Translations under genes and position numbers: made by a program | Shown here: piece after piece, positions 1-64,000 of the stretch | How the letters are laid out: each line of letters opens with the position of its first letter | Position numbering within the stretch: position 1 is the stretch's first letter | The notes under the pieces: model-generated | The model's input: the letters and a program-made list of their open reading frames with translations, nothing else | What the model was told of the DNA's origin: nothing | Databases searched by the model: none | Origin: Escherichia coli | Lineage (GTDB): Bacteria > Pseudomonadota > Gammaproteobacteria > Enterobacterales > Enterobacteriaceae | Assembly: GCF_013122565.1 (NCBI RefSeq) | Contig: NZ_CP053258.1 | Direction: 5' to 3' (one strand) | DNA length: 64,000 bases

Positions 1-157
1 ATACTAACTTTAGTTCGCTGGGTTGGCCTGCATCCCCGAGTTTTCCTTACTTATCTTCTCAGAGATGCGGCGTGTTTGAGAACAGTGGACAACAGGACTG
101 CGCTATTGCGCCAGGCAACACAAAAGGTTTTGTGACTTGTACCCAATAAGATGACCA

Positions 158-229
158 TGCCGATAAGGCGTTTGCGCCGCATGAGCCGGGAGCCTGTACC
201 GGATGCGATGCTTACGCATCTTATTCGGC

Positions 230-232
<3 letters not shown>
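158..232. repeat. REP (repetitive extragenic palindromic) element pair just downstream of xseA
   Basis: Two inverted copies of the GCCGGATGCG...CGCCTTATCCGGCCTAC-like motif (gccgataaggcgtttgcgccgcatgagccgg / ccggatgcgatgcttacgcatcttattcggcctac) read directly in the sequence. Confidence 0.7.
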
Positions 233-1636
<1,404 letters not shown>

Positions 1637-1698
1637 TTATTCAGTCGATAGTAACCCGCCCTCCGGGGATAGCAAGCATTTTTTGCAAAAAGGGGTAG

Positions 1699-1714
1699 AT
1701 GCAATCGGTTACGC
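1699..1714 (+). promoter_or_regulatory. Putative PurR operator overlapping the guaBA promoter
   Basis: gatgcaatcggttacg resembles the PurR box consensus ACGCAAACGTTTGCGT (about 11/16) and lies between the candidate -35 and -10; guaBA is a known PurR-regulon member. Confidence 0.4.
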
Positions 1715-1718
1715 TCTG

Positions 1719-1724
1719 TATAAT
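1719..1724 (+). promoter_or_regulatory. guaBA promoter -10 hexamer (TATAAT) with GC-rich discriminator
   Basis: Perfect TATAAT 44 bp upstream of the guaB ATG, followed by GC-rich gccgcggc typical of growth-rate-controlled promoters; the upstream region is A/T-rich (UP-element-like ttttttgcaaaaa). Confidence 0.55.
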
Positions 1725-1767
1725 GCCGCGGCAATATTTATTAACCACTCTGGTCGAGATATTGCCC

Positions 1768-3234
1768 ATGCTACGTATCGCTAAAGATGCTCTGACGTTT
1801 GACGACGTTCTCCTCGTTCCTGCTCATTCTACCGTTCTGCCGAATACTGCTGACCTCAGCACCCAGCTGACGAAAACTATTCGTCTGAATATCCCTATGC
1901 TTTCCGCAGCAATGGATACCGTAACGGAAGCGCGCCTGGCTATTGCTCTGGCTCAGGAAGGCGGTATCGGCTTTATCCACAAAAACATGTCCATTGAACG
2001 CCAGGCAGAAGAAGTTCGCCGTGTGAAAAAACACGAATCTGGTGTGGTGACTGACCCGCAGACTGTTCTGCCAACCACGACGCTGCGCGAAGTGAAAGAA
2101 CTGACCGAGCGTAACGGCTTTGCGGGCTACCCGGTCGTTACCGAAGAAAACGAACTGGTGGGTATTATCACCGGTCGTGACGTACGTTTTGTGACCGACC
2201 TGAACCAGCCGGTTAGCGTTTACATGACGCCGAAAGAGCGTCTGGTCACCGTGCGTGAAGGTGAAGCCCGTGAAGTGGTGCTGGCAAAAATGCACGAAAA
2301 ACGCGTTGAAAAAGCGCTGGTGGTTGATGACGAATTCCACCTGATCGGCATGATCACAGTGAAAGATTTCCAGAAAGCGGAACGTAAACCGAACGCCTGT
2401 AAAGACGAGCAAGGCCGTCTGCGTGTTGGTGCAGCGGTTGGCGCAGGTGCGGGTAACGAAGAGCGTGTTGATGCGCTGGTTGCCGCAGGTGTTGACGTTC
2501 TGCTGATCGACTCCTCTCACGGTCACTCTGAAGGCGTTCTGCAGCGTATCCGTGAAACCCGTGCTAAATATCCTGATCTGCAAATCATCGGCGGCAACGT
2601 GGCAACAGCTGCAGGTGCACGCGCTCTGGCAGAAGCTGGTTGCAGCGCGGTTAAAGTCGGTATCGGCCCTGGCTCTATCTGTACGACTCGTATCGTGACT
2701 GGCGTAGGTGTTCCGCAGATCACTGCCGTTGCTGACGCAGTTGAAGCGCTGGAAGGCACAGGTATTCCGGTTATCGCAGATGGTGGTATTCGCTTCTCCG
2801 GCGACATCGCCAAAGCTATCGCCGCTGGCGCAAGCGCGGTAATGGTGGGTTCCATGCTGGCGGGTACTGAAGAATCTCCGGGTGAAATTGAACTCTACCA
2901 GGGCCGTTCTTACAAATCTTACCGTGGTATGGGCTCTCTGGGTGCGATGTCCAAAGGTTCTTCTGACCGTTACTTCCAGAGTGACAACGCTGCCGACAAA
3001 CTGGTGCCGGAAGGTATCGAAGGTCGCGTAGCCTATAAAGGTCGCCTGAAAGAGATCATTCACCAGCAGATGGGCGGCCTGCGCTCCTGTATGGGCCTGA
3101 CCGGCTGTGGTACTATCGACGAACTGCGTACTAAAGCGGAGTTTGTACGTATCAGCGGTGCGGGCATTCAGGAAAGCCACGTTCACGACGTGACCATTAC
3201 TAAAGAGTCCCCGAACTACCGTCTGGGCTCCTGA
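1768..3234 (+). CDS. guaB: IMP dehydrogenase
   Basis: ORF 1699..3234 trimmed to the ATG at 1768 ([21 protein letters not shown]...); 488 aa; tandem CBS domains and catalytic [10 protein letters not shown] loop recognisable. Confidence 0.95.
1973..1981 (+). promoter_or_regulatory. Consensus DnaA box (TTATCCACA) inside the 5' part of guaB
   Basis: Exact 9-mer TTATCCACA about 205 nt into the guaB coding sequence; gua operon regulation by DnaA is reported in the literature. Confidence 0.45.
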
Positions 3235-3302
3235 TTCTCTTCGCCCGACTTCATGTCGGGCGATTTATATTATCTGTTTCACTTGCCTCGGAATAAGCGT
3301 CA

Positions 3303-4880
3303 ATGACGGAAAACATTCATAAGCATCGCATCCTCATTCTGGACTTCGGTTCCCAGTATACTCAACTGGTTGCGCGCCGCGTGCGTGAGCTGGGCGTTTA
3401 CTGCGAACTGTGGGCGTGGGATGTGACAGAAGCACAAATTCGTGACTTCAATCCAAGCGGCATTATTCTTTCCGGCGGCCCGGAAAGCACCACCGAAGAA
3501 AACAGCCCGCGTGCGCCGCAGTATGTCTTTGAAGCAGGCGTACCGGTATTCGGCGTTTGCTATGGCATGCAGACCATGGCAATGCAGTTGGGCGGTCACG
3601 TTGAAGCCTCTAACGAACGTGAATTTGGCTACGCGCAGGTTGAAGTCGTAAACGACAGCGCACTGGTTCGCGGTATCGAAGATGCGCTGACCGCAGACGG
3701 TAAACCGCTGCTCGATGTCTGGATGAGCCACGGCGATAAAGTTACCGCTATCCCGTCCGACTTCGTCACCGTAGCCAGCACCGAAAGCTGCCCGTTTGCC
3801 ATTATGGCTAACGAAGAAAAACGCTTCTATGGCGTACAGTTCCACCCGGAAGTGACTCACACCCGCCAGGGTATGCGCATGCTGGAGCGTTTTGTGCGTG
3901 ATATCTGCCAGTGTGAAGCCCTGTGGACGCCAGCGAAAATTATCGACGATGCTGTAGCTCGCATCCGCGAGCAGGTAGGCGACGATAAAGTCATCCTCGG
4001 CCTCTCTGGTGGCGTGGATTCCTCCGTAACCGCAATGCTGCTGCACCGCGCTATCGGTAAAAATCTGACTTGCGTATTCGTCGACAACGGCCTGCTGCGT
4101 CTCAACGAAGCAGAGCAGGTTCTGGATATGTTTGGCGATCACTTTGGTCTGAACATTGTTCACGTTCCGGCAGAAGATCGCTTCCTGTCAGCGCTGGCTG
4201 GCGAAAACGATCCGGAAGCAAAACGTAAAATCATCGGTCGCGTTTTCGTTGAAGTATTCGATGAAGAAGCGCTGAAACTGGAAGACGTGAAGTGGCTGGC
4301 ACAGGGCACCATCTACCCTGACGTTATCGAATCTGCGGCGTCTGCAACCGGTAAAGCACACGTCATCAAATCTCACCACAACGTGGGCGGCCTGCCGAAA
4401 GAGATGAAGATGGGCCTGGTTGAACCGCTGAAAGAGCTGTTCAAAGACGAAGTGCGTAAGATTGGTCTGGAGCTGGGCCTGCCGTACGACATGCTGTACC
4501 GTCATCCGTTCCCGGGACCAGGCCTTGGCGTTCGTGTTCTGGGTGAAGTGAAGAAAGAGTACTGTGACCTGCTGCGCCGTGCTGACGCCATCTTCATTGA
4601 AGAACTGCGTAAAGCGGACCTGTACGACAAAGTCAGCCAGGCGTTCACCGTCTTCCTGCCAGTACGTTCCGTTGGCGTAATGGGCGATGGTCGTAAGTAT
4701 GACTGGGTTGTCTCTCTGCGTGCTGTCGAAACCATCGACTTTATGACCGCACACTGGGCGCATCTGCCGTACGATTTCCTCGGTCGCGTTTCCAACCGCA
4801 TTATCAATGAAGTGAACGGTATTTCTCGCGTGGTGTATGACATCAGCGGCAAGCCGCCAGCTACCATTGAGTGGGAATGA
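3303..4880 (+). CDS. guaA: GMP synthase (glutamine-hydrolysing)
   Basis: 525 aa; [41 protein letters not shown]...; glutamine amidotransferase domain plus ATP-pyrophosphatase SGGVDSS motif; 68-bp gap after guaB indicates an operon. Confidence 0.96.
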
Positions 4881-4904
4881 TTTGACCCTGCACTATGAAT
4901 GAAC

Positions 4905-4934
4905 AAAACCCTCTGTTACTACAGAGGGTTTTTT
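4905..4934. terminator. Rho-independent terminator between convergent guaA and yfgI
   Basis: aaaaccctctgttactacagagggtttttt: GC stem with A-run on one side and T-run on the other, so it could terminate in both directions. Confidence 0.75.
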
Positions 4935-4972
4935 ATCTTCAAGAATTATAGGCTTGAAGTTACTAACATCGA

Positions 4973-5512
4973 TTAATTAAACCAGCTGTCCGATTTGTTC
5001 TCTTCTGCTTTGCCCACGCTTTTCATCAGATCGCGACCGCCTTCAGTCATATTTCTGTTGGCGTCAGCTTCAGATTGCACCACATCGGTTTGCGCAGCTT
5101 TGTGCTTCAGTTCCTGATCGATAAATTCGTTTTCGCGCTTAACGCGGGCTTCTTCTTTCGCCAGCGCCAGTTTTTGTTTCTGAATCTCTAAGCTGCGTAG
5201 CTCATCTTCATAACTTTGATCGCGTTTTTTGTCCGCAGTGGCTTCGGCGTCCAGTTTATCCTGACGAGCTTTCTTATTTGCCGCTGCCGTTGCCGCTCTT
5301 TTGTTAGCGGCGGCCTGGGCATTTGCGCGACGTTGCTTCTCTTGCTGGATTTCCCTGTTGCGCTCCGCGACCCATTCGTCATGCTGCCTTTGCTCTTCAT
5401 TTTTACCTTGCTGTTCCGCTTCTGCGACAGCAGAGAGTTGATCCTGCAATGATGAGGCGATAGCCGGATAGCTTAAGGAGGCTAAGATGGCGCAAAGAAA
5501 AACTTTCTTCAT
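4973..5512 (-). CDS. yfgI: Secreted coiled-coil protein YfgI (charged, Ala/Lys/Glu-rich)
   Basis: 179 aa; N-terminal signal peptide MKKVFLCAILASLSYPAIASS followed by a low-complexity charged region; matches E. coli YfgI by position and sequence. Confidence 0.85.
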   Translation of the reverse strand: MKKVFLCAILASLSYPAIASSLQDQLSAVAEAEQQGKNEEQRQHDEWVAERNREIQQEKQRRANAQAAANKRAATAAANKKARQDKLDAEATADKKRDQSYEDELRSLEIQKQKLALAKEEARVKRENEFIDQELKHKAAQTDVVQSEADANRNMTEGGRDLMKSVGKAEENKSDSWFN

Positions 5513-5527
5513 GACTCCTCCTGATTA

Positions 5528-6046
5528 TTAGCTCTTTTCAGGACATTTGGTATTTGGCTGAATACGCGTTTCGTTATACGTCGTGGTAATAACAACGGCT
5601 AAACCTGTCGTAAACTGGCACTCTTTACCCACCTGGGTGGAGGTATACACTTTGGTGCCTTCCTTATACGTTAAAGAAACACCTTCCACTAAGGTTTTAT
5701 CATTCACCATAGAACCCGCTGCCGCGCCTACAGCTCCGCCGCCAACTGCACCTGCCGTCGTTCCGGAATTGCTGCCAGACCCGACGTTGTGGCCGATAAC
5801 ACCGCCAGCGACTGCGCCAATAAGCGCGCCGAAGGCTTGTGCGTTCCGTTTATTTTGGGAGTTGTCTACGGCAACTTTTGCGGGAAGAATGGAAATAATA
5901 TTAACGGTTTTAGTTTCTTGTTTGGTATTCAGTTGATCGGTTTGATAAACATCGGCGGCATGATCGTCAGCATTTGACTGGCATCCTGCCAGAGTGAATG
6001 ACGCTAACATTGCCACAGGCAGAAGACATTTTTTAAATTTCATCAC
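5528..6046 (-). CDS. yfgH: Glycine-zipper outer-membrane lipoprotein
   Basis: 172 aa; lipobox LAGC after the signal peptide; Gly-rich GxxxG repeats (GALIGAVAGGVIGHNVGSG...). Confidence 0.85.
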   Translation of the reverse strand: MMKFKKCLLPVAMLASFTLAGCQSNADDHAADVYQTDQLNTKQETKTVNIISILPAKVAVDNSQNKRNAQAFGALIGAVAGGVIGHNVGSGSNSGTTAGAVGGGAVGAAAGSMVNDKTLVEGVSLTYKEGTKVYTSTQVGKECQFTTGLAVVITTTYNETRIQPNTKCPEKS

Positions 6047-6356
6047 TATTCCTTGTTATACACATTACGAAAAATAAGACATTTAAGATCATCAAAAGAG
6101 GAAAGTAAATGTATTGCGTATAAAGGGATAGATTAAATTTATTAAAATTCACTCGGGGAATAATTTATAAAAATACATCATTACAACATATATATTAATT
6201 TTATATTTATTTCGCAGCCAAACAGGATAAACATCAGTCAGGACAAAGACGTAAAACTTAAGATGGAAGAATATCTGCCGCTTTGATAATCCCAAAGAGC
6301 AAAAGCATCCGACAGCGAAGTGCCGTTATGTTCTGTGAAAGTGGAGAAGGTAACCG

Positions 6357-6548
6357 CTAACGTTGTACCGGTGATTCGACGGAGAGTGTGGATTGCTGAG
6401 CTTCTTTTTTGCTCTGATGGTGCTGCCAGGCACCGACGGACGAGTAGATAAAACGGCCAAAGAAGAAGATAAAGCTGATGAGCAGTACGATACGGGTCAT
6501 GCGACTGTTAAATCGGTGTCGTTTTCGCATACTGGTTGCCTGACTCAC
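6357..6548 (-). CDS. yfgG: Small inner-membrane protein YfgG
   Basis: 63 aa; basic N-terminus and a single hydrophobic helix (IVLLISFIFFFGRFIY); lies in an AT-rich island. Confidence 0.75.
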   Translation of the reverse strand: MSQATSMRKRHRFNSRMTRIVLLISFIFFFGRFIYSSVGAWQHHQSKKEAQQSTLSVESPVQR

Positions 6549-6758
6549 AAAAGGTTCCTTGAAGTATGTCCCACGCTGTGGACGGTACTTACATTAAGGC
6601 ACAACAGGACAAAATGGTCAATTCTTCGTTATGTAAAAAAGCGTCAGCGGATACATATTTTAATGTTATGGAAGTTAATTTAATTATTTACAATGATGAT
6701 GTAATAATGATGAATTAACATGATAAACGTAATAATTCATTAATCAGGGTTATTTTGT

Positions 6759-6772
6759 TTGATATATATCAA
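6759..6772 (+). promoter_or_regulatory. FNR/CRP-family site (TTGAT-N4-ATCAA) upstream of pdeF
   Basis: Perfect palindrome ttgatatatatcaa about 130 bp upstream of the pdeF ATG; pdeF (yfgF) is reported to be anaerobically induced via FNR. Confidence 0.6.
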
Positions 6773-6899
6773 TTGGAACTTTCATATGACACTTAGAATC
6801 AATGCTCTCTATAGTGATGAATAATCATCATTCGAAGTCAGGTGGGATGCCTGTCTGAATACACCTCCTTCAGGATGTGGGGGATTCTGCTGAGCATCT

Positions 6900-9143
6900 A
6901 TGAAACTGAATGCAACTTATATAAAAATACGTGATAAATGGTGGGGGCTTCCGCTGTTCCTGCCTTCTTTAATCTTGCCCATTTTCGCCCACATTAATAC
7001 TTTCGCGCATATTTCTTCCGGTGAGGTTTTTCTCTTTTATCTGCCTCTGGCACTGATGATCAGCATGATGATGTTTTTCAGCTGGGCGGCATTGCCAGGG
7101 ATCGCCTTAGGGATTTTTGTCCGCAAATATGCAGAGCTTGGTTTTTACGAAACGCTCTCATTAACGGCTAATTTTATTATCATTATCATTCTCTGTTGGG
7201 GTGGTTACAGGGTCTTTACTCCCCGGCGTAACAACGTTTCACATGGTGATACCCGTTTAATTTCCCAGCGTATATTCTGGCAGATTGTGTTTCCTGCAAC
7301 GCTGTTTCTGATACTTTTTCAGTTTGCTGCGTTTGTAGGATTACTGGCGAGCAGAGAAAATCTGGTCGGTGTCATGCCTTTTAACCTCGGGACTTTAATC
7401 AATTATCAGGCCTTACTGGTGGGTAATCTGATCGGTGTCCCGCTGTGTTACTTCATCATTCGGGTAGTGCGAAATCCATTTTATTTACGTAGCTATTATT
7501 CGCAATTAAAACAGCAGGTTGATGTCAAAGTCACCAAAAAAGAGTTCGCACTCTGGCTACTGGCATTAGGTGCTTTATTGTTGCTGTTATGCATGCCGTT
7601 AAATGAAAAAAGCACAATTTTTAGCACCAATTATACCTTGTCATTATTGCTGCCCCTGATGATGTGGGGAGCGATGCGCTATGGTTATAAGCTGATTTCA
7701 CTGCTCTGGGCGGTCGTGTTGATGATCAGCATCCACAGCTATCAAAATTACATTCCCATTTATCCTGGCTATACCACGCAGCTGACCATAACCTCCTCCA
7801 GTTATCTGGTATTCTCTTTTATTGTCAATTATATGGCTGTATTGGCAACCCGTCAGAGAGCGGTAGTCAGACGCATTCAGCGGCTTGCGTATGTGGACCC
7901 GGTGGTTCATCTGCCAAATGTTCGCGCACTGAATCGCGCGTTGCGTGATGCCCCCTGGTCTGCGCTTTGTTATTTACGCATCCCTGGCATGGAAATGCTG
8001 GTTAAGAACTATGGCATCATGCTGCGGATTCAATACAAGCAAAAACTTTCTCACTGGCTGTCACCCTTACTGGAACCGGGTGAAGATGTTTATCAGCTTT
8101 CGGGTAACGATCTCGCGCTGCGACTGAATACAGAATCGCACCAGGAGCGCATTACCGCACTGGATAGCCATCTCAAGCAATTTCGTTTCTTTTGGGATGG
8201 CATGCCGATGCAACCGCAGATTGGCGTCAGTTACTGCTATGTGCGCTCGCCAGTGAATCATATCTACCTGCTGCTGGGAGAGCTAAATACGGTCGCCGAA
8301 CTTTCCATCGTGACCAACGCCCCGGAAAATATGCAGCGTCGCGGGGCAATGTATTTGCAACGCGAATTGAAAGATAAAGTCGCGATGATGAATCGACTAC
8401 AGCAGGCGCTGGAACACAACCATTTTTTCCTGATGGCCCAGCCGATTACCGGTATGCGTGGTGATGTTTACCATGAAATTCTTCTGCGCATGAAAGGTGA
8501 GAATGATGAACTGATCAGCCCCGATAGCTTCTTGCCGGTCGCGCACGAATTTGGTTTATCGTCGAGTATCGACATGTGGGTCATTGAGCATACGCTGCAA
8601 TTTATGGCTGAAAACAGAGCGAAGATGCCCGCTCACCGTTTTGCTATTAATCTGTCTCCAACCTCGGTATGTCAGGCTCGTTTTCCTGTTGAAGTCAGTC
8701 AGTTGCTGGCTAAATATCAGATTGAAGCGTGGCAACTTATTTTTGAAGTCACCGAAAGTAATGCTCTGACCAATGTTAAGCAGGCGCAAATCACCTTGCA
8801 GCATCTTCAGGAATTAGGCTGCCAGATTGCGATTGATGATTTCGGCACCGGCTACGCCAGCTATGCGCGGCTTAAAAATGTGAATGCCGATCTGCTTAAA
8901 ATTGACGGCAGTTTTATCCGCAATATTGTGTCAAATAGTCTGGATTATCAGATAGTGGCATCGATTTGCCACCTGGCGCGAATGAAGAAAATGCTGGTAG
9001 TGGCAGAGTACGTTGAAAACGAAGAGATCCGCGAGGCGGTGCTCTCTTTGGGGATCGATTATATGCAGGGTTATCTTATTGGTAAGCCGCAACCGTTAAT
9101 TGATACGCTGAATGAAATCGAACCCATTCGCGAAAGTGCCTGA
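6900..9143 (+). CDS. pdeF: Cyclic-di-GMP phosphodiesterase (MASE1 membrane domain, degenerate GGDEF, EAL domain)
   Basis: 747 aa; multi-helix hydrophobic N-terminus; C-terminal EAL-domain signatures (EVTE...DDFGTGYAS...KIDGSF); equals YfgF. Confidence 0.9.
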   Translation: MKLNATYIKIRDKWWGLPLFLPSLILPIFAHINTFAHISSGEVFLFYLPLALMISMMMFFSWAALPGIALGIFVRKYAELGFYETLSLTANFIIIIILCWGGYRVFTPRRNNVSHGDTRLISQRIFWQIVFPATLFLILFQFAAFVGLLASRENLVGVMPFNLGTLINYQALLVGNLIGVPLCYFIIRVVRNPFYLRSYYSQLKQQVDVKVTKKEFALWLLALGALLLLLCMPLNEKSTIFSTNYTLSLLLPLMMWGAMRYGYKLISLLWAVVLMISIHSYQNYIPIYPGYTTQLTITSSSYLVFSFIVNYMAVLATRQRAVVRRIQRLAYVDPVVHLPNVRALNRALRDAPWSALCYLRIPGMEMLVKNYGIMLRIQYKQKLSHWLSPLLEPGEDVYQLSGNDLALRLNTESHQERITALDSHLKQFRFFWDGMPMQPQIGVSYCYVRSPVNHIYLLLGELNTVAELSIVTNAPENMQRRGAMYLQRELKDKVAMMNRLQQALEHNHFFLMAQPITGMRGDVYHEILLRMKGENDELISPDSFLPVAHEFGLSSSIDMWVIEHTLQFMAENRAKMPAHRFAINLSPTSVCQARFPVEVSQLLAKYQIEAWQLIFEVTESNALTNVKQAQITLQHLQELGCQIAIDDFGTGYASYARLKNVNADLLKIDGSFIRNIVSNSLDYQIVASICHLARMKKMLVVAEYVENEEIREAVLSLGIDYMQGYLIGKPQPLIDTLNEIEPIRESA

Positions 9144-9149
9144 ATAATG

Positions 9150-9176
9150 CGGGCCGACATTTCTCGTCGGCCCGCA
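9150..9176. terminator. Hairpin between convergent pdeF and ppx (probable bidirectional terminator)
   Basis: gcgggccgacatttctcgtcggcccgc, a 9-bp GC-rich stem, in the 38-bp convergent gap. Confidence 0.55.
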
Positions 9177-9181
9177 AAGCA

Positions 9182-12794
<3,613 letters not shown>

Positions 12795-12965
12795 TACCAC
12801 TTTTACTCCGTTTTATTCACGGGACACTGCCTGGATATTATGGCGAGCAATATTGGCAGATGTCCAACTATGCCAGAAAAGGGGGAAAAAAACTGCTGGA
12901 GCTTGCGATTTACAGGTGAATTGAAAAACGCCAGCGGCAGAGCTGGCGCTTTAACTACGGGGGCA

Positions 12966-13603
12966 TTACTCGTCGGCAGCGTAGCCCTGCGGCGGCAGAC
13001 ATTGACCATCCAGCCACGCGGCGTTTTCGTGCATTTTCAGACGACCATCGGCAAACCAGCTAATCACCAGCGGATAAATAGCGTGTTCCTGGGTTTGCAC
13101 GCGGGCGGTGATGTCATCTTCCGTATCACCAGCAAATACCGGGACTTTCGCCTGTAAAATAACCGGGCCACCGTCCAGTTCATCGGTGACGAAATGCACC
13201 GATGTACCGTGCTCTTCATCGCCATTTTCCAGCGCCTGACGATGGGTGTGTAATCCGGGATATTTCGGCAGCAGAGAAGGGTGAATGTTCAGTAAACGCC
13301 CGGCATAGTGGGAGACAAACGCCGGGCTGAGAATGCGCATAAAACCAGCCAGCACGACCACATCGGGTGCGTACATGTCGATTTCATGAATCAACTCCCG
13401 GTCATAGGCTTCACGACTGTCAAACGCGCTGGCGATGAGCGTATGCGTTGCAATACCCGCCTGGCGGGCGCGTTCAAGGCCGAACGCGTCGGCCTTATTG
13501 CTGAAAACTGCCCGTACGGTGCCTTTAATTTTGTTGGTTTTACAGGCGTCAATAATTGCCTGTAAATTACTTCCGTTGCCGGAAATAAGCACCACAATAT
13601 TCA

Positions 13604-13604
<1 letters not shown>
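12966..13604 (-). CDS. purN: Phosphoribosylglycinamide formyltransferase 1
   Basis: 212 aa; MNIVVLISGNGSNLQAIIDACK...; its start overlaps the purM stop (TAATG), indicating translational coupling. Confidence 0.95.
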
Positions 13605-14659
<1,055 letters not shown>

Positions 14660-14705
14660 TTACTTGCGGTAGAAAAATAAAATTCGGCGCAATTCTAACA
14701 GGGAA

Positions 14706-14721
14706 AGCAAACGTTTGCGAG
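14706..14721. promoter_or_regulatory. PurR operator upstream of purMN
   Basis: aagcaaacgtttgcga, a near-perfect palindrome matching ACGCAAACGTTTGCGT at 14/16, about 65 bp upstream of the purM start. Confidence 0.75.
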
Positions 14722-14965
14722 ACTGCTTTACACAACCTTTTTGCACGTCTTTTCCCCAGGCGCGCGGCGAAAGAAGACTTGTGCCAGGGCAAAGGTTAGT
14801 TTTCGGATGGAATAATCTTCTTTCATAACCATTTGAATATAAAATAACTTTATCTCAAACCGTTATCATTTTGACTAAAGTCAACGAAAATAATATTGCC
14901 GCCTTGAAGAAAGGAGGTATAATCCGTCGATTTTTTTTGTGGCTGCCCCTCAAAGGAGAAAGAGT

Positions 14966-15592
14966 ATGAAGATCGTGGAAGTCAAACACCCACTCGTCAA
15001 ACACAAGCTGGGACTGATGCGTGAGCAAGATATCAGCACCAAGCGCTTTCGCGAACTCGCTTCCGAAGTGGGTAGCCTGCTGACTTACGAAGCGACCGCC
15101 GACCTCGAAACGGAAAAAGTAACTATCGAAGGCTGGAACGGCCCGGTAGAAATCGACCAGATCAAAGGTAAGAAAATTACCGTTGTGCCAATTCTGCGTG
15201 CGGGTCTTGGTATGATGGACGGTGTGCTGGAAAACGTTCCGAGCGCGCGCATCAGCGTTGTCGGTATGTACCGTAATGAAGAAACGCTGGAGCCGGTACC
15301 GTACTTCCAGAAACTGGTTTCTAACATCGATGAGCGTATGGCGCTGATCGTTGACCCAATGCTGGCAACCGGTGGTTCCGTTATCGCGACCATCGACCTG
15401 CTGAAAAAAGCGGGCTGCAGCAGCATCAAAGTTCTGGTGCTGGTAGCTGCGCCAGAAGGTATCGCTGCGCTGGAAAAAGCGCACCCGGACGTCGAACTGT
15501 ATACCGCATCGATTGATCAGGGACTGAACGAGCACGGATACATTATTCCGGGCCTCGGCGATGCCGGTGACAAAATCTTTGGTACGAAATAA
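14966..15592 (+). CDS. upp: Uracil phosphoribosyltransferase
   Basis: ORF trimmed to the ATG at 14966, preceded by an AAGGAG RBS; [24 protein letters not shown]...; 208 aa. Confidence 0.95.
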
Positions 15593-15608
15593 AGAATAAA
15601 AATAATTA

Positions 15609-15637
15609 AAGCCGACTTTAAGAGTCGGCTTTTTTTT
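15609..15637 (+). terminator. Hairpin plus T-tract between upp and uraA (intra-operon terminator/attenuator)
   Basis: aagccgactttaagagtcggcttttttt: 9-bp stem followed by 8 T. Confidence 0.7.
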
Positions 15638-15677
15638 GAGTAAAGCGCCTATAACACATAATACAGAGGATAATACT

Positions 15678-16967
15678 ATGACGCGCCGTGCTATCGGGGT
15701 GAGTGAAAGACCGCCACTTTTACAGACAATCCCGCTTAGTTTGCAACATTTGTTCGCCATGTTTGGTGCAACCGTCCTGGTGCCCGTCTTATTTCATATT
15801 AACCCGGCGACTGTACTGTTATTTAACGGTATTGGAACGCTGCTGTATCTCTTCATCTGTAAAGGGAAAATTCCGGCTTATCTTGGTTCCAGCTTTGCCT
15901 TTATTTCACCGGTATTGTTACTGTTGCCGTTAGGGTATGAAGTCGCGCTGGGCGGCTTTATTATGTGCGGCGTGCTGTTCTGCCTGGTTTCTTTTATCGT
16001 GAAGAAAGCGGGGACCGGCTGGCTGGACGTGCTGTTTCCACCTGCGGCAATGGGCGCAATCGTTGCCGTCATCGGTCTGGAGCTGGCGGGCGTAGCTGCC
16101 GGTATGGCGGGTTTACTCCCGGCTGAAGGGCAAACGCCAGACTCCAAAACCATCATCATCTCTATTACCACCCTGGCGGTCACGGTTTTAGGTTCCGTGC
16201 TGTTTCGTGGTTTCCTGGCAATTATCCCGATTTTAATTGGCGTGCTGGTGGGGTACGCGCTCTCTTTCGCAATGGGAATTGTCGATACCACGCCGATTAT
16301 TAATGCTCACTGGTTTGCGCTGCCAACCCTCTATACGCCGCGCTTCGAGTGGTTTGCCATTCTGACTATTCTGCCAGCGGCGTTAGTGGTTATTGCCGAA
16401 CACGTAGGGCACCTGGTAGTAACGGCTAATATCGTCAAAAAAGATCTGCTGCGCGATCCAGGTCTGCACCGTTCGATGTTTGCTAACGGCCTGTCGACCG
16501 TGATCTCCGGCTTCTTTGGCTCTACGCCAAATACCACTTACGGAGAAAACATTGGCGTGATGGCGATCACCCGTGTTTACAGTACCTGGGTTATCGGCGG
16601 GGCGGCGATTTTCGCTATCCTGCTTTCCTGCGTCGGTAAACTGGCTGCTGCTATCCAGATGATCCCATTGCCGGTGATGGGTGGTGTTTCGCTGCTGCTT
16701 TACGGTGTCATCGGTGCTTCTGGTATTCGTGTGTTGATCGAATCGAAAGTGGATTACAACAAAGCACAGAACCTGATCCTGACTTCCGTGATTTTGATCA
16801 TCGGCGTCAGTGGCGCGAAGGTAAACATCGGCGCGGCGGAGTTGAAAGGTATGGCGCTGGCGACCATCGTCGGTATCGGCTTAAGTTTGATCTTCAAACT
16901 GATCAGTGTGCTGCGCCCTGAAGAAGTGGTGCTGGACGCAGAAGACGCGGATATAACAGACAAATAA
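15678..16967 (+). CDS. uraA: Uracil:H+ symporter (NCS2/NAT family)
   Basis: ORF trimmed to the ATG at 15678 ([32 protein letters not shown]...); 429 aa; polytopic membrane protein. Confidence 0.95.
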
Positions 16968-17016
16968 TGTACCGACCGGGCAGTGTTGCTGCCCGGTTCA
17001 AACATCATGGGATTCT

Positions 17017-17763
17017 GTGGTAAACTTCTCGCGATTTTGTGAAATCCTGGTTGAGGTATCTCTGAACACACCGGCACAGCTCTCTTTGCCACTTTATCTT
17101 CCTGACGACGAAACCTTTGCAAGTTTCTGGCCGGGGGATAACTCCTCTTTACTGGCCGCGCTGCAAAACGTGCTGCGTCAGGAACATAGCGGTTACATCT
17201 ATCTCTGGGCACGCGAAGGCGCGGGGCGCAGCCATCTGCTGCACGCGGCTTGCGCGGAATTGTCGCAGCGTGGCGATGCGGTGGGCTATGTCCCGCTGGA
17301 TAAACGCACCTGGTTTGTTCCGGAAGTGCTCGACGGTATGGAGCATTTGTCGCTGGTCTGTATCGACAACATTGAGTGTATTGCAGGCGATGAGTTGTGG
17401 GAGATGGCGATTTTCGATCTCTACAATCGAATTCTGGAATCGGGCAAAACACGGTTGTTGATCACCGGCGATCGTCCACCGCGGCAGTTGAATCTGGGAT
17501 TACCGGATCTCGCGTCGCGACTCGACTGGGGGCAGATCTACAAATTGCAGCCACTTTCTGATGAAGATAAGTTGCAGGCGCTACAGTTACGCGCGCGTTT
17601 GCGTGGTTTTGAACTGCCGGAAGATGTGGGGCGTTTCTTGCTGAAGCGGCTCGACAGAGAGATGCGCACGCTATTTATGACGCTGGATCAGTTGGATCGT
17701 GCGTCGATTACCGCGCAACGTAAGCTGACCATTCCGTTTGTGAAAGAAATTCTGAAGTTGTAG
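17017..17763 (+). CDS. hda: DnaA-inactivating AAA+ protein Hda (ORF from first in-frame start; physiological start probably the CUG at 17062)
   Basis: 248-codon ORF; sequence from ...[21 protein letters not shown]... matches Hda; literature reports translation initiation at a CUG giving a shorter protein, and a CTG codon sits at 17062 immediately before NTPAQ. Confidence 0.88.
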
Positions 17764-17778
17764 ATAAGGTGTTTATTG

Positions 17779-17875
17779 TCGGATGCGGCGCGAACGCCTT
17801 ATCCGAACTACGCGAAGTTAATCCATAGTATTCGTAGGCCGGATAAGACGTGGCAAGCGTCGCATCCGGCAATGT
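17779..17875. repeat. REP element pair between convergent hda and yfgD
   Basis: gtcggatgcggcgcgaacgccttatccgaactac and gtaggccggataagacgtggcaagcgtcgcatccggc: inverted REP copies. Confidence 0.8.
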
Positions 17876-17900
17876 GCTTCAACTAGCGATGGAGCACATC

Positions 17901-18260
17901 TTAACCTACGATTTCCAGTACCTGCTCCGGTGGACGACCAATCCGCGCTTTGCCATTCGCGACCACAATCGGGCGCTCCATCAGCTTCGGATTATCCACC
18001 ATTGCCTGAATTAGCGCCTCTTCGCTAAGCGAACTGTCAGCCAGGTTCAGTTCTTTATAAAGATCCTCTTTCTGGCGCATCAATTCACGGGCGCTATTCA
18101 TCCCCAGCATTTTCAGCAAATCGCTCAGCGTTGCCGCATCGGCGGGTGTCTCAAGGTAGAGCACCACTTCTGGCTCCACGCCGTTTTCTTTCAGCAGGTT
18201 CAGCGTTTCCCGGCTCTTTGAACAGCGTGGGTTATGGTAGATTTTTACCTGTTTGGTCAT
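17901..18260 (-). CDS. yfgD: ArsC/Spx-family thioredoxin-fold protein
   Basis: 119 aa; MTKQVKIYHNPRCSKSRETLNLLKENGVEPEVVLYLETP...; conserved N-terminal Cys of the ArsC family. Confidence 0.88.
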   Translation of the reverse strand: MTKQVKIYHNPRCSKSRETLNLLKENGVEPEVVLYLETPADAATLSDLLKMLGMNSARELMRQKEDLYKELNLADSSLSEEALIQAMVDNPKLMERPIVVANGKARIGRPPEQVLEIVG

Positions 18261-18280
18261 TGTTCTTCCTTTAATGCGAA

Positions 18281-19744
18281 TTACATCTTGGTATAAGGCT
18301 TAAAGCGTTCCTGCAGCTGGCGCAACTGGTCGATGCGAGCATCGTAACGTGCTTGTTGCAGGCTGCCTAATTTCACCTGCGAACTGGCGCTACTCAACAA
18401 GGAAATAGCCTGATCGAGTCGCCCGGCGAGCGCATAACCTTCTGCTCGCGCAGCCAGTTCCTGATCGCGGTTATTTAGCGCGGCTTCCGCCTGTGCCAGT
18501 AAATCCCAGCCGTTGCTGTCATCTTTATTGTTAAAAGTGTAGCGATTGAGAATATTGGCCGCTTCTTGTGGTTGACCGCCTTGTAGATAAGCGTTCGCCA
18601 GGTTGAGCTGCAACACAGGATTGGTGCGCAAATCACGGGCATTTTTCAGGCGATTGATTGCCTCATTGGCTTTGTTTTGCCCAAGATCGATATCGGTAGC
18701 CAGATCGAGATACCATGCGTTGCCAGGTTCTGCCGCCAGTAACGGTTGCAGCGTTTTACGCGCCTCGTCGTATTTATTGGCTTCCATCGCCTGTAAAGCA
18801 CGACCATATTGCGCCGCTCGTTGCTGACGAACGTTTCCTTTCGCCCATTCATCCAGCAAATCACTGGTGAGCTGGTTACGTCCGGAATTATACATCCCCA
18901 GTGTGCGCGCTTTCGCCAGATAGAAATCTTCCGACGACTGCACCACCATCGGGCGCATCTGATTAGCACGGTTGCGGGCATCTGCCAGACGACTTTCCGG
19001 CAAAGGGTGAGTCAATAAAATTTCCGGCGGGCGCGAGGAGTAACGCGCCTGATCGAGTAATTTTTCGAGGAAGGTTGGCATCGCCTGCGGATCGAATCCT
19101 GAGCGTTGCAGCACCTGAATACCAATGCGGTCCGCTTCCTGTTCATTTTGCTGGGTGAAACTGATCATCCCCTGGCGCGTTCCCGCCAGTGTACCGGTCA
19201 GCGCCGCCATCCCTGCCTGCGGACTGGCCATCGCCAGTAAAATAGAACCTAACGCGCCGACCCAGGTCAGCGGCGCGCTGCGCTGCTGATCTTCCATCGC
19301 TCGCGCCAGGTGACGTTGGGTGACGTGGGAGATTTCGTGCGCCATAACTGAAGCCAGTTGACTTTCGTTATCGGAATAACGGAACAGGGCAGAGTGCAGC
19401 ACCACGTTGCCGCCAAAGAAAGCAAAGGCGTTAATTTCGTCGTTGTTGATCAGAAAGAAATGAAACGGTGTCTTAACCGAATTGGCATGCGAAACCAGAC
19501 GCATCCCCAGCGAATTAATATATTGCGTTAACAGCGGGTCATTAATTAACGGCGCGCTGCCGCGTAGCTGGCGGACATAATAGTCGCCCATCTGCATTTC
19601 CTGACCAATGGAAAGCGTGCTTCCTGCGGAGGTTCCCATATCCGGCAAGGTGTCTGCGCTGTCGGCAAACGCCGGGGCTACCTGACCAATGGTCATAGCA
19701 GCAATGAGGGTTGCAACCAGGTTTTTTTTCAACTGCCTGAACAT
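18281..19744 (-). CDS. bepA: Periplasmic beta-barrel assembly-enhancing M48 metalloprotease with TPR domain
   Basis: 487 aa; signal peptide; HEISH zinc motif ([12 protein letters not shown]); C-terminal TPR-like repeats; equals YfgC. Confidence 0.92.
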
Positions 19745-19956
19745 AACCTCTATCCTGTATTTCTGGAGATAGTCATTTGACCGATACTGTGAAATATCGT
19801 TCCCACCGCGCCGCCTTTGAGTGTAACGGCGAAGATTAGCCCACTCAAATGACTTTTCAGTTTCCTGAATCCGTCATAAAAAGCGAAGTCTTTTTTGTGA
19901 CATTTCGATACAATTGCGGATCGCAATCCCGCTCTTGAGGTTCAGGGAAGGTCTTT

Positions 19957-21018
19957 ATGCTCGAAATGTTGATGCAATGGTATCGCCGCCGTTTTAGCGA
20001 CCCGGAAGCGATTGCCTTGCTGGTTATTTTAGTTGCCGGATTTGGCATTATCTTTTTCTTTAGTGGCCTGCTTGCTCCGTTGCTGGTGGCTATTGTGCTG
20101 GCCTATTTGCTGGAATGGCCAACCGTGCGCCTGCAATCTATTGGCTGCTCCCGCCGCTGGGCGACGTCGATTGTATTGGTGGTTTTCGTCGGTATATTGC
20201 TACTGATGGCGTTCGTGGTACTGCCTATCGCCTGGCAGCAGGGCATCTACTTAATCCGCGATATGCCGGGGATGCTCAATAAGCTTTCTGACTTTGCCGC
20301 CACGTTGCCGCGCCGCTATCCGGCGTTAATGGATGCGGGCATTATTGATGCAATGGCCGAAAATATGCGCAGTCGGATGCTGACCATGGGCGATTCGGTG
20401 GTGAAAATTTCCCTCGCCTCGCTGGTCGGTTTGCTGACCATAGCCGTCTATCTGGTGCTGGTGCCATTGATGGTCTTCTTCCTGCTGAAAGACAAAGAGC
20501 AGATGCTGAACGCCGTTCGTCGGGTGCTGCCGCGTAACCGCGGACTGGCAGGACAGGTGTGGAAGGAGATGAATCAACAAATCACCAACTATATTCGCGG
20601 CAAAGTGCTGGAGATGATCGTGGTGGGGATCGCCACCTGGCTGGGGTTCTTACTCTTCGGGCTGAACTATTCGCTGCTGCTGGCGGTGCTGGTCGGCTTC
20701 TCGGTACTTATTCCGTACATTGGCGCATTTGTGGTAACCATTCCGGTGGTTGGCGTGGCGCTATTCCAGTTTGGTGCAGGCACGGAATTCTGGAGCTGCT
20801 TCGCGGTGTATCTGATTATTCAGGCGCTGGACGGCAACCTGTTAGTACCGGTGTTGTTCTCCGAAGCGGTTAACCTGCATCCGCTGGTGATTATTTTATC
20901 GGTGGTGATCTTCGGTGGTTTGTGGGGATTCTGGGGCGTATTCTTCGCCATTCCGTTGGCAACGCTGATCAAAGCCGTGATTCACGCCTGGCCTGATGGG
21001 CAAATAGCGCAAGAATAA
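19957..21018 (+). CDS. perM: AI-2E family (PerM) inner-membrane permease
   Basis: 353 aa; polytopic membrane protein matching YfgO/PerM. Confidence 0.88.
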   Translation: MLEMLMQWYRRRFSDPEAIALLVILVAGFGIIFFFSGLLAPLLVAIVLAYLLEWPTVRLQSIGCSRRWATSIVLVVFVGILLLMAFVVLPIAWQQGIYLIRDMPGMLNKLSDFAATLPRRYPALMDAGIIDAMAENMRSRMLTMGDSVVKISLASLVGLLTIAVYLVLVPLMVFFLLKDKEQMLNAVRRVLPRNRGLAGQVWKEMNQQITNYIRGKVLEMIVVGIATWLGFLLFGLNYSLLLAVLVGFSVLIPYIGAFVVTIPVVGVALFQFGAGTEFWSCFAVYLIIQALDGNLLVPVLFSEAVNLHPLVIILSVVIFGGLWGFWGVFFAIPLATLIKAVIHAWPDGQIAQE

Positions 21019-21022
21019 TCTT

Positions 21023-21057
21023 CAGCCCGACGAACTGTTTCGCCGGGCTGATTTTTT
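21023..21057. terminator. Rho-independent terminator between convergent perM and focB
   Basis: cagcccgacgaactgtttcgccgggctgatttttt: 7-bp GC stem plus T-tract; overlaps the focB stop codon. Confidence 0.7.
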
Positions 21058-21904
21058 AGGGTTCCTGACGTAAATAAATAGCCCGATAACAAATACTCAC
21101 CAGCACTGCACCGCCGATAATATTACCCAGCATCACCGGGAGCAGATTGGCGGTAATAAAATGGCTGACCGTCAGTGCCGGAAAATTGTCTGCGCTACTG
21201 TGCGCCAGTTGCCAGAAGGGGGGAGGGGCGAAATGGCGAATGGCAATGGCGAACGGAATCACAAACAAATTGGCGATACAGTGCTCAAAGCCACTGGCGA
21301 CAAACAGGGTGATGGGCAAAATCATGGCGACGATTTTGTCGCATAACGAACGCCCGCAATAACTCATCCACAGCGCCAGGCAAACCATCAGATTGCACAT
21401 AATGCCGAGGCTGACAGATTCAGTAAATGTATGATGCATTTTGCCCTCGGCGCAGTGTAAAACCGCGACTCCCCACATCGCGTTTTCACTCATCACCAGC
21501 CCGGAAAACCAGATTAACAAACTGAAACAGGCAATACCTGCCAGATTACCGCAGGCCACCAGAAGTGCGTTAATCAGCCATGTTCGCCAACTAATAACGC
21601 CCCGACTTTTTGCCATCACCGTCATTACCGACGAGGTGAACAGGCTGGTGCCGCAAACCGCCAGCAAAATAAAGCCGAGTGTAAAGCAAAGGCCGCCCAC
21701 CAGATGGGTTAATGCCTGTGAAGACGGGGCATCGGCGATAACGGAAAGGTAAAAAGTAAATCCGATCGCCATAAACACGCCAGCGGACATCGCCATTAAA
21801 AAGACCGACACTTTACTGCGGGCAATTTTATGGGCGGCAATCCGTTCAGCGATTGCCGCTTTTCTGGCGCTCAACTGCAAGTCGAAAGAGAGTTTGTTTC
21901 TCAT
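21056..21904 (-). CDS. focB: Formate channel (FNT family)
   Basis: 282 aa; formate/nitrite transporter fold; last gene of the hyf-hyfR-focB cluster. Confidence 0.92.
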   Translation of the reverse strand: MRNKLSFDLQLSARKAAIAERIAAHKIARSKVSVFLMAMSAGVFMAIGFTFYLSVIADAPSSQALTHLVGGLCFTLGFILLAVCGTSLFTSSVMTVMAKSRGVISWRTWLINALLVACGNLAGIACFSLLIWFSGLVMSENAMWGVAVLHCAEGKMHHTFTESVSLGIMCNLMVCLALWMSYCGRSLCDKIVAMILPITLFVASGFEHCIANLFVIPFAIAIRHFAPPPFWQLAHSSADNFPALTVSHFITANLLPVMLGNIIGGAVLVSICYRAIYLRQEP

Positions 21905-21925
21905 GCATACTCCTGCAAAAGCAGA

Positions 21926-23941
21926 TTACAACACCTCGCGAACCGAGATCCCCAGACGCTGCATTCGTGACAGCAGCGTGGTGCGCTTCATCCCTAATCG
22001 TGTCGCCGCGCCACGGGGCCCGGCAACAATGCCATTGGTTTCTCGCAATACCTGAACAATGCGCTGAGGTTCTTCTTCGTCATTCTCTGGCGTCGTCGGG
22101 TGCAGCAACTGCGCCATTGAACTGCGAAGCGCTGAATCTTCATTTAGCGTCGGCAGTAAACGGCTTTGTCGGACATTAAGATGTAAATTCAGACTGTTAC
22201 CGCGAGTCAGCAGTACCGCTCGCTCAATCACGTTTTCCAGCTCGCGCACGTTGCCCGGCCAGTCCCACGACATCAACTGGCGTAGCGCCTCGGTCGGGAT
22301 GGCGTCAATTGCGCGATTCATATGGCGCGCCATTTTTTGCGTGAAATGTTTTGCTAAAAGAGGGATATCTTCCGGACGGTCGCGCAGCGGCGGCAATTCC
22401 AGTGGGAAGACATTCAGGCGATAAAAGAGATCGCTGCGAAACTGGCGATCTTCAACCATTTGCCACAAATCACGGTTGGTGGCGGCAATGACTCTGACAT
22501 TCACCGGGATCGTTCTACTCCCGCCGAGACGCTCAATTTCCCGCTCCTGCAATACGCGCAGCAGTTTAGGCTGAAGTTCTAACGGCAGATCGCCAATTTC
22601 ATCGAGAAACAACGTGCCGCCATCGGCAATTTCAAAACGACCACGATGGGTATTAATCGCACCAGTAAACGCCCCTTTGTCATGACCGAATAACTCACTT
22701 TCCAGAAGACTGGCGGGGATGGCAGCGCAGTTGATTTTGACCAGCGGCTTGTCGCGTCGCGGGCTAAGTTGATGGATCGCTCTGGCGATCACCTCTTTGC
22801 CGGTTCCGGTTTCACCACAAATCAACACCGTACTGTCGCTCTTCGCCACAATATCTACCTGCTGGAGCAGGTCTTCCATTGCCTGGCTTTGATAGATAAT
22901 GTCACCGACGCCCAGATTCGAAAGGAGCTGCTCGCTAAGCTGGTGGTTTTCTTGCTGCAAACTTTCCTGCAAATCGGTCATGCTACGCCAGGCATCGGCA
23001 TTGCCAACGGCAATAGCGATGCGATCGGCTATGTGTTGTAGTAGCTGGCAGTTTTCCTCACTAAAGAGAGTGGAAGAGGTATGCGCCAGCAACAATGCAC
23101 CCGGTGTATGGTTGCCAAAGGTAAGCGGTATAAGGAGCGCAGATTCGCAGCCGTTAGATGCAAGTAAGTGTAATAACGGGTCGCGTTGCCAGAGAAACAG
23201 ATCGTCTGCACGGTGCGTCAAGGTCGGTTGTCGGGTTTGTAGCGTTTGTGTCAGCAATACACTGTCGCCAGGCATATTGCGTGGCAGACACGCACAATGT
23301 GAGGCAGAAAGATCGCTGCACCACAGGCTGAACTTCTCGTTCTTTCGATGATCGCCCAGTACCATACTGACTGAAGCCAGACCGAAAAAATGATGGATCT
23401 CACGAGCGACGTCAGCGATCAGATCGTCGAGATCAAGATGTGACAGCACTGCATTAGTGATATCCACCAGTACCCGATGATGATCGCGATCTTTCTCCAG
23501 CAAACGCAGCGCCACCTGTTGTTCTTCATCATTGAGCCATGATTGCAGAACCGGGGTGATAATGCGTGCCAGCCAGTTAAACAGTGTGCAATCCTGGGGA
23601 GTAAAACGGCTGCCGTGGGTACGTATAAAGCGTAGCTCCGCCATTCCACTACTGCCGAGAAGGACGGCGTGACGCGAATAATCGACCATCTCGCCCTGAT
23701 ACTCTGTTGTTGCCGTCACATCGCTGCCATCATCATGGTAGCGGTAATAGAAGTTGCTTTTGAGAACATGCAGTTCAATAAGTTGTACCGGGCTGAACGG
23801 CGGCGGCAGCGGGATGAAGGCGCGTAATAAAGACGCCTTGCCGTGTTTCTGTGCTAACCGCTCCGCGAGCATTCCGTTTACCGCTTCAATTGTTATTCCT
23901 TGTGGCGGGGCAAACATCGCCTCGTCTGACATAGCCATCAA
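21926..23941 (-). CDS. hyfR: Sigma54-dependent transcriptional activator of the hyf operon (FhlA-like)
   Basis: 671-codon ORF; GAF-type N-terminus, AAA+ sigma54-interaction domain ([14 protein letters not shown]), C-terminal HTH. Confidence 0.93.
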
Positions 23942-23967
23942 CAGTCCTTATTAATGAGAAATCCTTC

Positions 23968-24381
23968 TCACGCAATTTTTCTGGCCATCAGATAGATGGC
24001 CGGTTCCTGCACAATTTCATCCAACAGATGAATGAATTGAATGCTACGCGCTTGCCACACAGACGTCGCGTCATCCGCCAGTGGCGCGAATGCCCGGGTC
24101 AACAGGGCGGTGTGGCTGGTGTCAATAACAATCTCACCAAAAGTCATCACCCCCAGCATCTTACGTCGGGCTTGCTCCTCTTCGACCAGTGCAAGCCAAT
24201 CTTCGTATTCCGTCAGTGGGCAGCGGAAGGCGACATTCAGACAATCAATCACGCCAACGTGATGACCGATAGCCAGTGAGTAATACATTACCTGAGAGCT
24301 GTGTTCCGGCATCTCGTCGCTACTGGCGACAAACTTTTTTCGCAGCGTCCAGAAAACAATTTCCCCGCACTCTTCAGTCAT
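23968..24381 (-). CDS. hyfJ: HycH-like hydrogenase maturation/assembly factor
   Basis: ORF 23968..24483 trimmed to [17 protein letters not shown]... (137 aa); its start overlaps the hyfI stop by 8 nt. Confidence 0.85.
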
Positions 24382-25132
24382 GTAACCCCCGGAGTACGCG
24401 AAAGAGTTGCTGAACGATACTATTGAGACGCGGATCGTCGGCTTCGCGCAACCAGGTGTTAACCTGATTTCCTGTAGGATCATCGCTTAAATGGCGCAGG
24501 AGCCGATCGCAAATTTCTCGCCCCTGACGATAGCCTGCCAGCCGCCGCGCTTCTCGCTCAACGGCGATACGCTGTGATGGCGGGATCTGCGGCCACAGCG
24601 GTTGCATAGTCACCCCGGTGGGATCGCGATAATCCACCGCGTGAATCTTCTGTTGCAGCAAACCGAGCGCCACGGCGAAACCGTGAATGGTGGCGGCCGG
24701 TGTTGGCGGGCAGCCGGGGATCCAAACATCAATGGGGACAATGGTGTCGCTGCCGCCCCAGACGCTGTAGAGATCGTGGAAAATACCGCCGCCGACACCG
24801 CACGCGCCGTAGGAAACACAGATTTTATGATCGGGGGCAGACTCATACGCCCGAAGTGCAGGCATACGCATCGCCCGGGTGACTGCGCCAGTAAATAACA
24901 AAATATCGGCGTGACGCGGTGATGAAACAACCTTAATGCCAAAACGTTCTGCGTCGAATACTGGTGTGATGGCGGCAAAAATTTCGATTTCACAGGCGTT
25001 GCAGCCGCCGCAATCGACGCGATAAACGTAGGCTGAGCGACGGATATCCTGTAGCAAATGCCGCTTCATCTTTTGCGTTTGCTCGTCTAGCATGATGGGC
25101 TGGCTGACATGTTGTGTAAGCACTGGACTCAT
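24374..25132 (-). CDS. hyfI: Hydrogenase-4 small subunit (NuoB/HycG-like, Fe-S)
   Basis: 252 aa; NuoB-type cysteine pattern (CGGCN...GCPP). Confidence 0.92.
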
Positions 25133-25674
25133 AGCTGCTCCTTAGCCACCAGCGGTACATCTGTATCGTCGTTGATCAGCGTCGCGCGTTGTTTGCACTC
25201 CGGGCAGACGCTCGCTTGCGCCCGCAACATTTCGCGGTTTTGTGGCGCATTTTGTTGCTGTGCCAACAATTCAGCAGCCAGTGCGACGGTTTTTTGCGGG
25301 GCAAACGGGCGTTCGCAACGGCTGCAACGTTGTAGATGGAACGTCGCGCGGGTATAGAGATCGGCTTTATTGGTGACGGTCAGTTCAAAGTTATTGGTAA
25401 GCTGAATGGCTCTGGTCGGGCACACTTCTTCACAACGTCCGCAGTAAATACAACGCCCCAGATAGAGCTGCCAGGTGCGCGAATTTTGCTGGTTGTCGGT
25501 CTGGATAGTCAGCGCATTTGCCGGACAAGCACAGGCGCAGGCACCGCAGGCAATACATTGGCTGGGCATCAGGTCCGGTTTCCCGCGAAAGCCTGGGCTG
25601 ACCTCCAGTGGCGCGAAGGGATATTTCACCGTCGCGGTTCCGGCGCGCATAATAGTTTTCAGTAACTTCAGCAT
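25129..25674 (-). CDS. hyfH: Hydrogenase-4 ferredoxin-like subunit (2x[4Fe-4S])
   Basis: 181 aa; two CxxCxxCxxxCP motifs. Confidence 0.92.
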
Positions 25675-25683
25675 CTTCTGTCC

Positions 25684-27399
25684 TTACTTCAGCGGCGAAC
25701 GGTTACGATCAATGCCGTAGCGTTCGATCTCTTTATACGGCACGGTTTTTGACTGGCGCTTGCGCACATCAACCAGCGTCACACGGTCGGTACAGGAGTA
25801 GCAGGGATCAAGGCTACCGATAATCAGCGGTGCGTCAGAAACGGTATTGCCGCGTAGCATGTAACGCAGCACCGGCCAGTTGGCGTAGGTGGCGGCACGA
25901 CAGCGCCAGCGGAACAATTTTTGGTTATCACCGAGCATGCTCCAGTGCACGTCTTCACCGCGTGGCGCTTCAACAAAGCCGAGCGCGAATGCGTGAGGTT
26001 TATAGCTAAAGCCTTCGGTCAGCAGCGGGGTATCCGGCATGTTGTCGAGGGCAAATTCCAGCATTGCCAGCGAATCAAACGTCTCTTTGACACGGACCAT
26101 CACGCGGGAGAAGACATCGCCGCCGGTAAAGGTAAACAATGTTTTTGGAATATTGCCGTAGTCGGCGTAGGGGTGATCAAAGCGCAAATCACGGGCAAAA
26201 CCACTGCCGCGGATCAGCGGTCCTACGGGGCTATAATCACGGGCGATTTGTCGGTCGAGAATGCCAATGCCCTGAGTGCGTTGTTCCATATTCGGCGTGG
26301 CAAGCAGCATTTCTACCAGCTCGGACACGTCGGCGCGCATCTCGCGCACCAGTTTCAGCGTTTGCAGACGTTGCTCTTTGAGAATATCGCGGCGAACACC
26401 ACCAATCAGATTCAGACCGTAGGTTTTACGCGACCCGGTCAGCAATTCCGCCATCGTCATCGACTTTTCCCGCACGCGGAAAAATTGCATAAAGCCGGTA
26501 TCAAATCCAACAAAATGGCAGGAGAGGCCAAGGTTGAGCAAATGACTGTGCAGACGTTCGACTTCCAGCAGAATCGAGCGAATAGTATGCGCTCGTTGCG
26601 GCACCTCAATACCCAGTGCATTTTCAACCGAGTTGGTATAGGCCACACTGTGGGCAAAACCGCAAATCCCACACACGCGGTCCGATAAGAAGGTCACTTC
26701 GTTGTAGCCCATCCGCGTTTCTGCCAGTTTCTCCATGCCGCGATGGACATAAAACAGGCGGTAATCAGCATCGACAATTTGCTCGCCATCCACAAACAAG
26801 CGGAAGTGACCCGGTTCATCGGAGGTGATATGCAGCGGGCCGACAGGGATCACCCGCGCATCGCTGTTGCCCTCATTGATAAACGGATACGTTTCGGTAT
26901 CAGTCGTCGGTTCAGGGCGCAGTCGATAATCCATCGCATCTTTGCGCAGCGGATGCATATCTTCCGGCCAGTCATCGGGCAACACCAGGCGACGCTGATC
27001 AGGCAGGCCAACCGGAATCAGCCCGTACATATCGCGAATTTCTCGCTCGCCCCAGACCGCGGCAGGGACGCGCGGTGTGACTGACGGAAACTCCCGACTG
27101 TCGGCATCGACCAGTGCCTTCACCACGATCCAGCATTTTTCGGCCCCTTCCATTGAAAGGGCATAATAAACCGCGTAATGACCGTTAAGTGTCCGCTCGT
27201 CGTTGCCAAACAGAACCGGAAGCCAGCCATCATGTTGATAATAAAGATAATGTACAACGTCAGGCAGCAGATTGATTTTCACCGTAATGGTAACCTGTTC
27301 AGGCGTTTGTCGCTCTTCATCCAGCACCGCGCCGGGGAACTGCGTTTTCAGGGCGGCGAGAATCGCTTCGCCACGATTTGACGATGAATTAACGTTCAC
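25684..27399 (-). CDS. hyfG: Hydrogenase-4 [NiFe] large subunit (HycE/NuoCD-like)
   Basis: ORF 25684..27444; GTG at 27399 is preceded by GGAGA and gives [14 protein letters not shown]...; N-terminal RxCGxC and C-terminal DPCxSC nickel-ligating motifs. Confidence 0.9.
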
Positions 27400-28969
27400 T
27401 GTGTTTCTCCGAAACAGATGCGGTGCCTGAAGGCAAAAAATCATGCCAGGTGCTACGTTGTGCAGGCAGGTCGTGCGTCCCTGAGAGGACTATAGTGGAA
27501 GCGCCCGCCAGGATCCTGATGACAGGTTGTGGAATATGCGTTCCCATCGCCAGCATCATGACCAGCAGAATCACCATTGGCGAGGTGGTCAACCAGCCAA
27601 GTTCACCCCGGTTAACGGCCTGCGGCGGTTTCGCCATTAACACCCGCGCAGCCATCCGTACCAGGCCCGCCAGCACCAGCGTTAACAGCAATAACAGCAG
27701 GACGATAATCAGCAGGTGATTACGTGCCAGTCCGGCGGTAACGGTCATAAATTCGCTAAGAAAAATGTTGAAGGGCGGCATCCCTGCCAGCGCCAGCGCA
27801 CCGCCGCCAAACAGCACGGCGGTAAATGGCATGATTTTGAGCATCCCGCAGACGACGTTGAGATCGCGCGTGCCGTACTTGAGCAGTACATTGCCGGAAC
27901 CGCAGAACAGCAGCGTTTTTGCCAGACTGTGGTTTAAGGTGTGCAGCAGCGCGGCAAAAATTCCCAGCGGCCCGCCAATGCCTAACGCCACCGCGACCAG
28001 TCCCATGTTCTCCACGCTGGAGTACGCCAGCAGACGCTTAATGTCCCGCTGCACCAGAATGAAAAATGCCGCCACGGCAACCGACAACATGCCGAAGATG
28101 AGCAACAACCGGTTGGGGAAATCGCTGCCGATGGCCTGGCAAATAATGATGTAATAGCGAATCAGCACCAACAGTGCGCAGTTCAGCAATACGGCGGAGA
28201 GCAGGGCGCTGACCGGACTCGGCGCTTCACTATGAGCATCCGGCAGCCAGGCGTGCATGGGAAATAGCCCGGTTTTGGTGCCAAAGCCAATTAGCACAAA
28301 CACAAAGGCCAACAGCATTAATGTTGGGTCAAGCAAGGACGATTGCTTAAGAACCTCACTCCAGAATATCGCCATTTCTGCCTGCGGCATAACGCTGGCG
28401 GCGTTGGCGTATACCAGCACGGTACCGAACAGACCAAAAGCGACACCAACAGTACAAATAATGATGTACTTCCATGCTGCTTCCAGCGATGAACGCTGAC
28501 CGTAAATGCCTACCAGAAACGCCGAGCTTAAGGTGGTGGCTTCGATCGCCGCCCACATCACAATCAGGTTATTGCTGGTAACAACCAGCAGCATGGTGAA
28601 CAAAAACAGATGAAAGAAACCGTAGTAATCGCACAGCGTAACAGGTGAAAGCTCGCCGTGTGCCACTTCATGACGCATGTAGCCAATCGAGTAAACACCG
28701 GTGAGAAAGCCAATCACACCAAGAATGGCGAGGAACAAACCGCCCAGACCATCAATATGAAGCCACAGTCCCGCAGCGAATATTTCTCCCGCATCAGCGG
28801 CAGTTTGGACCACCCAGAGTGCCAGAATCAGCAGCAGTGTGATCCCTAAGCTATGTAATACTGTCACGGCGCGAGTCGCAGAGTGCCCCCGTTTCCGGCA
28901 GGCAAAACAGAGCAGCGAAAAAAGCAGCGGCGTGAGCAGGAGTAAAGCGAACATCACAGAATAACTCAT
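27389..28969 (-). CDS. hyfF: Hydrogenase-4 membrane subunit, NuoN/antiporter-like
   Basis: 526 aa polytopic membrane protein; Mrp-antiporter/NuoLMN family features. Confidence 0.9.
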
Positions 28970-28973
28970 CTCA

Positions 28974-29624
28974 TTATCCCTTCAGCGCGGTCAAGTTGTT
29001 CACGTCCAGCGTGCCGTGGGTACGCCATATTTTTCTTGCCAGTAACACCATCACAATGACGGCGAAGATGGCGTCGGTAGCGATACCAATTTCCACCAGT
29101 TCCGGTGCACGCCAGGCTAGAAGCGCCAGCACCAGATGGGAGCCGTTTTCCATCAGGCAGTAACCAAAAATTTGCCGCAGGATATTGCGCTGGCTAACAA
29201 TGCACAGCAGGCCAAGCAGAAAATGACCTAACGCCACCGCCAGCGCCGGTTTCAACCCGGTAGCCATCGGTAGCTTCACGGGCTGAACGACAAATGCGCA
29301 AAGCAGGACAATTAACGCCGCGAGCAGTGCCATCATTGCCGGACCGAATAACGCTTTTTCAGGGATGTTCTGGGGAATATTTCGTGCAGCGTAAGTCATG
29401 ATTAACGGTACCAGCAGCACTTTGGTGATAAAGGCGCTGGCGGACCAGATCAGCAGTTGCTCTGTGGCGAACAGGCACGAGAGAGTGGCGAAAATAGACA
29501 CCAGCACCAGCGACTGGCAGGCGTAAAATCCGCATGACAGGCGATAGCTTTTGACGCTAATCACAAACAGCGATGTCAGCATCATCAGTCCCGCCAGATT
29601 ATTTACGATCATAGAACCGGTCAT
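28974..29624 (-). CDS. hyfE: Hydrogenase-4 membrane subunit (NuoK-like)
   Basis: 216 aa hydrophobic protein, positionally HyfE. Confidence 0.88.
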
Positions 29625-29635
29625 TCATCATCTCC

Positions 29636-31075
29636 TTACTGCAACCAGGTCGCGGCGATTACGCTGGAAATCAGCGACATCACAATCAGTACAATCAACA
29701 CCAGGCGCATTGACCCTGGCAGCGGTGCGGCATTGGCGACGGCCTCGCTCGGTTTGCCCGGCACGACGCGACCAAACCAGCGAATAAACCAGGCGAAACT
29801 GGCGACCGATTCAATCATCAGCAGAATCATGGCGGGCAGCAGGATCCAGTACTCCACTGACAACGCAAAACCGGCGGCAAACAGCGGGAATTTACTGAAG
29901 AAGCCGTTGAACGGCGGTACGCCGGTAATCGCCAGCGCTGCCACGCAGAAACCCACGCCAGGCAACGGCAGGGTGTGCAATACGCCACGCAGACGCGGCA
30001 ACAAGCGCGTGCCGCAGCTGTAACTCAGCGCACCTGCTACAAGGAAAAACAGGCTTTTAGCGAACGCGTGGTTGACGATGTAGGCGATGCTGCCCTCCAG
30101 CGCCAGCCGCGAGCCGAAGATGGAGAGAGACAAACCGAAGAACATCCAGCCAAGTTGAGTGATGGTCGACCAGGCCAGCAACCGCTTCATATCCTGCTGT
30201 GGCAAATACATCAGAAAGCCATAAAGAATGGTGACCAGGGCCATGACCATGCCAACGCCGCCAATCACATGCGGGATATTGCCGCCGTCGATAATGGCGC
30301 GGGCAAAAATGTAAACGCCCACTTTCACCATCGATGCGGCGTGGAGATAGGCGCTGATCGGTGTTGGCGCTTCCATTGCATCCGGTAGCCACGCTTGCAT
30401 CGGTAGCTGGGCCGATTTCCCCCACGCGGCAAACAGGATGCCGCCATAAACCAGATAACGTGCGTCGCCGTGTAACTCGCTCATCGCGCTAAGCGCAAAC
30501 GTTCCGGTCTGCAAAAACAGCGTGGCGGCGGCAAGATACAACCCCAACGAGCCGATATGAGTGATAAGTAACGCTTTTAGTGCTGAACGCTGCGCTTTAT
30601 CGCTCTGGTAATAACTGATCAACGCCCAGGAGCAGCCGCCCGTAATTTCAAAAAACAACAACTGACCGAGCAGCGTCGAAGAGAGTACCAGTCCCGCCAT
30701 CGCGCCGATAAACAGCAGCAAAAATGCGTAATAACGATTTGTGCCGTTATGCGGGTGTTCGCGATTTTTATCCGTCAGATAACCCGTGGAGTAGATCGTG
30801 ACCAGCAAACCGAGAAACACCACCACAAACAGAATCAGCGTACTCACGCGATCAATGACCAGGCCTAACAACGCCACATCCCCCACGTTGACCAACGTCA
30901 ACGTGACGGCAACTTTATCGGCCTGATAAAACGCGGAGATCAGTGACAACATGCACAGCGTGGTCAGCGCGGCGAACAAAACCCCCCATTCGGCGGCCCG
31001 ACGTTGTGGCGAAAACGAAACGACCAGTGCGCCGATAAAAGGCAGCAATAACGTCGTCAGAGCAAGATTTTCCAT
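29636..31075 (-). CDS. hyfD: Hydrogenase-4 membrane subunit, NuoM/antiporter-like
   Basis: 479 aa polytopic membrane protein of the antiporter-like family. Confidence 0.9.
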   Translation of the reverse strand: MENLALTTLLLPFIGALVVSFSPQRRAAEWGVLFAALTTLCMLSLISAFYQADKVAVTLTLVNVGDVALLGLVIDRVSTLILFVVVFLGLLVTIYSTGYLTDKNREHPHNGTNRYYAFLLLFIGAMAGLVLSSTLLGQLLFFEITGGCSWALISYYQSDKAQRSALKALLITHIGSLGLYLAAATLFLQTGTFALSAMSELHGDARYLVYGGILFAAWGKSAQLPMQAWLPDAMEAPTPISAYLHAASMVKVGVYIFARAIIDGGNIPHVIGGVGMVMALVTILYGFLMYLPQQDMKRLLAWSTITQLGWMFFGLSLSIFGSRLALEGSIAYIVNHAFAKSLFFLVAGALSYSCGTRLLPRLRGVLHTLPLPGVGFCVAALAITGVPPFNGFFSKFPLFAAGFALSVEYWILLPAMILLMIESVASFAWFIRWFGRVVPGKPSEAVANAAPLPGSMRLVLIVLIVMSLISSVIAATWLQ

Positions 31076-31091
31076 ATTCCGTCAGTGCTCC

Positions 31092-32039
31092 TTACAGACC
31101 GGTTAACCAGAAGACCCATGCAAGCGCAGCAAGGCTGAAGCCAAGCCAGGTCACATGGTGAATGAGTAAAAATCGCCCGCGTGCCAGCGTGTTTTCTGCG
31201 ATAGAGGCCAGAACAAAAATCAGCAAAACCTTGAACAGCGTAACGACAAGTGAAATCAGCAGGCAGGCGAGAGAAAGCTCTTGCGCGCGCCCAAAGGGCA
31301 GAAACAGGGCCACAAACAGTGCTGCCATCACGACCTGTTTCAGCCCCAGCCCCCATTTCGCCAACGCCAGCCCGGCACCGGAATATTCGGTCAGCGGGCC
31401 TTCCTGTAATTCCTGTTCTGCTTCAGCAACATCAAAGGGAATTTTTCCCATCTCAATGAAGCAGGCAAAACCACAGGCCAGTAACGCCAGGACGGTGGTT
31501 AGCGGCGAGTTCCAGCCCGTTGCCAGCGTATTGCTGATCATCTCGATATGCGTGGAACCTGCTATCAGCGCCAATACCAGCAGTGAGAGAATGAGCATGG
31601 GTTCGACCAGAATGCCGAGCGTCAACTCGCGACTGGCACCGACTCCCGCAAACGGGCTTCCGGTATCCAGCCCGGAAAGAGCAAAGAAAAAACGAAACAG
31701 GGCAAGAAGATAGATAAGGGTGATCAGATCGCCGCCGCCCGCAAAAGGGGAAACGGTAATAAATAGTGGTAGGGCCATCGCCAGCACCAGCATGCTGCTG
31801 ATTAATACCCACGGCATCAGGCGGAACATCAGACCTGAAGTTGTCGGCGCAACTTCCTGGCGTTTAAACAGTTTGTGGATATCGCGATAATCCTGCCAGA
31901 TCCCCGGTCCGCGGCGGGAGTGCATTCGCGCGCGTATCTGCCGGGAAATACCCGTAAAAAGCGGGGTTAGCATCAGCAGAATCACGGCCTGTGCTAACGC
32001 AAAAATGACCAGATATCCGTCGCAAAGAGTTTGTCTCAT
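31092..32039 (-). CDS. hyfC: Hydrogenase-4 membrane subunit (NuoH/HycD-like)
   Basis: ORF trimmed to MRQTLCDGYLVIFALAQAVILLML... (315 aa). Confidence 0.9.
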   Translation of the reverse strand: MRQTLCDGYLVIFALAQAVILLMLTPLFTGISRQIRARMHSRRGPGIWQDYRDIHKLFKRQEVAPTTSGLMFRLMPWVLISSMLVLAMALPLFITVSPFAGGGDLITLIYLLALFRFFFALSGLDTGSPFAGVGASRELTLGILVEPMLILSLLVLALIAGSTHIEMISNTLATGWNSPLTTVLALLACGFACFIEMGKIPFDVAEAEQELQEGPLTEYSGAGLALAKWGLGLKQVVMAALFVALFLPFGRAQELSLACLLISLVVTLFKVLLIFVLASIAENTLARGRFLLIHHVTWLGFSLAALAWVFWLTGL

Positions 32040-32049
32040 GGTGATTTCC

Positions 32050-34068
32050 TTAGACGGCAATAGCGATTAGCAGCACAACCAGTGCGGTAACCACATACAG
32101 GCAATAGAGACGAAAGTCGCCGCTTTGCAGATGCTGTATTTCTTTGGCCAGCCGTTGGGTGGCGCTCACGATGGGGCGGATCACCCGCTCATCCCAGAAG
32201 GGTTCTGTGCTCTGAGCCCTGGCGGTGACGTGCGCAAGACCTTTATTTAGCCTCAGCGTAGGGTCGAGCTGTTGTCGTAGACGGAATAGCGCAGAAAAGA
32301 CCACACGCAGCGGCTGCATCACGCCATTGCCTGACGGAGCCATCGCGTTTTCCCAGCTGTAGCCGCATGCCCAGGCATCTCCTGTGTGACGAAACGCTGC
32401 GCGGCGCGAACGACACCACAGCCAGTAAAGGCCAGGCAGCAAAGGCATCGCCAGTAGTAACAGCAACAGTAATAAGGGGGTGACCTGTGTATGAAACGTG
32501 CCGGGTACAAGCGCCATTCCGCTGGCGACAGTGACGGGAGGGGTATCGGTAAACGCATGGGCAATATGCATTATCTTCGGTGCCAGCCAACTGGCACTAA
32601 GCGCAATTAATACGCAGAGTGCCGCGAGCAGTAGCATGGCGACGATCATCGTATTTGGCACTTCCTGTGCCTCTTCAGCGTGTGTACTGCGCGGCGCACC
32701 ACAGAAAGTAATACCGTACATTTTGACGAAGCACATTACTGCCAGCCCACCAGTGACTGCCAGCATCACCATAGCAATAGGGCCCGCAAGTTGTAGCGCT
32801 ACGGCTTCCACACGACTTAGTGAGAACAGCGACTGCCAGGTGTACCATTCGCTGATAAAACCATTCAGCGGAGGAATGGCTGATATCGCGAGGCAACCAA
32901 TCAGGCATGCTGCGGCTGTCCACGGCATCCGTTTTGCCAGTGCCCCCATTTTTTCCATGTCGTGGGTATGCAAACGCGAAATAATCGCACCCGCGCCGAG
33001 AAATAGCAGCCCTTTGAACAGCGCATGGTTGAGCAGATGAAACAGCGCGCCGAGCAGTCCAACCACGGTGAGCAGCGGGTCGTGCAGTGACAGACCAATC
33101 ATCGCCACACCGACCGCCAGCAAAATAATGCCGACGTTTTCGACGGTACTCCAGGCCAGCAGCCGTTTGATATCCTGTTCCGCCAGCGCATATAGCACGC
33201 CCAGGAGCGCGGAGATTGTGCCGATCGCCATCACCAGAATGCCCCACCACAGAGGCAAACCCGTTTGCGCCAGCAGATCCATCGCTACTTTCAGGATGCC
33301 GAAAATACCGATTTTGACCATTACACCAGACATCAACGCCGAAGCGTGCGATGGTGCGGCAGGGTGAGCGCGCGGCAACCAGCTGTGCAACGGCATCATC
33401 CCGGCTTTCGCGCCAAAACCGAAAAAGGCCAGCAGGAATACCGCCGACGCCAGCCCCGGAGAAAGTGAAAGCGTGCGGAAACTGGCAAAATCGAGGCTGC
33501 CGCTTTCGCGCCCCATCAGCAAGAAGGCGATCATAATCAGCACCGATCCGGCGTGGGCGATAAAAAAGTAGAGCATGCCAGCGTTGATTGACGTTTTATC
33601 CTGCCTGGCAATGACCAGAAACCAGGAAGACAGCGACATCATTTCAAACAGCACGATGAACCAAAAAGCGTTGTCCATCACCAGCAGGGCAACCATCGAT
33701 GCGATGAAAATATTCATAAAGAAGCCCATCGCCGCCGCGCCTTTGCCCTCGTATTCGCGCATATAAGTCAATGAATAGAGCGAACAAACTACCACTAGCA
33801 AGGAGATAACCAGCACCATAAATGCCGAGAGGCTATCTATTCGCAGAGTTAAATCGGCAAAGTCAAAAGGGGTGGCAAAACGGGCGACTAAAGTTACGCC
33901 TCCATGTAATTGCGTAATTCCGCTGATGATGCCAATCACGCCGCCCACCAGCGATGTGATGCCGGAAAGCTTAATAGCCAGTCTGTCCAGACCGAGTAAA
34001 AACAGCGAAGCCAGACTGGCAAACAGATAGAGGATCAGCGACCAGGTTAATAATTGCAGGGCATCCAT
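32050..34068 (-). CDS. hyfB: Hydrogenase-4 membrane subunit, NuoL/antiporter-like
   Basis: 672 aa; MDALQLLTWSLILYLFASL...; large polytopic antiporter-like protein. Confidence 0.92.
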   Translation of the reverse strand: MDALQLLTWSLILYLFASLASLFLLGLDRLAIKLSGITSLVGGVIGIISGITQLHGGVTLVARFATPFDFADLTLRIDSLSAFMVLVISLLVVVCSLYSLTYMREYEGKGAAAMGFFMNIFIASMVALLVMDNAFWFIVLFEMMSLSSWFLVIARQDKTSINAGMLYFFIAHAGSVLIMIAFLLMGRESGSLDFASFRTLSLSPGLASAVFLLAFFGFGAKAGMMPLHSWLPRAHPAAPSHASALMSGVMVKIGIFGILKVAMDLLAQTGLPLWWGILVMAIGTISALLGVLYALAEQDIKRLLAWSTVENVGIILLAVGVAMIGLSLHDPLLTVVGLLGALFHLLNHALFKGLLFLGAGAIISRLHTHDMEKMGALAKRMPWTAAACLIGCLAISAIPPLNGFISEWYTWQSLFSLSRVEAVALQLAGPIAMVMLAVTGGLAVMCFVKMYGITFCGAPRSTHAEEAQEVPNTMIVAMLLLAALCVLIALSASWLAPKIMHIAHAFTDTPPVTVASGMALVPGTFHTQVTPLLLLLLLLAMPLLPGLYWLWCRSRRAAFRHTGDAWACGYSWENAMAPSGNGVMQPLRVVFSALFRLRQQLDPTLRLNKGLAHVTARAQSTEPFWDERVIRPIVSATQRLAKEIQHLQSGDFRLYCLYVVTALVVLLIAIAV

Positions 34069-34685
34069 TAGCGTTGCTCCTGAGTGAGGGAAAGGGGATC
34101 CTCCCCGCCATTGGCAAACCAGCTTGCGGCAAGGCGCTGTTTTTCTTTCATCTGACGTTGCAGGCTATCGTCGGTGATCAGCCGTAACGCCTGATTCGGG
34201 CAAGCGCGAACGCAGGCCGGACCTTCTGGCAAGAAATCACACAGGTCGCATTTCACCGCGACGGTCTGGACACCCGGTTCCCAGCGCAGCAAAGCATGTT
34301 GTGTTGGCGCGTTTTCTTCGCCGTCTTTGAGTGAGCCTTCAGCCTGAAAAACATATTGCGCAGGGGCATTCACCGGACGGCTTCCTGAAGCGCTGATTGC
34401 GCCAAATGGGCAGACCACGGCGCAAAGCTTGCAGCCAATACAGAGGCTTTCGTTGAGTTGGATCGCATCATCCCTCTGGGAGATGGCATTGACCGGGCAG
34501 ACCTGCAGGCAAGGGGCTTCCTCACAGTGATGACACACGACAGGGGCAGTGAGTGTTGACGTCTTCGCCAGGGCCAGGCGCGGGTGTTGCTGTAAACCTT
34601 GCGTTTTATGCACGTCCGAACAGGCAGCGAGACAGGTATTACATCCTGTACACCACAGTGGTTCGGCCACCACAAAGCGGTTCAT
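34068..34685 (-). CDS. hyfA: Hydrogenase-4 iron-sulfur electron-transfer subunit (HycB-like)
   Basis: ORF trimmed to MNRFVVAEPLWCTGCNTCLAACS... (205 aa); four ferredoxin-type Cys clusters; GGAG RBS before the ATG. Confidence 0.92.
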   Translation of the reverse strand: MNRFVVAEPLWCTGCNTCLAACSDVHKTQGLQQHPRLALAKTSTLTAPVVCHHCEEAPCLQVCPVNAISQRDDAIQLNESLCIGCKLCAVVCPFGAISASGSRPVNAPAQYVFQAEGSLKDGEENAPTQHALLRWEPGVQTVAVKCDLCDFLPEGPACVRACPNQALRLITDDSLQRQMKEKQRLAASWFANGGEDPLSLTQEQR

Positions 34686-34731
34686 GTCGGCTCCTTGAAA
34701 ATGATATGAAACATTGCATTGCATTTCATAT

Positions 34732-34747
34732 TGCATAAAGGATGCCA
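34732..34747 (-). promoter_or_regulatory. Sigma54 (-24/-12) promoter of the hyf operon
   Basis: Minus-strand TGGCATCCTTTATGCA matches TGGCAC-N5-TTGCA spacing and the GG/GC dinucleotides, about 47 bp upstream of the hyfA ATG; consistent with the sigma54-dependent activator gene hyfR in the same locus. Confidence 0.7.
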
Positions 34748-34942
34748 GTCTGATTAATTTAATATATTCAATAAGTTATGAATTAACTGGATTCTGAACG
34801 GTACAAAAATGATGGTCATTAACGTTCAGCAAAAAATGGATTCGACACCCGTGTCGCAGGGGAAAGCGAGAATGTGATCTTGATCACGATAAGTGAAGTG
34901 TGCTGACCGCAAGCGCAGCCAGCACGGAATGGAGCAAAGTAA

Positions 34943-35413
34943 TCAGGCGTGTTCTTTCAGCCAGTTCAGCACAACGTCGTGGTGATTACTGGTTTTGAAA
35001 TCGTCAAAGACATGTTCGATTTTGCCATCAGCGTCAATCAGGAAGCTGATGCGATGAATACCATCGTAGGTTTTGCCCATGAAGGACTTTTCCCCCCAGA
35101 CGCCGAATTGCTCGCACACCTGGTGGTCTTCATCAGACAGGAGCGTAAAGTTAAGCAGCTCTTTTTCCGCAAAACGGGAGAGTTTTTCGGGTTTATCGGT
35201 GCTGATACCCAGCACATCAACGCCCGCTTTTTTCAACTCATCCATGTTATCGCGTAAGCCGCAGGCCTGTACGGTACAGCCGGGGGTCATGGCTTTCGGG
35301 TAGAAATAAACCAGAACACGCTGTCCCTGGAAGTCGGTCAAATTAACTTGTTCTCCGTCTTGATCCGGCAAGCTAAATTTCGGTGCGATATCACCGGCTT
35401 TCAGTGGATTCAT
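34943..35413 (-). CDS. bcp: Thiol peroxidase / bacterioferritin comigratory protein (peroxiredoxin)
   Basis: 156 aa; MNPLKAGDIAPKFSLPDQDGEQVNLTDF...; peroxiredoxin motif PGCT. Confidence 0.94.
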   Translation of the reverse strand: MNPLKAGDIAPKFSLPDQDGEQVNLTDFQGQRVLVYFYPKAMTPGCTVQACGLRDNMDELKKAGVDVLGISTDKPEKLSRFAEKELLNFTLLSDEDHQVCEQFGVWGEKSFMGKTYDGIHRISFLIDADGKIEHVFDDFKTSNHHDVVLNWLKEHA

Positions 35414-35985
35414 TACTTAACTCCATCCTGTTCATCATGTTGGGAATAATTGACGACGTTAATACTGCCTTGTGCATTGAGTTCTGTACATAGGGCTTTG
35501 AACGCTTGCTCAATATTTGCTGCGTCCGCAGATGCGGGGCTGTGGGCAGTAATCTGAATATGCAACTGCGCAGCCCGTTCATTTTCAGCAGGTTGTGTGC
35601 GCGACACCAGCTCCGCAATGTTCATATGATGCGCGTCGAAAAGTGCTGTGAAGCGTTCAATTAAATGCGGGGAGTCTGCAACATCGACCTGAACCCAGAC
35701 AGATGCTGGCATTGGCGGACGCGGACGCGCCGTCGTGCGCTTCATCACGATTAAAAGATCCAGTTCGGCACCTTTCAACGGTAACGTTGATTCAATCAGA
35801 GTAATGGCATTCCATGAACCGGAAAGCAGCATGATAAACGTGAACTCTTCTCCCAGCATCGCCAGGCGACTGTCTTCAATATTACAGCCGCAACTACTGA
35901 CATGACGGGTGATGGTGTTCACAATTCCAGGGCGATCGGCACCCAACGCAGTGATCACCAGATAATGTTGCGATGACAGTGTCAA
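35413..35985 (-). CDS. gcvR: Glycine cleavage system transcriptional repressor (tandem ACT domains)
   Basis: ORF 35413..36051 trimmed to a TTG at 35985 (MTLSSQHYLVITALGADRPGIVN...) to give the 190-aa GcvR I recall; AAGGA RBS upstream. Confidence 0.85.
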   Translation of the reverse strand: MTLSSQHYLVITALGADRPGIVNTITRHVSSCGCNIEDSRLAMLGEEFTFIMLLSGSWNAITLIESTLPLKGAELDLLIVMKRTTARPRPPMPASVWVQVDVADSPHLIERFTALFDAHHMNIAELVSRTQPAENERAAQLHIQITAHSPASADAANIEQAFKALCTELNAQGSINVVNYSQHDEQDGVK

Positions 35986-36130
35986 ACTGGTTATTCCTTT
36001 AAGGGGTGAGTTGTTCTTAAGGAAAGCATAAAAAAAACATGCATACAACAATCAGAACGGTTCTGTCTGCTTGCTTTTAATGCCATACCAAACGTACCAT
36101 TGAGACACTTGTTTGCACAGAGGATGGCCC

Positions 36131-37009
36131 ATGTTCACGGGAAGTATTGTCGCGATTGTTACTCCGATGGATGAAAAAGGTAATGTCTGTCGGGCTAGCT
36201 TGAAAAAACTGATTGATTATCATGTCGCCAGCGGTACTTCGGCGATCGTTTCTGTTGGCACCACTGGCGAGTCCGCTACCTTAAATCATGACGAACATGC
36301 TGATGTGGTGATGATGACGCTGGAGCTGGCTGACGGGCGCATTCCGGTGATTGCCGGAACCGGCGCTAACGCTACTGCGGAAGCCATTAGCCTGACGCAG
36401 CGCTTCAATGACAGCGGTATCGTCGGCTGCCTGACGGTAACCCCTTACTACAATCGTCCGTCGCAAGAAGGTTTGTATCAGCATTTCAAAGCCATCGCTG
36501 AGCATACTGACCTGCCGCAAATTCTGTATAATGTGCCGTCCCGTACTGGCTGCGATCTGCTCCCGGAAACGGTGGGCCGTCTGGCGAAAGTAAAAAATAT
36601 TATCGGAATCAAAGAGGCAACAGGGAACTTAACGCGTGTAAACCAGATCAAAGAGCTGGTTTCAGATGATTTTGTTCTGCTGAGCGGCGATGATGCGAGC
36701 GCGCTGGACTTCATGCAATTAGGCGGTCATGGGGTTATTTCCGTTACGGCTAACGTCGCAGCGCGTGATATGGCCCAGATGTGCAAACTGGCAGCAGAAG
36801 GGCATTTTGCCGAGGCACGCGTTATTAATCAGCGTCTGATGCCATTACACAACAAACTATTTGTCGAACCCAATCCAATCCCGGTGAAATGGGCATGTAA
36901 GGAACTGGGTCTTGTGGCGACCGATACGCTGCGCCTGCCAATGACACCAATCACCGACAGTGGTCGTGAGACGGTCAGAGCGGCGCTTAAGCATGCCGGT
37001 TTGCTGTAA
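36131..37009 (+). CDS. dapA: 4-hydroxy-tetrahydrodipicolinate synthase
   Basis: ORF trimmed to [19 protein letters not shown]... (292 aa). Confidence 0.95.
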
Positions 37010-37025
37010 AGTTTAGGGAGATTTG

Positions 37026-38060
37026 ATGGCTTACTCTGTTCAAAAGTCGCGCCTGGCAAAGGTTGCGGGTGTTTCGCTTGTTTTATTGCTCGCTGCCTGT
37101 AGTTCTGACTCACGCTATAAGCGTCAGGTCAGTGGTGATGAAGCCTACCTGGAAGCGGCACCGCTTGCGGAGCTTCATGCCCCGGCTGGAATGATTTTGC
37201 CGGTGACCTCCGGTGATTATGCAATCCCGGTGACCAACGGTAGTGGTGCTGTCGGTAAGGCGCTGGACATTCGTCCACCAGCCCAGCCGCTGGCACTGGT
37301 TTCTGGCGCGCGTACCCAGTTCACGGGCGATACCGCTTCATTGCTGGTGGAAAATGGTCGTGGCAATACTCTGTGGCCGCAGGTGGTTAGCGTGCTGCAG
37401 GCGAAAAACTACACCATCACCCAACGTGATGATGCTGGTCAGACACTGACCACCGATTGGGTACAATGGAACCGTCTGGACGAAGACGAGCAGTATCGTG
37501 GTCGTTATCAAATCTCTGTTAAGCCGCAGGGTTATCAGCAGGCGGTTACGGTTAAACTGCTGAACCTGGAACAGGCGGGCAAACCGGTTGCAGACGCGGC
37601 TTCCATGCAGCGTTACAGCACGGAGATGATGAACGTTATTTCCGCCGGTCTGGATAAATCTGCCACTGACGCCGCGAACGCTGCGCAAAATCGTGCCTCC
37701 ACCACTATGGACGTACAAAGTGCAGCTGATGACACCGGTTTACCAATGCTGGTCGTACGCGGGCCGTTCAATGTGGTTTGGCAACGTCTGCCAGCGGCGC
37801 TGGAAAAAGTGGGCATGAAAGTGACCGACAGCACCCGTTCGCAGGGCAACATGGCCGTAACTTATAAGCCGCTGTCTGACAGCGACTGGCAGGAACTGGG
37901 CGCGAGCGATCCAGGCCTGGCATCCGGTGACTATAAACTGCAGGTTGGCGATTTAGATAACCGCAGCAGCCTACAGTTCATCGATCCGAAAGGTCATACT
38001 CTGACTCAGAGTCAGAACGACGCGCTGGTATCTGTCTTCCAGGCTGCGTTTAGCAAGTAA
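37026..38060 (+). CDS. bamC: Outer-membrane protein assembly factor BamC (lipoprotein)
   Basis: [27 protein letters not shown]... with lipobox LAAC; 344 aa; 16 bp after dapA (dapA-bamC operon). Confidence 0.94.
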
Positions 38061-38103
38061 AAATACAGGGCTGGAATCATCCGGCCCTTTTTTCTGATAT
38101 GAT

Positions 38104-38119
38104 ACGCAAACGTGTGCGT
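38104..38119 (+). promoter_or_regulatory. PurR operator upstream of purC
   Basis: acgcaaacgtgtgcgt matches the PurR box ACGCAAACGTTTGCGT at 15/16. Confidence 0.7.
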
Positions 38120-38165
38120 CGGCAGGAAAACGCGATTTTAGCGGTAATTCGCACGAAATTTGTTT

Positions 38166-38220
<55 letters not shown>

Positions 38221-38272
38221 ACCAGACAGCAAGAGATTTTAAAACGTTAATTCACACCCAGGAGTGATAAAG

Positions 38273-38986
38273 ATGCAAAAGCAAGCTGAGTTGTATCGTG
38301 GTAAAGCGAAAACCGTATACAGCACGGAAAACCCGGACCTGTTGGTGCTCGAATTCCGCAATGATACGTCAGCAGGGGATGGCGCGCGCATTGAGCAGTT
38401 TGATCGCAAAGGTATGGTGAACAACAAGTTCAACTACTTCATTATGAGCAAACTGGCTGAAGCGGGTATCCCGACTCAAATGGAGCGTCTGCTCTCCGAT
38501 ACCGAATGTCTGGTGAAAAAGCTGGATATGGTACCGGTTGAGTGTGTCGTGCGTAACCGTGCTGCGGGCTCTCTGGTGAAACGTCTTGGAATCGAAGAAG
38601 GTATTGAGCTGAACCCGCCGCTGTTCGATCTGTTTCTGAAAAACGACGCCATGCACGATCCGATGGTCAACGAATCTTACTGCGAAACCTTTGGCTGGGT
38701 AAGCAAAGAGAACCTGGCGCGTATGAAAGAGCTGACCTACAAAGCGAATGACGTGCTGAAAAAACTGTTCGATGATGCTGGTCTGATTCTGGTCGACTTC
38801 AAGCTGGAATTTGGTCTGTACAAAGGCGAAGTGGTACTGGGTGATGAGTTCTCCCCGGACGGTAGCCGCCTGTGGGACAAAGAAACGCTGGAGAAAATGG
38901 ACAAAGACCGTTTCCGCCAGAGCCTCGGTGGCCTGATCGAAGCCTATGAAGCCGTCGCCCGCCGCCTGGGTGTACAGCTGGACTGA
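38273..38986 (+). CDS. purC: SAICAR synthetase
   Basis: ORF trimmed to [28 protein letters not shown]... (237 aa); AGGAG RBS. Confidence 0.95.
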
Positions 38987-39153
38987 TTTTTCTGTTCATC
39001 ATCTTGCCGTGCAGCTGGCACGGCAAGACAACCGCTCTCGGAAGATGTGCATTGAACGCTCATTCCTCCGCCATTTCATCCCGCTTTCCTGTGGTAATCT
39101 TCCTCTGAACCACCTACGATCATTTCTATAATGAATATATTGTTGAGGTATCT

Positions 39154-40017
39154 ATGCGTTGGCAAGGGCGACGTGAAAGTGACAATGTTGAAGACAGGCG
39201 CAACAGCTCTGGTGGTCCGTCTATGGGCGGTCCCGGTTTTCGCCTGCCGAGCGGTAAAGGCGGGCTGATTTTACTGATAGTCGTGCTGGTTGCAGGCTAC
39301 TATGGCGTTGATTTAACCGGGTTGATGACCGGACAGCCGGTTTCCCAACAGCAATCAACGCGGTCAATTAGCCCAAATGAAGACGAAGCTGCAAAATTCA
39401 CCTCGGTGATTCTGGCAACCACGGAAGACACCTGGGGACAACAGTTCGAAAAGATGGGTAAGACCTATCAGCAACCGAAGCTGGTCATGTACCGTGGAAT
39501 GACGCGCACCGGATGCGGGGCGGGCCAGTCCATTATGGGGCCGTTCTATTGCCCGGCGGATGGCACGGTTTATATCGATCTCTCCTTCTATGATGACATG
39601 AAAGACAAACTTGGCGCGGATGGCGATTTTGCCCAGGGGTACGTTATCGCCCATGAGGTCGGTCATCATGTGCAGAAACTGTTAGGCATCGAGCCGAAAG
39701 TTCGTCAACTGCAACAAAACGCGACGCAGGCGGAAGTAAACCGCTTATCTGTGCGTATGGAACTCCAGGCCGACTGTTTTGCCGGTGTCTGGGGGCATAG
39801 TATGCAGCAGCAAGGCGTTCTGGAAACCGGCGATCTGGAAGAGGCGCTGAACGCGGCGCAGGCCATCGGCGATGACCGTTTACAACAGCAAAGTCAGGGG
39901 CGAGTAGTACCAGACAGTTTCACTCATGGCACTTCTCAGCAACGCTACAGCTGGTTTAAACGTGGTTTCGACAGCGGCGATCCGGCACAATGCAATACTT
40001 TTGGTAAAAGCATTTAA
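39154..40017 (+). CDS. ypfJ: Putative zinc metallopeptidase YpfJ (N-terminal membrane anchor, HExxH)
   Basis: 287 aa; Gly-rich N-terminus then TM helix ([15 protein letters not shown]); HEVGHH zinc-binding motif; function not established. Confidence 0.85.
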
Positions 40018-40031
40018 CTTCCGGGGCAGGG

Positions 40032-42047
40032 ATGGCTGAACTGACTGCGCTTCACACATTAACAGCGCAAATGAAACGTGAAGGGATCCGCCGCTTGCTG
40101 GTGTTGAGCGGGGAAGAGGGTTGGTGTTTTGATCATGCGCTTAAGTTGCGTGATGCCTTACCTGGCGACTGGCTGTGGATTTCGCCGCAGCCAGATGCTG
40201 AAAACCACTGTTTACCCTCGGCGCTACAAACTTTACTTGGGCGCGAGTTCCGGCATGCGGTATTCGACGCCCGCCACGGCTTTGATGCCGCTGCCTTTGC
40301 GGCACTTAGCGGAACGTTGAAAGCGGGAAGTTGGCTGGTTTTGTTACTCCCTGTATGGGAAGAGTGGGAAAACCAACCTGATGCCGACTCGCTGCGCTGG
40401 AGTGATTGCCCTGACCCTATTGCGACGCCGCATTTTGTCCAGCATCTCAAACGCGTACTTACGGCGGATAACGACGCTATTCTCTGGCGGCAAAACCAGC
40501 CGTTCTCGTTGGCGCATTTTACTCCCCGTACTGACTGGCACCCCGCGACCGGCACACCACAACCAGAACAACAGCAACTCTTACAGCAGTTACTGACCAT
40601 GCCGCCGGGCGTGGCAGCGGTAACTGCTGCGCGTGGGCGCGGTAAATCGGCGTTGGCAGGGCAACTCATTTCTCGTATTGCGGGCAGTGCGATTGTCACC
40701 GCGCCCGCAAAAGCGGCAACGGATGTACTGGCACAATTTGCGGGCGAGAAGTTTCGCTTTATTGCACCGGATGCCTTGTTAGCCAGCGATGAGCAAGCCG
40801 ACTGGCTGGTGGTCGATGAAGCCGCAGCCATACCTGCGCCGTTGTTGCATCAACTGGTATCGCATTTTCCTCGAACGTTGTTAACCACTACGGTGCAGGG
40901 CTACGAAGGCACCGGACGTGGTTTTTTGCTGAAATTTTGCGCTCGCTTTCCACATTTACACCGTTTTGAACTGCAACAGCCGATCCGCTGGGCACAGGGA
41001 TGCCCGCTGGAAAAAATGGTTAGTGAGGCACTGGTTTTTGACGATGAAAACTTCACCCATACACCACAAGGCAATATTGTCATTTCCGCATTTGAACAGA
41101 CGTTATGGCGAATCGAGCCAGAAACGCCGTTAAAGGTTTATCAGTTATTGTCTGGTGCGCACTACCGGACTTCGCCGCTGGATTTACGCCGCATGATGGA
41201 TGCACCAGGGCAACATTTTTTACAGGCGGCTGGCGACAACGAGATTGCCGGGGCGCTGTGGCTGGTGGATGAGGGGGGATTATCTCAACAACTCAGTCAG
41301 GCGGTATGGGCAGGTTTTCGTCGCCCTCGGGGTAATCTGGTGGCCCAGTCGCTGGCGGCGCACGGTAGCAATCCACTGGCGGCGACATTGCGTGGACGAC
41401 GGGTCAGCCGGATAGCAGTTCATCCGGCTCGTCAGCGGGAAGGCACAGGGCGGCAACTTATTGCTGGTGCTTTGCAATATACGCAAGACCTCGACTATCT
41501 TTCGGTAAGTTTTGGTTACACCGGGGAGTTATGGCGTTTCTGGCAACGCTGCGGTTTTGTGCTGGTGCGAATGGGTAATCATCGTGAAGCCAGCAGCGGT
41601 TGCTATACGGCGATGGCGCTGTTACCGATGAGTGATGCGGGTAAACAGCTGGCTGAACGTGAGCATTACCGTTTACGTCGCGATGCGCAAGCTCTCGCAA
41701 AGTGGAATGGCGAAACGCTTCCTGTTGATCCACTAAACGATGCCGTCCTTTCTGACGACGACTGGCTTGAACTGGCCGGTTTTGCTTTCGCTCATCGTCC
41801 GCTATTAACATCGTTAGGTTGCTTATTGCGTCTGCTACAAACCAGTGAACTGGCATTACCGGCGCTGCGTGGGCGTTTACAGAAAAACGCCAGTGACGCG
41901 CAGTTATGTACCACACTTAAACTTTCAGGCCGCAAGATGTTACTGGTCCGTCAGCGGGAAGAGGCCGCGCAGGCGCTGTTCGCACTTAATGATGTTCGCA
42001 CTGAGCGTCTGCGCGATCGCATAACGCAATGGCAATTTTTTCACTGA
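40032..42047 (+). CDS. tmcA: tRNA(Met) cytidine acetyltransferase (helicase-like ATPase plus GNAT)
   Basis: 671 aa; Walker A (ARGRGKSA), C-terminal GNAT-like region; equals YpfI/TmcA. Confidence 0.9.
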   Translation: MAELTALHTLTAQMKREGIRRLLVLSGEEGWCFDHALKLRDALPGDWLWISPQPDAENHCLPSALQTLLGREFRHAVFDARHGFDAAAFAALSGTLKAGSWLVLLLPVWEEWENQPDADSLRWSDCPDPIATPHFVQHLKRVLTADNDAILWRQNQPFSLAHFTPRTDWHPATGTPQPEQQQLLQQLLTMPPGVAAVTAARGRGKSALAGQLISRIAGSAIVTAPAKAATDVLAQFAGEKFRFIAPDALLASDEQADWLVVDEAAAIPAPLLHQLVSHFPRTLLTTTVQGYEGTGRGFLLKFCARFPHLHRFELQQPIRWAQGCPLEKMVSEALVFDDENFTHTPQGNIVISAFEQTLWRIEPETPLKVYQLLSGAHYRTSPLDLRRMMDAPGQHFLQAAGDNEIAGALWLVDEGGLSQQLSQAVWAGFRRPRGNLVAQSLAAHGSNPLAATLRGRRVSRIAVHPARQREGTGRQLIAGALQYTQDLDYLSVSFGYTGELWRFWQRCGFVLVRMGNHREASSGCYTAMALLPMSDAGKQLAEREHYRLRRDAQALAKWNGETLPVDPLNDAVLSDDDWLELAGFAFAHRPLLTSLGCLLRLLQTSELALPALRGRLQKNASDAQLCTTLKLSGRKMLLVRQREEAAQALFALNDVRTERLRDRITQWQFFH

Positions 42048-42120
42048 CTCCTTCAATTTTCTCCCATGGTCATTGTGAGTCAGCGGCGTAAAATTAATGA
42101 CATCAGTTAAGGAGTTCGCC

Positions 42121-42819
42121 ATGAAACATGACCATTTTGTTGTTCAAAGCCCGGATAAACCTGCGCAACAGTTGTTACTGCTTTTCCACGGTGTCGGGGA
42201 TAACCCGGTGGCAATGGGGGAAATAGGCAGTTGGTTTGCGCCGCTATTTCCTGATGCGCTGGTGGTGAGTGTCGGAGGCGCGGAGCCGAGCGGTAATCCG
42301 GCGGGGCGTCAGTGGTTTTCGGTGCAGGGTATTACGGAAGATAATCGCCAGGCGCGTGTGGATGCCATCATGCCGACGTTTATTGAAACGGTGCGCTACT
42401 GGCAGAAACAGAGCGGAGTAGGGGCTAACGCCACGGCGCTAATCGGTTTCTCTCAAGGCGCGATTATGGCGCTGGAGAGCATTAAAGCCGAACCGGGCCT
42501 TGCCTCACGCGTCATTGCCTTTAACGGACGCTATGCGAGCCTGCCGGAAACCGCGTCTACAGCCACGACAATTCACCTGATTCATGGTGGTGAAGATCCG
42601 GTTATCGATCTGGCGCATGCGGTTGCGGCGCAGGAAGCGTTAATCAGTGCCGGTGGTGACGTGACGCTGGATATCGTGGAGGATTTAGGCCATGCGATCG
42701 ACAATCGCAGTATGCAATTTGCCCTGGATCACTTGCGTTATACCATTCCGAAACATTATTTCGACGAAGCGCTAAGTGGCGGTAAGCCTGGCGATGATGA
42801 TGTGATTGAAATGATGTAA
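42121..42819 (+). CDS. ypfH: Alpha/beta-hydrolase fold esterase (phospholipase/carboxylesterase family)
   Basis: ORF trimmed to MKHDHFVVQSPDKPAQQLLLLFHGVGDNP... (232 aa); GFSQG nucleophile elbow. Confidence 0.88.
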   Translation: MKHDHFVVQSPDKPAQQLLLLFHGVGDNPVAMGEIGSWFAPLFPDALVVSVGGAEPSGNPAGRQWFSVQGITEDNRQARVDAIMPTFIETVRYWQKQSGVGANATALIGFSQGAIMALESIKAEPGLASRVIAFNGRYASLPETASTATTIHLIHGGEDPVIDLAHAVAAQEALISAGGDVTLDIVEDLGHAIDNRSMQFALDHLRYTIPKHYFDEALSGGKPGDDDVIEMM

Positions 42820-42824
42820 TAATA

Positions 42825-42894
42825 GCCGGGTAGGCCTGATAAGACCGTATCAGGCATCATGGCCGGATGCGGCGTTAACGCCTTATCCGGCCAC
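42825..42894. repeat. REP element cluster between ypfH and ypfN
   Basis: gccgggtaggcctgataagaccgtatcaggc...ggccggatgcggcgttaacgccttatccggccac. Confidence 0.8.
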
Positions 42895-42899
42895 TTAGC

Positions 42900-43100
42900 T
42901 TACTTCTTCGGTTGATCCTTTTTCGGCCAGTCGTCGTCATCGTCCCACTTATCGTTGAAATCACGATGCGGGGGAAGCTCCGGCTTGTTGGCGAGAAATT
43001 TCTTATGGTCGACGCGCTTGAGATCTTTAATCACGTTCAGCAGGACGCCTACCAAAAAGACAATCACCAGAATCCACCAATATTTAGCCAGCCAGTCCAT
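42900..43100 (-). CDS. ypfN: Small membrane protein YpfN (UPF0370)
   Basis: ORF trimmed to [27 protein letters not shown]... (66 aa); one TM helix and an acidic DDDDDW tail. Confidence 0.8.
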
Positions 43101-43127
43101 GCTTATTTCCTCTTGCAGAACCACTCA

Positions 43128-44255
43128 TCAGGCGACGAGCTGTTCCATGATACGTTGATACATACGGGCAAGTAGCTGCAGGTCGGCAGCGTTCACACAT
43201 TCATTAATTTTATGAATAGTGGCATTGACCGGCCCGAGTTCCACCACCTGCGCCCCCATGCGAGCAATAAAGCGCCCGTCGGACGTTCCGCCTGTGGTCA
43301 GTAGCTGCGGTTTAATTTCATTATAGTGCTCAACCGCGTTAACGACCGCATCCACCAGTTTACCGCGCGCGGTCAAAAATGGCTGCCCGGAAAGCCACCA
43401 ATCCACCGTATAGCGCAGTTGATGTTTTTCAAGCAGGGCAAGCACCTGCGCTTTGATCATCTCATCAGTCAGTTCGGTGCTGAAGCGGAAGTTAAACTGC
43501 ACAAACAGTTCACCCGGAATAACGTTGTTACTGCCCGTTCCCGCCTGAATATTGGCAATCTGCATACTGGTCGCCGGGAAGAATTCATTGCCCTGATCCC
43601 ACTCAATAGCCACTAATTCATTAAGGAAAGGTGCTGCGCGATGTACCGGATTGTCAGCCAGATGTGGGTAGGCCACATGCCCCTGCACGCCATGAATGGT
43701 AAGGTTGCAGGTTAATGATCCGCGACGACCATTTTTCACCACATCACCTACCACTTCGATACTCGACGGTTCGCCGACCAGGCAGTAATCGAGACGCTCA
43801 TTACGCGCCATTAACGCTTCGACGACTTTTACCGTACCGTTGTGGGCACTGGCTTCTTCATCAGAAGTGATCAGAAATGCCAGTCGCCCCGTATGGTTGG
43901 GATGTTGTGCGACAAAACGTTCTGCCGCTACCACCATCGCCGCCAGCGAGCCTTTCATATCTGCCGCACCGCGCCCGAATAACATGCCGTCACGAATGGT
44001 TGGTTCAAACGGCGGATTGATCCAACGGTCGGCGTCGCCAGGCGGCACCACGTCGGTATGCCCGGCAAAGGCTAACGTTTCACCCTGCCCACGCCATGCC
44101 CAAAAATTCTGCGTATCGGCAAAGTCCATGCGTTCAACGGTAAAACCGATCGCCTGCAAACGTTCAATCAACAAAGCCTGGCATCCTGCGTCATCAGGAC
44201 TCAGGGAAGGGCGGCGAATAAGCTGTTGTGTCAGCTCAATAACCGGGCACGACAT
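43128..44255 (-). CDS. dapE: Succinyl-diaminopimelate desuccinylase
   Basis: 375 aa; [26 protein letters not shown]...; M20 peptidase family. Confidence 0.95.
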
Positions 44256-44258
44256 AGA

Positions 44259-44633
<375 letters not shown>

Positions 44634-44995
44634 TTATGAGAATAAATACTCATTTAAGAGTGAAAACATTTTGCCTGCAAATGATTATCAGGAAATATAA
44701 CATTATCGAAGTATTCAAATTAACAACTATTAAATAATATTAAACATTTTTAACGTAAACATTAAGAATATTCATCTTGTTATCTGTCTGTATTTTAACC
44801 AGAATTAAATAAGTATTAGATGCCGTATGAATATCTCGAAATGTTGCTGTGTATCACATACAAATCATCACCGCAGGACCATAGTATTTACATAAGGTTT
44901 GTCCCCCGGAGGTAGTCATCGCAGCAATCGAGTAAATTAGCTTCACCACGGTATATTGTTTCCGTAGAATACCCATAATTATAAGAGAGGTTGTT

Positions 44996-45055
44996 ATGAT
45001 TGAACGTGAACTGGGGAACTGGAAAGACTTTATCGAAGTTATGCTTCGTAAGTAA
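44996..45055 (+). CDS. ypfM: 19-aa small protein YpfM
   Basis: atg att gaa cgt gaa ctg ggg aac tgg aaa gac ttt atc gaa gtt atg ctt cgt aag taa = MIERELGNWKDFIEVMLRK, preceded by an AGAGAGG RBS; matches the reported E. coli small protein YpfM between yffB and acrD. Confidence 0.7.
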   Translation: MIERELGNWKDFIEVMLRK

Positions 45056-45115
45056 TTCCTGAGACAAAGTACAAACAGCAAGAACCCGCTGAGCAGGTTC
45101 TTAATCGGAAAGTTG

Positions 45116-45150
45116 AAAAAGGCGACACATTGGCATGTCGCCTTTTTTAT
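45116..45150. terminator. Bidirectional rho-independent terminator downstream of acrD and ypfM
   Basis: aaaaaggcgacacattggcatgtcgccttttttat: 8-bp stem flanked by an A-run and a T-run. Confidence 0.75.
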
Positions 45151-45153
45151 TGC

Positions 45154-48100
45154 TTATTCCGGGCGCGGCTTCAGCGGGAAGCGGCGGCGCACCAGCACAA
45201 AGAACAGCGGCACGAAGTAAATAGCCAGAATAGTAGCCGAAATCATCCCGCCCATTACGCCAGTACCCACCGCATGCTGACCACCGGAACCGGCACCCGT
45301 GCTGGTTGCCATTGGCAATACGCCGAAGATAAATGCCAGCGAGGTCATCAGAATCGGGCGTAAACGCTGACGGCAGGCGTGGAGCGTCGCTTCAAACAGG
45401 TCGTGGCCTTTTTGGTTCATCTCGTTAGCAAACTCGACGATCAGGATGGCGTTTTTCGCCGATAAACCAATGACCGTTAACAGGCCCACCTGGAAGTAAA
45501 CGTCGTTTTCCAGCCCGCGCATCCAGGTTGCCAGCAGCGCGCCGATAACCCCCAGCGGCACGACCAACATTACCGAGAACGGCACCGACCAGCTTTCATA
45601 CAATGCCGCCAGACACAGGAATACCACCAGCAAGGAAATGGCGTACAGCGCCGGAGCCTGCGCGCCGGAAAGCCGCTCCTGATACGACATCGCCGTCCAC
45701 TCCAGACCAAAGCCGTTTGGCAACTGCTTCACTAACGATTCCATAATATCCATCGCCGTACCGGTACTGACCCCCGGTGCGGCTTCCCCAACAATCTCAA
45801 CCGCAGAATAACCGTTATAGCGTTCCAGACGCGGCGAGCCTGTCTCCCAGCGTGAGGTCGCGAAAGCAGAGAAGGGCACCATGCCGCCATCTTTATTTCG
45901 GACATACCAGAGATTGATGTCATCTGGCAGCATGCGATACGGCGCAGCTGCCTGCACATAGACTTTCTTCACGCGACCGCGATCCATAAAGTCATTCACA
46001 TAGCTCGAACCCCAGGCGGTTTGCAGTGTGTCGTTAATATCGTCGATAGCAACGCCCAGCGCCTGAGCTTTACGCTGGTCGATATCAATCTGCAACTGCG
46101 GACTGTCGTCGAGGCCGTTATGGCGCACACGGGTTAGCTCCGGGTTTTCCGCCGCCAGCGCCAGCAACTGGTTACGTGCTGCCATCAGCGCATCGTGACC
46201 TGCTCCAGCGTGGTCCTGCAACTCCATATCAAAACCTGCAGAACTACCAAGACCGCTAATTGCTGGCGGGCTGCTGGCGATAACGCGAGCTTCTTTAATT
46301 TGGTTAAACGCCTTTGTTGCACGCTCGATAATGGCAAACGAGGTGCCGGTCTTACTGTCGCGTTCGCTCCAGTCTTTCAGGCGGATAAACATTCGCGCCA
46401 CGTTTTGCCCGTTGCCCCCAGGGCCAGAGCCAACGGTGGCAAACACCGACATGATGTTGTCTTTTTCATGGGTGAAGTAATATTTCTCGATTTGCTCAAC
46501 GACTTTCAGGGTCTGTTGTTGGGTTGAACCGCTGGGCAATTGTACCGAGGTAGTAAACATGCCACGGTCTTCCAGCGGTAAGAACGACGTCGGCAAACGC
46601 AGGAACAGGAACACCATGCCGCCAAGCAGCAGGACATAAATCACAATCCAGCGCAGGCTACGGTGGAGAATTTTCGCCACCCCTTTTTCGTAGCGTTCGG
46701 CGTTGCGGTTAAACATCTGGTTAAACCAGGCAAAAAAGCCTTTTTGCCCGTGATGCTCACCTTTTTTCAGTGGCTTAAGTAGCGTGGCACACAGAGCCGG
46801 AGTGAGGATCATCGCTACCAGTACTGACAGCACCATCGCCGCAACAATGGTAATAGAGAACTGGCGATAGATGGCACCGGTGGTGCCGCCGAAGAAGGCC
46901 ATTGGTACAAATACCGCCGAAAGCACCATCGCAATCCCGACCAGTGCCCCCTGGATCTGCCCCATCGATTTACGTGTGGCTTCGCGAGGAGTGAGTCCTT
47001 CCTCACTCATAATACGTTCGACGTTTTCCACCACCACGATGGCATCATCCACCAGCAGACCGATCGCCAGCACCATCGCGAACATGGTTAAGGTGTTGAC
47101 GCTGTAACCGAAGGCGTAAAGTACGGAGAAGGTTCCCATCAACACCACCGGCACGGCGATAGTGGGTATCAGCGTGGCGCGGAAGTTTTGCAGGAACAGA
47201 TACATAACGAGGAAAACCAGAGCGATAGCTTCCAGCAGCGTTTTCACCACGTCTTCAATGGAGGCTTTAACAAACGAGGTGGTTTCATATGCCACCTTGT
47301 ATTCCAGTCCGTGCGGGAAATACTGCGCCAGCTCGTCGAGACGATTGAGCACCAGCTCCGCTGTCGCCATTTCGTTAGCGCCGGAGGCCAGTTTTACCCC
47401 CAGCCCGGAGGCTGGCTTACCATTGAAGCGGCTAAGATAATCGTATTTCTCCGCCCCCATTTCGACGGTGGCGACATCGCCCAGCCTTACCTCTGAGCCG
47501 TCCTGATTCACCCGCAAGGTGATATCGCGGAACTGTTCTGGTGTTTGCAGCAGTGACTGGGCGTTAATGGTGGCGTTGAGCGCCTGCTTATCGACGGAAG
47601 GTGTACCCCCAAGTTGTCCAACCGCAATCTGCGCGTTCTGTGACTCAATGGCATCAGTGACATCTTTAGCCGTCATCTGGAAACTGTTGAGTTTCGCCGG
47701 GTCCAGCCAGATACGCATGGAATATTGCGAACCATAGGCATCGATATCCCCGACGCCATTCACGCGGCTTAACGGGTCCTGAATATTACTGGCAACATAA
47801 TCAGCAATATCCTGTTTATCCATCGAACCATCGGTAGAGACGAAGGCAATGGTCAGAATGTTGGTATCGCCGGTTTTACGCACCGTCACGCCCTGATTTT
47901 GCACCGCCTGCGGTAACTTTCGCATGGCTGATTGCAGCTGGTTTTGTACTTGCTGCACGGCTTCGTCCGGATCGGTGCCTGCTTTAAAACTTAAAGTGAC
48001 AGATGCCTGACCGGTGCCACTGCTCTGAGATGACATATACATGAGATTATCGAGGCCGGTCATATTTTGCTCGATAACCTGGGTCACGGTGTTTTCCAGC

Positions 48101-48267
48101 GTCTGGGCCGATGCGCCGGGATAGTTAGCGGTCACTCGCACATTCGGTGGCGCGAGATCGGGGTATTGTTCAACGGGCAATGAAAAAATCGCCAGGGTAC
48201 CTGTCAGACACAACAGGATTGCCAGCACCCAGGCAAAAATGGGGCGATCAATAAAGAAATTCGCCAT
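45154..48267 (-). CDS. acrD: RND-family aminoglycoside/multidrug efflux pump
   Basis: 1037 aa; [41 protein letters not shown]...; 12-TM RND transporter. Confidence 0.95.
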
Positions 48268-48337
48268 TAAAAGAGGACCTCGTGTTTCTGCGTATCGTTG
48301 TAGGCTTGACTTGCTTCACTGTAGCGGCAAGGTACGA

Positions 48338-48355
48338 GCCAATCGTGGAGAAAAA
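48338..48355 (-). promoter_or_regulatory. BaeR-box-like site in the acrD promoter
   Basis: Minus-strand TTTTTCTCCACGATTGGC closely matches the reported BaeR consensus TTTTTCTCCATDATTGGC, about 70-90 bp upstream of the acrD start. Confidence 0.6.
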
Positions 48356-48430
48356 AAGGAGTTAATGTAAATTATCATGCCCTTTTATACTGAACCTTAA
48401 GTGCAAGTATTCTTTGGTCAGTAGGAGGCA

Positions 48431-50131
48431 TTACATCAACTGACTTTCCTCACCCTCCGCAGAGCGAAAGCTAATACTCACTAACGTGCCGCCGCCGGAA
48501 GGTTGTGAAAAAGTCAGCGTCCCACCTAGCCGTTCCGCGCGTTCGCGCATGATATTCAGACCATAATGACCTTCGGGTTCTTTCGGTTCACCGATACCAA
48601 TCCCGTTATCACGGATATAAACCGTGTGATTGCCGTCCGGCGCGGTGACGCAGCTAACGGCGATTTCGCTGGCGTTGGCGTGCTTCATCGCATTCAGCAC
48701 CGCTTCGCGAATAATTTGCAACAAATGCACCTGCATTTGCGCATCCAGTGCCAGGGTTGGCAGACGGCAGTCGAGGGTCAGTTTGGCGCTGGTTTGATTT
48801 TGTAACGTATCCAGCATTTCCCTCAACGCGGAGGGGAGATCCGCCTGCTGCAGCGTCAGGCGGAAAGTAGTCAACAGCTCGCGTAACTGCCGATAAGCAT
48901 CATTCAACGCCTGGGAAAAATCGGCCATGATACTTTGTGCGGTGGCGTTATCTTCCGGTATCGAACGCTTCAGTAACGTCAACTGGATACGTAAGTAAGA
49001 AAGTACCTGAGCCAGCGAGTCGTGCAGTTCGCGGGCGATGGTCGCACGTTCTTCCATCAACAATAACTGCTGAAAATGCTTCTGCGCCTGATTAAAGTAC
49101 AAACCGCGTCCCAGCATCGATGAAACACTGTTAAGCAGCGGTTCTGATGAGGAAACGTGACTATTTTGCCAGTGCAGTTCACCGTAAACCGTCTCTTGCA
49201 TTGTCACCGGTAAAATCTGCATCGGCAATTCCGGGTTTGGTTGCCCTTCGCTAATCCGCCAGTTTTCACCGACATTTAACTCCAGATATTCAGCCGCTTC
49301 ATTGTCGCGAACAATCTGCAAAATATGGCGGAAACAATGCACATCAATCTGGCTGGTGTTCAGCGCCTGCGAACATTGATACAACACCTCCAGACGACGC
49401 TTGGCCTCGTGGAGATCGCGAGTTTTTTCTTCTACCGACGCCTCCAGCGAACGGTACAATTTATGTAGCTCGCTCGACATCTGGTTAAAGGTTTTTGCAA
49501 GCAGGCCAAGCTCATTCGGCAGGCTGGTATCCAGCGGTGGCGAGTCGAACTGCCCGTGTTCAATACGCTGACTGGCGGTAACCAGCTGATTCAGCGGGGC
49601 AACCACCTGATGGCGTATGCGGCGCAAAGTAAAAAAGACCAGCGTGAAAATACCGATGCCGCCAGCCAGGGAAATCGCCACCACCAGCAGCATTTTGCGT
49701 TCAGCGTAGTGCTGTAAAGCCAGCACGAACAGGTCTATCTGATTAACATAATTATTAATATTGGCCTGATACCACGGCAAATCACCCTTGCTGAGCCGAT
49801 TATTCATCTCCAGCCAGTTGGCATTCAGATGCGCATAGCGGGTTTTTACTGCTTCTGGCACATACCAGACGTTGAGATTGGTTAATACTGGTGAATGCAG
49901 TGCCTGCTGAAATAACTGGCGATGTGCATTGAGTTGTGGACTGCCACTTTGCAAGTCGTAGCCCAGGCGGTAACTCTGCATACGCAGCGATCCGGCAATA
50001 TTGATAGCCTCAGCGTCGCGCAAACTGCTCGCCAGAGTTAGCAGAGCGATACCCGTGGAAAGAATCGACAGCAGCACAATGTAAAAAAAGGCCCGGGCCA
50101 GACTGGCCGAGACGGGTCGTTTAACAATCAC
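48431..50131 (-). CDS. narQ: Nitrate/nitrite sensor histidine kinase
   Basis: ORF 48431..50146; I trimmed it to the GTG at 50131 (VIVKRPVSASLARAFFYIV...) to give the 566-aa NarQ I recall; the ATG at 50146 is an alternative start; HAMP and HisKA_3/HATPase domains. Confidence 0.9.
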   Translation of the reverse strand: MIVKRPVSASLARAFFYIVLLSILSTGIALLTLASSLRDAEAINIAGSLRMQSYRLGYDLQSGSPQLNAHRQLFQQALHSPVLTNLNVWYVPEAVKTRYAHLNANWLEMNNRLSKGDLPWYQANINNYVNQIDLFVLALQHYAERKMLLVVAISLAGGIGIFTLVFFTLRRIRHQVVAPLNQLVTASQRIEHGQFDSPPLDTSLPNELGLLAKTFNQMSSELHKLYRSLEASVEEKTRDLHEAKRRLEVLYQCSQALNTSQIDVHCFRHILQIVRDNEAAEYLELNVGENWRISEGQPNPELPMQILPVTMQETVYGELHWQNSHVSSSEPLLNSVSSMLGRGLYFNQAQKHFQQLLLMEERATIARELHDSLAQVLSYLRIQLTLLKRSIPEDNATAQSIMADFSQALNDAYRQLRELLTTFRLTLQQADLPSALREMLDTLQNQTSAKLTLDCRLPTLALDAQMQVHLLQIIREAVLNAMKHANASEIAVSCVTAPDGNHTVYIRDNGIGIGEPKEPEGHYGLNIMRERAERLGGTLTFSQPSGGGTLVSISFRSAEGEESQLM

Positions 50132-50336
50132 ACGCGTCTTCTCCACAAAAAATCATTAATGTTCCAGTTCGCTGAAACGCAATTTAGTCAGTGATGGGAT
50201 TATTTGATCTGCCACAGTTTATAGCGAAATAGTTACTTATTCTGGGCACATGAACATTGCCGATTCCCCTGTAAGTCGGGTAATAACAACACTCATATAA
50301 AGAATAAGGTTTTTACAACCAAAAAAGAAGGTCGTT

Positions 50337-52316
50337 ATGAATCGTTTTATTATGGCCAACAGTCAGCAATGTCTGGGTTGTCATGCTTGTGAAATCGCCT
50401 GTGTCATGGCTCACAATGATGAGCAACATGTCCTGAGCCAACACCATTTTCATCCCCGAATTACGGTTATCAAACATCAACAGCAACGTAGTGCAGTGAC
50501 CTGTCACCATTGTGAAGATGCGCCCTGCGCCCGTAGCTGCCCTAATGGCGCAATCAGCCACGTTGATGACAGCATTCAGGTCAATCAGCAAAAGTGTATT
50601 GGCTGTAAATCCTGCGTGGTGGCCTGTCCGTTTGGTACGATGCAAATCGTCCTGACACCCGTCGCGGCAGGAAAAGTAAAAGCCACGGCGCATAAATGCG
50701 ACCTTTGTGCAGGGCGCGAAAACGGTCCTGCCTGTGTTGAGAATTGCCCGGCGGACGCGCTGCAGCTGGTCACTGACGTCGCACTCTCCGGCATGGCGAA
50801 ATCCCGCCGCTTGCGCACCGCACGTCAGGAGCATCAACCGTGGCATGCCAGTACCGCTGCACAAGAAATGCCGGTAATGAGTAAAGTCGAACAAATGCAG
50901 GCAACGCCCGCGCGTGGCGAGCCGGATAAACTGGCGATTGAAGCGCGCAAAACCGGTTTTGATGAAATTTATCTGCCATTTCGCGCCGACCAGGCACAAC
51001 GGGAAGCCTCGCGCTGCCTTAAGTGCGGCGAGCACAGCGTTTGTGAATGGACCTGCCCGCTGCATAACCATATTCCGCAGTGGATTGAACTGGTGAAAGC
51101 CGGAAACATCGACGCCGCCGTCGAGCTTTCTCACCAGACCAACACCCTGCCGGAAATTACCGGACGCGTTTGTCCGCAAGACCGTTTGTGTGAAGGTGCC
51201 TGTACTATTCGCGATGAGCACGGCGCGGTAACTATCGGCAACATTGAACGCTATATTTCAGATCAGGCGTTGGCGAAAGGTTGGCGTCCTGACTTAAGTC
51301 ATGTCACCAAAGTGGACAAGCGGGTGGCGATTATCGGGGCAGGTCCGGCAGGGCTGGCCTGTGCGGATGTTCTGACCCGCAATGGCGTGGCGGTGACGGT
51401 GTACGATCGCCATCCAGAAATCGGTGGCTTGCTCACTTTCGGCATTCCTTCTTTCAAACTGGATAAATCCCTGCTGGCACGCCGTCGGGAAATCTTCAGC
51501 GCGATGGGGATTCACTTCGAACTCAATTGTGAAGTGGGTAAAGATGTCTCTTTGGATTCGCTTTTGGAACAATACGACGCGGTCTTCGTTGGCGTAGGCA
51601 CTTACCGTTCCATGAAAGCGGGTTTACCCAATGAAGATGCGCCGGGCGTTTATGACGCGCTGCCGTTCCTCATTGCCAACACTAAACAGGTGATGGGGCT
51701 CGAAGAGCTACCGGAAGAGCCGTTTATCAATACCGCCGGACTTAACGTCGTGGTACTGGGCGGCGGCGACACCGCGATGGACTGTGTGCGTACTGCGCTG
51801 CGCCACGGCGCGAGTAACGTCACCTGCGCTTATCGTCGTGATGAAGCTAACATGCCAGGCTCGAAGAAAGAAGTGAAGAACGCCCGCGAAGAGGGGGCCA
51901 ACTTCGAATTTAACGTCCAGCCGGTGGCGCTTGAGCTGAATGAACAAGGTCACGTCTGCGGGATTCGTTTCCTGCGCACGCGTCTTGGCGAGCCGGATGC
52001 CCAGGGGCGTCGGCGTCCAGTGCCGGTGGAAGGCAGTGAATTTGTCATGCCAGCCGACGCGGTGATTATGGCGTTTGGCTTCAATCCGCACGGGATGCCG
52101 TGGCTGGAGTCGCACGGTGTAACGGTAGACAAATGGGGCCGCATCATCGCGGATGTGGAAAGCCAGTACCGTTACCAGACCACCAATCCGAAAATCTTCG
52201 CCGGTGGCGACGCCGTGCGTGGTGCGGATCTGGTGGTTACCGCAATGGCAGAAGGACGTCATGCGGCACAGGGGATTATTGACTGGCTGGGGGTAAAATC
52301 AGTCAAATCTCACTGA
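50337..52316 (+). CDS. aegA: Anaerobically expressed Fe-S oxidoreductase (ferredoxin domain plus GltD-like FAD/NAD domain)
   Basis: 659 aa; N-terminal multi-[4Fe-4S] cysteine clusters; C-terminal glutamate-synthase-small-subunit-like domain with GAGPAG dinucleotide fold. Confidence 0.92.
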   Translation: MNRFIMANSQQCLGCHACEIACVMAHNDEQHVLSQHHFHPRITVIKHQQQRSAVTCHHCEDAPCARSCPNGAISHVDDSIQVNQQKCIGCKSCVVACPFGTMQIVLTPVAAGKVKATAHKCDLCAGRENGPACVENCPADALQLVTDVALSGMAKSRRLRTARQEHQPWHASTAAQEMPVMSKVEQMQATPARGEPDKLAIEARKTGFDEIYLPFRADQAQREASRCLKCGEHSVCEWTCPLHNHIPQWIELVKAGNIDAAVELSHQTNTLPEITGRVCPQDRLCEGACTIRDEHGAVTIGNIERYISDQALAKGWRPDLSHVTKVDKRVAIIGAGPAGLACADVLTRNGVAVTVYDRHPEIGGLLTFGIPSFKLDKSLLARRREIFSAMGIHFELNCEVGKDVSLDSLLEQYDAVFVGVGTYRSMKAGLPNEDAPGVYDALPFLIANTKQVMGLEELPEEPFINTAGLNVVVLGGGDTAMDCVRTALRHGASNVTCAYRRDEANMPGSKKEVKNAREEGANFEFNVQPVALELNEQGHVCGIRFLRTRLGEPDAQGRRRPVPVEGSEFVMPADAVIMAFGFNPHGMPWLESHGVTVDKWGRIIADVESQYRYQTTNPKIFAGGDAVRGADLVVTAMAEGRHAAQGIIDWLGVKSVKSH

Positions 52317-52383
52317 TAGCCTGCGCAGACAAACCCGACTTCACAGCGTAAGATAATTGTTCATTTCGCGCTGTGGAGTCGGT

Positions 52384-52959
52384 ATGACGCAACAAATCAC
52401 CCTCATTAAAGACAAAATTCTCTCCGATAACTATTTCACCCTGCACAACATTACCTACGATCTCACGCGCAAAGATGGCGAAGTTATCCGCCATAAACGT
52501 GAAGTTTACGATCGCGGTAATGGTGCGACGATCCTCCTGTACAACGCGAAGAAAAAGACCGTGGTTCTGATTCGTCAGTTCCGTGTCGCTACCTGGGTTA
52601 ATGGCAATGAAAGCGGGCTGCTGATTGAAACCTGCGCCGGGCTGCTGGATAACGACGAACCGGAAGTGTGCATTCGCAAAGAAGCGATTGAAGAGACGGG
52701 CTATGAAGTGGGCGAAGTGCGCAAATTATTTGAACTGTATATGTCGCCTGGCGGTGTGACTGAGCTAATCCACTTTTTTATCGCCGAATACAGTGACAAT
52801 CAGCGCGCTAACGCCGGTGGCGGTGTCGAAGATGAAGATATTGAAGTGCTCGAGCTGCCGTTCAGCCAGGCGCTGGAGATGATCAAAACCGGCGAGATAC
52901 GTGACGGTAAGACGGTGTTATTGCTTAACTATTTGCAAATGTCACATTTAATGGACTGA
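52384..52959 (+). CDS. nudK: GDP-mannose pyrophosphatase (Nudix hydrolase)
   Basis: ORF trimmed to [20 protein letters not shown]... (191 aa); Nudix box (REAIEETGY). Confidence 0.9.
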
Positions 52960-53084
52960 AAAATAACAATAATATTTCGTTGTTTATTATTGGCTCAATC
53001 CGACAAATCCGATTGAGCCGCGCTACCTGCGCAACGAAGATACGACTTGTGCTGTTTGTTTGAACTTCTGGGGTCGTACCGTCC

Positions 53085-54128
53085 ATGCGCTATCGCATTT
53101 TCCTTCTCTTTTTTTTCGCTTTGTTGCCGACGTCTTTGGTGTGGGCGGCACCAGCGCAACGGGCGTTTTCCGACTGGCAGGTCACCTGTAATAACCAAAA
53201 CTTCTGCGTGGCGCGTAATACGGGCGATCATAATGGACTGGTGATGACCCTGAGCCGCAGCGCCGGGGCGCATACCGATGCCGTTTTACGTATTGAGCGC
53301 GGCGGGTTGAAGTCGCCGGATGCGTCTGAAGGGGAAATTGCGCCACGGCTGCTGTTAGATGGCGAGCCGTTGGCGTTAAGTGGTGACAAGTGGCGGATTT
53401 CACCATGGTTACTAGTAACCGATGATACGGCAACCATCACCGCGTTTTTGCAGCTGATTCAGGAAGGGAAGGCAATCACCTTACGCGATGGCGATCAGAC
53501 CATTTCTCTGAGTGGCTTAAAAGCAGCGTTGTTGTTTATTGATGCTCAGCAAAAGCGCGTTGGCAGTGAAACCGCGTGGATCAAGAAAGGGGACGAACCG
53601 CCGCTCAGCGTACCGCCCGCGCCTGCGCTGAAAGAGGTCGCGGTGGTTAATCCAACGCCGACACCACTCTCACTCGAAGAACGTAACGATTTGCTGGATT
53701 ATGGAAACTGGCGGATGAATGGTCTGCGCTGCTCGCTTGATCCATTGCGTCGAGAGGTGAATGTCACTGCGCTGACTGATGATAAAGCGCTGATGATGAT
53801 TAGCTGTGAGGCAGGGGCCTATAACACCATTGATTTGGCATGGATTGTGTCGCGTAAAAAGCCGCTGGCCTCGCGCCCGGTTCGGTTGCGTTTGCCGTTC
53901 AACAACGGTCAGGAGACGAATGAACTGGAACTGATGAACGCAACATTTGATGAGAAATCGCGTGAGCTGGTGACCTTAGCGAAAGGGCGCGGATTAAGCG
54001 ATTGTGGCATTCAGGCGCGCTGGCGCTTTGACGGTCAGCGTTTTCGCCTGGTGCGTTACGCCGCAGAACCCACCTGCGATAACTGGCATGGGCCAGACGC
54101 CTGGCCCACGCTGTGGATCACCCGTTAA
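53085..54128 (+). CDS. ypfG: Periplasmic DUF1176 protein YpfG
   Basis: 347 aa; signal peptide MRYRIFLLFFFALLPTSLVWA; several Cys residues; function unknown. Confidence 0.85.
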   Translation: MRYRIFLLFFFALLPTSLVWAAPAQRAFSDWQVTCNNQNFCVARNTGDHNGLVMTLSRSAGAHTDAVLRIERGGLKSPDASEGEIAPRLLLDGEPLALSGDKWRISPWLLVTDDTATITAFLQLIQEGKAITLRDGDQTISLSGLKAALLFIDAQQKRVGSETAWIKKGDEPPLSVPPAPALKEVAVVNPTPTPLSLEERNDLLDYGNWRMNGLRCSLDPLRREVNVTALTDDKALMMISCEAGAYNTIDLAWIVSRKKPLASRPVRLRLPFNNGQETNELELMNATFDEKSRELVTLAKGRGLSDCGIQARWRFDGQRFRLVRYAAEPTCDNWHGPDAWPTLWITR

Positions 54129-54146
54129 ACAAAATAGCGGGGACAT

Positions 54147-54216
54147 GTAGACCGGATAAGACGCTGTAGGCCGGATAAGACGCGTCAGCGTCGCATCCGG
54201 CAATCAGCATCCGGCG
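54147..54216. repeat. REP element cluster between ypfG and tktB
   Basis: gtagaccggataagacgctgtaggccggataagacgcgtcagcgtcgcatccggcaatcagcatccggcg. Confidence 0.8.
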
Positions 54217-54223
54217 ATCACCA

Positions 54224-56227
54224 TCAGGCACCTTTCACTCCCAGCACCTTATGCGCTTTTGCCACAATATTCTCGGCGGTAAAGCCAAAGAACGGGAACA
54301 GCTTATCGGCCGGAGCAGATTCCCCGTAACCCGTCATCCCGACAATTGCCCCTTTCAGACCAACATATTTGTACCAGTAATCGGCGATGCCCGCTTCTAC
54401 CGCCACGCGAGCCGCAACGTTAGAAGGCAACACCGACTCCCGATATTCCTCATCCTGGGCGTCGAAAATATCGGTCGAGGGCAGGGAAACCACGCGAACA
54501 TTGCGACCTTCTCCCGCTAATTTCTCCGCCGCTTGCAGGGTGATTTCCATCTCTGAACCGGTGGCAATCAGAATAATATCCGGCTTGCCGCCGCTGTCTT
54601 TCAGCACATAACCGCCACGAGCAATCTCTTTAACCTGATCCGGCGTACGTTCTACCTGTGCCAGATTCTGCCTGGAGAGGATCAGTGCTGTCGGTCCGTT
54701 GTGGCGCTCAACCGCCAGCTTCCAGCCAACCGCCGCTTCCACCTGATCGCACGGTCGCCAGGTGCTGAAATTTGGCGTTAAGCGCAGACTAGCCAGTTGC
54801 TCAACAGCCTGGTGCGTCGGACCATCTTCGCCCAGACCAATTGAGTCGTGGGTATAAACCATAATCTGCCGCGCTTTCATCAGTGCCGCCATCCGCGCTG
54901 CGTTACGGGCGTATTCAACAAACATCAGGAACGTCGCGGTATACGGCACAAAGCCGCCGTGGTGCGCAATGCCGTTGGCGATAGCGGTCATGCCAAATTC
55001 ACGCACCCCGTAGTGAATGTAGTTGCCCGCCGGATCTTCCTTCAGCGAAACAGAACCTTTCCAGATGGTCAGGTTGCTGGGAGCCAGATCCGCCGAACCG
55101 CCGAGCAACTCAGGCAGCATCGGCCCGTAAGCGTTAAGCGTATTTTGCGAAGCCTTACGGGTAGCAATTTTCGCCGGATTTGCCTGTAACTCATTGATAT
55201 ATTTCTGAGTCGTTTTCTCCCAGTCCTTCGGTAAACCACCGCTCATCCGACGGGTAAACTCTTCTGCCAGTTGCGGATGGGCCTTTTTATAGGCGGCAAA
55301 CTTCTCATTCCAGCTCTGCTGCGCTTTTTCGCCTTTTTCGCGGGCATCCCAGGCGTGATAAATCTCTTTAGGGATCTCAAATGGCGGATGGTGCCAGCCC
55401 AGTTTTTGCCGTGCCAGCGCCACTTCTTCTTCCCCCAGCGGTGCGCCGTGCGCCTCTTCCTTACCTGCTTTATTCGGCGAACCAAAGCCAATCACCGTAC
55501 GGCAGATAATCAGCGACGGCTTATCTTTCACGCTTTGCGCTTCAAGGATCGCTTCCTTCACCGCCTGCGGATCGTGACCGTCGATTTCATGGATCACATG
55601 CCAGTGATAGGCTTCAAAACGTTTTGCCGTATCGTCGGTAAACCAGCCTTCGGTTTCTCCATCAATCGAAATACCGTTGTGATCGTAAAAACCAATCAGC
55701 TTGCCCAGTCCCAGCGTGCCCGCCAGCGAACAGACTTCGTGGGAAATACCTTCCATCAGGCAGCCGTCGCCCATAAACACATAGGTGAAGTGATCGACAA
55801 TTTCATGATCTGGCTGGTTAAACTGCGCCGCCAGCGTACGCTCTGCTATCGCCAGCCCGACGGCGTTCGCCAAACCTTGTCCAAGTGGACCGGTGGTGGT
55901 TTCAACACCAGGCGTATAGCCGATTTCCGGGTGGCCTGGGGTTTTTGAATGCAACTGACGGAAGTTCTTCAGTTCTTCCAGCGGCAGGTCGTAACCGGTC
56001 AGATGCAGCAAACTGTAGAGCAGCATCGACGCGTGACCGTTGGAAAGAATAAAGCGGTCGCGATCATACCAGGTTGGGTCGGTAGGATTATGTTTAAGAA
56101 AATCGTTCCACAGCACTTCGGCAATATCAGCCATGCCCATCGGCGCGCCGGGATGACCAGAATTGGCTTTTTGTACCGCATCCATACTGAGTGCGCGAAT
56201 CGCATTGGCAAGGTCTTTTCGGGACAT
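54224..56227 (-). CDS. tktB: Transketolase 2
   Basis: ORF 54224..56290 trimmed to [31 protein letters not shown]... (667 aa). Confidence 0.95.
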
Positions 56228-56246
56228 ATAACACTCCGTGGCTGGT

Positions 56247-57197
56247 TTATAGTTTGGCGGCAAGAAGATCTTCCAGTTTGCGTTGATCAACGGCGAACAG
56301 ACGAATGCCTTCAGACAGTTTTTCTACCGCCATCGCATCCTGATTGTGCTCCCAACGGAACTCCGCTTCGCTCATGGGAGCTGGGCGTGGGAACGTCTGA
56401 GAAGGTGGGATTAATTTACGTACCACTGGCGAAACTTTTTCCTGCAGCTCCTTCAGCAAATTCGGTGCGATAGTCAGTCGATCGCAGCCGGTTAAGGCGA
56501 GGATTTGTTCGGTGCGACGGAAGCTCGCGCCCATCACAATGGTTTCATAGTGGTGTTGCTTATAGTAGTCGTAGATATTGCGCACCGATTTAACGCCCGG
56601 ATCTTCTTCCACCACATACGGGTCCATCGGCTTGCGTGCCTGATACCAGTCATAAATACGCCCGACAAACGGCGAAATCAGAAAAACGCCCGCTTCTGCA
56701 CAGGCCCGCGCCTGGGCAAAAGAAAACAGCAGCGTCAGGTTGCAGTTAATACCTTCTTTTTCCAGCTCTTCGGCCGCGCGAATTCCTTCCCAGGTCGAAG
56801 CCAGTTTGATCAAAATGCGTGATTTCTCAACGCCTTGTTGCTGATACAAGTCCACCAGATGGCGCGCCTTCTCAATACTCTTTTCTTTATCAAAAGAGAG
56901 GCGTGCATCAACTTCTGTTGACACGCGACCGGGTACGATTTTGAGAATTTCAGCACCGAAATTGACTGCCAGTTTGTCACACGCTGCGACCACCTGTTGT
57001 TCCTGGGTCTTGCCATTTTTTTTACCCCAGGCGATAGCATCGTCTATTAAATGCTCATATTGTGATAATCCGGCAGCCTTGAGTAACAGCGAAGGATTGG
57101 TGGTGGCATCCTGGGGATGATAATGGCGAATGGACTCAATATCGCCGCTGTCTGCCACGACAGTGGTGAACTGTTTGATGCCGTCTAACTCGTTCAT
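56247..57197 (-). CDS. talA: Transaldolase A
   Basis: 316 aa; [38 protein letters not shown]...; 19 bp upstream of tktB (talA-tktB operon). Confidence 0.95.
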
Positions 57198-57485
57198 AGG
57201 AAATACTCCTTGAAAAGTAAAGTGTTAGATGAGTGCGTTAATTCACACTTCTGAGAAATTTCGCTAAACGCATCAAAAAAGCATAGCAGACAGGCATGGT
57301 ATTGCTGGATTAAGCAGGTAACATCAGTGTTATAGGATTATTACCAAAACATTATATTAATGGTGAGAGTTTGGACTTGCTCAAAGTCTGTAGACTCCGG
57401 CAAGGTAATAATGTGCGCCACGTTGTGGGCAGGGGCTGTGGCCCACACACTTTATTTGTGAACGTTACGTGAAAGGAACAACCAA

Positions 57486-59765
57486 ATGGATGACCAGTTA
57501 AAACAAAGTGCACTTGATTTCCATGAATTTCCAGTTCCAGGGAAAATCCAGGTTTCTCCAACCAAGCCTCTGGCAACGCAGCGCGATCTGGCGCTGGCCT
57601 ACTCACCAGGCGTTGCCGCACCTTGTCTTGAAATCGAAAAAGACCCGTTAAAAGCCTACAAATATACCGCGCGCGGTAACCTGGTGGCGGTGATCTCTAA
57701 CGGTACGGCGGTGCTGGGGTTAGGCAACATTGGCGCGCTGGCAGGCAAACCGGTGATGGAAGGCAAGGGCGTTCTGTTTAAGAAATTCGCCGGGATTGAT
57801 GTATTTGACATTGAAGTCGATGAACTCGACCCGGACAAATTTATTGAAGTCGTCGCTGCGCTCGAACCGACCTTCGGCGGAATCAACCTCGAAGACATTA
57901 AAGCGCCAGAATGTTTCTATATTGAACAGAAACTGCGCGAGCGGATGAATATTCCGGTATTCCACGACGATCAGCACGGCACGGCAATCATCAGCACTGC
58001 CGCCATCCTCAACGGCTTGCGCGTGGTGGAGAAAAACATCTCCGACGTGCGGATGGTGGTTTCCGGCGCGGGTGCCGCAGCAATCGCCTGTATGAACCTG
58101 CTGGTCGCGCTGGGGCTGCAAAAACATAACATCGTGGTTTGCGATTCAAAAGGCGTTATCTATCAGGGCCGTGAGCCAAACATGGCGGAAACCAAAGCCG
58201 CATATGCGGTGGTGGATGACGGTAAACGTACCCTCGATGATGTAATTGAAGGTGCGGATATTTTCCTCGGCTGTTCCGGCCCGAAAGTGCTGACCCAGGA
58301 AATGGTGAAGAAAATGGCTCGGGCACCAATGATCCTGGCGCTGGCGAATCCGGAACCGGAAATTCTGCCGCCGCTGGCGAAAGAAGTGCGTCCGGATGCC
58401 ATCATTTGCACCGGTCGTTCTGACTATCCAAACCAGGTCAACAACGTCCTTTGCTTCCCGTTTATCTTCCGTGGCGCGCTGGACGTTGGCGCAACGGCTA
58501 TCAATGAAGAGATGAAACTGGCGGCAGTACGCGCGATTGCGGAACTGGCCCACGCCGAACAGAGCGAAGTGGTGGCTTCTGCGTATGGCGATCAGGATCT
58601 TAGCTTTGGCCCTGAATACATCATTCCAAAACCGTTCGATCCGCGCTTGATCGTTAAGATCGCTCCTGCGGTCGCGAAAGCGGCGATGGAGTCGGGCGTG
58701 GCGACGCGTCCGATTGCTGATTTCGACGTCTACATCGACAAGCTGACTGAGTTCGTTTACAAAACCAACCTGTTTATGAAGCCGATTTTCTCCCAGGCTC
58801 GCAAAGCGCCGAAGCGCGTAGTTCTGCCGGAAGGGGAAGAGGCGCGCGTTCTGCATGCCACTCAGGAACTGGTAACGCTGGGACTGGCGAAACCGATCCT
58901 TATCGGTCGTCCGAACGTGATCGAAATGCGCATTCAGAAACTGGGCTTGCAGATCAAAGCGGGCGTTGATTTTGAGATCGTCAATAACGAATCCGATCCG
59001 CGCTTTAAAGAGTACTGGACCGAATACTTCCAGATCATGAAGCGTCGCGGCGTCACTCAGGAACAGGCGCAGCGGGCGCTGATCAGTAACCCGACAGTGA
59101 TCGGCGCGATCATGGTTCAGCGTGGCGAAGCCGATGCAATGATTTGCGGTACGGTGGGTGATTATCATGAACATTTTAGCGTGGTGAAAAATGTCTTTGG
59201 TTATCGCGATGGCGTTCACACCGCAGGTGCCATGAACGCGCTGCTGCTGCCGAGTGGTAACACCTTTATTGCCGATACATATGTTAATGATGAACCGGAT
59301 GCAGAAGAGCTGGCGGAGATCACCTTGATGGCGGCAGAAACTGTCCGTCGTTTTGGTATTGAGCCGCGTGTTGCTCTGTTGTCGCACTCCAACTTTGGTT
59401 CTTCTGACTGCCCGTCGTCGAGCAAAATGCGTCAGGCGCTGGAACTGGTCAGGGATAGTGCGCCAGATCTGATGATTGATGGTGAAATGCACGGCGATGC
59501 AGCGCTGGTGGAAGCGATTCGCAATGACCGTATGCCGGACAGCCCTTTGAAAGGTTCCGCCAATATTCTGGTAATGCCAAACATGGAAGCTGCCCGCATT
59601 AGTTACAACTTACTGCGCGTTTCCAGCTCGGAAGGTGTGACTGTCGGTCCGGTGCTGATGGGCGTGGCGAAACCGGTTCACGTGTTAACGCCGATCGCAT
59701 CGGTACGTCGTATCGTCAACATGGTGGCGCTGGCCGTGGTTGAAGCGCAAACCCAACCGCTGTAA
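57486..59765 (+). CDS. maeB: NADP-dependent malic enzyme (malic enzyme fused to PTA-like domain)
   Basis: 759 aa; [35 protein letters not shown]... Confidence 0.95.
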
Positions 59766-60055
59766 TTCTTTTTTAACTCTCACGCTTACCCTGAATATTC
59801 AGGGTAAGCGGTTTAGCTGCAATATATTAGTAAAGCTTATTACTGAGTTTACGAATAATAAAAAAAGCAATATAAAATATCTCGATATTATTTTATTTAT
59901 ATTCATGCGTCGCATATGAAAGTTTATTCATAACAGTAAATATCTCTCCATTCTTAGTGATCTACCTCACCTTTTAAACGTGCTTGCCGAATTTTGTTAT
60001 TTACTCTGACGAAAAATTGTCACGATACACGAAAGTTTTTCACAGGCGGCGACTC

Positions 60056-60391
60056 ATGGATAAAGAACGCATCATTCAGGAATTTGTGCCCGGCAAACAG
60101 GTCACACTGGCGCATCTCATCGCGCATCCCGGCGAGGAACTGGCGAAGAAAATCGGCGTTCCGGATGCTGGCGCAATCGGCATTATGACGTTAACTCCTG
60201 GCGAAACGGCGATGATCGCCGGTGATTTAGCACTGAAAGCCGCCGATGTGCATATCGGTTTTCTCGACCGTTTTAGCGGCGCGCTGGTGATTTATGGCTC
60301 GGTGGGTGCAGTAGAAGAAGCGTTATCACAAACCGTCAGTGGTTTAGGTCGCTTATTAAATTATACGCTTTGTGAAATGACCAAAAGTTAA
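60056..60391 (+). CDS. eutS: Ethanolamine-utilisation microcompartment shell protein (permuted BMC domain)
   Basis: ORF trimmed to [34 protein letters not shown]... (111 aa). Confidence 0.9.
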
Positions 60392-60403
60392 TACGAGGCA
60401 TTC

Positions 60404-60883
60404 ATGAAACGAATTGCGTTTGTGGGTACCGTCGGGGCAGGGAAAACAACGTTATTTAATGCGTTGCAGGGGAATTATACCCTCGCCAGAAAAACACAGG
60501 CCGTGGAATTTAATGATAAGGGCGATATTGATACGCCGGGTGAATATTTTAGCCATCCCCGCTGGTATCACGCCTTAATTACCACGCTACAGGATGTGGA
60601 CATGCTGATCTATGTCCACGGCGCGAATGACCCGGAAAGTCGGTTGCCTGCCGGGTTGCTGGATATTGGCGTCAGCAAACGGCAAATCGCCGTCATCAGT
60701 AAAACGGACATGCCAGATGCTGACGTCGCCGCAACGCGAAAGTTATTGCTTGAGACGGGCTTCGAAGAGCCGATTTTCGAGCTAAACAGCCACGACCCGC
60801 AAAGCGTGCAGCAACTGGTGGATTATCTGGCATCTCTCACCAAACAGGAGGAAGCAGGTGAAAAAACTCATCACAGCGAATGA
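60404..60883 (+). CDS. eutP: Ethanolamine-utilisation P-loop protein EutP
   Basis: 159 aa; Walker A GTVGAGKTT. Confidence 0.9.
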   Translation: MKRIAFVGTVGAGKTTLFNALQGNYTLARKTQAVEFNDKGDIDTPGEYFSHPRWYHALITTLQDVDMLIYVHGANDPESRLPAGLLDIGVSKRQIAVISKTDMPDADVAATRKLLLETGFEEPIFELNSHDPQSVQQLVDYLASLTKQEEAGEKTHHSE

Positions 60884-61547
60884 TATTCGTGAAGCACACG
60901 CGCGTGGCGAACAGGCAATGTCCGTGGTTCTGCGCGCCAGCATTATTACCCCGGAAGCCCGTGAAGTGGCGGACCTGCTGGGTTTTACCATCACTGAATG
61001 CGAGGAATCGACACCAGCAACGGTATCTGTGCCCGTAGAGAAAACCGAAAGCCAGCGCATCCGCGAAACCATCATTGCCCAGCTGCCGGAAGGCCAGTTT
61101 ACCGAAAGCCTGGTCGCGCAGTTGATGGAAAAAGTGATGAAGGAAAAACAGTCGCTGGAGCAGGGTGCAATGCAGCCGAGCTTTAAATCGGTGACCGGCA
61201 AAGGCGGCATCAAAGTTATTGATGGTAGCAGCGTCAAGTTTGGTCGCTTTGATGGCGCACAACCGCATTGCGTGGGCTTGACTGATCTTGTGACCGGAGA
61301 CGACGGCAGCAGCATGGCCGCCGGTTTTATGCAGTGGGACAACGCCTTCTTCCCGTGGACCCTGAACTACGACGAAATCGACATGGTGCTGGAAGGGGAG
61401 CTGCATGTTCGCCACGAAGGCGAAACCATGATCGCCAAAGCAGGCGACGTGATGTTTATCCCGAAAGGCTCCAGCATCGAATTTGGTACGACATCCAGCG
61501 TGAAATTCCTGTATGTCGCCTGGCCGGCTAACTGGCAATCCCTATGA
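60858..61547 (+). CDS. eutQ: Ethanolamine-utilisation cupin-fold protein EutQ
   Basis: ORF begins at GTG 60858 (VKKLITANDIREAHARGEQ...) after a GGAGGAAG RBS; overlaps the eutP 3' end by 26 nt; exact start uncertain. Confidence 0.85.
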   Translation: MKKLITANDIREAHARGEQAMSVVLRASIITPEAREVADLLGFTITECEESTPATVSVPVEKTESQRIRETIIAQLPEGQFTESLVAQLMEKVMKEKQSLEQGAMQPSFKSVTGKGGIKVIDGSSVKFGRFDGAQPHCVGLTDLVTGDDGSSMAAGFMQWDNAFFPWTLNYDEIDMVLEGELHVRHEGETMIAKAGDVMFIPKGSSIEFGTTSSVKFLYVAWPANWQSL

Positions 61548-62347
61548 AAGATTTCATCACCGAAGCATGGCTAAGAGCGAACCATACGCTCAGCGAAGGC
61601 GCAGAGATCCATCTCCCTGCGGACAGTCGCCTGACGCCCTCTGCCCGGGAGTTGCTGGAAAGCCGCCATCTGCGCATCAAGTTTATTGACGAGCAGGGCC
61701 GCCTGTTTGTTGACGATGAACAGCAGCAGCCGCAGCCCGTTCATGGGCTGACCAGTAGCGATGAACATCCGCAGGCGTGCTGCGAACTGTGCCGCCAGCC
61801 GGTGGCAAAAAAGCCGGATACGCTGACTCACCTGTCGGCGGAAAAAATGGTCGCCAAAAGCGATCCGCGCCTGGGTTTTCGCGCGGTTCTCGACAGCACC
61901 ATTGCGCTGGCAGTGTGGCTGCAAATTGAACTGGCAGAACCGTGGCAGCCATGGCTGGCGGACATCCGCTCGCGTCTTGGCAACATTATGCGTGCCGATG
62001 CGCTGGGGGAACCGTTGGGCTGCCAGGCGATTGTCGGGCTTTCTGACGAAGATCTGCATCGGCTTTCTCACCAGCCGCTGCGCTATCTCGACCACGATCA
62101 TCTGGTGCCGGAAGCCAGCCACGGGCGCGATGCTGCGTTGCTGAATCTGCTACGCACCAAAGTGCGGGAAACCGAAACCGTAGCGGCGCAGGTGTTTATC
62201 ACCCGCAGCTTTGAAGTATTACGCCCGGACATCTTGCAGGCGCTGAACCGCCTTTCGAGCACGGTCTACGTGATGATGATCCTGAGCGTAACGAAGCAGC
62301 CGCTAACGGTGAAGCAGATCCAACAACGACTGGGGGAAACGCAATGA
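61544..62347 (+). CDS. eutT: Ethanolamine-utilisation corrinoid adenosyltransferase
   Basis: 267 aa; [37 protein letters not shown]...; 4-nt overlap with eutQ. Confidence 0.9.
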
Positions 62348-63360
62348 TTATTGAACGTTGTCGTGAACTGGCGTTGCGAGCGCCCGCCAGAGTGGTTTTT
62401 CCGGATGCGTTAGATCAACGTGTGCTGAAAGCTGCGCAATATTTACATCAACAAGGTCTGGCAACGCCCATTCTGGTCGCTAATCCGTTTGAACTTCGTC
62501 AGTTTGCGCTCAGTCATGGCGTAGCGATGGACGGGCTACAGGTGATTGATCCGCATGGCAACCTCGCAATGCGGGAAGAATTTGCTCATCGCTGGCTGGC
62601 CCGCGCGGGCGAAAAAACGCCGCCGGATGCGCTGGAAAAACTTACCGATCCGCTGATGTTCGCCGCCGCAATGGTCAGCGCCGGTAAAGCGGATGTCTGT
62701 ATCGCGGGCAATCTCTCTTCCACGGCGAATGTGCTGCGTGCCGGATTACGCATTATTGGCTTGCAGCCAGGCTGTAAAACGCTCTCATCCATTTTCCTGA
62801 TGCTGCCACAGTACAGCGGTCCGGCGTTGGGTTTTGCCGATTGCAGCGTGGTGCCACAGCCGACGGCGGCACAACTGGCGGATATCGCGCTTGCCAGCGC
62901 CGAAACCTGGCAGGCCATCACCGGAGAAGAACCGCGCGTGGCGATGCTGTCGTTTTCCAGCAATGGTAGCGCCCGTCACCCCTGCGTTGCCAACGTCCAG
63001 CAGGCGACAGAAATCGTCCGTGAGCGCGCACCAAAGCTGGTTGTCGATGGCGAGTTGCAGTTTGACGCCGCCTTCGTGCCGGAAGTGGCGGCGCAAAAAG
63101 CGCCTGCCAGCCCGCTACAAGGCAAAGCCAATGTGATGGTTTTTCCGTCGCTGGAGGCAGGAAATATTGGCTACAAAATCGCACAACGACTCGGCGGATA
63201 TCGTGCCGTCGGGCCATTGATACAAGGGCTTGCCGCGCCGATGCACGATCTCTCTCGTGGTTGTAGCGTGCAGGAAATTATCGAGCTGGCGCTGGTGGCA
63301 GCTGTGCCGCGTCAGACAGAAGTGAACCGCGAAAGCAGTTTACAAACACTGGTTGAATGA
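62344..63360 (+). CDS. eutD: Phosphotransacetylase (PTA-type) of the eut operon
   Basis: 338 aa; [34 protein letters not shown]...; PTA catalytic-domain fold; 4-nt overlap with eutT. Confidence 0.92.
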
Positions 63361-63398
63361 ACGGTCCCGTTCTGGACCCTGATAAAGAGGAAAGCACA

Positions 63399-63692
63399 AT
63401 GGAAGCATTAGGAATGATCGAAACCCGGGGCCTGGTTGCACTGATTGAGGCTTCTGACGCGATGGTGAAAGCTGCGCGCGTCAAGCTGGTTGGTGTTAAG
63501 CAGATTGGCGGCGGCCTGTGTACTGCCATGGTTCGTGGTGATGTTGCAGCCTGTAAAGCAGCGACCGATGCCGGTGCCGCAGCGGCACAGCGTATCGGCG
63601 AGCTGGTATCTGTACACGTTATCCCGCGTCCGCACGGCGACCTGGAAGAAGTGTTCCCGATCGGCCTGAAAGGCGATAGCAGCAACCTGTAA
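63399..63692 (+). CDS. eutM: Ethanolamine-utilisation BMC-domain shell protein
   Basis: ORF trimmed to [33 protein letters not shown]... (97 aa); AAGAGG RBS. Confidence 0.93.
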
Positions 63693-63798
63693 TCACCCTG
63701 TGTGACGTCGATTCGGGCGTCACGCTCTCTCATTTTTCATTTTACCTTCCGCGGAGGGTAGGGGGAGCTTTTACCTGAAATACGCCACGGAGGCGGGT

Positions 63799-64000
63799 AT
63801 GAAACTGGCAGTCGTCACTGGACAAATTGTTTGTACCGTACGCCATCACGGACTGGCGCATGACAAATTGCTGATGGTGGAAATGATTGATCCACAAGGT
63901 AATCCTGACGGGCAATGCGCCGTCGCCATCGACAATATTGGCGCGGGAACCGGGGAGTGGGTGTTGCTGGTGAGTGGCAGTTCTGCCCGCCAGGCGCATA
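63799..64000 (+). CDS. eutN: Ethanolamine-utilisation BMC vertex protein EutN (5' fragment; truncated by window end)
   Basis: MKLAVVTGQIVCTVRHHGLAHDKLLMVEMIDPQGNPDGQCAVAIDNIGAGTGEWVLLVSGSSARQAH...; an open frame in the ORF track only as a partial; GGAGG RBS upstream. Confidence 0.85.
   Translation, partial: MKLAVVTGQIVCTVRHHGLAHDKLLMVEMIDPQGNPDGQCAVAIDNIGAGTGEWVLLVSGSSARQAH

Follow-up and report, generated by a model that had tools for sequence, protein, structure and literature searches.

A perfect DnaA box inside guaB of Escherichia coli is probably a by-product of the codons for Phe-Ile-His-Lys

The perfect DnaA box located inside guaB in the 64,000-nt stretch of E. coli DNA analysed here (the window) is best read as a by-product of the codons for the peptide Phe-Ile-His-Lys (FIHK), a site that can bind DnaA when naked, has low occupancy in the cell and plays no significant regulatory role; we give this reading a probability of about 0.6. 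The most likely origin of the box is the requirement of IMP dehydrogenase for Phe-Ile-His-Lys at residues 69–72, common codons for which would yield the DnaA 9-mer by ordinary usage. As naked DNA, a single consensus box can presumably bind DnaA in vitro, as has been reported for the identical K-12 sequence. In the cell, the box would be a lone one within a heavily transcribed gene, with no partner 2–3 bp away, so that its occupancy by DnaA would be low or transient. Such a box may add little or nothing to the regulation of guaBA and would be at most one of many weak titration sites, its own regulatory effect being presumably negligible. The published evidence is split, in vitro binding speaking for the site and in vivo occupancy against it.

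The box, TTATCCACA, occupies positions 1973–1981 (+) on the coding (non-template) strand of guaB and corresponds to NC_000913.3 2633857–2633865 in K-12. In a pattern search of both strands it matched the DnaA consensus at 9/9 positions and was the sole perfect DnaA 9-mer in the 64 kb, both strands counted. The gene itself (1768–3234, +, with ATG at 1768 and the stop ending at 3234) encodes an IMP dehydrogenase of 488 aa plus stop, which contains a full-length Pfam IMPDH domain (E = 1e-162) with two CBS domains, and it carries the guaB label in 5,425 of 5,426 complete E. coli genomes. The box begins at nucleotide 206 of the guaB coding sequence, i.e. 205 nt in, and both the pattern search and the coordinates agree with the earlier note, which had placed an exact 9-mer at about this distance. 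Bases 1960–1989 read GGC GGT ATC GGC TTT ATC CAC AAA AAC ATG, in which the codons TTT ATC CAC AAA (1972–1983, +) encode Phe69-Ile70-His71-Lys72 of the conserved IMPDH motif GGIGFIHKN, and the box comprises positions 2–10 of those 12 bases, in the reading frame t/TT ATC CAC A/aa. The FIHK-containing IMPDH peptide occurs in many phyla.

Upstream of the gene, an A/T-rich UP-like stretch of PguaB (about 1676–1692) and its −10 hexamer TATAAT (1719–1724, +) were read from the sequence, and a UP element has been described (PMC2885671). The box is inside the transcribed region, about 250 bp downstream of this hexamer. The gene order xseA (230–1606, −, divergent from guaB), guaB and guaA (3303–4880, +) matches that of K-12, and guaA is the downstream gene of the guaBA operon, which means that any roadblock in guaB would hit guaA too. 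A weak DnaA-like 9-mer, TTATACAGA (1715–1723, −; 7/9), overlaps the −10 hexamer. Husnain & Thomas 2008 described a DnaA site overlapping the guaB core promoter, and TTATACAGA is probably this site and the one that older papers call the ‘promoter DnaA box’. A relaxed-consensus 9-mer, TTTTTCACA (2022–2030, −; 7/9), lies 41 bp downstream of the box in inverted orientation and is consistent with chance. These two sites and a further weak box at 1741–1749 (+) were considered and set aside, as they are at chance level and none stands at double-box spacing.

The 9-mer is the guaB intragenic DnaA box already published for K-12 (Tesfa-Selase & Drabble 1992, Mol Gen Genet 231:256; 1996, Eur J Biochem 241:411). 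The paper of 1992, a genetic one, is reported to show DnaA-dependent repression of gua, and that of 1996, a biochemical one, specific binding of DnaA to the guaB box; both are cited by all the later papers on guaB and DnaA that we retrieved. The site is the same as in K-12, at the same position in the gene and on the same strand, and no difference was found in the site itself, the host genome being of a slightly divergent Escherichia/Shigella-like lineage. Over 66 bases centred on the box, the window shares 100% identity with MG1655 and with 4,969 of the 5,422 matching E. coli genomes, and over the whole gene the window guaB is 97.5% identical to that of K-12, with one amino-acid change, E7D, distant from the box. 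Moreover, the box is present in every Escherichia sequence examined, namely the window, K-12, E. albertii and three more E. coli, of which one is divergent; within so shallow a clade, retention of the box is not informative. About 7% of E. coli genomes differ in the 25-nt core around the box. In two such variant genomes that were examined, AAC is replaced by AAT (Asn73, window position 1986) five bases downstream of the box, and this common polymorphism probably explains most of these core variants. No natural variant without the box was found in the two core-variant genomes, and the box is essentially fixed within E. coli.

A single perfect box in a sequence of this length is close to what chance provides. 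In shuffled windows that preserve dinucleotide composition, 0.46 perfect 9-mers are expected per window against the one found, and 40 of 100 shuffled windows contain at least one, which upholds the caution of the earlier note that a single occurrence is not strongly significant on its own. Its estimate of one perfect 9-mer per 130 kb per strand has to be corrected, since 4^9 = 262,144 puts the expectation at one in 262 kb on a single strand and at one in 131 kb when both strands are counted. The background count of similar sites that the note had proposed gives one perfect box, five matches to the relaxed consensus TTWTNCACA (5.1 expected) and 15 one-mismatch 9-mers dispersed over the window, all at chance level. 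Thus, no frequency of DnaA 9-mers above chance was found in the 64-kb window, either for the perfect or for the relaxed consensus.

Given the peptide FIHK, the box arises whenever Phe is encoded by TTT, Ile by ATC and His by CAC, and the common codons TTT-ATC-CAC-AAA spell tTTATCCACAaa. When the three codons of the box are left out, the window guaB uses TTT for 4 of 8 Phe, ATC for 21 of 33 Ile and CAC for 8 of 9 His, from which the probability that FIHK spells the box is about 0.26; it increases to about 0.4 when the preference for TTT in Phe codons that precede Ile is taken into account. With each listed species' own guaB usage as the reference, ATC (48 observed, 46.8 expected) and CAC (58 observed, 56.3 expected) occur as often as predicted at their positions, and TTT occurs 78 times against 48 expected. 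This preference is not confined to the site: in the window, TTT makes up 36 of the 47 Phe codons ahead of Ile, and its share in this context is 69% in all long ORFs of the fetched loci. In the five conserved Phe columns of guaB, the share of TTT follows the next base, at 0.78 where this is A, about 0.6 where it is G and 0.12 where it is C. The TTT excess matches a general context rule and is not site-specific. We also considered an apparent excess of boxes over the expectation from gene-wide codon usage (27 observed, 11 expected), and rejected it as evidence of selection because it comes entirely from TTT at Phe69 and is explained by the preference for TTT before A or an Ile codon.

Two related observations concern Phe codons in general. 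In the window and the fetched loci (L001–L120), the choice of Phe codon tracks the next base, TTT accounting for 64% before A, 66–70% before G and 37–42% before C. At the conserved Phe403 of guaB, which is followed by C, only 12% of species use TTT among the matches listed.

In a codon-neutral scan for the peptide GIGFIHKNM, with one genome per species (GTDB representatives), at least 120 species were recovered; those listed span Gammaproteobacteria, Burkholderiales, Bacteroidota, Bacillota, Chloroflexota and others, and the sample is one without Salmonella, Klebsiella and Shigella. Among the matches listed, 30 of the 120 species that share the peptide (25%) carry the perfect box, against 24.8 carriers predicted when the three codon frequencies are multiplied (permutation P = 0.05). 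This slight excess was traced to an association of ATC with CAC (odds ratio 2.2), which is to be expected for two codons ending in C when related genomes have similar GC content. Within Enterobacterales, again among the matches listed, 10 of 29 carry the box and the other 19 are without it despite an identical peptide: all five entries labelled Enterobacter have TTTATTCAC, and Pseudescherichia, Superficieibacter and Edwardsiella have TTTATCCAT. One Pluralibacter locus (L072) has the box and another (L070) does not, likewise one genome of Pseudoalteromonas luteoviolacea (L057) and not a second (L053), and 6 of the 10 Vibrio among the listed matches carry it. Even within genera, close relatives have gained or lost the box.

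Conservation at the level of single codons was measured in 23 full-length Enterobacterales guaB genes with 381 conserved codons. Ranked by third-base identity with the window, codons 69, 70 and 71 fall at the 96th, 67th and 50th percentile, respectively, and the three-codon block 69–71 at the 79th percentile of 250 guaB blocks. TTT at codon 69 is thus somewhat more conserved than most third positions, and the CAC codon, from which the CAC in the CACA end of the box derives, shows average synonymous conservation only. Synonymous conservation of the box beyond coding and codon usage was not found in either sample (at least 120 species; 23 Enterobacterales guaB), from which we infer that the box is not under selection.

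Binding in the cell has been examined by ChIP-seq of SPA-tagged DnaA in MG1655 (PMC11317965), in which 16 bound regions were reported. The earlier note had named DnaA ChIP data as a check, and these published data are negative: no association of DnaA was detected within guaB, and the authors consider guaB to be probably outside the DnaA regulon. According to the same study, DnaA occupies only 13 of the genome's 32 perfect boxes, a second box 2–3 bp off is needed for binding, and the guaB site is missing even from the 2,427 best double-box matches (PMC11317965). The in vivo bound double boxes at purH, polA, nrdA, DARS2, datA and oriC share the perfect 9-mer TTATCCACA with guaB and differ from it in their second box, which stands in the same orientation 2–3 bp off. 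When we scored the partners from the table of that paper, those at bound sites mostly had 5–8/9, with two at 4/9, whereas the four candidate positions in the window at a distance of 2–3 bp from the guaB box had 1/9, 1/9, 1/9 and 4/9 matches to the consensus; no same-orientation partner box was found among them. The lack of a double box at guaB is therefore a matter of degree, since the weakest partners at bound sites also have 4/9. Nor was a box cluster of the datA or DARS type found, the surroundings within 60 bp holding one perfect box plus opposite-strand 9-mers of 7/9 and 6/9. The ChIP-seq was carried out during fast growth, as pointed out by Olivi et al. (PMC12371093), and a single study of this kind could miss a transient or condition-specific roadblock. 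In a separate line of evidence, the proteomes of datA/DARS mutants showed no change for most members of the reported DnaA regulon (Olivi et al. 2025, PMC12371093).

The main alternative is that DnaA bound to this non-template-strand box, about 240 bp past the point where guaB transcription starts, blocks the elongating RNA polymerase and lowers guaBA expression, thereby coupling GMP synthesis to the level of the initiator. This is the model of Tesfa-Selase & Drabble, whose work is cited in PMC11317965 among the examples of DnaA as a roadblock to RNA polymerase; the earlier note's suggestion that an intragenic roadblock would fit is to that extent a hypothesis already in print, and its remark that repression of gua by DnaA had been reported is borne out by reviews and papers that list gua or guaB as DnaA-repressed. 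Such listing in reviews favours a roadblock, as do the identity of the sequence context to that of the K-12 site, at which DnaA is reported to bind specifically, and the retention of the box in all Escherichia sequences examined. There is also a precedent in the asnC terminator upstream of mioC, where DnaA/box complexes are reported to block RNA polymerase (Schaefer & Messer 1988, 1989), and where the DnaA box stands in the path of the polymerase just as the guaB box does; this block is the mechanism proposed as a model for a box inside a gene. The likeness has limits: the asnC/mioC site is located between genes and adjoins oriC, whereas the guaB box is a lone one inside a coding sequence, and the mioC region is bound and has a double box in the table of PMC11317965, whereas the guaB box is not detectably bound.

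A function as roadblock finds no support in the remaining evidence, in which the ChIP-seq signal within guaB is absent (PMC11317965), the partner box is lacking, the codons are ordinary, and the box is not conserved across Enterobacterales, missing as it is in 19 of 29 with the same peptide among the matches listed and built on a CAC codon of average conservation. Moreover, mutations that shift DnaA-ATP or titration left the reported DnaA regulon largely as it was (PMC12371093). There is no terminator-like structure near the box either; a promoter/terminator scan found no intrinsic terminator-like site in 1550–2250. The simple consensus promoter scan also misses PguaB, which has a poor −35. 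Schaefer and Messer are said to have found in 1989 that the block of transcription by a DnaA box has an orientation requirement. Weighing these points, we regard a roadblock that represses guaBA as doubtful. A narrower version, in which Escherichia retains the box as a roadblock that trims guaBA transcription under certain conditions, appears very unlikely to us. If true, the box would be occupied only at high DnaA-ATP or low guaB transcription, for example in slow growth, at stationary-phase entry or under purine excess; the supply of GTP would then be linked to the replication initiator, and ChIP-seq under one condition would miss it.

Two further readings dispense with repression of transcription. 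In passive titration, the box would have no role in gua and would be one of a few hundred chromosomal boxes that buffer free DnaA, as in the initiator-titration model. A perfect consensus box belongs to the highest-affinity class, and Olivi et al. 2025 (PMC12371093) report chromosomal titration of DnaA, to which boxes at DnaA-regulated genes could contribute as well. However, the enrichment of boxes lies around oriC, and guaB is not among the four regulon genes in the box-dense region (PMC12371093); measurable ChIP-seq occupancy is absent (PMC11317965), as is a signal of selection on the box, and the contribution of one box among hundreds would be negligible. We consider titration quite unlikely as the explanation of this box. 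The box might also act in RNA, as guaB mRNA carries UUAUCCACA, a possible ‘rDnaA box’ bound by DnaA of the kind proposed for the his leader. The location of the box on the coding strand would allow this, and one paper proposes RNA DnaA boxes (PMC10989985); the same paper saw no DnaA–RNA interaction in vitro and calls the evidence inconclusive. There is likewise no sign of RNA structure at the site, and neither an Rfam family at gathering score nor a tRNA gene was found in the whole 64 kb (1–64000). An RNA element is extremely unlikely.

The by-product reading carries a caution, in that a perfect transcription-factor consensus inside a gene can follow automatically from a conserved peptide and ordinary codon usage. 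For example, FIHK spells tTTATCCACAaa with a probability of roughly 0.25–0.4 in this genome, and among the matches listed about a quarter of the sampled bacteria with the motif have the perfect box. As a discovery the site is of little importance, because it has been in the literature since 1992. What is added here is modest, namely an independent evolutionary argument that agrees with the ChIP-seq view of guaB as probably not a direct target of DnaA, and it suggests that regulon lists still naming guaB deserve reserve. The box has the sequence that defines a DnaA box, and it fails the functional in vivo tests that were run, being without a partner box and without conservation beyond coding.

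Some features of the surrounding DNA were observed in passing. The window and the E. coli xseA-guaBA...ppk-ppx...hyfR region are collinear, and in a listing drawn from 5,426 complete E. coli genomes the best full-length matches reach only 98.8–98.9% identity (window 1–25000 and 1500–2500); the source is an Escherichia/Shigella-like lineage without close representatives in this set. Substitutions between the window and K-12 guaB are unevenly distributed, with 0 at coding nucleotides 61–287 (window 1828–2054) and 41 at nucleotides 288–1329, nearly all of the latter in third positions; this could reflect recombination mosaicism or a stronger synonymous constraint at the 5′-end. An antisense stop-free ORF of 471 aa with a GTG start (1771–3186, −) spans nearly all of guaB; it probably reflects the codon bias of guaB and is not a gene.

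Follow-up and report, generated by a model that had tools for sequence, protein, structure and literature searches.

Does the AT-rich DNA around yfgG in Escherichia coli connect the loss of oxygen to the turnover of cyclic-di-GMP? We addressed this question in a window of 64,000 nucleotides of the E. coli chromosome, at least 99% identical to K-12-type genomes, where guaB-guaA are followed by yfgI-yfgH and yfgG on the minus strand and then by pdeF (yfgF), ppx and ppk (Table 1). A preliminary description of this DNA had proposed that two intergenic stretches form a regulatory hotspot. Gene boundaries, taken from the list of open reading frames and from the RefSeq annotation of a near-identical E. 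coli record, show that 6047-6356 and 6549-6899 are exactly these two stretches. guaA and pdeF had been named as the flanks of the island. While pdeF does adjoin it, guaA is not a direct neighbour because yfgI and yfgH intervene. The experimental data on FNR dependence, FNR occupancy, H-NS occupancy and the effect of hns stpA come from the work of others; the sequence features, the statistics and the cross-genus conservation come from our analysis.

Table 1. Features of the yfgI-to-pdeF region and their positions in the 64,000-nucleotide window
Feature	Position	Strand	GC	Description and basis
guaA	3303-4880		0.544	
yfgI	4973-5512	-		DUF5384 protein; ORF and RefSeq annotation
yfgH	5528-6046	-		Glycine-zipper outer-membrane lipoprotein; ORF and RefSeq annotation
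yfgG/yfgH intergenic stretch	6047-6356		0.319	AT-rich; end of yfgG to start of yfgH
yfgG	6357-6548	-	0.495	Divergent from pdeF; ORF and RefSeq annotation
yfgG/pdeF control region	6549-6899		0.345	AT-rich; divergent
50-aa ORF	6566-6718	+		PGAP 'hypothetical protein', present in RefSeq records; overlaps yfgG promoter
yfgG promoter	6579-6621	-		-35 TTGACC (6621..6616); -10 CTTAAT (6598..6593); TSS 6579
FNR box	6759-6772	+		TTGATATATATCAA; perfect consensus, centre 6765.5
-10 hexamer of pdeF	6794-6799	+		TAGAAT, FNR-dependent promoter; sequence, and -10 in the published account as cited
pdeF 5' untranslated leader	6807-6899	+		About 93 nt from putative start; alignments, conservation profile, folding
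Leader 5' hairpin	6813-6832	+		Predicted fold
Leader HP1	6836-6856	+		Conserved block/hairpin; GGAUGC at 6845-6850
Leader HP2	6864-6883	+		CAGGAUG at 6871-6877
Leader GCAUCU	6894-6899	+		Invariant; adjoins AUG
pdeF (yfgF)	6900-9143	+	0.462	MASE1-GGDEF-EAL cyclic-di-GMP phosphodiesterase; ORF and RefSeq annotation

AT-rich composition and H-NS occupancy

Both stretches are as AT-rich as had been described, since the GC content of the window averages 0.523, and the two A/T-rich strings quoted for them were found in the sequence. A sliding calculation over 200 bp, which had been suggested as a check, returned minima of 0.235 (start 6021) and 0.25 (start 6631), about 5 standard deviations below the window mean (sd 0.054). 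Clusters of 200-bp segments below 0.33 GC occur at four places in the 64 kb, two of which are these intergenic stretches. Moreover, 6 of the 21 A/T-only runs of at least 12 nt lie within 6028-6929, and the longest run of the window (25 nt, 6188-6212) is inside 6047-6356. A GC content of 0.32-0.35 over hundreds of base pairs, with A/T tracts, is a composition of the H-NS type.

The proposal that such tracts are H-NS targets agrees with published ChIP-chip data, in which H-NS regions cover both stretches under anaerobic (2626274-2628408, window 5446-7580) and aerobic conditions (2624400-2628963, window 4891-9454; Myers et al. 2013 Table S3, PMC3688515). We checked the map between genome and window coordinates on three published FNR motifs. 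The region also carries an 'HNS' flag in genomic SELEX (Shimada et al. 2014). The tables of Myers et al. 2013 are mutually inconsistent on the nucleoid-protein signal at the FNR site, which is 'None' in Table S6 and a spanning H-NS region in Table S3 (PMC3688515).

The palindrome is an FNR site

An exact TTGAT-N4-ATCAA palindrome had been reported upstream of pdeF. We located it, as TTGATATATATCAA, at the expected position, and the window has no second exact match. Could it have arisen by chance in AT-rich DNA, with a base composition that is ordinary for promoters and carries no special regulatory load? The central ATATAT of the palindrome is of low complexity, and E. coli intergenic DNA is AT-rich in general. 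With 0.09 exact matches expected in the window, at least one occurred in 7 of 100 whole-window shuffles. However, when the 351-bp AT-rich intergenic region was shuffled with its dinucleotides preserved, an exact site appeared in only 65 of 20000 shuffles (0.3%), and both stretches are among just four spots below 33% GC in the 64 kb. The half-sites and their spacing to the -10 hexamer are kept across four genera while the flanks diverge, and FNR occupies the site in ChIP data (PMC3688515). A chance origin has next to no probability in our judgement and is already refuted by the conservation and the published ChIP data.

The palindrome had been assigned to the FNR/CRP arrangement without distinction. 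Both families of sites share an inverted-repeat architecture, and the 16-mer on the same dyad fits the CRP consensus TGTGA-N6-TCACA at 7 of 10 positions. The FNR part of the assignment stands, with a match to the FNR consensus at 10 of 10 positions, whereas the CRP part does not. TTGA in FNR sites and GTGA in CRP sites are the established discriminating half-site positions of the FNR/CRP family, and here both arms carry the FNR bases. The core conserved among orthologues is likewise TTGA...TCAA. In addition, both FNR occupancy by ChIP (PMC3688515) and FNR-dependent expression (Lacey et al. 2010, as summarised in PMC3718329) have been published. That the palindrome is a CRP site, and that pdeF responds to carbon source instead of oxygen, is therefore extremely improbable.

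In the genome-wide data of Myers et al. 2013, TTGATATATATCAA is listed as a top-scoring predicted FNR site (2627088, PWM score 16.08), and a ChIP-chip/ChIP-seq peak of FNR occurs at yfgF/yfgG (2627146; PMC3688515). The comparison with published FNR ChIP data, which had been recommended, places a peak on this motif. A similar box, with a perfect or near-perfect TTGAT-N4-ATCAA and an A/T-rich spacer, is found in the yfiD (grcA) promoter (TTGATTTAAATCAA; PWM score 17.25 versus 16.08 for pdeF, PMC3688515). The two promoters differ in that yfiD has two FNR sites and strong FNR dependence in the wild type, whereas the pdeF promoter has one site, with damping by H-NS.

A class II pdeF promoter coated by H-NS

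According to the published description (Lacey, Partridge and Green 2010, cited in PMC3718329), yfgF is expressed anaerobically from an FNR promoter of class II, whose box lies at -41.5 and whose -10 hexamer is TAGAAT. In the window, TAGAAT lies 28.5 bp from the box centre, which would place the transcription start at about 6807 and the box at -41.5. The two coincide in locus, 14-bp box, hexamer and distance, and we found no difference from the E. coli K-12 promoter as described (Lacey 2010, Microbiology 156:2873, summarised in PMC3718329). The palindrome region is thus already known as the yfgF FNR promoter itself. The original observation was correct but not new, because the FNR promoter (2010), the FNR peak and the H-NS region are all published. 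Occupancy of 6549-6899 by FNR, sigma70, sigmaS and H-NS is on record, Myers et al. assigned the FNR peak to yfgF as the target (Myers et al. 2013, PMC3688515), and a RegulonDB-style curation has yfgF activated by FNR in anaerobiosis. Literature searches combining pdeF and FNR returned no match. The function of PdeF as a cyclic-di-GMP phosphodiesterase was taken from PMC3718329.

Although FNR binds the yfgF promoter, an fnr mutant in glucose minimal medium expressed yfgF no differently from the wild type (Myers 2013 Table S9, PMC3688515). FNR activation of yfgF is therefore conditional. Lacey et al. are said to have found it highest in stationary phase and at 28 C. In an hns stpA mutant, the average of the FNR peak increased from 0.35 to 1.68, and only in this mutant was yfgF expression oxygen-dependent (ratio 0.23; Myers et al. 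2013, PMC3688515). We infer that H-NS acts directly at this promoter.

An alternative sigma70 promoter, ATGACA-18-TATAGT (6786-6815), has been proposed from genomic SELEX (Shimada et al. 2014). A generic sigma70 scan of our sequence picked this same promoter and missed the FNR-dependent -10 hexamer, and the total of promoter-like sites was lower than in shuffles. Inspection by eye of the intergenic region and the leader for Fur, Zur, NsrR and NarL sites gave only partial look-alikes, from about 7/11 to 10/19 positions.

Taken together, we consider it very probable that yfgG and pdeF are divergently controlled from 6549-6899, which is coated by H-NS, and that the box is the FNR site of the class II pdeF promoter. 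In the mechanism that we propose, dimeric [4Fe-4S]-FNR would bind 6759-6772 in the absence of oxygen, 41.5 bp upstream of the start, and recruit RNA polymerase in the class II arrangement, so that the PdeF phosphodiesterase is switched on. H-NS, together with StpA, would coat the whole yfgI-pdeF segment of lower GC, most of all its two AT-rich intergenic stretches. This coating would lower FNR occupancy and keep the FNR-bound pdeF promoter nearly silent in glucose minimal medium. The idea of a hotspot joining anaerobiosis to cyclic-di-GMP turnover is thereby supported by the published FNR promoter (as cited in PMC3718329), by the ChIP and hns stpA data and by conservation.

The divergent yfgG gene

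The hexamers of the yfgG promoter were reported by Shimada et al. 2014 and we located them in the window sequence. Its start corresponds to 2627275 in the genome, with binding of sigmaS-RNAP (PMC4447067), and a strong anaerobic sigma70 ChIP-seq peak lies at 2627279 (window 6575; Myers et al. 2013, PMC3688515). A weak terminator-like hairpin follows the 3' end of yfgG on the minus strand (6325-6310). The three small proteins of the island had been called poorly characterised. They are less obscure than that, as YfgG is required for nickel and cobalt tolerance and YfgH is a lipoprotein that stabilises the outer membrane.

Since the region is divergent, the FNR site could serve mainly yfgG, or both genes, rather than pdeF alone. 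In the wild type, expression of yfgG differs with and without oxygen (ratio 0.45; Myers 2013 Table S12, PMC3688515), and its promoter carries the dominant sigma70 and sigmaS signal of the region. We consider a main or shared role in yfgG control improbable for several reasons. The box centre precedes the yfgG start by about 186 bp, a distance to which no position known for FNR activation comes close, and the spacing of the box is fixed to the pdeF -10 hexamer and not to yfgG. Furthermore, yfgG has no entry in the table of FNR-dependent operons of Myers et al. 2013, who name yfgF as the target (PMC3688515).

The 50-aa ORF that overlaps the yfgG promoter was also considered as a small-protein gene and rejected. 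Nucleotide differences among Escherichia species are distributed equally among its three codon positions, its start codon is gone in Escherichia sp. E1V33 and its stop codon is gone in E. whittamii; it is probably not a gene.

Conservation of the promoter and origin of the island

Of 5426 complete E. coli genomes, 5392 carry the promoter with an identity of 95% or more. Outside the species, the gene order yfgG-pdeF-ppx is kept in all four genera examined (Escherichia, Enterobacter, Phytobacter and Kluyvera), where the box lies 124-143 nt from the ATG. In all 14 orthologous loci with upstream DNA the half-sites keep a constant distance to the pdeF start codon and the box has no more than two mismatches. 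The same holds for 80 of 81 metagenomic variants of the promoter, and nearly all of these boxes have at most one mismatch. Across 95 unique orthologous promoters TTGA, TCAA and TA.AAT are invariant and the N4 spacer is variable. The genome scan by protein pattern retrieved no Salmonella, Citrobacter or Klebsiella by name; clades of these types are probably represented among the metagenomic variants.

These comparisons bear on whether the AT-rich island is horizontally acquired DNA, with xenogeneic silencing as the main story and the FNR site as a secondary feature. The segment from yfgI to pdeF has a GC content of 0.449 against 0.523 for the window, and it coincides with the aerobic H-NS region (PMC3688515). 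yfgHI, which the literature regards as an operon, is missing at this position in Enterobacter, Phytobacter and Kluyvera, adjoins yfgG only in Escherichia and one other enterobacterium, and has no orthologue in S. Typhimurium. By contrast, both the gene order yfgG-pdeF-ppx and the promoter are shared between genera, and the core is therefore ancestral in these enterobacteria; yfgHI alone looks mobile. Acquisition as the main story is a possibility that we find doubtful, and it complements the FNR- and H-NS-controlled pdeF promoter rather than replacing it. Within this arrangement, 6047-6356 lies inside the published H-NS-bound segment and is the region upstream of a patchily distributed operon, presumably the yfgHI promoter region.

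A conserved leader as a candidate for post-transcriptional control

The leader of pdeF is more conserved than the encoded protein, and 6836-6899 is nearly invariant between genera. This element, with its GGA hairpins, appears to have no description in the papers and databases that we searched. Its two GGA motifs (6845-6847 and 6873-6875) are about 28 nt apart, an arrangement expected of CsrA targets in having at least two GGA within dimer-bridging distance and at least one in a hairpin loop. All 95 unique leaders have a GGA that lies between the first block and the ribosome-binding site, versus 43% of shuffles, and in all 61 variants it is presented in a hairpin of at least 4 bp, versus 19% of shuffles. 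No GGA overlaps the weak SD sequence. In 58 of 77 leaders the bases immediately 5' of the AUG fall within a predicted GGAUGC:GCAUCU helix, which shows no covariation because both strands are invariant.

The fold of the whole E. coli leader is no more stable than shuffles (z = -0.74). With RNAalifold, a sequence-based alignment of 50 leaders yielded the invariant hairpin alone and showed no covariation. The register of HP2 shifts between clades, and we therefore analysed it with a custom script. A scan of 4800-7200 against Rfam 15 at a permissive threshold detected no relevant family, its only match, to a human lncRNA model (E = 0.76), being due to chance.

The pdeF leader resembles known CsrA-controlled leaders, namely those of glgC, ymdA and the GGDEF genes ycdT and ydeH, in its two GGA about 28 nt apart. 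CAGGAUG, presented in a short hairpin loop, recalls the CsrB repeats and the SELEX consensus RUACARGGAUGU, and a helix is predicted to sequester the ribosome-binding region as in ymdA. The invariance of 20 nt in the pdeF leader goes beyond what CsrA recognition alone needs. The cultures of the CsrA studies were probably aerobic, and pdeF would then be poorly expressed. The literature searched for pdeF, yfgF or STM2503 together with CsrA holds no direct link, and yfgF/pdeF has no entry in the supplements of the E. coli (CLIP-seq and integrated transcriptomics) and Salmonella CsrA studies.

With an anatomy that fits translational control of the CsrA or helix-switch type, the leader is a candidate for regulation after transcription, for which CsrA is a possible factor. 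In a tentative model, which we think less likely to hold than to fail, the GGAUGC:GCAUCU helix would close the ribosome-binding region, the second hairpin would display a GGA, CsrA or a small RNA at the GGA would open or lock the helix, and PdeF would need both FNR and Csr signals.

Implications for cyclic-di-GMP turnover

The yfgF/yfgG site is one of the H-NS/StpA-limited FNR sites listed by Myers et al. (2013, PLoS Genet 9:e1003565). It is absent from the discussion in their main text, and the case was pieced together here from five supplementary tables. Combined, these genome-wide tables indicate that H-NS and StpA gate the FNR promoter of pdeF. Such gating could explain why FNR dependence was seen in one study and not in another.

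The link between FNR and PdeF has been established since 2010, so finding it again from sequence adds no biology. Through this link, E. coli lowers cyclic-di-GMP on loss of oxygen and thereby adjusts motility and its cell surface. If the model of the leader is true, PdeF synthesis would need an anaerobic signal, acting through FNR on transcription, and a carbon or growth-state signal, acting through Csr on translation. The leader, if real as a control element, would be a second checkpoint on an anaerobic cyclic-di-GMP enzyme.

Gene organization and base composition

We defined the locus from the list of open reading frames and from megablast comparison with 5,426 complete E. coli genomes; in 5,401 of them, matches of 95-100% identity span 80% or more of 4900-7000. 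Gene order was taken from the RefSeq annotation of one matching record.

Features of the yfgG/pdeF region (window coordinates)
Feature	Position	Strand	Source
guaB	ends 3234	+	RefSeq annotation of matching record
guaA	3303-4880	+	RefSeq annotation of matching record
yfgI	4973-5512	-	RefSeq annotation of matching record
yfgH	5528-6046	-	RefSeq annotation of matching record
yfgG	6357-6548	-	RefSeq annotation of matching record
PGAP 'hypothetical protein', 50 aa	6566-6718	+	RefSeq annotation
yfgG promoter TTGACC-17-CTTAAT	6621-6593	-	genomic SELEX
FNR box TTGATATATATCAA	6759-6772, centre 6765.5	+	exact TTGAT-N4-ATCAA match
-10 TAGAAT	6794-6799	+	sequence; published -10
pdeF, formerly yfgF	6900-9143	+	RefSeq annotation of matching record
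ppx, ppk	downstream of pdeF	-	RefSeq annotation of matching record

The two AT-rich stretches in the preliminary description are exactly the yfgG-yfgH (6047-6356) and yfgG-pdeF (6549-6899) intergenic regions. Their boundaries and composition stand as described, but guaA is not the immediate neighbour, since yfgI and yfgH lie between. GC content in the two stretches is 0.319 and 0.345, respectively, whereas the window averages 0.523, guaA 0.544 and pdeF 0.462, and sliding 200-bp windows reach minima of 0.235 and 0.25, more than 5 standard deviations under the window mean. Only four clusters fall below 0.33 GC in the 64 kb, two of them here, and 6 of the 21 A/T-only runs of at least 12 nt lie within 6028-6929, including the longest (25 nt, 6188-6212). 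The only other two clusters are the ypfM/yffB (~44520-44920, minimum 0.225) and eutS-maeB (~59740-60060, minimum 0.265) intergenic regions, the former carrying an 'HNS' flag in a genomic SELEX table.

We scanned one genome per species with a protein pattern and recovered 16 orthologous PdeF loci (57-97% identical), which come from Escherichia species, Enterobacter asburiae, two Phytobacter, several Kluyvera and one further enterobacterium. The order yfgG-pdeF-ppx is kept in every genus examined. The pair yfgH-yfgI adjoins yfgG only in Escherichia and lies at a distance in the further enterobacterium; the guaA-yfgG interval (window 4881-6356) holds yfgI-yfgH in Escherichia, whereas in Enterobacter asburiae it holds an MFS transporter and a LysR-type regulator. 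From this synteny and the promoter footprint across genera, we conclude that yfgG and pdeF share an ancestral control region and that 6047-6356 is part of a variable insert. The variability between guaA and yfgG, set against the constancy of yfgG-pdeF-ppx, further suggests that yfgHI and the AT-rich region upstream form a mobile or replaceable islet. A horizontal origin is plausible for yfgHI and would stand alongside the main explanation by FNR and nucleoid proteins. Published work regards yfgHI as an operon, with an orthologue in S. Typhi that SdiA regulates and none in S. Typhimurium, where the pair is missing; YfgH has been reported as a lipoprotein that stabilises the outer membrane, and nickel and cobalt tolerance requires YfgG.

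The palindrome is the FNR box of the pdeF promoter

The palindrome noticed upstream of pdeF is indeed an exact TTGAT-N4-ATCAA and the sole one in the window, where 0.09 are expected; when the 351-bp AT-rich region was shuffled 20,000 times with dinucleotides preserved, only 65 shuffles contained an exact site. It is the published FNR box of this promoter: according to PMC3718329, which cites Lacey, Partridge and Green (2010), the E. coli yfgF promoter has a box TTGAT--ATCAA at -41.5 and a -10 TAGAAT. The TAGAAT found here sets +1 near 6807 and hence the box centre at -41.5. FNR is curated as a yfgF activator in anaerobiosis (curation paper). Genomic SELEX proposed another yfgF promoter, ATGACA-18-TATAGT, flagged 'HNS'.

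An FNR-like box with 0 or 1 mismatch precedes the ATG by 124-143 nt at all 14 orthologous loci for which upstream DNA is available; its half-sites are kept while the N4 spacer differs (ATAT, TTAA, GTGC, ATGC, TCAT, TCAC, GTAT). When these promoters are aligned, TTGA, TCAA and TA.AAT stand out as islands of identity amid diverged sequence. Scanning metagenome contigs with a DNA pattern anchored on the pdeF leader added 120 loci; among the 81 unique promoter variants that extend far enough upstream, 80 have the box 66-88 nt upstream of the leader block. TTGA, TCAA and T-A-.-A-A-T are invariant over 95 unique sequences, and in 5,392 of 5,426 E. coli genomes the 96 bp around the box share at least 95% identity. 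This conservation across genera rules out that the palindrome arose by chance. A CRP site is likewise excluded, as the CRP consensus is matched at only 7 of 10 positions, the discriminating positions carry the FNR bases and FNR ChIP data at the site count against it.

These data come from Myers et al. 2013 (PMC3688515), where the yfgF/yfgG locus is absent from the main text and appears in supplementary tables. We derived a coordinate map (K-12 coordinate = 2633854 - window coordinate), accurate within 0.5 bp on each of three published FNR motifs in the window (guaB/xseA, upp/purM and yfgF/yfgG). The first two, TTGATCTCGCTCAC on the minus strand (1607-1620) and TTGACTTTAGTCAA (14871-14884), also have FNR ChIP peaks in that study. 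For yfgF/yfgG, Table S5 reports an FNR ChIP-chip/ChIP-seq peak at K-12 2627146, and Table S6 the motif TTGATATATATCAA at 2627088 with a PWM score of 16.08, close to yfiD (17.25), the top among the Table S6 rows listed. The H-NS ChIP-chip regions of Table S3, 2626274-2628408 (anaerobic) and 2624400-2628963 (aerobic), map to 5446-7580 and 4891-9454, the latter approximating the entire lower-GC yfgI-pdeF segment (GC 0.449). The FNR peak averages 0.35 in the wild type versus 1.68 in hns stpA, a significant difference (Table S7). Expression shows no fnr-dependent change in glucose minimal medium, with yfgF as estimated target (Table S9), and yfgF is oxygen-responsive only in the hns stpA strain (ratio 0.23, anaerobic higher; Table S11). 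Combined, the published tables say that FNR binds the pdeF promoter and that H-NS/StpA lower FNR occupancy and mask output in glucose minimal medium, in agreement with the proposed hotspot for FNR and nucleoid proteins. The tables disagree on one point: Table S6 gives 'None' for nucleoid-protein overlap at 2627088 (window 6765), whereas the Table S3 H-NS regions span the site in both growth conditions.

The FNR box could instead act on yfgG, which is oxygen-responsive (ratio 0.45, Myers Table S12). This is unlikely, with a minor role possible, as about 186 bp separate the box from the start site of yfgG, and the box stays in register with the pdeF -10. That start site, 2627275 (window 6579), belongs to a published sigmaS-RNAP-bound region, and a strong anaerobic sigma70 peak has been published at 2627279 (window 6575). 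Upstream of the yfgG promoter (~6652-6692) we observed a conserved inverted repeat AACAT-N6-ATGTT (ACATATTTTAATGT in E. coli, ACATTAATTAATGT in Kluyvera) followed by a conserved TATTTAC, which may be a regulator site for yfgG, the nickel/cobalt tolerance gene. PGAP annotates the 50-aa frame overlapping the yfgG promoter in virtually every E. coli RefSeq genome; its substitutions are even across codon positions and sister species have lost its start or its stop codon, making it probably a spurious gene call.

A conserved block in the pdeF leader

In the alignment of protein-retrieved orthologues, the most conserved non-coding block lies in the 5' leader, not at the FNR box: AGYCAGGUNGGAUGCCUGYCU (6836-6856), together with GAGCAUCUAUGA around the start codon. 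Positions 6836-6899 are almost invariant in Escherichia, Enterobacter, Phytobacter and Kluyvera, compared with 57-63% PdeF identity between genera. The first block can fold into a hairpin of 5-7 bp whose loop displays GGAU; being invariant, this hairpin shows no covariation. At least one GGA lies between the two blocks in 95 of 95 unique leaders versus 43% of shuffles. In all 61 unique variants of the inter-block segment, a contiguous hairpin of at least 4 bp can form with the GGA in its loop, versus 19% of shuffles (43% of GGA-containing ones), although shuffles overstate significance since the leaders are related. This second hairpin occurs with 32 different stem sequences, including compensated pairs (CCUGCA/UGCGGG versus CCUACA/UGUGGG), and its E. 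coli loop reads CAGGAUG (6871-6877), which is both the repeat motif of CsrB and the core of the SELEX consensus for CsrA, RUACARGGAUGU.

GGAUGC (6845-6850) has its complement in GCAUCU (6894-6899), directly before the AUG, and the predicted long-range helix appears in the minimum-free-energy fold of E. coli and of 58 of 77 unique leaders (median pair probability 0.95). It shows no covariation, since neither strand varies and the search pattern fixed both in the metagenome set. Such a helix would cover the weak Shine-Dalgarno region. Whole-leader fold stability is ordinary compared with shuffles (z = -0.74), and Rfam returned no match to the leader. In the first 25 nt of the leader, E. coli has an 8-bp hairpin (GUGAUGAA...UCAUCAU, 6813-6832) and Kluyvera an unrelated CCGCG...CGCGG hairpin at the same position; this 5' stem-loop may be structurally conserved and stabilise the mRNA.

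These features make it likely that the leader holds a post-transcriptional element, for which CsrA is a possible, tentatively proposed ligand. pdeF/yfgF has no entry in the supplementary files consulted for two CsrA transcriptomics studies (including CLIP-seq), an absence of little weight because the cultures were probably aerobic. That 20 nt are invariant points to further constraints, for example the helix or a small-RNA partner.

Conclusions

The observation is confirmed and its interpretation supported, for an element that promoter genetics and ChIP data have already described in detail. The leader (6836-6899), a candidate CsrA or riboregulatory element, appears to be the only item undescribed in the literature searched, and merits a simple experiment.

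Follow-up and report, generated by a model that had tools for sequence, protein, structure and literature searches.

The stretch of DNA analysed here (the window, 64,000 nt) contains the upp-uraA-hda-arsC(yfgD)-bepA locus of Escherichia coli. Of 5426 complete E. coli genomes, 5425 contain a match of 95-100% identity to a 601-nt query around the hda start site, and the corresponding features are named uraA and hda. The 71 nt from 17005 to 17075 recur with at least 99% identity in 5361 of the 5426 E. coli records and with 100% identity in the K-12 MG1655 record NZ_CP010445.1. As this region is nearly uniform among E. coli records, variation within the E. coli population is uninformative on the reading frame. 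The hda gene of E. coli K-12 (b2496; U00096.3/NC_000913.3) is the same gene with the same CTG codon and differs in nothing from that of the window. The coding features at the start of hda are the following:

15678..16967, + strand: uraA (uracil permease) coding sequence, from the RefSeq annotation carried over from L001/L093, with the stop codon TAA at 16965-16967
17017..17019, + strand: GTG, opening codon and first canonical start of the six-frame ORF; annotated start of hda before 2014; a non-functional start
17062..17064, + strand: CTG, translation start codon of hda (CTG in 81/81 species, RefSeq coding sequence start, ribosome profiling, EcoGene 3.0)
17062..17763, + strand: hda coding sequence, 233 aa, DnaA inactivator Hda (NF005982 score, RefSeq annotation, PDB 5x06)

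On the 5′ side, the six-frame uraA ORF opens at TTG 15636, and the annotated coding sequence of 1290 nt places the start at 15678. On the 3′ side, the minus-strand gene at 17901-18260 is called arsC (arsenate reductase) by PGAP and 'putative oxidoreductase YfgD' in NC_000913.3. Between hda and arsC(yfgD), palindromic repeats of the REP/BIME type are located at window positions 17771-17905, and Rfam gives sub-threshold matches to the REP-derived naRNA4 on both strands there.

According to the sequence and the ORF listing, the six-frame ORF (17017..17763, + strand) has GTG as its first codon and a product of 248 aa. An earlier note on this DNA had counted 15 codons (17017-17061) upstream of a conserved NTPAQLSL core with a CTG directly before it, had placed the uraA stop 49 bp upstream of the ORF start and had stated that no ATG or GTG lies between the upstream start and the core. 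The sequence agrees with each of these statements. CTG 17062-17064 adjoins AAC ACA CCG GCA CAG CTC TCT TTG (NTPAQLSL) on its 5′ side, and the uraA stop TAA is separated by 49 nt from GTG 17017 and by 94 nt from the CTG. A search for in-frame ATG, GTG or TTG codons from 17020 to 17061 returned none, which extends the statement to TTG. GTG 17017 is the sole in-frame codon of these three kinds in the open frame of 35 codons that leads up to the CTG, and both GTG 17039 and TTG 17051, which lie between GTG 17017 and the CTG, are in the +1 frame. The note's description of the GTG as the annotated start did not stand, since current annotations already begin at the CTG: NC_000913.3 lists hda as complement(2618075..2618776), 702 nt, NP_416991.2, with the CTG start at 2618776 and the older GTG at 2618821, and the RefSeq/PGAP product for E. 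coli (WP_001307333.1, 233 aa) has its first base at window position 17062. A GTG start with a length of 747 nt belongs to the 2006 annotation of hda. The coordinate origin of NZ_CP102488.1, a complete genome of E. coli O15:H18 ST69, lies exactly at the hda CTG, with its position 1 corresponding to window position 17062; possibly, a genome-rotation tool mistook the DnaA homologue Hda for dnaA.

The CUG start of hda is already known, settled for E. coli and present in the reference annotation. The passage on this gene in EcoGene 3.0 credits Su'etsugu 2008 (JBC 283:36118) with the demonstration of the CTG start. By tetracycline-inhibited ribosome profiling (TetRP), Nakahigashi 2016 (PMC4909307) examined hda as a gene whose 2006 and 2014 starts differ by 45 nt and, upon manual inspection, assigned it to the class '3. 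2014', meaning a signal at the version-3 (CTG) site. Two of the checks proposed in the earlier note had already been published in this way, with the difference that the profiling drug was tetracycline and not retapamulin or Onc112. The crystallised Hda (PDB 5x06) carries a tag followed by MNTPAQ..., and its residues 1-233 are identical to the protein of the window. EcoGene 3.0 also names a second E. coli K-12 gene, yfjD, whose CTG start has been confirmed by start-codon mutagenesis. yfjD is unrelated to hda, but its CTG had been predicted from conservation together with a ribosome-binding site, which is the logic applied here to hda. The claim of CUG initiation made in the earlier note is thus backed by EcoGene 3.0, TetRP, a mapped transcription start site (TSS) and the comparison of 81 species presented below, and we hold it to be almost certain that hda is translated from CUG 17062-17064 to give the 233-aa Hda. 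What the present analysis adds is the invariance of the CTG and of its Shine-Dalgarno (SD) sequence throughout an order and the observation that the old GTG overlaps an extended -10 element; it is a confirmation rather than a discovery.

We compared the window with 80 species-representative hda loci ranging from Escherichia to Xenorhabdus/Photorhabdus with 81-99% amino acid identity, resulting in 81 sequences. An alignment of hda 5′ regions across enterobacteria had been suggested in the earlier note; run with these 81 Enterobacterales, it displays coding-type conservation from the CTG on and an unconserved frame upstream of it. The codon aligned to 17062-17064 is CTG in 81 of 81 sequences. 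Among 109 degenerate columns in which the amino acid is invariant, codon 1 is the sole column that is also monomorphic at the codon level. The 21 other invariant leucine columns use four to six different leucine codons each, with CTG accounting for 43% overall, and synonymous sites elsewhere in hda are close to saturated. Because the 81 sequences are related by descent, the other 108 columns, which share the same tree, serve as an empirical control in place of a formal test. A lone CTG would not be significant; the signal above chance lies in the occurrence of CTG in 81 of 81 sequences against heavy synonymous turnover at every other conserved codon. Codon 2 and those after it look like coding sequence, with invariant residues and changing third positions. 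Judged from this alignment, the reading frame behaves as coding sequence only from the CTG onward.

The open frame upstream of the CTG varies from 3 to 104 codons among the 81 loci. In 33 of the 81 species, the stretch from the upstream in-frame stop to the CTG contains no in-frame ATG, GTG or TTG, and the next canonical start comes at codon 9 at the earliest, within the clamp-binding motif or past it. Use of such a start would destroy the clamp motif in these 33 species. An in-frame GTG at position -15 is present in only four sequences (the window, L003, L036 and L067), E. albertii among them. The upstream frame of the nearest relatives (L004-L010) is displaced by a 1-nt indel, 18 of the 81 loci have stops three to seven codons upstream of the CTG, and five Serratia/Yersinia loci have an in-frame stop just 3 codons 5′ of it. 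In L004 (1440-1500), a GTDB representative under the label E. coli SCPM-O-B-8794 with an Hda identity of 98%, one extra nucleotide between GTG and CTG (GAAATCCCTGG vs. GAAATCCTGG) puts the K-12-type GTG out of frame.

The codons directly upstream of the CTG include a second conserved element, which in 21 loci contains a GTG of its own:

17053..17057, + strand: Shine-Dalgarno sequence GAGGT, 5 nt from GAGG to CTG
Loci with GTG at codon -2 (n = 21): L046-L049, L051, L055-56, L060, L062-64, L066-67, L069, L071-73, L076, L078, L080-81

GAGG is present in all 81 species; in most of them (74) it is separated from the CTG by 5 nt, in two by 6 nt and in five by 7 nt. In the 21 loci listed, the GTG two codons 5′ of the CTG lies within the SD itself (GAGGTG); Yersinia, Serratia and Erwinia are among the genera that have it. 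This GTG alternates with GTA inside single genera (Rahnella, Pantoea), while the CTG is fixed throughout. With respect to RNA structure of the leader near the start site, the segment 17033-17100 with SD and CUG folded no better than shuffled sequences (z = 0.51); the fold of 16960-17100 was significant and is dominated by the hairpin behind uraA. A search for known RNA families in the uraA-hda spacer gave no match. Translational coupling to a mini-ORF starting at GTG 17039 or TTG 17051 in the +1 frame was considered and rejected, as these starts are unconserved and lack an SD. The +1-frame mini-ORFs (window 17039-17065) end at a TGA overlapping the hda start codon (cTGA), and this TGA follows of necessity from the invariant Asn at codon 2. 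In Klebsiella- and Enterobacter-type sequences, ATGTTGAGGTnnnnCTGA is found in the same +1 frame as the mini-ORFs. Overall, the +1-frame mini-ORFs are probably meaningless.

The spacer between uraA and hda further contains a terminator-like hairpin and the elements of a promoter:

16974..16998, + strand: GC-rich hairpin after uraA, terminator-like, without a T-run (fold prediction)
16997..17002, + strand: weak -35 element TTCAAA with an 18-nt spacer (Mendoza-Vargas 2009, Table S1; GGTTC conserved in the alignment)
17018..17026, + strand: extended -10 element TGgTAAACT (alignment block, Mendoza-Vargas 2009)
17033..17035, + strand: TSS of hda at about 17034, leader of about 28 nt (published TSS at +17 from the GTG, 3 reads)

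Mendoza-Vargas 2009 (PMC2760140, Table S1) reported the TSS of hda at +17 from the then-annotated GTG, based on 3 reads of 454 sequencing, together with a -35 element CGGTTCAAA, a -10 element GGTAAACT, the entry '-10 ext (TG) yes' and a -10/-35 distance of 18 nt. In another data set, the only TSS assigned to hda has 2 reads and lies 620 nt upstream, inside uraA. The pattern TGnTAnnnT occurs at the position of 17018-17026 in 78 of 81 species compared to 4.4% of shuffles, and the published TSS lies where this -10 element would place it. The TG of GTG 17017 is the 'TG' of the extended -10 element, and the old GTG therefore belongs to a promoter element. Since the TSS is located 17 nt downstream of it, GTG 17017 is missing from the mRNA that starts there. 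A simple promoter scan and a terminator scan near hda called nothing. The promoter was missed because its hexamers match at 8 of 12 positions at a threshold of 9 of 12 and because it depends on the TG extension. At 17016-24, TGTGGTAAA agrees with the relaxed DnaA box consensus TGTGNA(A/T)AA at 8 of 9 positions. This candidate was rejected, since the bases conserved among species (TG, TA and the last T) are those of an extended -10 element and positions that a DnaA box requires vary (A/G/C). The 3′ arm of the hairpin overlaps the weak hda -35 element. Its stem differs among species and the arms are, by eye, still complementary (CCGGGCA/TGCCCGG, CCGGGCG/CGCCCGG, CCGGGTG/CACCCGG). Termination of uraA and activity of the hda promoter might interfere with each other.

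Once replication has begun, the initiator DnaA-ATP is inactivated mainly through a pathway driven by Hda. Where hda translation starts determines whether the clamp motif is located at the very N-terminus of the protein, and the choice of start codon also sets the translation rate. The motif lies here:

17077..17094, + strand: QLSLPL beta-clamp-binding motif, codons 6-11, at the extreme N-terminus

The 248-aa ORF scores 476.6 bits against the NCBIfam model NF005982 (cut-off 268), with model positions 1-235 falling on residues 14-248, and 281.4 bits against TIGR03420 (Hda; cut-off 194.8), where the alignment starts at residue 21. The clamp motif of Hda has been given as 6-QLSLPL-11 (PMC5397184), and this hexapeptide is needed for clamp binding (PMC3836487). 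It conforms to the Hda pattern QL[SP]LPL. In an alignment of 30 sequences, Q6, L7, L9, P10 and L11 are invariant. The arginine finger R153 of AAA+ box VII is present as well, and S152, R153 and L154 are invariant in the same alignment. Among the 150 best representatives from a 50%-identity library, which are mostly non-Enterobacterales, the predicted Met usually precedes QLxLxL by 1-8 residues, with a mode of 3. A start at the CTG puts the motif Q at offset 5, compared to offset 20 in the 248-aa form. Trypsin would release a first peptide of 39 residues (MNTPAQ...NVLR) from the short form and, from the long form, MVNFSR and a peptide of 48 residues; tryptic data that lack upstream peptides therefore say nothing about the start. 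Counted from the CTG start, QLSLPL at residues 6-11 would correspond to the arrangement of Hda homologues in other orders.

A 248-aa Hda starting at GTG 17017, as in the pre-2014 annotation, would turn the CTG into an ordinary internal leucine codon. Automated gene callers pick this GTG (P0002, 248 aa, 3510 member sequences), and no other canonical in-frame start precedes the CTG. However, it is not preceded by a properly spaced SD, the mapped TSS lies downstream of it, the TetRP signal was seen at the CTG site only, and the first 13 residues of the 248-aa ORF are outside the NCBIfam Hda model. The rarity of an in-frame GTG at -15 (4/81) and the extension being frame-shifted in L004-L010 and cut by stops in 18/81 loci argue in the same direction. 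In addition, an internal leucine codon is unlikely to remain codon-invariant while all others drift, and we regard a start at this GTG as highly improbable. Dual initiation, with the CUG as the main start and a minor 248-aa isoform made from GTG 17017 on mRNA reading through from uraA, seems unlikely. Such transcripts would include the GTG, read-through is plausible given that the uraA hairpin has no T-run and was not called by the terminator scan, and the weak TSS assigned to hda inside uraA would fit. Nevertheless, TetRP classed hda as a 2014 site and not as 'multiple', and the GTG frame is unconserved even in Escherichia-like genomes (L004). Any long isoform would hence be lineage-specific and probably without function.

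A start at a downstream canonical codon has been annotated too, for example at the TTG of codon 9 in K. pneumoniae KPN_02819 (678 nt), and some automated annotations use it to give 225-aa forms (MPLYLPDDE). This start would strip Q6-S8 from QLSLPL, which is required for clamp binding and RIDA (PMC5397184, PMC3836487). Codons 2-8 show coding-type conservation, with invariant residues and synonymous third-position changes. Moreover, codon 9 is TTG in just 29 of 81 species, and we give this alternative practically no credence. Initiation at CUG 17062-17064 accordingly remains our reading.

Gene calls across Enterobacterales predict hda proteins of 221 to 272 aa. Many hda genes of Erwinia, Pantoea, Hafnia, Yersinia and Xenorhabdus are annotated with 235 aa (MLLNTPAQ...; proteins P0006-P0035), beginning at the GTG inside GAGGTG. 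Hafnia paralvei has hda records of 233 aa and 235 aa in one species. The invariant CTG suggests that all these hda products should be 233 aa, and the order-wide invariance of CTG and GAGG provides a simple rule to mend inconsistent hda gene calls. For E. coli nothing changes, as the start is no longer in question and the reference annotation has the CTG.

Taken together, hda expression is best explained as follows. The extended -10 sigma-70 promoter (-10 element at 17018-17026), lying over the old GTG, fires at about 17034 and produces a leader of about 28 nt, which carries the invariant GAGGU SD 5 nt 5′ of the CUG. This strong and optimally spaced SD may position the 30S subunit at the CUG, and fMet-tRNA would then pair with it despite the C-U mismatch at the first position, at about 1% of AUG efficiency. 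In reporter assays, CUG reached ~1-2% of the efficiency of AUG (bioRxiv 10.1101/063800), and a value of 0.86% of AUG is cited in a passage of PMC11497404. The weak CUG has probably been retained by selection, which would keep the Hda level low. In none of the 81 lineages was CTG swapped for GTG, ATG or TTG; that it was never upgraded to TTG, which is synonymous and stronger, suggests selection for weak translation of Hda.

Another essential regulatory gene with a weak, non-canonical start codon is infC (IF3), where AUU makes translation sensitive to the level of IF3. The likeness to the CUG of hda is an analogy only, and the mismatch is at the third position in AUU as opposed to the first position in CUG. 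By this analogy, the CUG could be actively kept across Enterobacterales as an IF3-sensitive control point that holds Hda low and couples RIDA and re-initiation to the translational state of the cell, a possibility that we consider doubtful. Neither our analysis nor the consulted literature contained evidence for hda translation responding to IF3 or being autoregulated. In nine hda genes from outside the Enterobacterales (L083-L091), the starts are GTG in three, TTG in two and ATG in four, all of them choices of gene callers. Non-ATG starts in 5 of 9 distant hda genes compare with ~18% in annotated bacterial genomes (bioRxiv 10.1101/063800), and from this small sample hda may tend towards weak starts outside Enterobacterales as well. 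In conclusion, a start codon of about 1% efficiency that is frozen across an entire order provides a modest hint of selection for a low dosage of Hda.

Follow-up and report, generated by a model that had tools for sequence, protein, structure and literature searches.

An intact hyf locus encoding hydrogenase-4 with a full-length HyfG in a genome of Escherichia coli

To our knowledge, no activity of hydrogenase-4 (Hyd-4) has yet been demonstrated in Escherichia coli, and the hyf locus raises the question whether its genes encode a working enzyme or the remains of one. In strain K-12, the operon is poorly expressed and strong promoters still gave no activity of Hyd-4 or formate hydrogenlyase-2 (FHL-2) (PMC7654741); the enzyme was neither measurably expressed nor active (PMC7384014). 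All attempts at activation were made in derivatives of K-12 (PMC7654741). The locus studied here is part of a window, i.e. the whole stretch of 64 kb of DNA that was analysed, which is collinear with the K-12 genome at 98.3% identity. With a probability of roughly 0.9, it is the E. coli hyf locus between bcp and yfgO, coding for hydrogenase-4 (a group 4a membrane-bound [NiFe]-hydrogenase that forms the core of FHL-2), for HyfR and for FocB, and the window carries it in its ancestral, undamaged form with a HyfG of 571 residues. The system as such is already known, the locus is textbook material and it is not novel.

The ORF map contains twelve uninterrupted reading frames in the order hyfABCDEFGHIJ-hyfR-focB, all of them on the minus strand between positions 21056 and 34685; the coordinates given in the following refer to the window, and all features lie on this strand. 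Neither stop codons nor frameshifts interrupt the genes, and the proteins are 97–99.6% identical to those of K-12, which bears out the sequence-only reading of a complete and intact locus. The overlaps that it had listed, 11 nt for hyfF/hyfG and 4 nt for hyfH/hyfI, were measured at exactly these lengths; further overlaps are those of hyfA with hyfB (1 nt) and of hyfI with hyfJ (8 nt), and the remaining intergenic gaps within the locus comprise 4–29 nt. An annotation comparison of the window, K-12 and strain 100416 yielded an identical gene order and the same position between bcp and yfgO. The likeness to the operon of K-12 MG1655 (b2481-b2492) extends to the overlaps, the start codons including the GTG of hyfG, and a sigma54 16-mer upstream of hyfA. 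In the coding regions, 215 nucleotide substitutions separate the two copies, and 54 of these are nonsynonymous. The Hyf-specific equivalog models of NCBIfam for subunits B, D, E, F and H and the FocB model were all matched above their cutoffs. The NCBIfam library contains no dedicated model for HyfA, HyfC, HyfG, HyfI and HyfR, and the orthology of these five proteins rests on their identity to K-12. Within the locus, neither the ORF map nor the annotation comparison contained a gene for an endopeptidase or for a formate dehydrogenase.

According to Pfam, the set of a group 4 [NiFe]-hydrogenase is complete and includes a NuoB-like HyfI, a NuoI-like HyfH and a NuoH-like HyfC. The gene hyfA (34068–34685) is preceded by the Shine-Dalgarno sequence AAGGAG and encodes a HycB-like ferredoxin of 205 residues with Fer4 domains, 16 cysteines and multiple [4Fe-4S] clusters (202/205 residues identical to K-12). 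HyfH (25129–25674; 181 residues) is a HycF/NuoI-like subunit for two [4Fe-4S] clusters, which contains two CxxCxxCxxxC motifs and two Fer4 domains and scores 363 bits against the NCBIfam HyfH model (cutoff 270). The NuoB-like small subunit HyfI (24374–25132; 252 residues) belongs to Pfam Oxidored_q6 and is identical to its K-12 counterpart in 248 positions. HyfC (31092–32039; 315 residues, 310 of them identical to K-12) is a membrane subunit resembling NuoH and HycD (Pfam NADHdh, 2e-58), and HyfJ (23968–24381; 137 residues) is a HycH-like assembly chaperone (Pfam HycH, 9e-57; NCBIfam HycH subfamily, 208 bits, cutoff 145).

The catalytic subunit is the only protein whose length differs from K-12. 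The gene hyfG (25684–27399) begins with GTG and encodes a [NiFe] large subunit of 571 residues fused to a NuoC-like domain, whose alignment with HycE (7z0s_E) covers the full length (E-value of 1.8e-292). It contains the N-terminal RxCGxCxxxH-type motif at position 241, DPCYSCTDR at position 531, and a C-terminal peptide of 32 residues following an Arg. HyfG of K-12 consists of only 555 residues; in the alignment it lacks 16 residues that are present in the window. The reason for this difference is an in-frame deletion of 48 nt in the K-12 reference, which has lost a segment (26197–26244 in the window) that is flanked by direct repeats of the sequence GCCCGTGATT. The 16 residues (positions 386–401 of HyfG from the window, A-x-D...GPxxRxSG) align without gaps to HycE, MbhL and the 49-kDa subunits of complex I, so that their conservation reaches from the archaeal Mbh to mitochondrial complex I. 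The large-subunit core of HyfG in the window is thus complete, including this conserved segment. The comparison with the reference Hyf proteins, which the sequence-only reading had proposed as a check, accordingly uncovered no truncation or frameshift, but it did uncover a difference in length, which is the opposite of a truncation. The same deletion is common to about half of the hyf-bearing complete E. coli genomes.

No other bacterial hydrogenase is as closely related to complex I as hydrogenase-4 of E. coli. Homology at the level of domains links HyfI, HyfG, HyfC, HyfH, HyfE, HyfB, HyfD and HyfF to the NuoB/CD/H/I/K/L/M/N set of complex I, and key antiporter residues are conserved. Differences are that a [NiFe] site takes the place of the quinone site, that a module for the oxidation of NADH is missing, and that hydrogenase-4 has fewer membrane subunits. 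In the antiporter-like subunits of complex I, a Glu in TM5, a Lys in TM7, a Lys in TM8, and a Lys or Glu in TM12 occupy the functional positions. HyfB (32050–34068; 672 residues), HyfD (29636–31075; 479 residues) and HyfF (27389–28969; 526 residues) match Pfam Proton_antipo_M with E-values of 1e-53 to 1e-55, and their scores against the NCBIfam models are 974 bits (hydrogenase 4 subunit B, cutoff 667), 808 bits (HyfD, cutoff 430) and 1178 bits (HyfF, cutoff 951). HyfB contains E142, K221, K252 and E407 at the positions of NuoM E144, K234, K265 and E407. The corresponding residues are E143, K220, K251 and K395 in HyfD, and E143, K232 and E406 in HyfF, which has N263 at the TM8 position. Hence, the Glu of TM5, the Lys of TM7 and the Glu or Lys of TM12 are kept in all three proteins, and only HyfF lacks the Lys of TM8. 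With these matches and the charged residues of NuoL, NuoM and NuoN kept, the previous description of the three subunits as antiporter-like holds. HyfE (28974–29624; 216 residues) is a further membrane subunit with a NuoK-like C-terminal half (Pfam Oxidored_q2; NCBIfam equivalog, 368 bits, cutoff 136). Hydrogenase-4 may pump ions.

A regulator and a channel are encoded downstream of hyfJ. HyfR (21926–23938; 670 residues) is a sigma54 enhancer-binding activator with a GAF and an AAA+ domain (Pfam GAF, 1.9e-13; Sigma54_activat, 4.7e-75; AAA_lid_14), and it contains the motifs GETGTGK (Walker A, position 375), ESELFGH (position 413) and GAFTGA (position 422). As to a C-terminal DNA-binding domain of the Fis-type helix-turn-helix (HTH) kind, no Pfam HTH family was matched at E <= 0.001; the alignment to the NCBIfam FhlA model extends up to the C-terminus (residues 101–668 versus positions 134–690 of 692) and scores 640 bits, which is below the cutoff of 830 bits. 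FocB (21056–21904; 282 residues, 281 of them identical to K-12) is a channel of the formate/nitrite transporter (FNT) family with a full-length FNT domain (NCBIfam FocB, 649 bits, cutoff 499; Pfam Form_Nir_trans, 2e-64).

Two characterized systems are suitable for comparison. In formate hydrogenlyase-1 of E. coli (FHL-1; hycBCDEFG, Hyd-3; cryo-EM structures 7Z0S and 7Z0T), HycB, HycF, HycG, HycD, HycC and HycH are the counterparts of HyfA, HyfH, HyfI, HyfC, HyfB and HyfJ, and both operons have sigma54 promoters. The hyf operon adds HyfD, HyfE and HyfF to the membrane arm; it lacks hycA and the protease gene hycI and, unlike hyc, has its own activator and formate channel. Furthermore, HycC contains Leu208 at the position where HyfB, HyfD and HyfF, like NuoL, NuoM and NuoN, have the lysine of TM7. 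FHL-2 of Pectobacterium atrosepticum (hyfABCDEFGHIJK-hyfR), which is likened here by its description, has the same set of subunits, a GTG start of hyfG and HyfR as activator, and is the only Hyd-4 with demonstrated activity (PMC7384014). Its gene cluster contains a protease gene, hyfK, as well as a linked fdhF, both of which are missing from hyf of E. coli; the hycI gene of E. coli is able to replace hyfK (PMC7654741).

How common is an intact locus in E. coli? Of 5426 complete genomes, 1132 (21%) have no hyfG, and an internal segment of hyfD is missing in about 926 genomes. Of 15 hyf-bearing genomes sampled at even spacing, only four have all twelve genes intact; the other 11 are damaged by frameshifts, stop codons, large deletions or an IS insertion. 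An intact locus can therefore not be taken for granted: hyf is undergoing decay in E. coli as a whole, and a minority of genomes, among them that of the window, keep all twelve genes together with a full-length HyfG. That many lineages let the operon decay argues for a weak or conditional selective value. Selection on hyf is purifying. The dN/dS value for the window versus K-12 is 0.11, and the singletons of the window's own copy are 26 synonymous and 15 nonsynonymous ones. The ratio of nonsynonymous to synonymous singletons amounts to 0.70 in intact operons versus 1.30 in degraded operons (Fisher p = 0.01).

These data bear on the question whether the locus of the window could be a cryptic relic, that is, whether its reading frames are intact but silent or enzymatically irrelevant as in K-12, and heading for decay. 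This is a possible, albeit doubtful, explanation. It agrees with the missing expression and activity in K-12 (PMC7384014; PMC7654741), and with the frequent loss of hyfG and of the hyfD segment and the lesions in most sampled genomes. However, the window keeps the twelve reading frames, the cofactor motifs and the promoter, its dN/dS value and the counts of its own singletons likewise speak against a relic, and nonsynonymous singletons are significantly fewer in intact than in degraded operons. Moreover, the negative activity data all stem from K-12, whose HyfG lacks the conserved segment of 16 residues. Since all failed activations were performed in a background in which HyfG is 16 conserved residues short, the question of the silent Hyd-4 can be tested with intact loci, and it becomes an experiment of strain choice or allele repair. 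We tentatively suggest that intact loci of the ancestral type (571-residue HyfG, no frameshifts) may encode an active FHL-2, and judged from its genes the strain of the window might make an active Hyd-4 enzyme. Were loci of this type active, the apparent silence of E. coli hydrogenase-4, a puzzle for 25 years, would at least in part be an artefact of the laboratory strain. Points against a functional reading are the silence in K-12, the missing endopeptidase and formate dehydrogenase genes, the decay in other lineages and the Asn of HyfF at the TM8 position. A bearing of the HyfG gap of K-12 on the silence of Hyd-4 was not found in the literature searched, which did not include the original hyf papers of 1997, 2002 and 2004, and may already be known. 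Confirming the locus itself tells nothing new about its biology; what is useful is its context, namely the gap in HyfG of K-12 and the lesions in most of the sampled E. coli genomes. The main interest of the intact copy in the window is that damaged ones occur in the K-12 reference and in many other E. coli strains.

An active Hyd-4 need not act as a formate hydrogenlyase; it could, for example, run reversibly, consume H2 or draw on a different electron donor at a particular pH or on a particular carbon source. The missing formate dehydrogenase gene in the locus is in line with such a function. Arguments against it are that the locus codes for FocB, a formate channel, and for an activator of the FhlA type, that HyfA and HyfH correspond to those subunits of FHL-1, HycB and HycF, to which FdhF docks (PMC9474812), and that the orthologous enzyme of Pectobacterium is a true FHL-2 (PMC7384014). 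A function of this kind is therefore improbable. For an enzyme acting as FHL-2, electrons from formate dehydrogenase-H (fdhF, encoded elsewhere) would reach the [NiFe] site of HyfG by way of HyfA, HyfH and HyfI, and HyfG would reduce protons to H2. The membrane arm consisting of HyfC and HyfE plus HyfB, HyfD and HyfF could couple the H2 reaction to the translocation of ions.

Transcription of the operon would start from the sigma54 element TGGCATCCTTTATGCA (34732–34747). Its -24 GG (34746–34745) and -12 GC (34734–34733) are separated by 10 nt and fit the pattern TGGCAY-N5-(T/A)TGCA; the element precedes hyfA on the coding strand and has a single exact match in the window. Its last base is located 47 positions before the ATG of hyfA, leaving 46 nt between them, and the distance of 47 bp given by the sequence-only reading is thus correct. 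In K-12, a sigma54 site upstream of hyfA was identified by ChIP-seq (ATGGCATCCTTTATGCA), and its 16-mer is identical to TGGCATCCTTTATGCA (PMC4591121); the hyfA promoter region of K-12 is also the top gSELEX peak of the RpoN holoenzyme (PMC8743547). The sigma54 promoter of the sequence-only reading is thus upheld. The similarity of the motif to the consensus is statistically meaningless in itself: allowing for up to two mismatches, the consensus TGGCACN5TTGCW occurs 45 times in the window versus 46.6 expected occurrences, and is not commoner than by chance. This rate weakens the consensus argument only, not the assignment of the sigma54 promoter, and what makes the element credible is where it lies and that it is identical to the experimentally bound K-12 site. 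That TGGCATCCTTTATGCA is a chance match and another promoter drives the operon is most improbable: the chance rate of consensus matches and one weak sigma70-like match overlapping the leader (34729–34701) would fit, but sigma54 binds this very sequence in K-12, both in vivo and in vitro, the element is invariant in a three-way alignment of the window, K-12 and strain 100416 and is located, in the right orientation, in the single intergenic gap that precedes hyfA, and a sigma54 activator is encoded within the same locus.

With TGGCATCCTTTATGCA as the promoter, sigma54-RNA polymerase would bind to the -24/-12 element, and an AAA+ activator, HyfR or its paralogue FhlA, would bind upstream and open the promoter, with a predicted transcription start near 34720. 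At this predicted start (about 34720–34721), the leader contains the tract AATGC AATGC AATGT (34711–34725), which in the alignment has one AATGC more than K-12. The additional copy occurs neither in K-12 nor in any other complete genome examined (4296 hyf-bearing genomes): the best identity to an 80-nt leader query was 93.8%, and among the matches listed all comprised 75 nt. As a consequence of the extra copy, the motif and the ATG are 5 nt further apart than in K-12 and all other complete genomes examined.

Further upstream, two elements are invariant in the alignment of the window, K-12 and strain 100416. The inverted repeat CGACAC-GG-GTGTCG (34843–34856) precedes the predicted start by about 128 bp and occurs only once in the window, where 0.15 copies are expected by chance. 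The intergenic region between hyc and hyp of K-12 contains repeated TGTCGA/CGACA motifs, and the repeat is a candidate upstream activating site that FhlA or HyfR may bind. The palindrome TGTGATCTTGATCACG (34873–34888), about 160 bp upstream of the predicted start, deviates in one position from TGTGA-N6-TCACA; six such sites were found in the window versus 2.1 expected ones, and a regulatory role as a CRP site is conceivable.

Skibinski et al. in 2002 reportedly considered that hyfR-focB may be transcribed apart from hyfA-J, in which case the locus would comprise two transcription units. Directly 3' of the focB stop codon, a strong, GC-rich hairpin of 13 bp (21022–21051) is the top terminator-like match, and it is probably a terminator common to focB and the convergent yfgO.

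An ORF map of the window placed twelve uninterrupted reading frames on the minus strand within 21056-34747. In alignments with the annotated genes of K-12 MG1655 and of strain 100416, the best-matching complete genome, none of the twelve products contained an internal stop or a frameshift. The Hyf and FocB products are 97-99.6% identical to their counterparts at the protein level and, except for HyfG, have the reference lengths. The overlaps of 11 nt between hyfF and hyfG and of 4 nt between hyfH and hyfI, which had been put forward in a sequence-only reading, are exact on the map. Furthermore, hyfA and hyfB overlap by 1 nt, hyfI and hyfJ overlap by 8 nt, and the remaining intergenic gaps comprise 4-29 nt. 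A Shine-Dalgarno-like sequence was found at every one of the twelve starts, and a GC-rich hairpin of 13 bp is located 3' of the focB stop codon. Long antisense ORFs also occur within hyfG and hyfB; in coding DNA this rich in GC they were attributed to chance. The 64-kb window as a whole is collinear with positions 2571849-2635539 of K-12 (98.3% identity, few indels), and scanning its full length with Rfam and for tRNA genes yielded no matches. The sequence-only reading, which had described a complete hyfABCDEFGHIJ-hyfR-focB locus with a sigma54 promoter, was correct in its observation and its interpretation, as ORFs, overlaps, domains and promoter all agree. The system encoded here is already known, and finding it is as such ordinary. 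A modest interest arises from the comparison, in which an intact hyf locus of the ancestral type is found where the reference and most of the sampled alleles are damaged.

The twelve products were assigned to protein families by means of Pfam. HyfA and HyfH contain ferredoxin domains; HyfB, HyfD and HyfF match Proton_antipo_M, HyfC matches NADHdh, HyfE Oxidored_q2, HyfI Oxidored_q6, HyfJ HycH and FocB Form_Nir_trans. HyfG, the [NiFe] large subunit, is a fusion of Complex1_30kDa and 49kDa/NiFeSe domains, and HyfR has GAF, Sigma54_activat and AAA lid domains and contains the Walker A and GAFTGA motifs. The Hyf-specific NCBIfam equivalogs (B, D, E, F, H) and the FocB model scored well over their cutoffs. 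HyfG, in which the [NiFe]-binding motifs are present and whose C-terminal peptide comprises 32 residues, could be aligned end to end with HycE from the solved structure of FHL-1, the hyc-encoded formate hydrogenlyase (7z0s_E; E = 1.8e-292).

For the membrane arm, HyfB, HyfD and HyfF were aligned to NuoL, NuoM, NuoN and HycC of K-12. Published work on complex I identifies the charged positions in TM5, TM7, TM8 and TM12 as the functional ones. In each of the three Hyf subunits, the glutamate of TM5, the lysine of TM7 and the Glu/Lys of TM12 are kept. The TM8 lysine is kept in HyfB and HyfD, and HyfF has Asn263 at this position. A difference to FHL-1 exists in TM7: HycC of K-12 (5419-7242 of the fetched K-12 locus L004) contains Leu208 at the position of the lysine, whereas the Hyf trio keeps it. 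These charged residues of the antiporter-like subunits support the earlier proposal that the Hyf membrane arm is potentially ion-translocating, and the arm looks competent for this function.

HyfG comprises 571 residues in the window and in strain 100416, compared to 555 in K-12. The difference results from a 48-nt in-frame deletion between two direct repeats GCCCGTGATT in K-12 hyfG (near position 11642 of the fetched K-12 locus L001), which removes 16 residues; the counterpart of the deleted segment is located at 26197-26244 of the window. This segment aligns without gaps to HycE (IARDFSNVGPMVRASGH), to MbhL from Pyrococcus (GAVGPTARGSGI) and to the 49-kDa subunits of complex I (SGPILRGSGI, TGGSLRASGV). 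Judging from these gap-free alignments, the full-length HyfG is the ancestral form, in which the segment is part of the conserved protein core. With models of the NuoD family, K-12 HyfG scored 33-39 bits below HyfG from the window. In order to determine the distribution of the two forms, a 121-nt probe spanning the deletion site was run on 5426 complete E. coli genomes. It matched 4294 of these, 2179 with full coverage and approximately 2115 only up to the deletion junction; hyfG is absent in the other 1132. Genomes with the deletion-type hyfG include K-12 derivatives, HS and O26.

The hyf loci of 15 genomes, chosen at even steps down the probe ranking, were fetched together with those of K-12 and strain 100416, and each ORF was checked independently. 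Damaged operons were found in 11 of the 15 sampled genomes; the lesions comprise frameshifts and stops, the insertion of ISEc20 and a deletion of about 205 nt in hyfD. All five deletion-type genomes carry further lesions: the reading frame of hyfB, C, D, I or focB is shifted, and a stop in hyfR and the ~205-nt hyfD deletion also occur. A restriction of such extra lesions to the genomes that lack the 48 nt of hyfG was rejected, because six of the ten genomes with a full-length hyfG are damaged as well. For example, O145 RM9872 has a frameshift in hyfF and an ISEc20 insertion in focB, and AR_0013 has a stop in hyfR. Moreover, identical lesions occur on both hyfG backgrounds (stops at position 174 of hyfI, 244 of focB, 37 of hyfD and 224 of hyfB), and the decay is therefore not attributable to the hyfG deletion. 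As several lesions are common to different strains, they represent inherited polymorphisms rather than sequencing noise. The break that the alignment suggested in focB of three strains is an artefact at the stop codon; these genes are intact in the RefSeq annotation. An internal segment of hyfD is missing in about 926 hyf-bearing genomes.

Fully intact operons were found in four of the ten full-length genomes, which are VTB96933v, CUVET16-819, F3398 and RIVM_C037134. The ratio of synonymous to nonsynonymous singletons was 106:74 in intact operons versus 54:70 in degraded ones (Fisher p = 0.010), and the comparison of the window with K-12 yielded a dN/dS of 0.11. Taken together, the survey of intactness, the singleton ratios and the dN/dS value place the hyf locus of the window in the minority within E. 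coli that has stayed complete and on which purifying selection still acts.

The activity of hydrogenase-4 (Hyd-4) in K-12 has been addressed by the Sargent group, who replaced the hyf promoter with Phyc or T5, swapped the C-terminal peptide of HyfG and inferred that the supply of protease cannot be all that limits the enzyme (PMC7654741). The same group puts the problem down to poor expression, to the lack of an accessory gene and to uncertain conditions (PMC7384014). Outside the original hyf papers, our literature search found no description of the HyfG deletion or of hyf pseudogenisation. It is plausible to assume that the HyfG deletion contributes to the inactivity of Hyd-4 in K-12. The K-12 operon itself speaks mildly against an inactivating effect of the deletion, as it has no other lesion and few nonsynonymous singletons (4, compared to 15 synonymous ones). 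The intact locus offers a direct experimental route to this old question.

The sigma54 promoter proposed for hyfA was borne out by its position and by its identity with a site bound in K-12. The 16-mer TGGCATCCTTTATGCA occurs once in the window (34732-34747, minus strand) and is invariant in an alignment of the bcp-hyfA spacer from three strains. In K-12, the same 16-mer is a sigma54 ChIP-seq site 5' of hyfA (PMC4591121), and the hyfA promoter region gave the strongest gSELEX peak of the RpoN holoenzyme (PMC8743547). The motif is not statistically outstanding in the window, where 45 sites with at most two mismatches to the consensus were counted and 46.6 were expected; the assignment thus relies on where the motif is located and on the experiments in K-12. 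Based on the GC dinucleotide at 34734-34733, transcription should start at approximately 34720-34721. This prediction agrees with the K-12 start that Skibinski reportedly mapped in 2002 to 30 bp upstream of hyfA; older hyf studies are also said to have found a negative hyfJ-hyfR RT-PCR in K-12 and a dependence on CRP. The prediction is also consistent with the ChIP-seq study of K-12, in which the distance is stated as 31 (PMC4591121).

Two invariant elements are located upstream of the promoter. The first, an inverted repeat (CGACAC-GG-GTGTCG, 34843-34856), is found nowhere else in the window and is similar to the TGTCGA/CGACA repeats that regulate or flank hyc-hyp in its regulatory region; the second, the palindrome TGTGATCTTGATCACG (34873-34888), is CRP-like. 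Both may have regulatory roles. At the predicted hyfA start (34711-34725), the window contains one additional copy of AATGC (AATGC AATGC AATGT versus AATGC AATGT). This copy extends the leader by 5 nt; K-12 lacks it, and so does every one of the 4296 complete genomes with hyf.

The source of the window is an uncommon E. coli lineage, since, of ten proteins queried and all found, several Hyf proteins (accessions in the range QJU27452-QJU27461) are on record from one E. coli genome only. Over the hyf locus (21000-35000), the identity to complete RefSeq genomes is at most 98.8%. At the left edge of the window, downstream of xseA, positions 1-298 lack similarity to the xseA-yfgJ region of K-12. 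Their match to other E. coli is partial, covering 67% at 93% identity, and is located beside an "adhesion domain-containing protein"; they appear to be a variable junction. In eutQ (60858-61547, plus strand), the window lacks the 12-nt in-frame stretch GCCAGCGTGCCA at about 61035, such that EutQ has 229 residues versus 233 in K-12. Small indels that distinguish the window from K-12 are clustered between ypfH and ypfN (42820-42893). Short REP-like repeats are common to several intergenic sites, and 17772-17873, 38172-38208 and 54166-54204 were listed together with the ypfH-ypfN site.

Follow-up and report, generated by a model that had tools for sequence, protein, structure and literature searches.

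The purC gene of Escherichia coli ends in a stem-loop, at positions 39002–39028 (+ strand) of the 64,000-nucleotide stretch of DNA analysed here (hereafter the window), which very probably defines the 3′ end of the purC mRNA and blocks exonucleases there. This much is common to three readings of the locus, namely Rho-dependent termination, weak intrinsic termination and a barrier to processing, which are compatible with one another and not mutually exclusive. We consider it probable that the hairpin protects the mature mRNA 3′ end after Rho-dependent termination farther downstream, with partial read-through into ypfJ; its proposed role as a protective 3′ stem-loop rests on its fold energy, its uniqueness and the conservation of its stem.

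According to the open reading frame (ORF) list and to RefSeq-annotated E. coli genomes with identical DNA, the + strand carries all genes of the locus, in the order dapA, bamC, purC, ypfJ, tmcA. The purC coding sequence (SAICAR synthetase) occupies 38273–38986, with its TGA stop at 38984–38986, and ypfJ starts with an ATG at 39154; a 61-amino-acid ORF in the list (38946–39131), which overlaps the end of purC, was treated as a chance ORF. Between the purC stop and the hairpin lies the U-rich spacer tttttctgttcatca (38987–39001, + strand), which stays single-stranded when the mature 3′ untranslated region (UTR) is folded and is 15 nt long, one fewer than the 16 bp given in a first-pass annotation of the sequence. 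The perfect 11-bp inverted repeat with a 5-nt loop described in that annotation was borne out by direct reading: the 5′ arm tcttgccgtgc (39002–39012) and the 3′ arm gcacggcaaga (39018–39028) enclose the loop agctg (39013–39017), and seven of the 11 pairs are G–C.

RNA folding, which had been suggested as a check, yielded free energies of −19.5 and −18.9 kcal/mol for the + and − strands, respectively (z = −5.9 and −5.3), and none of 200 dinucleotide shuffles was equally stable. Placed in a 77-nt context, the hairpin was still both the minimum free energy (MFE) and the centroid structure; an outer helix predicted in the same context falls past the mapped 3′ end and is disrupted in K-12 by SNPs at positions 39044 and 39047. 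With up to three mismatches allowed, the hairpin pattern occurs a single time in the window (0 expected), which also contains five loci where a stem of 11 bp or more pairs perfectly around a loop of 3–10 nt, against ~0.1 expected per dinucleotide shuffle. As a GC-rich stem-loop the structure has the dimensions of an intrinsic terminator (~5–14 bp, short loop). Hairpin-driven release by E. coli RNA polymerase needs a U-rich hybrid. The sequence following the purC stem, CAACCGCU, holds 2 U in 8 nt, whereas an intrinsic terminator is required to have a U-rich stretch of ~7–8 nt directly 3′ of its stem, with at least 5–6 U, and there is no A-tract in the sequence upstream of the hairpin. Likewise, no T-run follows on either strand, as had been stated from the outset: the next 8 nt read caaccgct, with 2 T, on the + strand and tgatgaac on the − strand. 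A terminator scan called the bamC terminator at 38067–38088 and made no call at the purC hairpin, and the initial judgement that the hairpin is not a canonical intrinsic terminator agrees with both this result and the U-poor tail. The terminator predictor finds nothing after purC because the hairpin there is a 3′-end stem-loop without a U-tract. A role as an RNase III site was rejected, since such a site needs a double-stranded RNA of at least ~20 bp and the stem has only 11 bp.

Three further elements were observed upstream of purC. A near-perfect 16-bp palindrome, acgcaaacgtgtgcgt, lies at 38104–38119 and resembles the PurR operator (PUR box). A REP-like palindrome is found at 38176–38220, in the 5′ leader or upstream region of purC, and has a sub-threshold match to Rfam naRNA4 (CssrE; 30.9 bits, E = 0.003). 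Farther upstream, 7 nt after the bamC stop, a canonical intrinsic terminator at 38067–38088 consists of a 9-bp stem followed by TTTTTTCTGAT; it is the dapA-bamC terminator of the SMRT-Cappable-seq report, where its read-through was condition-dependent (40% in M9 and 11% in rich medium).

The 3′ end of the purC transcript has been mapped in E. coli K-12. Among the 3′ termini tabulated by Bar et al. in the TRS study (Nat Commun 2023, PMC10687069) is one for purC, classed as ‘Primary’, with a peak at 2596855–2596863 and a dominant position at 2596858 (Supplementary Data 3, 2 and 4), and a second TRS table gives 2596859. Anchored on the low end of the K-12 purC coding sequence (2596905, equal to window position 38986), the peak converts to 39028–39036 (+ strand), which we take as the steady-state purC mRNA 3′ terminus, and the terminus itself to ~39033, 5 nt beyond the last paired base; the K-12 sequence is the same as that of the window across the hairpin and the following 5 nt. 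The TRS listing for purC further reports a fold of −20.1 kcal/mol, a maximum U-tract of 2 and a fold sequence ending in ...GGCACGGCAAGACAACCG (PMC10687069), and this fold is the hairpin of 39002–39028. These calls derive from RNAtag-seq, and one of them reached significance in just two of three libraries; purC is not among the entries in a portion of the Term-seq tables of Adams et al. 2021. In Supplementary Data 3 of PMC10687069 the column ‘Fold seq’ seems to span −50 to +1 and the column ‘U-tract seq’ −10 to +20 around the terminus, as inferred from canonical terminators in that table, thrC and satP among them, and in agreement with coordinate arithmetic; the legend instead gives −40 to +10 for the fold and −20 to +10 for the U-tract. 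In the published K-12 data, a steady-state 3′ end is therefore found right after a stable stem-loop at purC, at the very place where an absence of 3′ ends had been named as grounds for giving up the first-pass reading.

In the mechanism that we propose, RNA polymerase would transcribe through the purC hairpin, where release of the transcript would be inefficient because there is no U-tract. The untranslated C-rich, G-poor RNA of ~39050–39137 would then load Rho, which would terminate transcription diffusely before ypfJ or within its start, and a fraction of the polymerases would continue into ypfJ. PNPase and RNase II, moving 3′ to 5′, would trim the resulting heterogeneous tails as far as the 11-bp GC-rich stem, which would halt the enzymes, and the outcome would be a precise, stable end ~5 nt past the stem and a purC mRNA shielded from decay. 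We infer that Rho, and not weak intrinsic termination, makes the primary purC ends and that exonucleases trim the purC 3′ tails. SMRT-Cappable-seq described a ‘dapA-ypfJ operon’ consisting of primary transcripts that cross the purC hairpin, which is thus not an efficient terminator.

The same full-length transcripts argue against the mapped 3′ end being the true termination point, as it would be if the hairpin were a weak non-canonical intrinsic terminator that releases some RNA polymerase at about +5 to +8 nt, maybe with the aid of NusA or NusG. Such a terminator would likewise produce an end 5 nt past the stem, and the stability of the purC stem equals that of canonical terminators; the tail, however, has only two U in 8 nt, and an upstream A-tract is missing. 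The purC ends of Cedecea, Shimwellia, Siccibacter and other genera are canonical, so that the Escherichia end may be a decayed, partly active version of them, and mixed or transitional cases of this kind were explicitly envisaged by Dar & Sorek (PMC6061677). Taken on its own, we regard weak intrinsic termination at purC as unlikely.

Directly downstream of the stem, C is enriched over G on the purC-sense strand, and a C-rich, G-poor, rut-like tract extends over 39050–39137 (+ strand), as judged by C/G ratio, C>G bubble and YC dimers. The C/G ratio reaches 3.0–3.2 in 78-nt windows starting at ~39050–39060, which corresponds to the 99.9th percentile of + strand windows in the 64 kb. The C>G bubble, defined according to Nadiras et al. 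2018, comprises 110 positions (window centres 39019–39128), with an area of 1403 %×bp and a maximum %C−%G of 24, and six YC dimers spaced by 9–13 nt, (YC)N9–13 ×6, are located at 39064–39126. Every template tested by Nadiras et al. 2018 that had a bubble of >78 bp or an area of >700 %×bp showed Rho-dependent termination in vitro, and C>G bubbles are common genome-wide. By its base composition, the tract that follows the purC hairpin carries the signature of a Rho-utilisation site and is regarded here as a putative one. A Rho-dependent termination signal had been among the functions first offered for the palindrome; the part that stands is the Rho-entry-like C-rich tract 3′ of the hairpin, and the hairpin itself is, on the best-supported reading, not the signal.

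The 3′ half of the rut-like tract is overlapped by the block tggtaatcttcctctgaaccacctacgatcatttcTATAATgaatatattgttgaggt (39095–39153) upstream of ypfJ. Conservation of this block extends across E. coli and E. albertii and in part to Pseudescherichia, and it is probably the ypfJ promoter and RBS. A TATAAT at 39124–39129 (+ strand), 95 nt from the end of the purC hairpin and invariant in E. coli and E. albertii, is on sequence grounds the likely −10 element of ypfJ’s own promoter and the likely downstream limit of the purC 3′ region; a promoter scan did not call it, owing to its weak −35. Because the conserved C-rich tract overlaps the ypfJ promoter region, promoter function may explain its conservation.

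Both this −10 element, which is well conserved and belongs to ypfJ itself, and the very strong C>G tract, which resembles a Rho entry site, sit poorly with the hairpin being purely a barrier to processing. On that reading purC would be co-transcribed with ypfJ(-tmcA), independently of Rho and with no dedicated purC terminator, and its 3′ end would come from endonucleolytic cleavage of the spacer followed by exonuclease trimming. The ‘dapA-ypfJ operon’ reads of SMRT-Cappable-seq are compatible with such co-transcription, as is the one-strand order purC-ypfJ-tmcA of E. albertii, Escherichia sp. ESNIH1 and Pseudescherichia vulneris, the close relatives that were inspected, and an AU-rich, single-stranded spacer beside the hairpin is available for cleavage. 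Against an endonucleolytic origin, only 2–5% of the 3′ termini in the TRS data overlap with a known site of either RNase E or RNase III (PMC10687069). We judge processing of this kind to be quite improbable as the sole source of the end. The RNase processing site suggested in the first-pass annotation survives, on the best-supported reading, as an exonuclease barrier that defines the mature 3′ end, and not as an endonuclease site.

To assess copy number and conservation of the proposed protective stem-loop, blastn searches (query, hairpin with 5-nt flanks; word size 11) were run against complete E. coli genomes. The hairpin was found in exactly one place per genome in 3,805 of 5,426 genomes, with an identical sequence in 2,067 of these, one mismatch in 1,656 and two mismatches in 82; neither a second genomic copy nor a plasmid copy was found among the 5,426 genomes searched. 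The search for other copies of the palindrome called for at first thus ended with one per genome, besides its uniqueness in the window. An Rfam search of 38000–39400 at a permissive E-value gave no family at the hairpin. A REP/BIME element was accordingly rejected, given the single copy per genome and the lack of an Rfam naRNA4 match at the hairpin, and the same two results uphold the earlier remark that the repeat is not REP-like. Variants were examined in 13 sequences sampled across the blastn identity range together with E. albertii: they comprised loop changes (39013 A>T and 39014 G>A), flank changes and, in E. albertii, a top pair changed from C–G to U–G, and none of the sampled sequences had a broken stem. 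A lack of conservation in relatives, the other observation that had been set out as counting against the palindrome, is not what is seen, since E. coli and E. albertii both retain the stem. In the 13 sampled sequences, 1 of 22 stem positions was polymorphic versus ~23 of 145 other intergenic positions, a difference whose direction is consistent with constraint and which alone is not significant (p about 0.2 by estimate).

Strong hairpins 2–60 nt after the stop, typically of −14 to −35 kcal/mol in Enterobacterales, were found in nearly all of the 79 species that have a PurC orthologue. The arms are unrelated in sequence between genera: tcttgccgtgc in Escherichia (window allele), tgagccgg.. in Citrobacter, gccaaaggatg in Enterobacter and cagagggtgc in Pseudocitrobacter. 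MAFFT did not bring the arms into register in an alignment of the purC 3′ regions of Escherichia, Pseudescherichia and Citrobacter, and the support drawn from the series is positional conservation with turnover of sequence and not column-wise covariation, for which a hand alignment of hairpins each picked by its own fold would be circular. Hairpins at the same place with unrelated arm sequences argue for selection on RNA structure and not on a protein-binding sequence. Canonical purC ends with a U-tract were found in Cedecea, Shimwellia, Siccibacter, ‘Klebsiella sp. BIGb0407’ and Brenneria, and ends without one in Escherichia, Citrobacter, Pseudocitrobacter and Kluyvera. The downstream C/G ratio had a median of 1.70 at U-poor ends versus 1.06 at U-rich ends (Mann–Whitney p = 0.006, uncorrected for phylogeny and base composition). 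What emerges is a comparative series in which the hairpin is nearly always present, the U-tract is variable and the C>G tract tends to be stronger where the U-tract is missing, and this series fits the suggestion of Dar & Sorek that small shifts in U content may switch gene ends between the intrinsic and the Rho-dependent mode.

Within E. coli, the purC-ypfJ spacer also exists in a second form. A vapB-vapC type II toxin–antitoxin module occupies it in 1,612 of the 5,426 complete genomes (~30%), where ~66 bp (window 38998–39062, hairpin included) are swapped for ~820 bp (L001 1679–2500). This vapBC allele has an 11-bp hairpin of its own, tttagccggag-ggta-ctccggctaaa (−16.7 kcal/mol), ~20 nt after the purC stop (L001 1688–1713). 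The same 5′ arm occurs in Pseudescherichia vulneris and Escherichia sp. ESNIH1, both of which are without vapBC. There is no obvious target-site duplication at the vapBC junctions.

That the palindrome acts as DNA, either as a transcription-factor operator or as a cruciform or recombination target tied to the vapBC insertion polymorphism, is very unlikely: it is perfect except at its centre and belongs to the ~66 bp that are replaced in the vapBC allele, but the 5,426 genomes hold no second copy, hairpins of different sequence stand at the same position in other genera and in the vapBC allele, no target-site duplication was seen at the vapBC junctions and no promoter adjoins the hairpin. An operator was specifically rejected because Citrobacter, Enterobacter, Pseudescherichia and the E. 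coli vapBC allele all have arms of unrelated sequence and because the promoter is distant. The protein-binding palindrome proposed in the first-pass annotation is disfavoured on the same grounds, with a sequence unconserved between genera and ~95 nt separating it from the likely ypfJ −10.

A more far-reaching idea is that the purC end acts as a tunable valve, in which the hairpin and the rut tract set a condition-dependent read-through into ypfJ-tmcA and which has repeatedly flipped between intrinsic and Rho modes; it would include the hairpin swap within E. coli alongside the vapBC insertion. We find this doubtful. If it were true, the end of purC, a PurR-regulated purine gene, would be a clean natural system for terminator-mode switching. 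As it stands, the hairpin is already known both in kind and in instance, its 3′ end and fold being tabulated in a published supplement, and the result has little import beyond annotation, where it places the correct 3′ limit of the purC transcription unit at ~39033.

Protective 3′ stem-loops on Rho-dependent transcripts were reportedly hypothesized by Peters et al. in 2012. According to Dar & Sorek (NAR 2018, PMC6061677), Rho-dependent E. coli transcripts have their steady-state 3′ ends directly after stem-loops whose folding energies cannot be told apart from those of terminator hairpins; these ends are without a U-tract and without an upstream A-tract, are followed by C>G enrichment and arise through trimming of diffuse Rho-terminated tails by PNPase and RNase II. 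Like the members of this class, the purC stem-loop is GC-rich, stable, of terminator size and free of both a U-tract and an upstream A-tract, and it stands just after a stop codon, with a precise 3′ end a few nucleotides past the stem and C>G enrichment next. No structural difference separates the purC end from the class, although Rho dependence and exonuclease trimming are what we infer for it. In REP elements, which mark 24% of Rho-dependent transcript 3′ ends (PMC6061677), and in BIMEs, the purC hairpin has a counterpart among 3′ mRNA stabilisers: all are extragenic palindromes, and REP/BIMEs block 3′ exonucleases. In contrast to them, the purC hairpin is single-copy and has no REP consensus, no Rfam naRNA4 match and no REP mismatch pattern.

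The geometry, energy and position after a stop codon of the purC hairpin are also those of canonical intrinsic terminators, such as the bamC terminator 900 bp upstream, and orthologues of the purC end in some other Enterobacterales are canonical intrinsic terminators; unlike these, the purC hairpin has neither a U-tract (2/8) nor an A-tract, and transcripts read through it. Elsewhere in the window, perfect 9–12-bp hairpins without a T-run were observed a few nucleotides after stop codons at 9148–9176 (between convergent ORFs), 16975–16997 and 59783–59810, and these likely belong to the same class of 3′ stem-loops lacking a U-tract. The presence of further such hairpins after stops makes the purC hairpin an ordinary member of its kind, as the literature predicts. 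Every sequence-level feature of the class described by Dar & Sorek is found at the purC end, which serves as a textbook-style illustration of their model.

Follow-up and report, generated by a model that had tools for sequence, protein, structure and literature searches.

The window, a 64,000-nt stretch of Escherichia coli DNA (NZ_CP053258.1), carries three co-oriented open reading frames on the + strand, at the positions given for them in an earlier note made from the sequence alone. ypfJ (39154..40017, 287 aa) encodes a single-pass membrane-anchored zinc metallopeptidase, tmcA (40032..42047, 671 aa) a tRNA(Met) cytidine-34 N4-acetyltransferase, and ypfH (42121..42819, 232 aa, start corrected here) an alpha/beta-hydrolase esterase. 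The cluster ends at the convergent ypfN gene (42900..43100, − strand), annotated by RefSeq and encoding a 66-aa small membrane protein. The ypfJ/tmcA/ypfH block is no chance arrangement: of 5426 complete E. coli genomes, 5425 carry it under these names at 95–99% identity. The three are annotated E. coli core genes, and the cluster is already known and ordinary. To call it functionally obscure, as was first done, overstates the case: TmcA has been solved and characterized, YpfH belongs to a named esterase family, and the YpfJ of Klebsiella has been assayed. The reading put forward here, to which we assign a probability of roughly three in four, is that of three known and unrelated housekeeping genes, of which ypfJ and tmcA form one transcription unit and came to adjoin each other by the loss of a DUF441 gene. 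What it draws on was computed here: the identities of the genes, the fold, their spacing, the synteny pattern, and the conserved hexamers.

TmcA matches four Pfam families (PF05127, PF13718, PF17176, and PF08351), comprising helicase-like ATPase, GNAT, and tRNA-binding domains, and aligns with PDB 2ZPA from end to end (residues 1–671, E 0). Its Walker A motif (RGRGK, residues 201–205) is invariant, and its sole NCBIfam match, an archaeal equivalog, falls below the cut-off of that model, as expected. The enzyme acts in the cytoplasm, acetylating the wobble cytidine of elongator tRNA-Met at the expense of ATP and acetyl-CoA. YpfH matches PF02230 over its full length (E 2e-59), contains a GFSQG sequence conforming to the GxSxG nucleophile motif, and is predicted to be a cytoplasmic serine esterase or thioesterase. 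The longer reading frame that carries it spans 42097–42819 (+ strand), but translation almost certainly starts from the ATG in position 42121, not from 42097. RefSeq annotates the start at 42121, the NF008525 esterase model aligns its 232 positions (1–232) with residues 9–240 of the long frame (E 4e-129, 428.8 bits, cut-off 191), and a ribosome-binding site (AAGGAG, 42109..42114, + strand) conserved in 40+ relatives lies 6 nt upstream. With this start, the tmcA-ypfH spacer measures 73 nt instead of the 49 bp first reported, and the ypfJ-tmcA gap, given as 15 bp, is in fact 14 nt (40018–40031).

Putative transcription signals of the cluster

Just past the purC stop codon lies a hairpin with an 11-bp stem and no U tract (39002..39028, + strand; fold z −2.2), which the intergenic alignment confines to Escherichia (the window and locus L014). 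Since the term "dapA-ypfJ operon" appears in a long-read study, this hairpin is probably leaky and does not stop all transcription; the same study offers no information on tmcA. Downstream of it, a putative ypfJ promoter (39092..39120, + strand) combines TGGTAA (39092–39097), a 17-nt spacer, and TACGAT (39115–39120). The arrangement recurs in 25 of 30 Enterobacteriaceae loci and, as variants, in 7 of 11 Erwiniaceae loci, with the −10 element ending 32–41 nt before the ATG across loci. A perfect TATAAT (39127..39132, + strand), located 22 nt before the ATG of ypfJ, is a possible alternative −10 element and shows no conservation outside Escherichia in the intergenic alignment. Promoter calls at this locus are based on conservation, the −35 hexamers being weak matches to the consensus (3–4 of 6 positions), and it is from such sequence patterns that we infer transcription starts and translational coupling.

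The spacer between ypfJ and tmcA (CTTCCGGGGCAGGG, 40018..40031, + strand) has no stable fold, and a consensus scan of the junction and its surroundings, including the 3′ part of ypfJ, detected no promoter- or terminator-like site. Across 40+ loci of the Enterobacteriaceae and Erwiniaceae the spacing ranges from −25 to +28 nt, with many overlaps of 1 or 4 nt. Because the gap has no hairpin and the start and stop codons overlap in relatives, the two genes are very likely co-transcribed, with translation of tmcA probably coupled to that of ypfJ; an internal tmcA promoter may also lie inside ypfJ. The resulting unit would be driven by the sigma-70-type site some 35 nt upstream of ypfJ and by read-through from dapA-bamC-purC.

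Upstream of ypfH, the consensus scan identified a further promoter-like site (TGGTCA, 16-nt spacer, TAAAAT; 42067..42094, + strand), which in the form TGGTCA-16-TAnAnT is present in 30 of 30 Enterobacteriaceae loci around a variable 16-nt interval. The start of ypfH and its own promoter-like site are thereby pinned down. The co-transcription proposed in the earlier note consequently holds in part: the notion of a single ypfJ-tmcA-ypfH operon breaks down at tmcA-ypfH, where this conserved site lies, and withstands scrutiny at ypfJ-tmcA, with its 14 nt devoid of hairpin or promoter-like site. Rather than being a plain third gene, ypfH would rely on the site located within the 73 nt that separate it from tmcA, and probably on read-through as well. 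A hairpin at the tmcA stop (42044–42083) was considered as a terminator and discarded, as it lacks a U tract and shows no conservation across genera. Two REP-type hairpins (42834..42893, + strand; −43.7 kcal/mol, z −4.3) separate the convergent ypfH and ypfN genes, and the unit would end there, facing ypfN. No Rfam RNA family was found within 36000–45500, and a literature search returned no useful operon data for tmcA, ypfI, or ypfH.

An arrangement in which the three genes are transcribed independently, their short spacing having no effect on expression, is quite improbable. It would accommodate the conserved promoter-like site and strong ribosome-binding site of ypfH, as well as the 116–200 nt spacer that precedes DUF441-tmcA in those lineages bearing the DUF441 gene, a spacing which suggests that tmcA once had a promoter apart from that of ypfJ. 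Fourteen nucleotides, replaced by an overlap in relatives, are nonetheless too short for a terminator plus a promoter, and neither a promoter-like site in the 3′ part of ypfJ nor a hairpin at the junction was detected. Under the preferred reading of a ypfJ-tmcA unit, disrupting ypfJ by insertion or deletion will likely have polar effects on tmcA, both in E. coli and in its relatives, so that phenotypes attributed to either gene need checking with non-polar alleles.

YpfJ architecture and the conserved N-terminal tail

Word-index searches, whether with single proteins or with the YpfJ alignment, recovered only close enterobacterial relatives. Diverse YpfJ homologues were hence taken from a tblastn search of a plasmid collection, which includes many mislabelled chromosomes, and diverse TmcA sequences from a representative library. 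YpfJ matches PF04228 (Zn_peptidase) with 498.6 bits (cut-off 23.2), its residues 1–283 covering positions 1–290 of 290, and the NF050010 equivalog (Zn_HExGHH_YpfJ) with 380.2 bits (cut-off 250). The zinc-binding and catalytic motif HEVGHH (residues 167–172; 39652..39669, + strand) lies inside a predicted helix (158–176), with H167, H171, and H172 invariant and E168 nearly so among 29 homologues. A second predicted helix (192–219) contains the ELQAD sequence (residues 203–207; 39760..39774, + strand), of which E203, L204, Q205, and A206 are invariant; by analogy with gluzincins, E203 is the candidate third zinc ligand. The AlphaFold model (pLDDT 83, pTM 0.79) sets an HExxH helix alongside a Glu-bearing helix and a beta-sheet subdomain in the thermolysin-like layout of the gluzincin fold (clan MA(E)), and a Foldseek search of the PDB returned no significant match (best E 0.24). 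The description of YpfJ as a membrane-anchored HExxH protein is thus borne out, the structure prediction yielding a neutral zinc metallopeptidase fold. The translation likewise contains the Gly-rich N-terminus (nine Gly within residues 1–37), the single hydrophobic helix (38–54), and the HEVGHH motif that had been noticed.

The YpfJ of the window is 82–84% identical to the KPN_02809 protein of Klebsiella pneumoniae, which was purified in 2012 and proved to be a protease dependent on zinc: it hydrolyses casein, binds one Zn, is sensitive to inhibition by EDTA, phenanthroline, or DTT, and loses activity upon H171S or E172D substitution (KPN_02809 numbering; PMC3269727). By extension from this orthologue, E. 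coli YpfJ is predicted to carry out zinc-dependent proteolysis. The Klebsiella assay, which used casein and a GST-fusion made in the cytoplasm, is not informative on the natural substrate, and, as the earlier note had it, YpfJ has no assigned substrate: no physiological one was found in the literature within reach of our search.

The protein begins with a 17-residue motif (39154..39204, + strand) that is family-wide and kept across phyla, its consensus throughout the YpfJ family being M-R-W-x-G-R-R-x-S-x-N-V-E-D-R-R-G. The transmembrane helix that follows (residues 38–54; 39265..39315, + strand) has a Kyte-Doolittle hydropathy of 2.34 and consists of 17 uninterrupted hydrophobic residues; a comparable helix is found in 29 of 29 homologues. 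Lysine and arginine residues number two on its N-terminal flank and zero on its C-terminal flank. C121 and C133 do not vary among the homologues, the pair C208 and C280 has been lost jointly in three lineages, and actinobacterial copies bear extra Cys pairs; the paired behavior of these cysteines and the additional actinobacterial pairs suggest that the domain is exported. From these features we infer both topology and disulfides: a short Gly-rich tail of basic character, which most likely lies in the cytoplasm, would precede one inner-membrane helix and a gluzincin domain that is most likely periplasmic and disulfide-stabilized, with a zinc site formed by HExxH and the downstream Glu.

AlphaFold, which takes no account of membranes, docks the tail against the catalytic domain at high confidence, despite the transmembrane helix between them. 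The pLDDT of the tail is 95 for residues 1–10 and 84 for residues 11–20, with a strand at residues 12–15. A docked tail conflicts with the placement of tail and catalytic domain on opposite sides of the membrane. Twin-arginine export, which might have reconciled the two, was rejected, since more than 20 residues separate the hydrophobic core from the RR pairs. TmcA was likewise dismissed as a partner of the tail, which is also conserved in taxa with no tmcA at the ypfJ locus.

Taken at face value, the docked model would put tail and catalytic domain together on one side of the membrane, with the S-x-N-V-E-D-R-R-G stretch acting as a latency peptide on or in the active-site region and the helix serving as a peripheral anchor instead of spanning the membrane. 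Such an arrangement is unlikely in view of the uninterrupted 17-residue hydrophobic helix in 29 of 29 homologues and its clear positive-inside bias, of a cysteine pairing pattern that points to an exported domain, of the inhibition of the Klebsiella orthologue by DTT, and of AlphaFold's disregard for membranes. The broader proposal that the conserved tail is a regulatory element of YpfJ as a widespread membrane protease, be it a latency peptide for the active site or a cytoplasmic handle on a periplasmic protease, is speculative and somewhat less likely still. If true, it would make YpfJ a regulated rather than a housekeeping protease, and in its latency-peptide form it would overturn the assumed topology; co-expression with dapA-bamC and, in enterobacteria, with tmcA might then mirror a growth-linked program. 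YpfJ conservation exceeds that of TmcA in 61 of 62 loci, and this high conservation, an N-terminal motif that spans phyla, and the lack of a known natural substrate make the protein a reasonable target for periplasmic substrate profiling.

Origin of the ypfJ-tmcA junction and relation to known systems

The co-orientation of a metallopeptidase gene with that of a tRNA-modification enzyme had been deemed unexplained. Among 75 tmcA loci, 49 have ypfJ directly next to tmcA, 12 have the order ypfJ-DUF441-tmcA, 10 have DUF441-tmcA and lack ypfJ, and 4 possess neither gene. Where it is present, the DUF441 gene, which encodes a membrane protein, directly precedes tmcA. Direct contact between ypfJ and tmcA is seen only in the Enterobacteriaceae, the Erwiniaceae, and Serratia, and two further divergent tmcA loci (37–41% identity) have DUF441-tmcA and no ypfJ. 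ypfH is missing from 27 of 76 loci. The regional order in the Enterobacterales can accordingly be written as purC-[ypfJ]-[DUF441]-tmcA-[ypfH]-dapE, where brackets mark genes that only some lineages possess. Loss of the DUF441 gene from this location in the Enterobacteriaceae, the Erwiniaceae, and Serratia would have brought ypfJ to abut tmcA, making the junction a historical accident. Loss rather than gain is what the pattern looks like on grounds of parsimony. Serratia shares the direct junction, yet other genera of its family retain DUF441. A clade-restricted junction of this kind is well fitted by an ordinary history of DUF441 loss, and the juxtaposition of a protease and a tRNA enzyme requires no special biology.

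That ypfJ and tmcA are instead kept together by a joint function, through contact between the YpfJ tail and TmcA or through co-regulation linking envelope proteolysis to decoding fidelity, is highly improbable. The tight junction maintained throughout the Enterobacteriaceae and Erwiniaceae, often with overlapping stop and start codons, would agree with it, as would the case of Klebsiella sp. BIGb0407 (L040), in which the active site and N-terminal motif of YpfJ have decayed and the reading frame and its 4-nt overlap with tmcA persist; the latter is, however, equally consistent with translational coupling. Against a joint function, at least 16 loci, including those of Photorhabdus, Pectobacterium, Dickeya, Brenneria, Rouxiella, Edwardsiella, and Rodentibacter, have tmcA without ypfJ, and DUF441 separates the two genes in another 12. 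Eleven distant ypfJ homologues have neither tmcA nor ypfH within 6 kb; loci of ypfJ without tmcA over this distance occur in Enterococcus, Clostridia, Bacteroidota, alpha- and beta-proteobacteria, and actinobacteria, and their products have the same N-terminal tail. The adjacency of ypfJ and tmcA is thus not kept across distant genomes having both genes, as would be expected of a functionally coupled pair, and the catalytic domain of YpfJ is most likely periplasmic, TmcA being cytoplasmic.

The junction attributed here to DUF441 loss resembles other mixed-function operons formed by deletion of intervening genes, both in its tight or overlapping spacing within one clade and in the retention of the intervening gene, here DUF441, by sister clades; such operons are a general pattern, not a defined family. 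At the protein level, the TmcA of the window is the same protein as E. coli TmcA (YpfI, PDB 2ZPA), of the NAT10/Kre33 RNA cytidine acetyltransferases, with no difference. YpfH agrees with the PRK11460 esterase (PF02230, acyl-protein-thioesterase-like) in its NF008525 equivalog match, its PF02230 domain, and its GFSQG motif, and its nearest match among solved structures, 5DWD (E 1e-17), is no more than distantly related. YpfJ shares with KPN_02809 and the YpfJ family a full-length HMM match, the N-terminal motif, the transmembrane helix, and the HExGHH architecture. With the gluzincins thermolysin (M4), neprilysin/PepO (M13), and BepA/HtpX (M48), in contrast, it has about 10% sequence identity. 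Its domain is far smaller than the M13 enzymes, and it differs from these gluzincins in the extra His that follows the motif (HExxHH), in its conserved GDD and FTHG motifs, in its single N-terminal membrane anchor, and in its conserved N-terminal tail.

Gene starts and transcription units

Translation of the window bears out the three co-oriented reading frames that had been described on the + strand between 39154 and 42819, namely ypfJ (39154–40017, 287 aa), tmcA (40032–42047, 671 aa) and ypfH, whose long reading frame spans 42097–42819. The block lies within the order gcvR (reverse), dapA, bamC, purC, ypfJ, tmcA and ypfH (all forward), and ypfN, dapE, yffB and acrD (all reverse), and the interval 39154–42819 is matched at 95–99% identity in 5425 of 5426 complete E. 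coli genomes (megablast). In those genomes ypfJ is annotated as a KPN_02809 family neutral zinc metallopeptidase, tmcA as a tRNA cytosine(34) acetyltransferase and ypfH as an esterase. Both spacings in the earlier note require revision. The ypfJ–tmcA junction measures 14 nt rather than 15 bp by sequence, and ypfH starts at 42121 rather than 42097, so that the tmcA–ypfH spacer is 73 nt instead of 49 bp. The start at 42121 is used by RefSeq and has a conserved AAGGAG 6 nt on its 5' side; the NCBIfam esterase model aligns to the long ypfH frame from residue 9 onward.

A conserved promoter-like element, TGGTAA-17-TACGAT (39092–39120, +), precedes ypfJ and recurs with equal spacing in 25 of 30 Enterobacteriaceae loci, with variants in 7 of 11 Erwiniaceae. 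Since a long-read study refers to a "dapA-ypfJ operon," read-through from upstream also contributes to ypfJ. The 14-nt ypfJ–tmcA junction has no stable fold, and no promoter- or terminator-like site was found in it. The tmcA–ypfH spacer contains TGGTCA-16-TAAAAT (42067–42094, +), conserved in 30 of 30 Enterobacteriaceae loci; the sequence between its hexamers varies at a fixed length, as is typical of genuine promoters, and on this comparative pattern the site can be considered promoter-like. Neither folding nor the intergenic alignment revealed a conserved terminator before it, and read-through from tmcA into ypfH is therefore likely as well. The possible co-transcription of ypfJ with tmcA raised in the earlier note is hence supported by their junction. 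A single operon of three genes fails, since a separate promoter-like site precedes ypfH, and the data are best read as two nested units, ypfJ-tmcA(-ypfH) and ypfH alone. Two REP-type hairpins (42834–42893; fold −43.7 kcal/mol, z −4.3) lie between ypfH and the convergent ypfN.

The purC–ypfJ interval shows further variation. A GC-rich hairpin with an 11-bp stem and without a U tract (39002–39028) lies directly 3' of the purC stop, and within the intergenic alignment it occurs only in Escherichia (the window and the E. albertii locus L014). Some E. coli strains (comparison loci L001:4229–4854 and L084) carry a vapBC toxin–antitoxin pair between purC and ypfJ, giving a gap of about 930 nt versus 167 nt in the window, which lacks the insertion and where the counterpart of the insertion site falls at about 38987–39090.

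Synteny of ypfJ and tmcA

From an alignment of 63 TmcA sequences of diverse origin, 80 tmcA loci were retrieved in contigs representing one genome per species, and YpfJ, YpfH, PurC, BamC, DapA and DapE were located in these loci. Across Enterobacterales the order is dapA-bamC-purC-[ypfJ]-[X]-tmcA-[ypfH]-dapE, where X encodes a 150-aa membrane protein of Pfam DUF441 (E about 1e-46), and ypfH is absent in 27 of 76 loci. Among the 75 tmcA loci with enough upstream sequence, ypfJ directly precedes tmcA in 49 (all Enterobacteriaceae, Erwiniaceae and Serratia), ypfJ-DUF441-tmcA is found in 12 (Yersinia, Rahnella, Budvicia, Acerihabitans, Arsenophonus, Moellerella, Morganella, Providencia and Proteus), DUF441-tmcA without ypfJ in 10 (Photorhabdus, Pectobacterium, Brenneria, Rouxiella and others), and neither gene in four (Edwardsiella and three Rodentibacter). 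Two Dickeya loci read purC-DUF441-tmcA and lack ypfJ. Two more divergent tmcA genes (37–41% identity) have DUF441 directly upstream and no ypfJ; the neighbours of two yet more distant copies are unrelated. Conversely, neither tmcA nor ypfH was found within 6 kb of 11 distant ypfJ homologues (Vibrio, Acinetobacter, Shinella, Enterococcus, Acetoanaerobium, Azospirillum, Burkholderia, Nonomuraea, Chondrinema, Nocardia and Pseudorhodobacter).

The locus states and the neighbourhoods of distant tmcA and ypfJ genes thus indicate that the tight ypfJ–tmcA junction is a clade-restricted state and not a conserved functional pairing. A functionally coupled pair fails on phylogenetic distribution, and the association of a protease with a tRNA-modifying enzyme, previously called unexplained, is most simply explained in the 75-locus survey by loss of the intervening DUF441 gene. 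Directly upstream of tmcA, DUF441 is found more widely than ypfJ.

The DUF441 gene (PF04284, YeaL-family), not present in the window, has its 3' end 1–20 nt ahead of tmcA at 27 loci, which come from Yersinia, Rahnella, Rouxiella, Pectobacteriaceae, Morganellaceae, Budvicia and two more divergent genomes (for instance, in comparison-locus coordinates, L055:7520–7972, L078:7471–7923, L048:7498–7950, L094:4541–4993 and L095:101–556).

In Klebsiella sp. BIGb0407 (L040:7147–7995), YpfJ is 45% identical, versus about 80% in neighbouring genera, and has HAVGH instead of HEVGH, with loss of the catalytic Glu and also of the N-terminal motif, the GDD motif and H258. The frame is intact and overlaps tmcA by 4 nt. 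Possibly the enzyme is decaying and its frame is retained upstream for the sake of tmcA expression, and the case fits a dependence of tmcA expression on translation of that frame.

Topology and distribution of YpfJ

The Gly-rich N-terminus, single transmembrane helix and HEVGHH motif attributed to YpfJ are all present in its translation, as a basic, Gly-rich tail of 37 residues, one hydrophobic helix (residues 38–54) and HEVGHH at residues 167–172. Across 29 aligned homologues, which represent seven phyla or classes, H167, H171, H172, E203, C121 and C133 are invariant and E168 nearly so. We infer that the catalytic domain is exported, and periplasmic in E. coli, because the helix is found in all 29 homologues with Lys and Arg on its N-terminal side, C121 and C133 never vary, Enterococcus, Acetoanaerobium and Chondrinema have lost C208 and C280 jointly, actinobacterial copies bear an additional Cys pair, and a characterized orthologue is inhibited by DTT. 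If this placement is correct, YpfJ and TmcA reside in different compartments.

The tail motif M-R-W-x-G-R-R-x-S-x-N-V-E-D-R-R-G (residues 1–17; 39154–39204) is conserved across phyla, from E. coli to Enterococcus, Clostridia and Bacteroidota, and the Nonomuraea tail reads ...DPSQVEDRGG once start codons are corrected. In the AlphaFold model the tail has pLDDT 84–95 and a beta-strand at 12–15, which would mean that it packs against the catalytic domain. Such packing is impossible if the intervening helix spans the membrane; this topology paradox could reflect an artefact of the model, a latency peptide or a topology other than the assumed one.

Nonomuraea gerenzanensis encodes two tandem homologues (L010:5734–6588 and L010:6717–7562), each with an extra Cys pair in its linker and a true start upstream of the first in-frame ATG, beginning M(Q/D)F...DPSQVED. 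On Enterococcus faecium plasmid pK162-1-A, a homologue with 46% identity adjoins an IS6 transposase (L006:6001–6894); homologues occur on conjugative E. faecium plasmids, with 16 Enterococcus plasmid records, and the family therefore also moves horizontally. Many other ypfJ-bearing "plasmid" records are megabase-sized and unannotated (e.g., NZ_OL790696.1, 4.8 Mb) and resemble mislabelled chromosomes, and a 29-kb E. coli "plasmid" (NZ_CP019906.1) carries a 100% identical ypfJ.

Comparison with characterized proteins

YpfJ matches PF04228 (E 8e-150) and the NCBIfam equivalog NF050010. Structure prediction, proposed earlier as a check for a neutral zinc metallopeptidase fold, was positive (AlphaFold on the 29-homologue alignment; pLDDT 83, pTM 0.79). 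Neither sequence searches nor Foldseek found a close solved relative, and the family is therefore a distinct branch of a known fold. Measured against the window proteins at comparison loci L014–L093, YpfJ has a median identity of 77%, TmcA 56%, YpfH 75% and PurC 91%, and YpfJ exceeds TmcA in 61 of the 62 loci carrying both; this would mean strong purifying selection on YpfJ. A natural substrate was not found in the literature searched, in which a Yersinia pestis ypfJ insertion left psaA expression unaffected in the one phenotype tested and ypfJ is listed among overexpression genes for HOCl resistance.

The question of fold and activity was largely answered already in 2012: purified KPN_02809, the Klebsiella pneumoniae orthologue (82–84% identical to the window YpfJ), hydrolyses casein, binds one zinc, is inhibited by EDTA, phenanthroline and DTT, and loses activity in the H171S and E172D mutants (PMC3269727). 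TmcA aligns with the solved structure of the E. coli protein (2ZPA) across residues 1–671 (E 0), and YpfH matches NF008525 and PF02230 and contains the GFSQG nucleophile motif. Every part of the block belongs to a described family and presents all the defining features that could be assessed here, and the ypfJ-tmcA-ypfH block is already known.

Follow-up and report, generated by a model that had tools for sequence, protein, structure and literature searches.

Tandem-repeat operators of OmpR/PhoB-family regulators, the pho box of PhoB among them, can replace the -35 element of a promoter. For BaeR, a member of this family, only four sites have been reported in E. coli, namely those of spy, mdt-bae, acrD and ycaC (Bury-Moné et al., PMC2731931), and acrD is counted with mdtA and spy in the small core regulon of the BaeSR system (PMC2731931). 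Passages in PMC3915751 and PMC3799227 attribute the consensus TTTTTCTCCATDATTGGC to Nishino 2005, and a passage in PMC3799227 gives CTNCA / TCTNCANAA as the alternative motif of Yamamoto 2008. The binding data of Nishino 2005, Hirakawa 2005 and Yamamoto 2008 are cited here second-hand, from what later papers say of them. In E. amylovora, BaeR shifts a fragment from upstream of acrD in EMSA (Pletzer and Weingart 2014, PMC3915751).

The RND pump AcrD exports aminoglycosides and some beta-lactams. Its gene is reported to have a low basal expression (Horiyama and Nishino), and the title of PMC10904727 links BaeS mutations that raise acrD expression to temocillin resistance.

The acrD box among known BaeR sites

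The stretch of DNA that was analysed (the window) comprises 64,000 nucleotides. It contains, both on the minus strand, acrD (45154..48267, an RND permease of 1037 aa) and upstream of it narQ (48431..50131, 1701 nt), which encodes a nitrate/nitrite sensor kinase and ends with the stop codon TAA at 48433..48431. The gene borders come from the list of open reading frames and from matching E. coli genomes with their RefSeq annotation. The two genes were named from the same annotation and the near-identity found with 5,424 of 5,426 complete E. coli genomes; the closest of these genomes showed 99.7% identity across 763 bp. The two genes are separated by 163 bp (48268..48430). This gap is base-for-base the same as in E. 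coli K-12 MG1655, i.e. it has no substitution, whereas the adjoining narQ differs from that of MG1655 at 25 positions. The Shine-Dalgarno sequence of acrD, GAGG (48278..48281, minus strand), is part of ACGAGGTC, which is kept in nearly all orthologues 10 nt 5' of the ATG. Small open reading frames of 20-43 aa in the gap were set aside, as the pattern of conservation is promoter-like and not coding. At the other end of acrD, the annotation of matching genomes places the small protein gene ypfM, convergent to acrD, at about 45000..45150 of the window. At MG1655 2590726 on the minus strand, the Term-seq supplements have a strong 3' end, the only one given for the two genes, and it counts as antisense to the 3' end of acrD.

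The 18-mer TTTTTCTCCACGATTGGC at 48355..48338 on the minus strand agrees with the published consensus TTTTTCTCCATDATTGGC at 17 of 18 positions, the sole mismatch being C for T at position 11; the minus strand around it reads ...CATTAACTCCTTTTTTTCTCCACGATTGGCTCGTACC... A nearly complete match at this place, in a short gap between the co-oriented genes acrD and narQ, is what the original prediction had claimed, and both statements hold. The match is also unique. When the window was scanned with the consensus allowing up to three mismatches, the acrD box was the only hit, and shuffled sequences gave 0.18 on average. With at most one mismatch it was again the only hit, and none of 100 shuffled windows had any. 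Within the box, the repeat TCTCC at 48347..48351 (minus strand) forms the core of the BaeR half-site TCTCCACGATT and fits the CTNCA / TCTNCANAA element; TCTCCACGA agrees with TCTNCANAA at all but position 8. The box is a rediscovery of the catalogued BaeR site of acrD and as such already known. The consensus itself goes back to a handful of reported BaeR sites, acrD among them, and agreement with it is therefore partly circular.

A scan of MG1655 with the same consensus recovered both other K-12 boxes, TTTTTCTCCCTTATTGGC at mdtA and TTTTTCTCCATAATTGGC at spy, and thus the acrD site resembles independent sites as well. The three boxes belong to the same 18-mer family, acrD being identical to each of the other two at 16 of 18 positions. 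Like acrD, mdtA and spy have a second (C/T)CTCC one or two helical turns upstream (10 bp in mdtA, 22 bp in spy). In contrast to both, the acrD box reads C-G at positions 11-12 of the consensus, and in E. coli its upstream repeat is ACTCC. The spy box also is apparently much farther from its gene than the acrD box, 138 nt from the ATG. In Erwinia the gene is orthologous and the motif homologous (TTCTTCACGATTACTGGC in E. amylovora, AATTTCTCCACGATTATC in the counterpart locus L082 of Erwinia mallotivora), yet the motif lies farther from the start codon, at 148-166 bp in E. amylovora and 139 nt in L082 as compared to 70 nt in E. coli.

Conservation and geometry of the promoter block

To place the box in a wider context, acrD loci were collected by a protein-guided scan with one genome per species. 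This yielded 80 loci with an AcrD identity of 82-99%, 79 of them with upstream sequence, ranging from Escherichia over Citrobacter, Salmonella, Enterobacter, Klebsiella, Kosakonia, Buttiauxella and Cedecea to Erwinia. One locus, L047 (CACSKA010000009.1), is labelled Chryseobacterium sp. 18061, and its acrD is of the Enterobacteriaceae type (88% identity) and has the same promoter block; this assembly is probably mislabelled or contaminated.

The core TTTCTCCACG(A/T)TTG is almost invariant and was found in nearly all of the 79 upstream regions, and in nearly all of them the best match to the consensus lies on the acrD strand, in most cases 68-74 nt from the ATG. In an alignment of 80 sequences, mean conservation was 1.50 bits per column in the 18-mer and 0.80 bits in the 170-nt upstream region, while the narQ-proximal (distal) part of the gap was unconserved, with 0.13 bits. 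The box is under evolutionary constraint above that of the neighbouring non-coding DNA. The 18 nt just 5' of the published 18-mer (48373..48356) reached 1.64 bits per column, and the best 18-nt conservation window starts at 48361. In the 18-mer itself, conservation is lowest at the GGC that ends it and at its first two T. Judged by per-column conservation in the 80 sequences, the full conserved block on the minus strand is GCATGATAATTTACATTAACTCCTTTTTTTCTCCACGATTG at 48340..48380, and it includes the 18-mer.

The core of the box is also kept in genera in which narQ does not precede acrD, such as several Kosakonia as well as Klebsiella, Raoultella and Kluyvera. In the latter three and several other genera (L021, L022, L024, L032, L033, L035, L040 and further loci), a narQ was not detected in the 1.2 kb upstream of acrD. 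Since the promoter block is retained in these genomes all the same, the adjacency of narQ and acrD is not ancestral to the whole family.

Downstream of the box, the hexamer TACAGT at 48323..48318 (minus strand) begins exactly 20 nt after CTCCACG and is the putative -10 element of a sigma-70 promoter. A TAnAnT hexamer at exactly this distance is present in 78 of the 80 sequences. It occurs as TACAGT (42), TAGAGT (15), TAAAGT (14) or TACATT (8), with T1, A2, A4 and T6 constant in all. The sequence of the 14 nt that separate the 18-mer from the hexamer varies across the orthologues, and so does the spacing between hexamer and ATG, which ranges from 42 to 178 nt and thereby gives 5' UTRs of variable length. 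A strict scan of 47900..48900 found no full consensus sigma-70 promoter, and no -35 hexamer is recognisable.

On the other side, a second repeat, ACTCC at 48358..48362 (minus strand), lies 5' of the proximal TCTCC at a distance of 11 bp, or one helical turn. Among 79 sequences the pentamer at this distance is TCTCC in 61, TCTTC in 14 and ACTCC in two, namely the window and the Escherichia sp. locus L006. The repeats are thus direct and helically phased, as would be expected for a dimer of the OmpR/PhoB family. In this respect the acrD promoter is like the pho box: direct repeats phased by about 11 bp, a missing recognisable -35 element, a fixed distance to the -10 hexamer, and a site that would lie at or over the -35 position. 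It differs in the repeat itself, which is of the TCTCC type and not CTGTCAT.

These features bear on the question whether the match to the consensus could have arisen by chance in AT-rich intergenic DNA and have no function. In favour of this, the consensus is a short one that goes back to very few sites, acrD included. The shuffled windows gave no match of this quality, though, and in about 80 species the site is retained with constant spacing to the -10-like hexamer. Shuffles, conservation and spacing together effectively refute a chance match, to which we assign next to no probability.

The best reading of the arrangement is a tandem-repeat BaeR site at the -35 position of a sigma-70 promoter that would depend on an activator. 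A transcription start at about 48311-48312, as we infer it from the position of the hexamer, would put the 18-mer at about -44 to -27. We regard a class II geometry of the acrD box as somewhat better than an even bet.

Probable BaeR control and the adjacent conserved element

Several studies connect acrD to BaeSR. The induction of acrD by tungstate is present in MG1655 and lost upon deletion of baeS (PMC13209484), and the response to indole of a promoter fragment spanning -274 to +11 runs through BaeS and BaeR (PMC4780735). With BaeS H250A, the acrD promoter's indole response was lowered only in part (PMC4780735), which indicates that other inputs to acrD exist. CpxR is reported to boost the expression of acrD and mdtABC in a BaeR-dependent manner (PMC2731931). 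On the other hand, BaeR ChIP-exo in MG1655 under ethanol stress gave peaks at spy and mdtA and none upstream of acrD; acrD is also outside the BaeR iModulon, and the authors judged its regulation to be indirect (PMC7657598). Detection by ChIP-exo thus sets mdtA and spy apart from acrD. In our rating, the negative ChIP-exo result and the partial effect of H250A more likely reflect a weak or condition-dependent occupancy than the lack of a site, because the phylogenetic footprint is strong and because BaeR shifts the orthologous fragment of E. amylovora.

The most conserved stretch of the block is not the 18-mer but GATAATTTACAyTATC at 48376..48361, just 5' of it, which in most species forms the inverted repeat GATAAT-N4-ATTATC. 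A match to the Fur consensus GATAATGATAATCATTATC coincides with this stretch: 13 of 19 positions agree at 48361..48379 (probability 0.04 in shuffles of the gap) and 13-14 of 19 in most orthologues. This match is weak. The one hint in print that Fur influences how acrD and mdtABC are expressed comes from Horiyama and Nishino, as 'data not shown'; acrD is absent from the main text of a paper on the Fur/RyhB regulon. For CpxR, the sequence GTAAA-N5-ATGAT, located 106 bp upstream of Salmonella acrD, is a site by prediction alone (PMC4846824). Its homologue in the window is ATAAA-AGGGC-ATGAT (48374..48388, minus strand), a weak candidate, and of this the TAAA and GCATGAT parts are kept in 70-90% of the orthologues. 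Tandem GTAAA pentamers 10 bp apart, as in a CpxR box, were not found at 48388..48374. A scan of the window with the CpxR consensus at up to three mismatches was too permissive to be informative, since it returned 467 matches.

Could the conserved block then mainly be the operator of another regulator, CpxR or Fur? BaeR would in that case act on acrD indirectly, and the likeness to the BaeR consensus would reflect a promoter architecture shared among co-regulated genes. The missing ChIP-exo peak at acrD (PMC7657598) fits such a view, as does the position of the most conserved stretch, which the 18-mer consensus leaves unexplained and which holds a GTAAA on the opposite strand in addition to the inverted repeat. 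Both candidate regulators have a match at this place, Fur by the 13 of 19 positions and CpxR by the site predicted in Salmonella. Neither match is strong, however. Within the window 23 positions reach at least 13 of 19 for Fur, and TTTAC, invariant at the centre, does not fit the Fur consensus; the CpxR-like site, read directly, has four mismatches to GTAAA-N5-GTAAA. Moreover, the near-invariant TTTCTCCACG and the second TCTCC phased by 11 bp constitute a BaeR-type motif that is common to mdtA and spy and is not the consensus of CpxR or Fur, and the reported action of CpxR on acrD is strictly dependent on BaeR (PMC2731931). We therefore regard a primarily foreign operator as improbable. It is more likely that CpxR and Fur are additional inputs rather than replacements for BaeR.

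The E. coli sequence has one peculiarity in this region. At 48362, in ATTAACTCC, the minus strand has an A, so that the upstream repeat reads ACTCC as opposed to the TCTCC of the majority of the other species. Of 5401 matching E. coli records, 5303 have the very same 60-mer around the box, with this A included; the 60-mer with the T allele has no exact match. In view of these counts and of the TCTCC elsewhere, the A is derived and fixed in E. coli; an origin specific to K-12 is ruled out, as the allele is fixed across the species. The change from T to A disrupts two features at once, the TCTCC of the upstream repeat and the inverted repeat GATAAT-N4-ATTATC. In E. coli, ACTCC in place of TCTCC may weaken the upstream BaeR half-site.

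A possible, if rather doubtful, extension of these observations is a composite operator. The second, equally conserved element at 48376..48361, which abuts the BaeR repeats, would then bind another factor, either in a Fur-like repression or as a target of CpxR, and the fixed change at 48362 would have loosened the binding of BaeR in E. coli relative to Salmonella, Citrobacter and Enterobacter. Such a loosening could account for the lack of an acrD peak in the ChIP-exo data of MG1655.

As to BaeR itself, the 18-mer is very probably a functional operator of acrD. The original prediction had taken the consensus match as support for BaeSR control. By itself the match is a partly circular argument, as outlined above; what sustains the claim is the identity of the box with the published acrD site, the dependence on BaeS and BaeR in the literature, and the strong phylogenetic footprint. 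What was computed here is the sequence of the box, the lack of a second match in the window, the degree of conservation, the constant spacing and the arrangement of the repeats; the BaeSR dependence and the reported binding of BaeR come from the literature.

We propose that the direct repeat (T/A)CTCC-N6-TCTCC is occupied by a head-to-tail tandem dimer of BaeR~P. The 18-mer would be the promoter-proximal part of a conserved control block of about 40 bp (48380..48340), in which the proximal repeat takes the place of a -35 element at the fixed distance of 20 nt upstream of TACAGT (48323..48318). As no -35 hexamer can be recognised, the promoter is probably weak intrinsically. From its position overlapping -35, BaeR~P most likely recruits RNA polymerase in the way PhoB does at pho boxes, and envelope stress sensed by BaeS (indole, tungstate, copper, zinc) would thereby switch on acrD. 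Such an activator-dependent arrangement would explain both the low basal expression of acrD and its induction by BaeS signals. The mechanism of activation, like the position of the start, is deduced from sequence features.

As the cis element for BaeS-driven expression of acrD, the box leaves the known picture unchanged. The comparison merely shows in more detail how far the conserved block extends, how constant its spacing to the -10 element is, and that the upstream repeat carries a change specific to E. coli.

Possible read-through from narQ

The original prediction had also held that read-through from narQ must be insulated in the gap. No support was found for this; insulation is neither demonstrated nor a necessity. 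A scan of 47900..48900 found no terminator consisting of a hairpin and a U-run on the minus strand of 48268..48430. The narQ 3' end together with the gap showed no significant RNA structure (z = -1.3; 20 of 200 shuffles fold as well), Rfam gave no match in the gap at a permissive E-value, and a repeat finder detected only weak inverted repeats there. The narQ 3' end is absent from the published Term-seq tables, and narQ is probably poorly expressed. The supplements of SMRT-Cappable-seq mention neither narQ nor acrD.

Nevertheless, one could suppose that the T-rich stretch and the nearby inverted repeats serve as a terminator or insulator for narQ and that the region is conserved for this reason. 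The two genes are co-oriented and only 163 bp apart, a long-range pairing of AUGCCU (48431..48426) with AGGGCAU (48383..48377) can enclose a small hairpin, and a run of seven T follows at 48357..48351. This run, however, begins about 19 nt past the stem and belongs to the BaeR motif, and the searches just described revealed nothing like a terminator on the strand of narQ and acrD. The pattern of conservation is at odds with the idea, too: the block is equally conserved without narQ upstream in Klebsiella, Raoultella and Kluyvera, and it is the narQ-proximal part of the gap that is unconserved. Together with the missing 3' end in the Term-seq tables, this makes a narQ terminator a highly improbable reason for the conservation.

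In other genera the sequence of the narQ-proximal part of the gap is a different one. In three Citrobacter loci (L011, L013 and L017) strong G+C-rich hairpins with -21 to -34 kcal/mol follow narQ, e.g. GCGCCGTCGGGTCTGG...CCAGGCCTGACGGCG. They are located about 60-70 nt upstream of the TTTAC anchor and are without a counterpart in E. coli. These hairpins may be REP-like elements or terminators.
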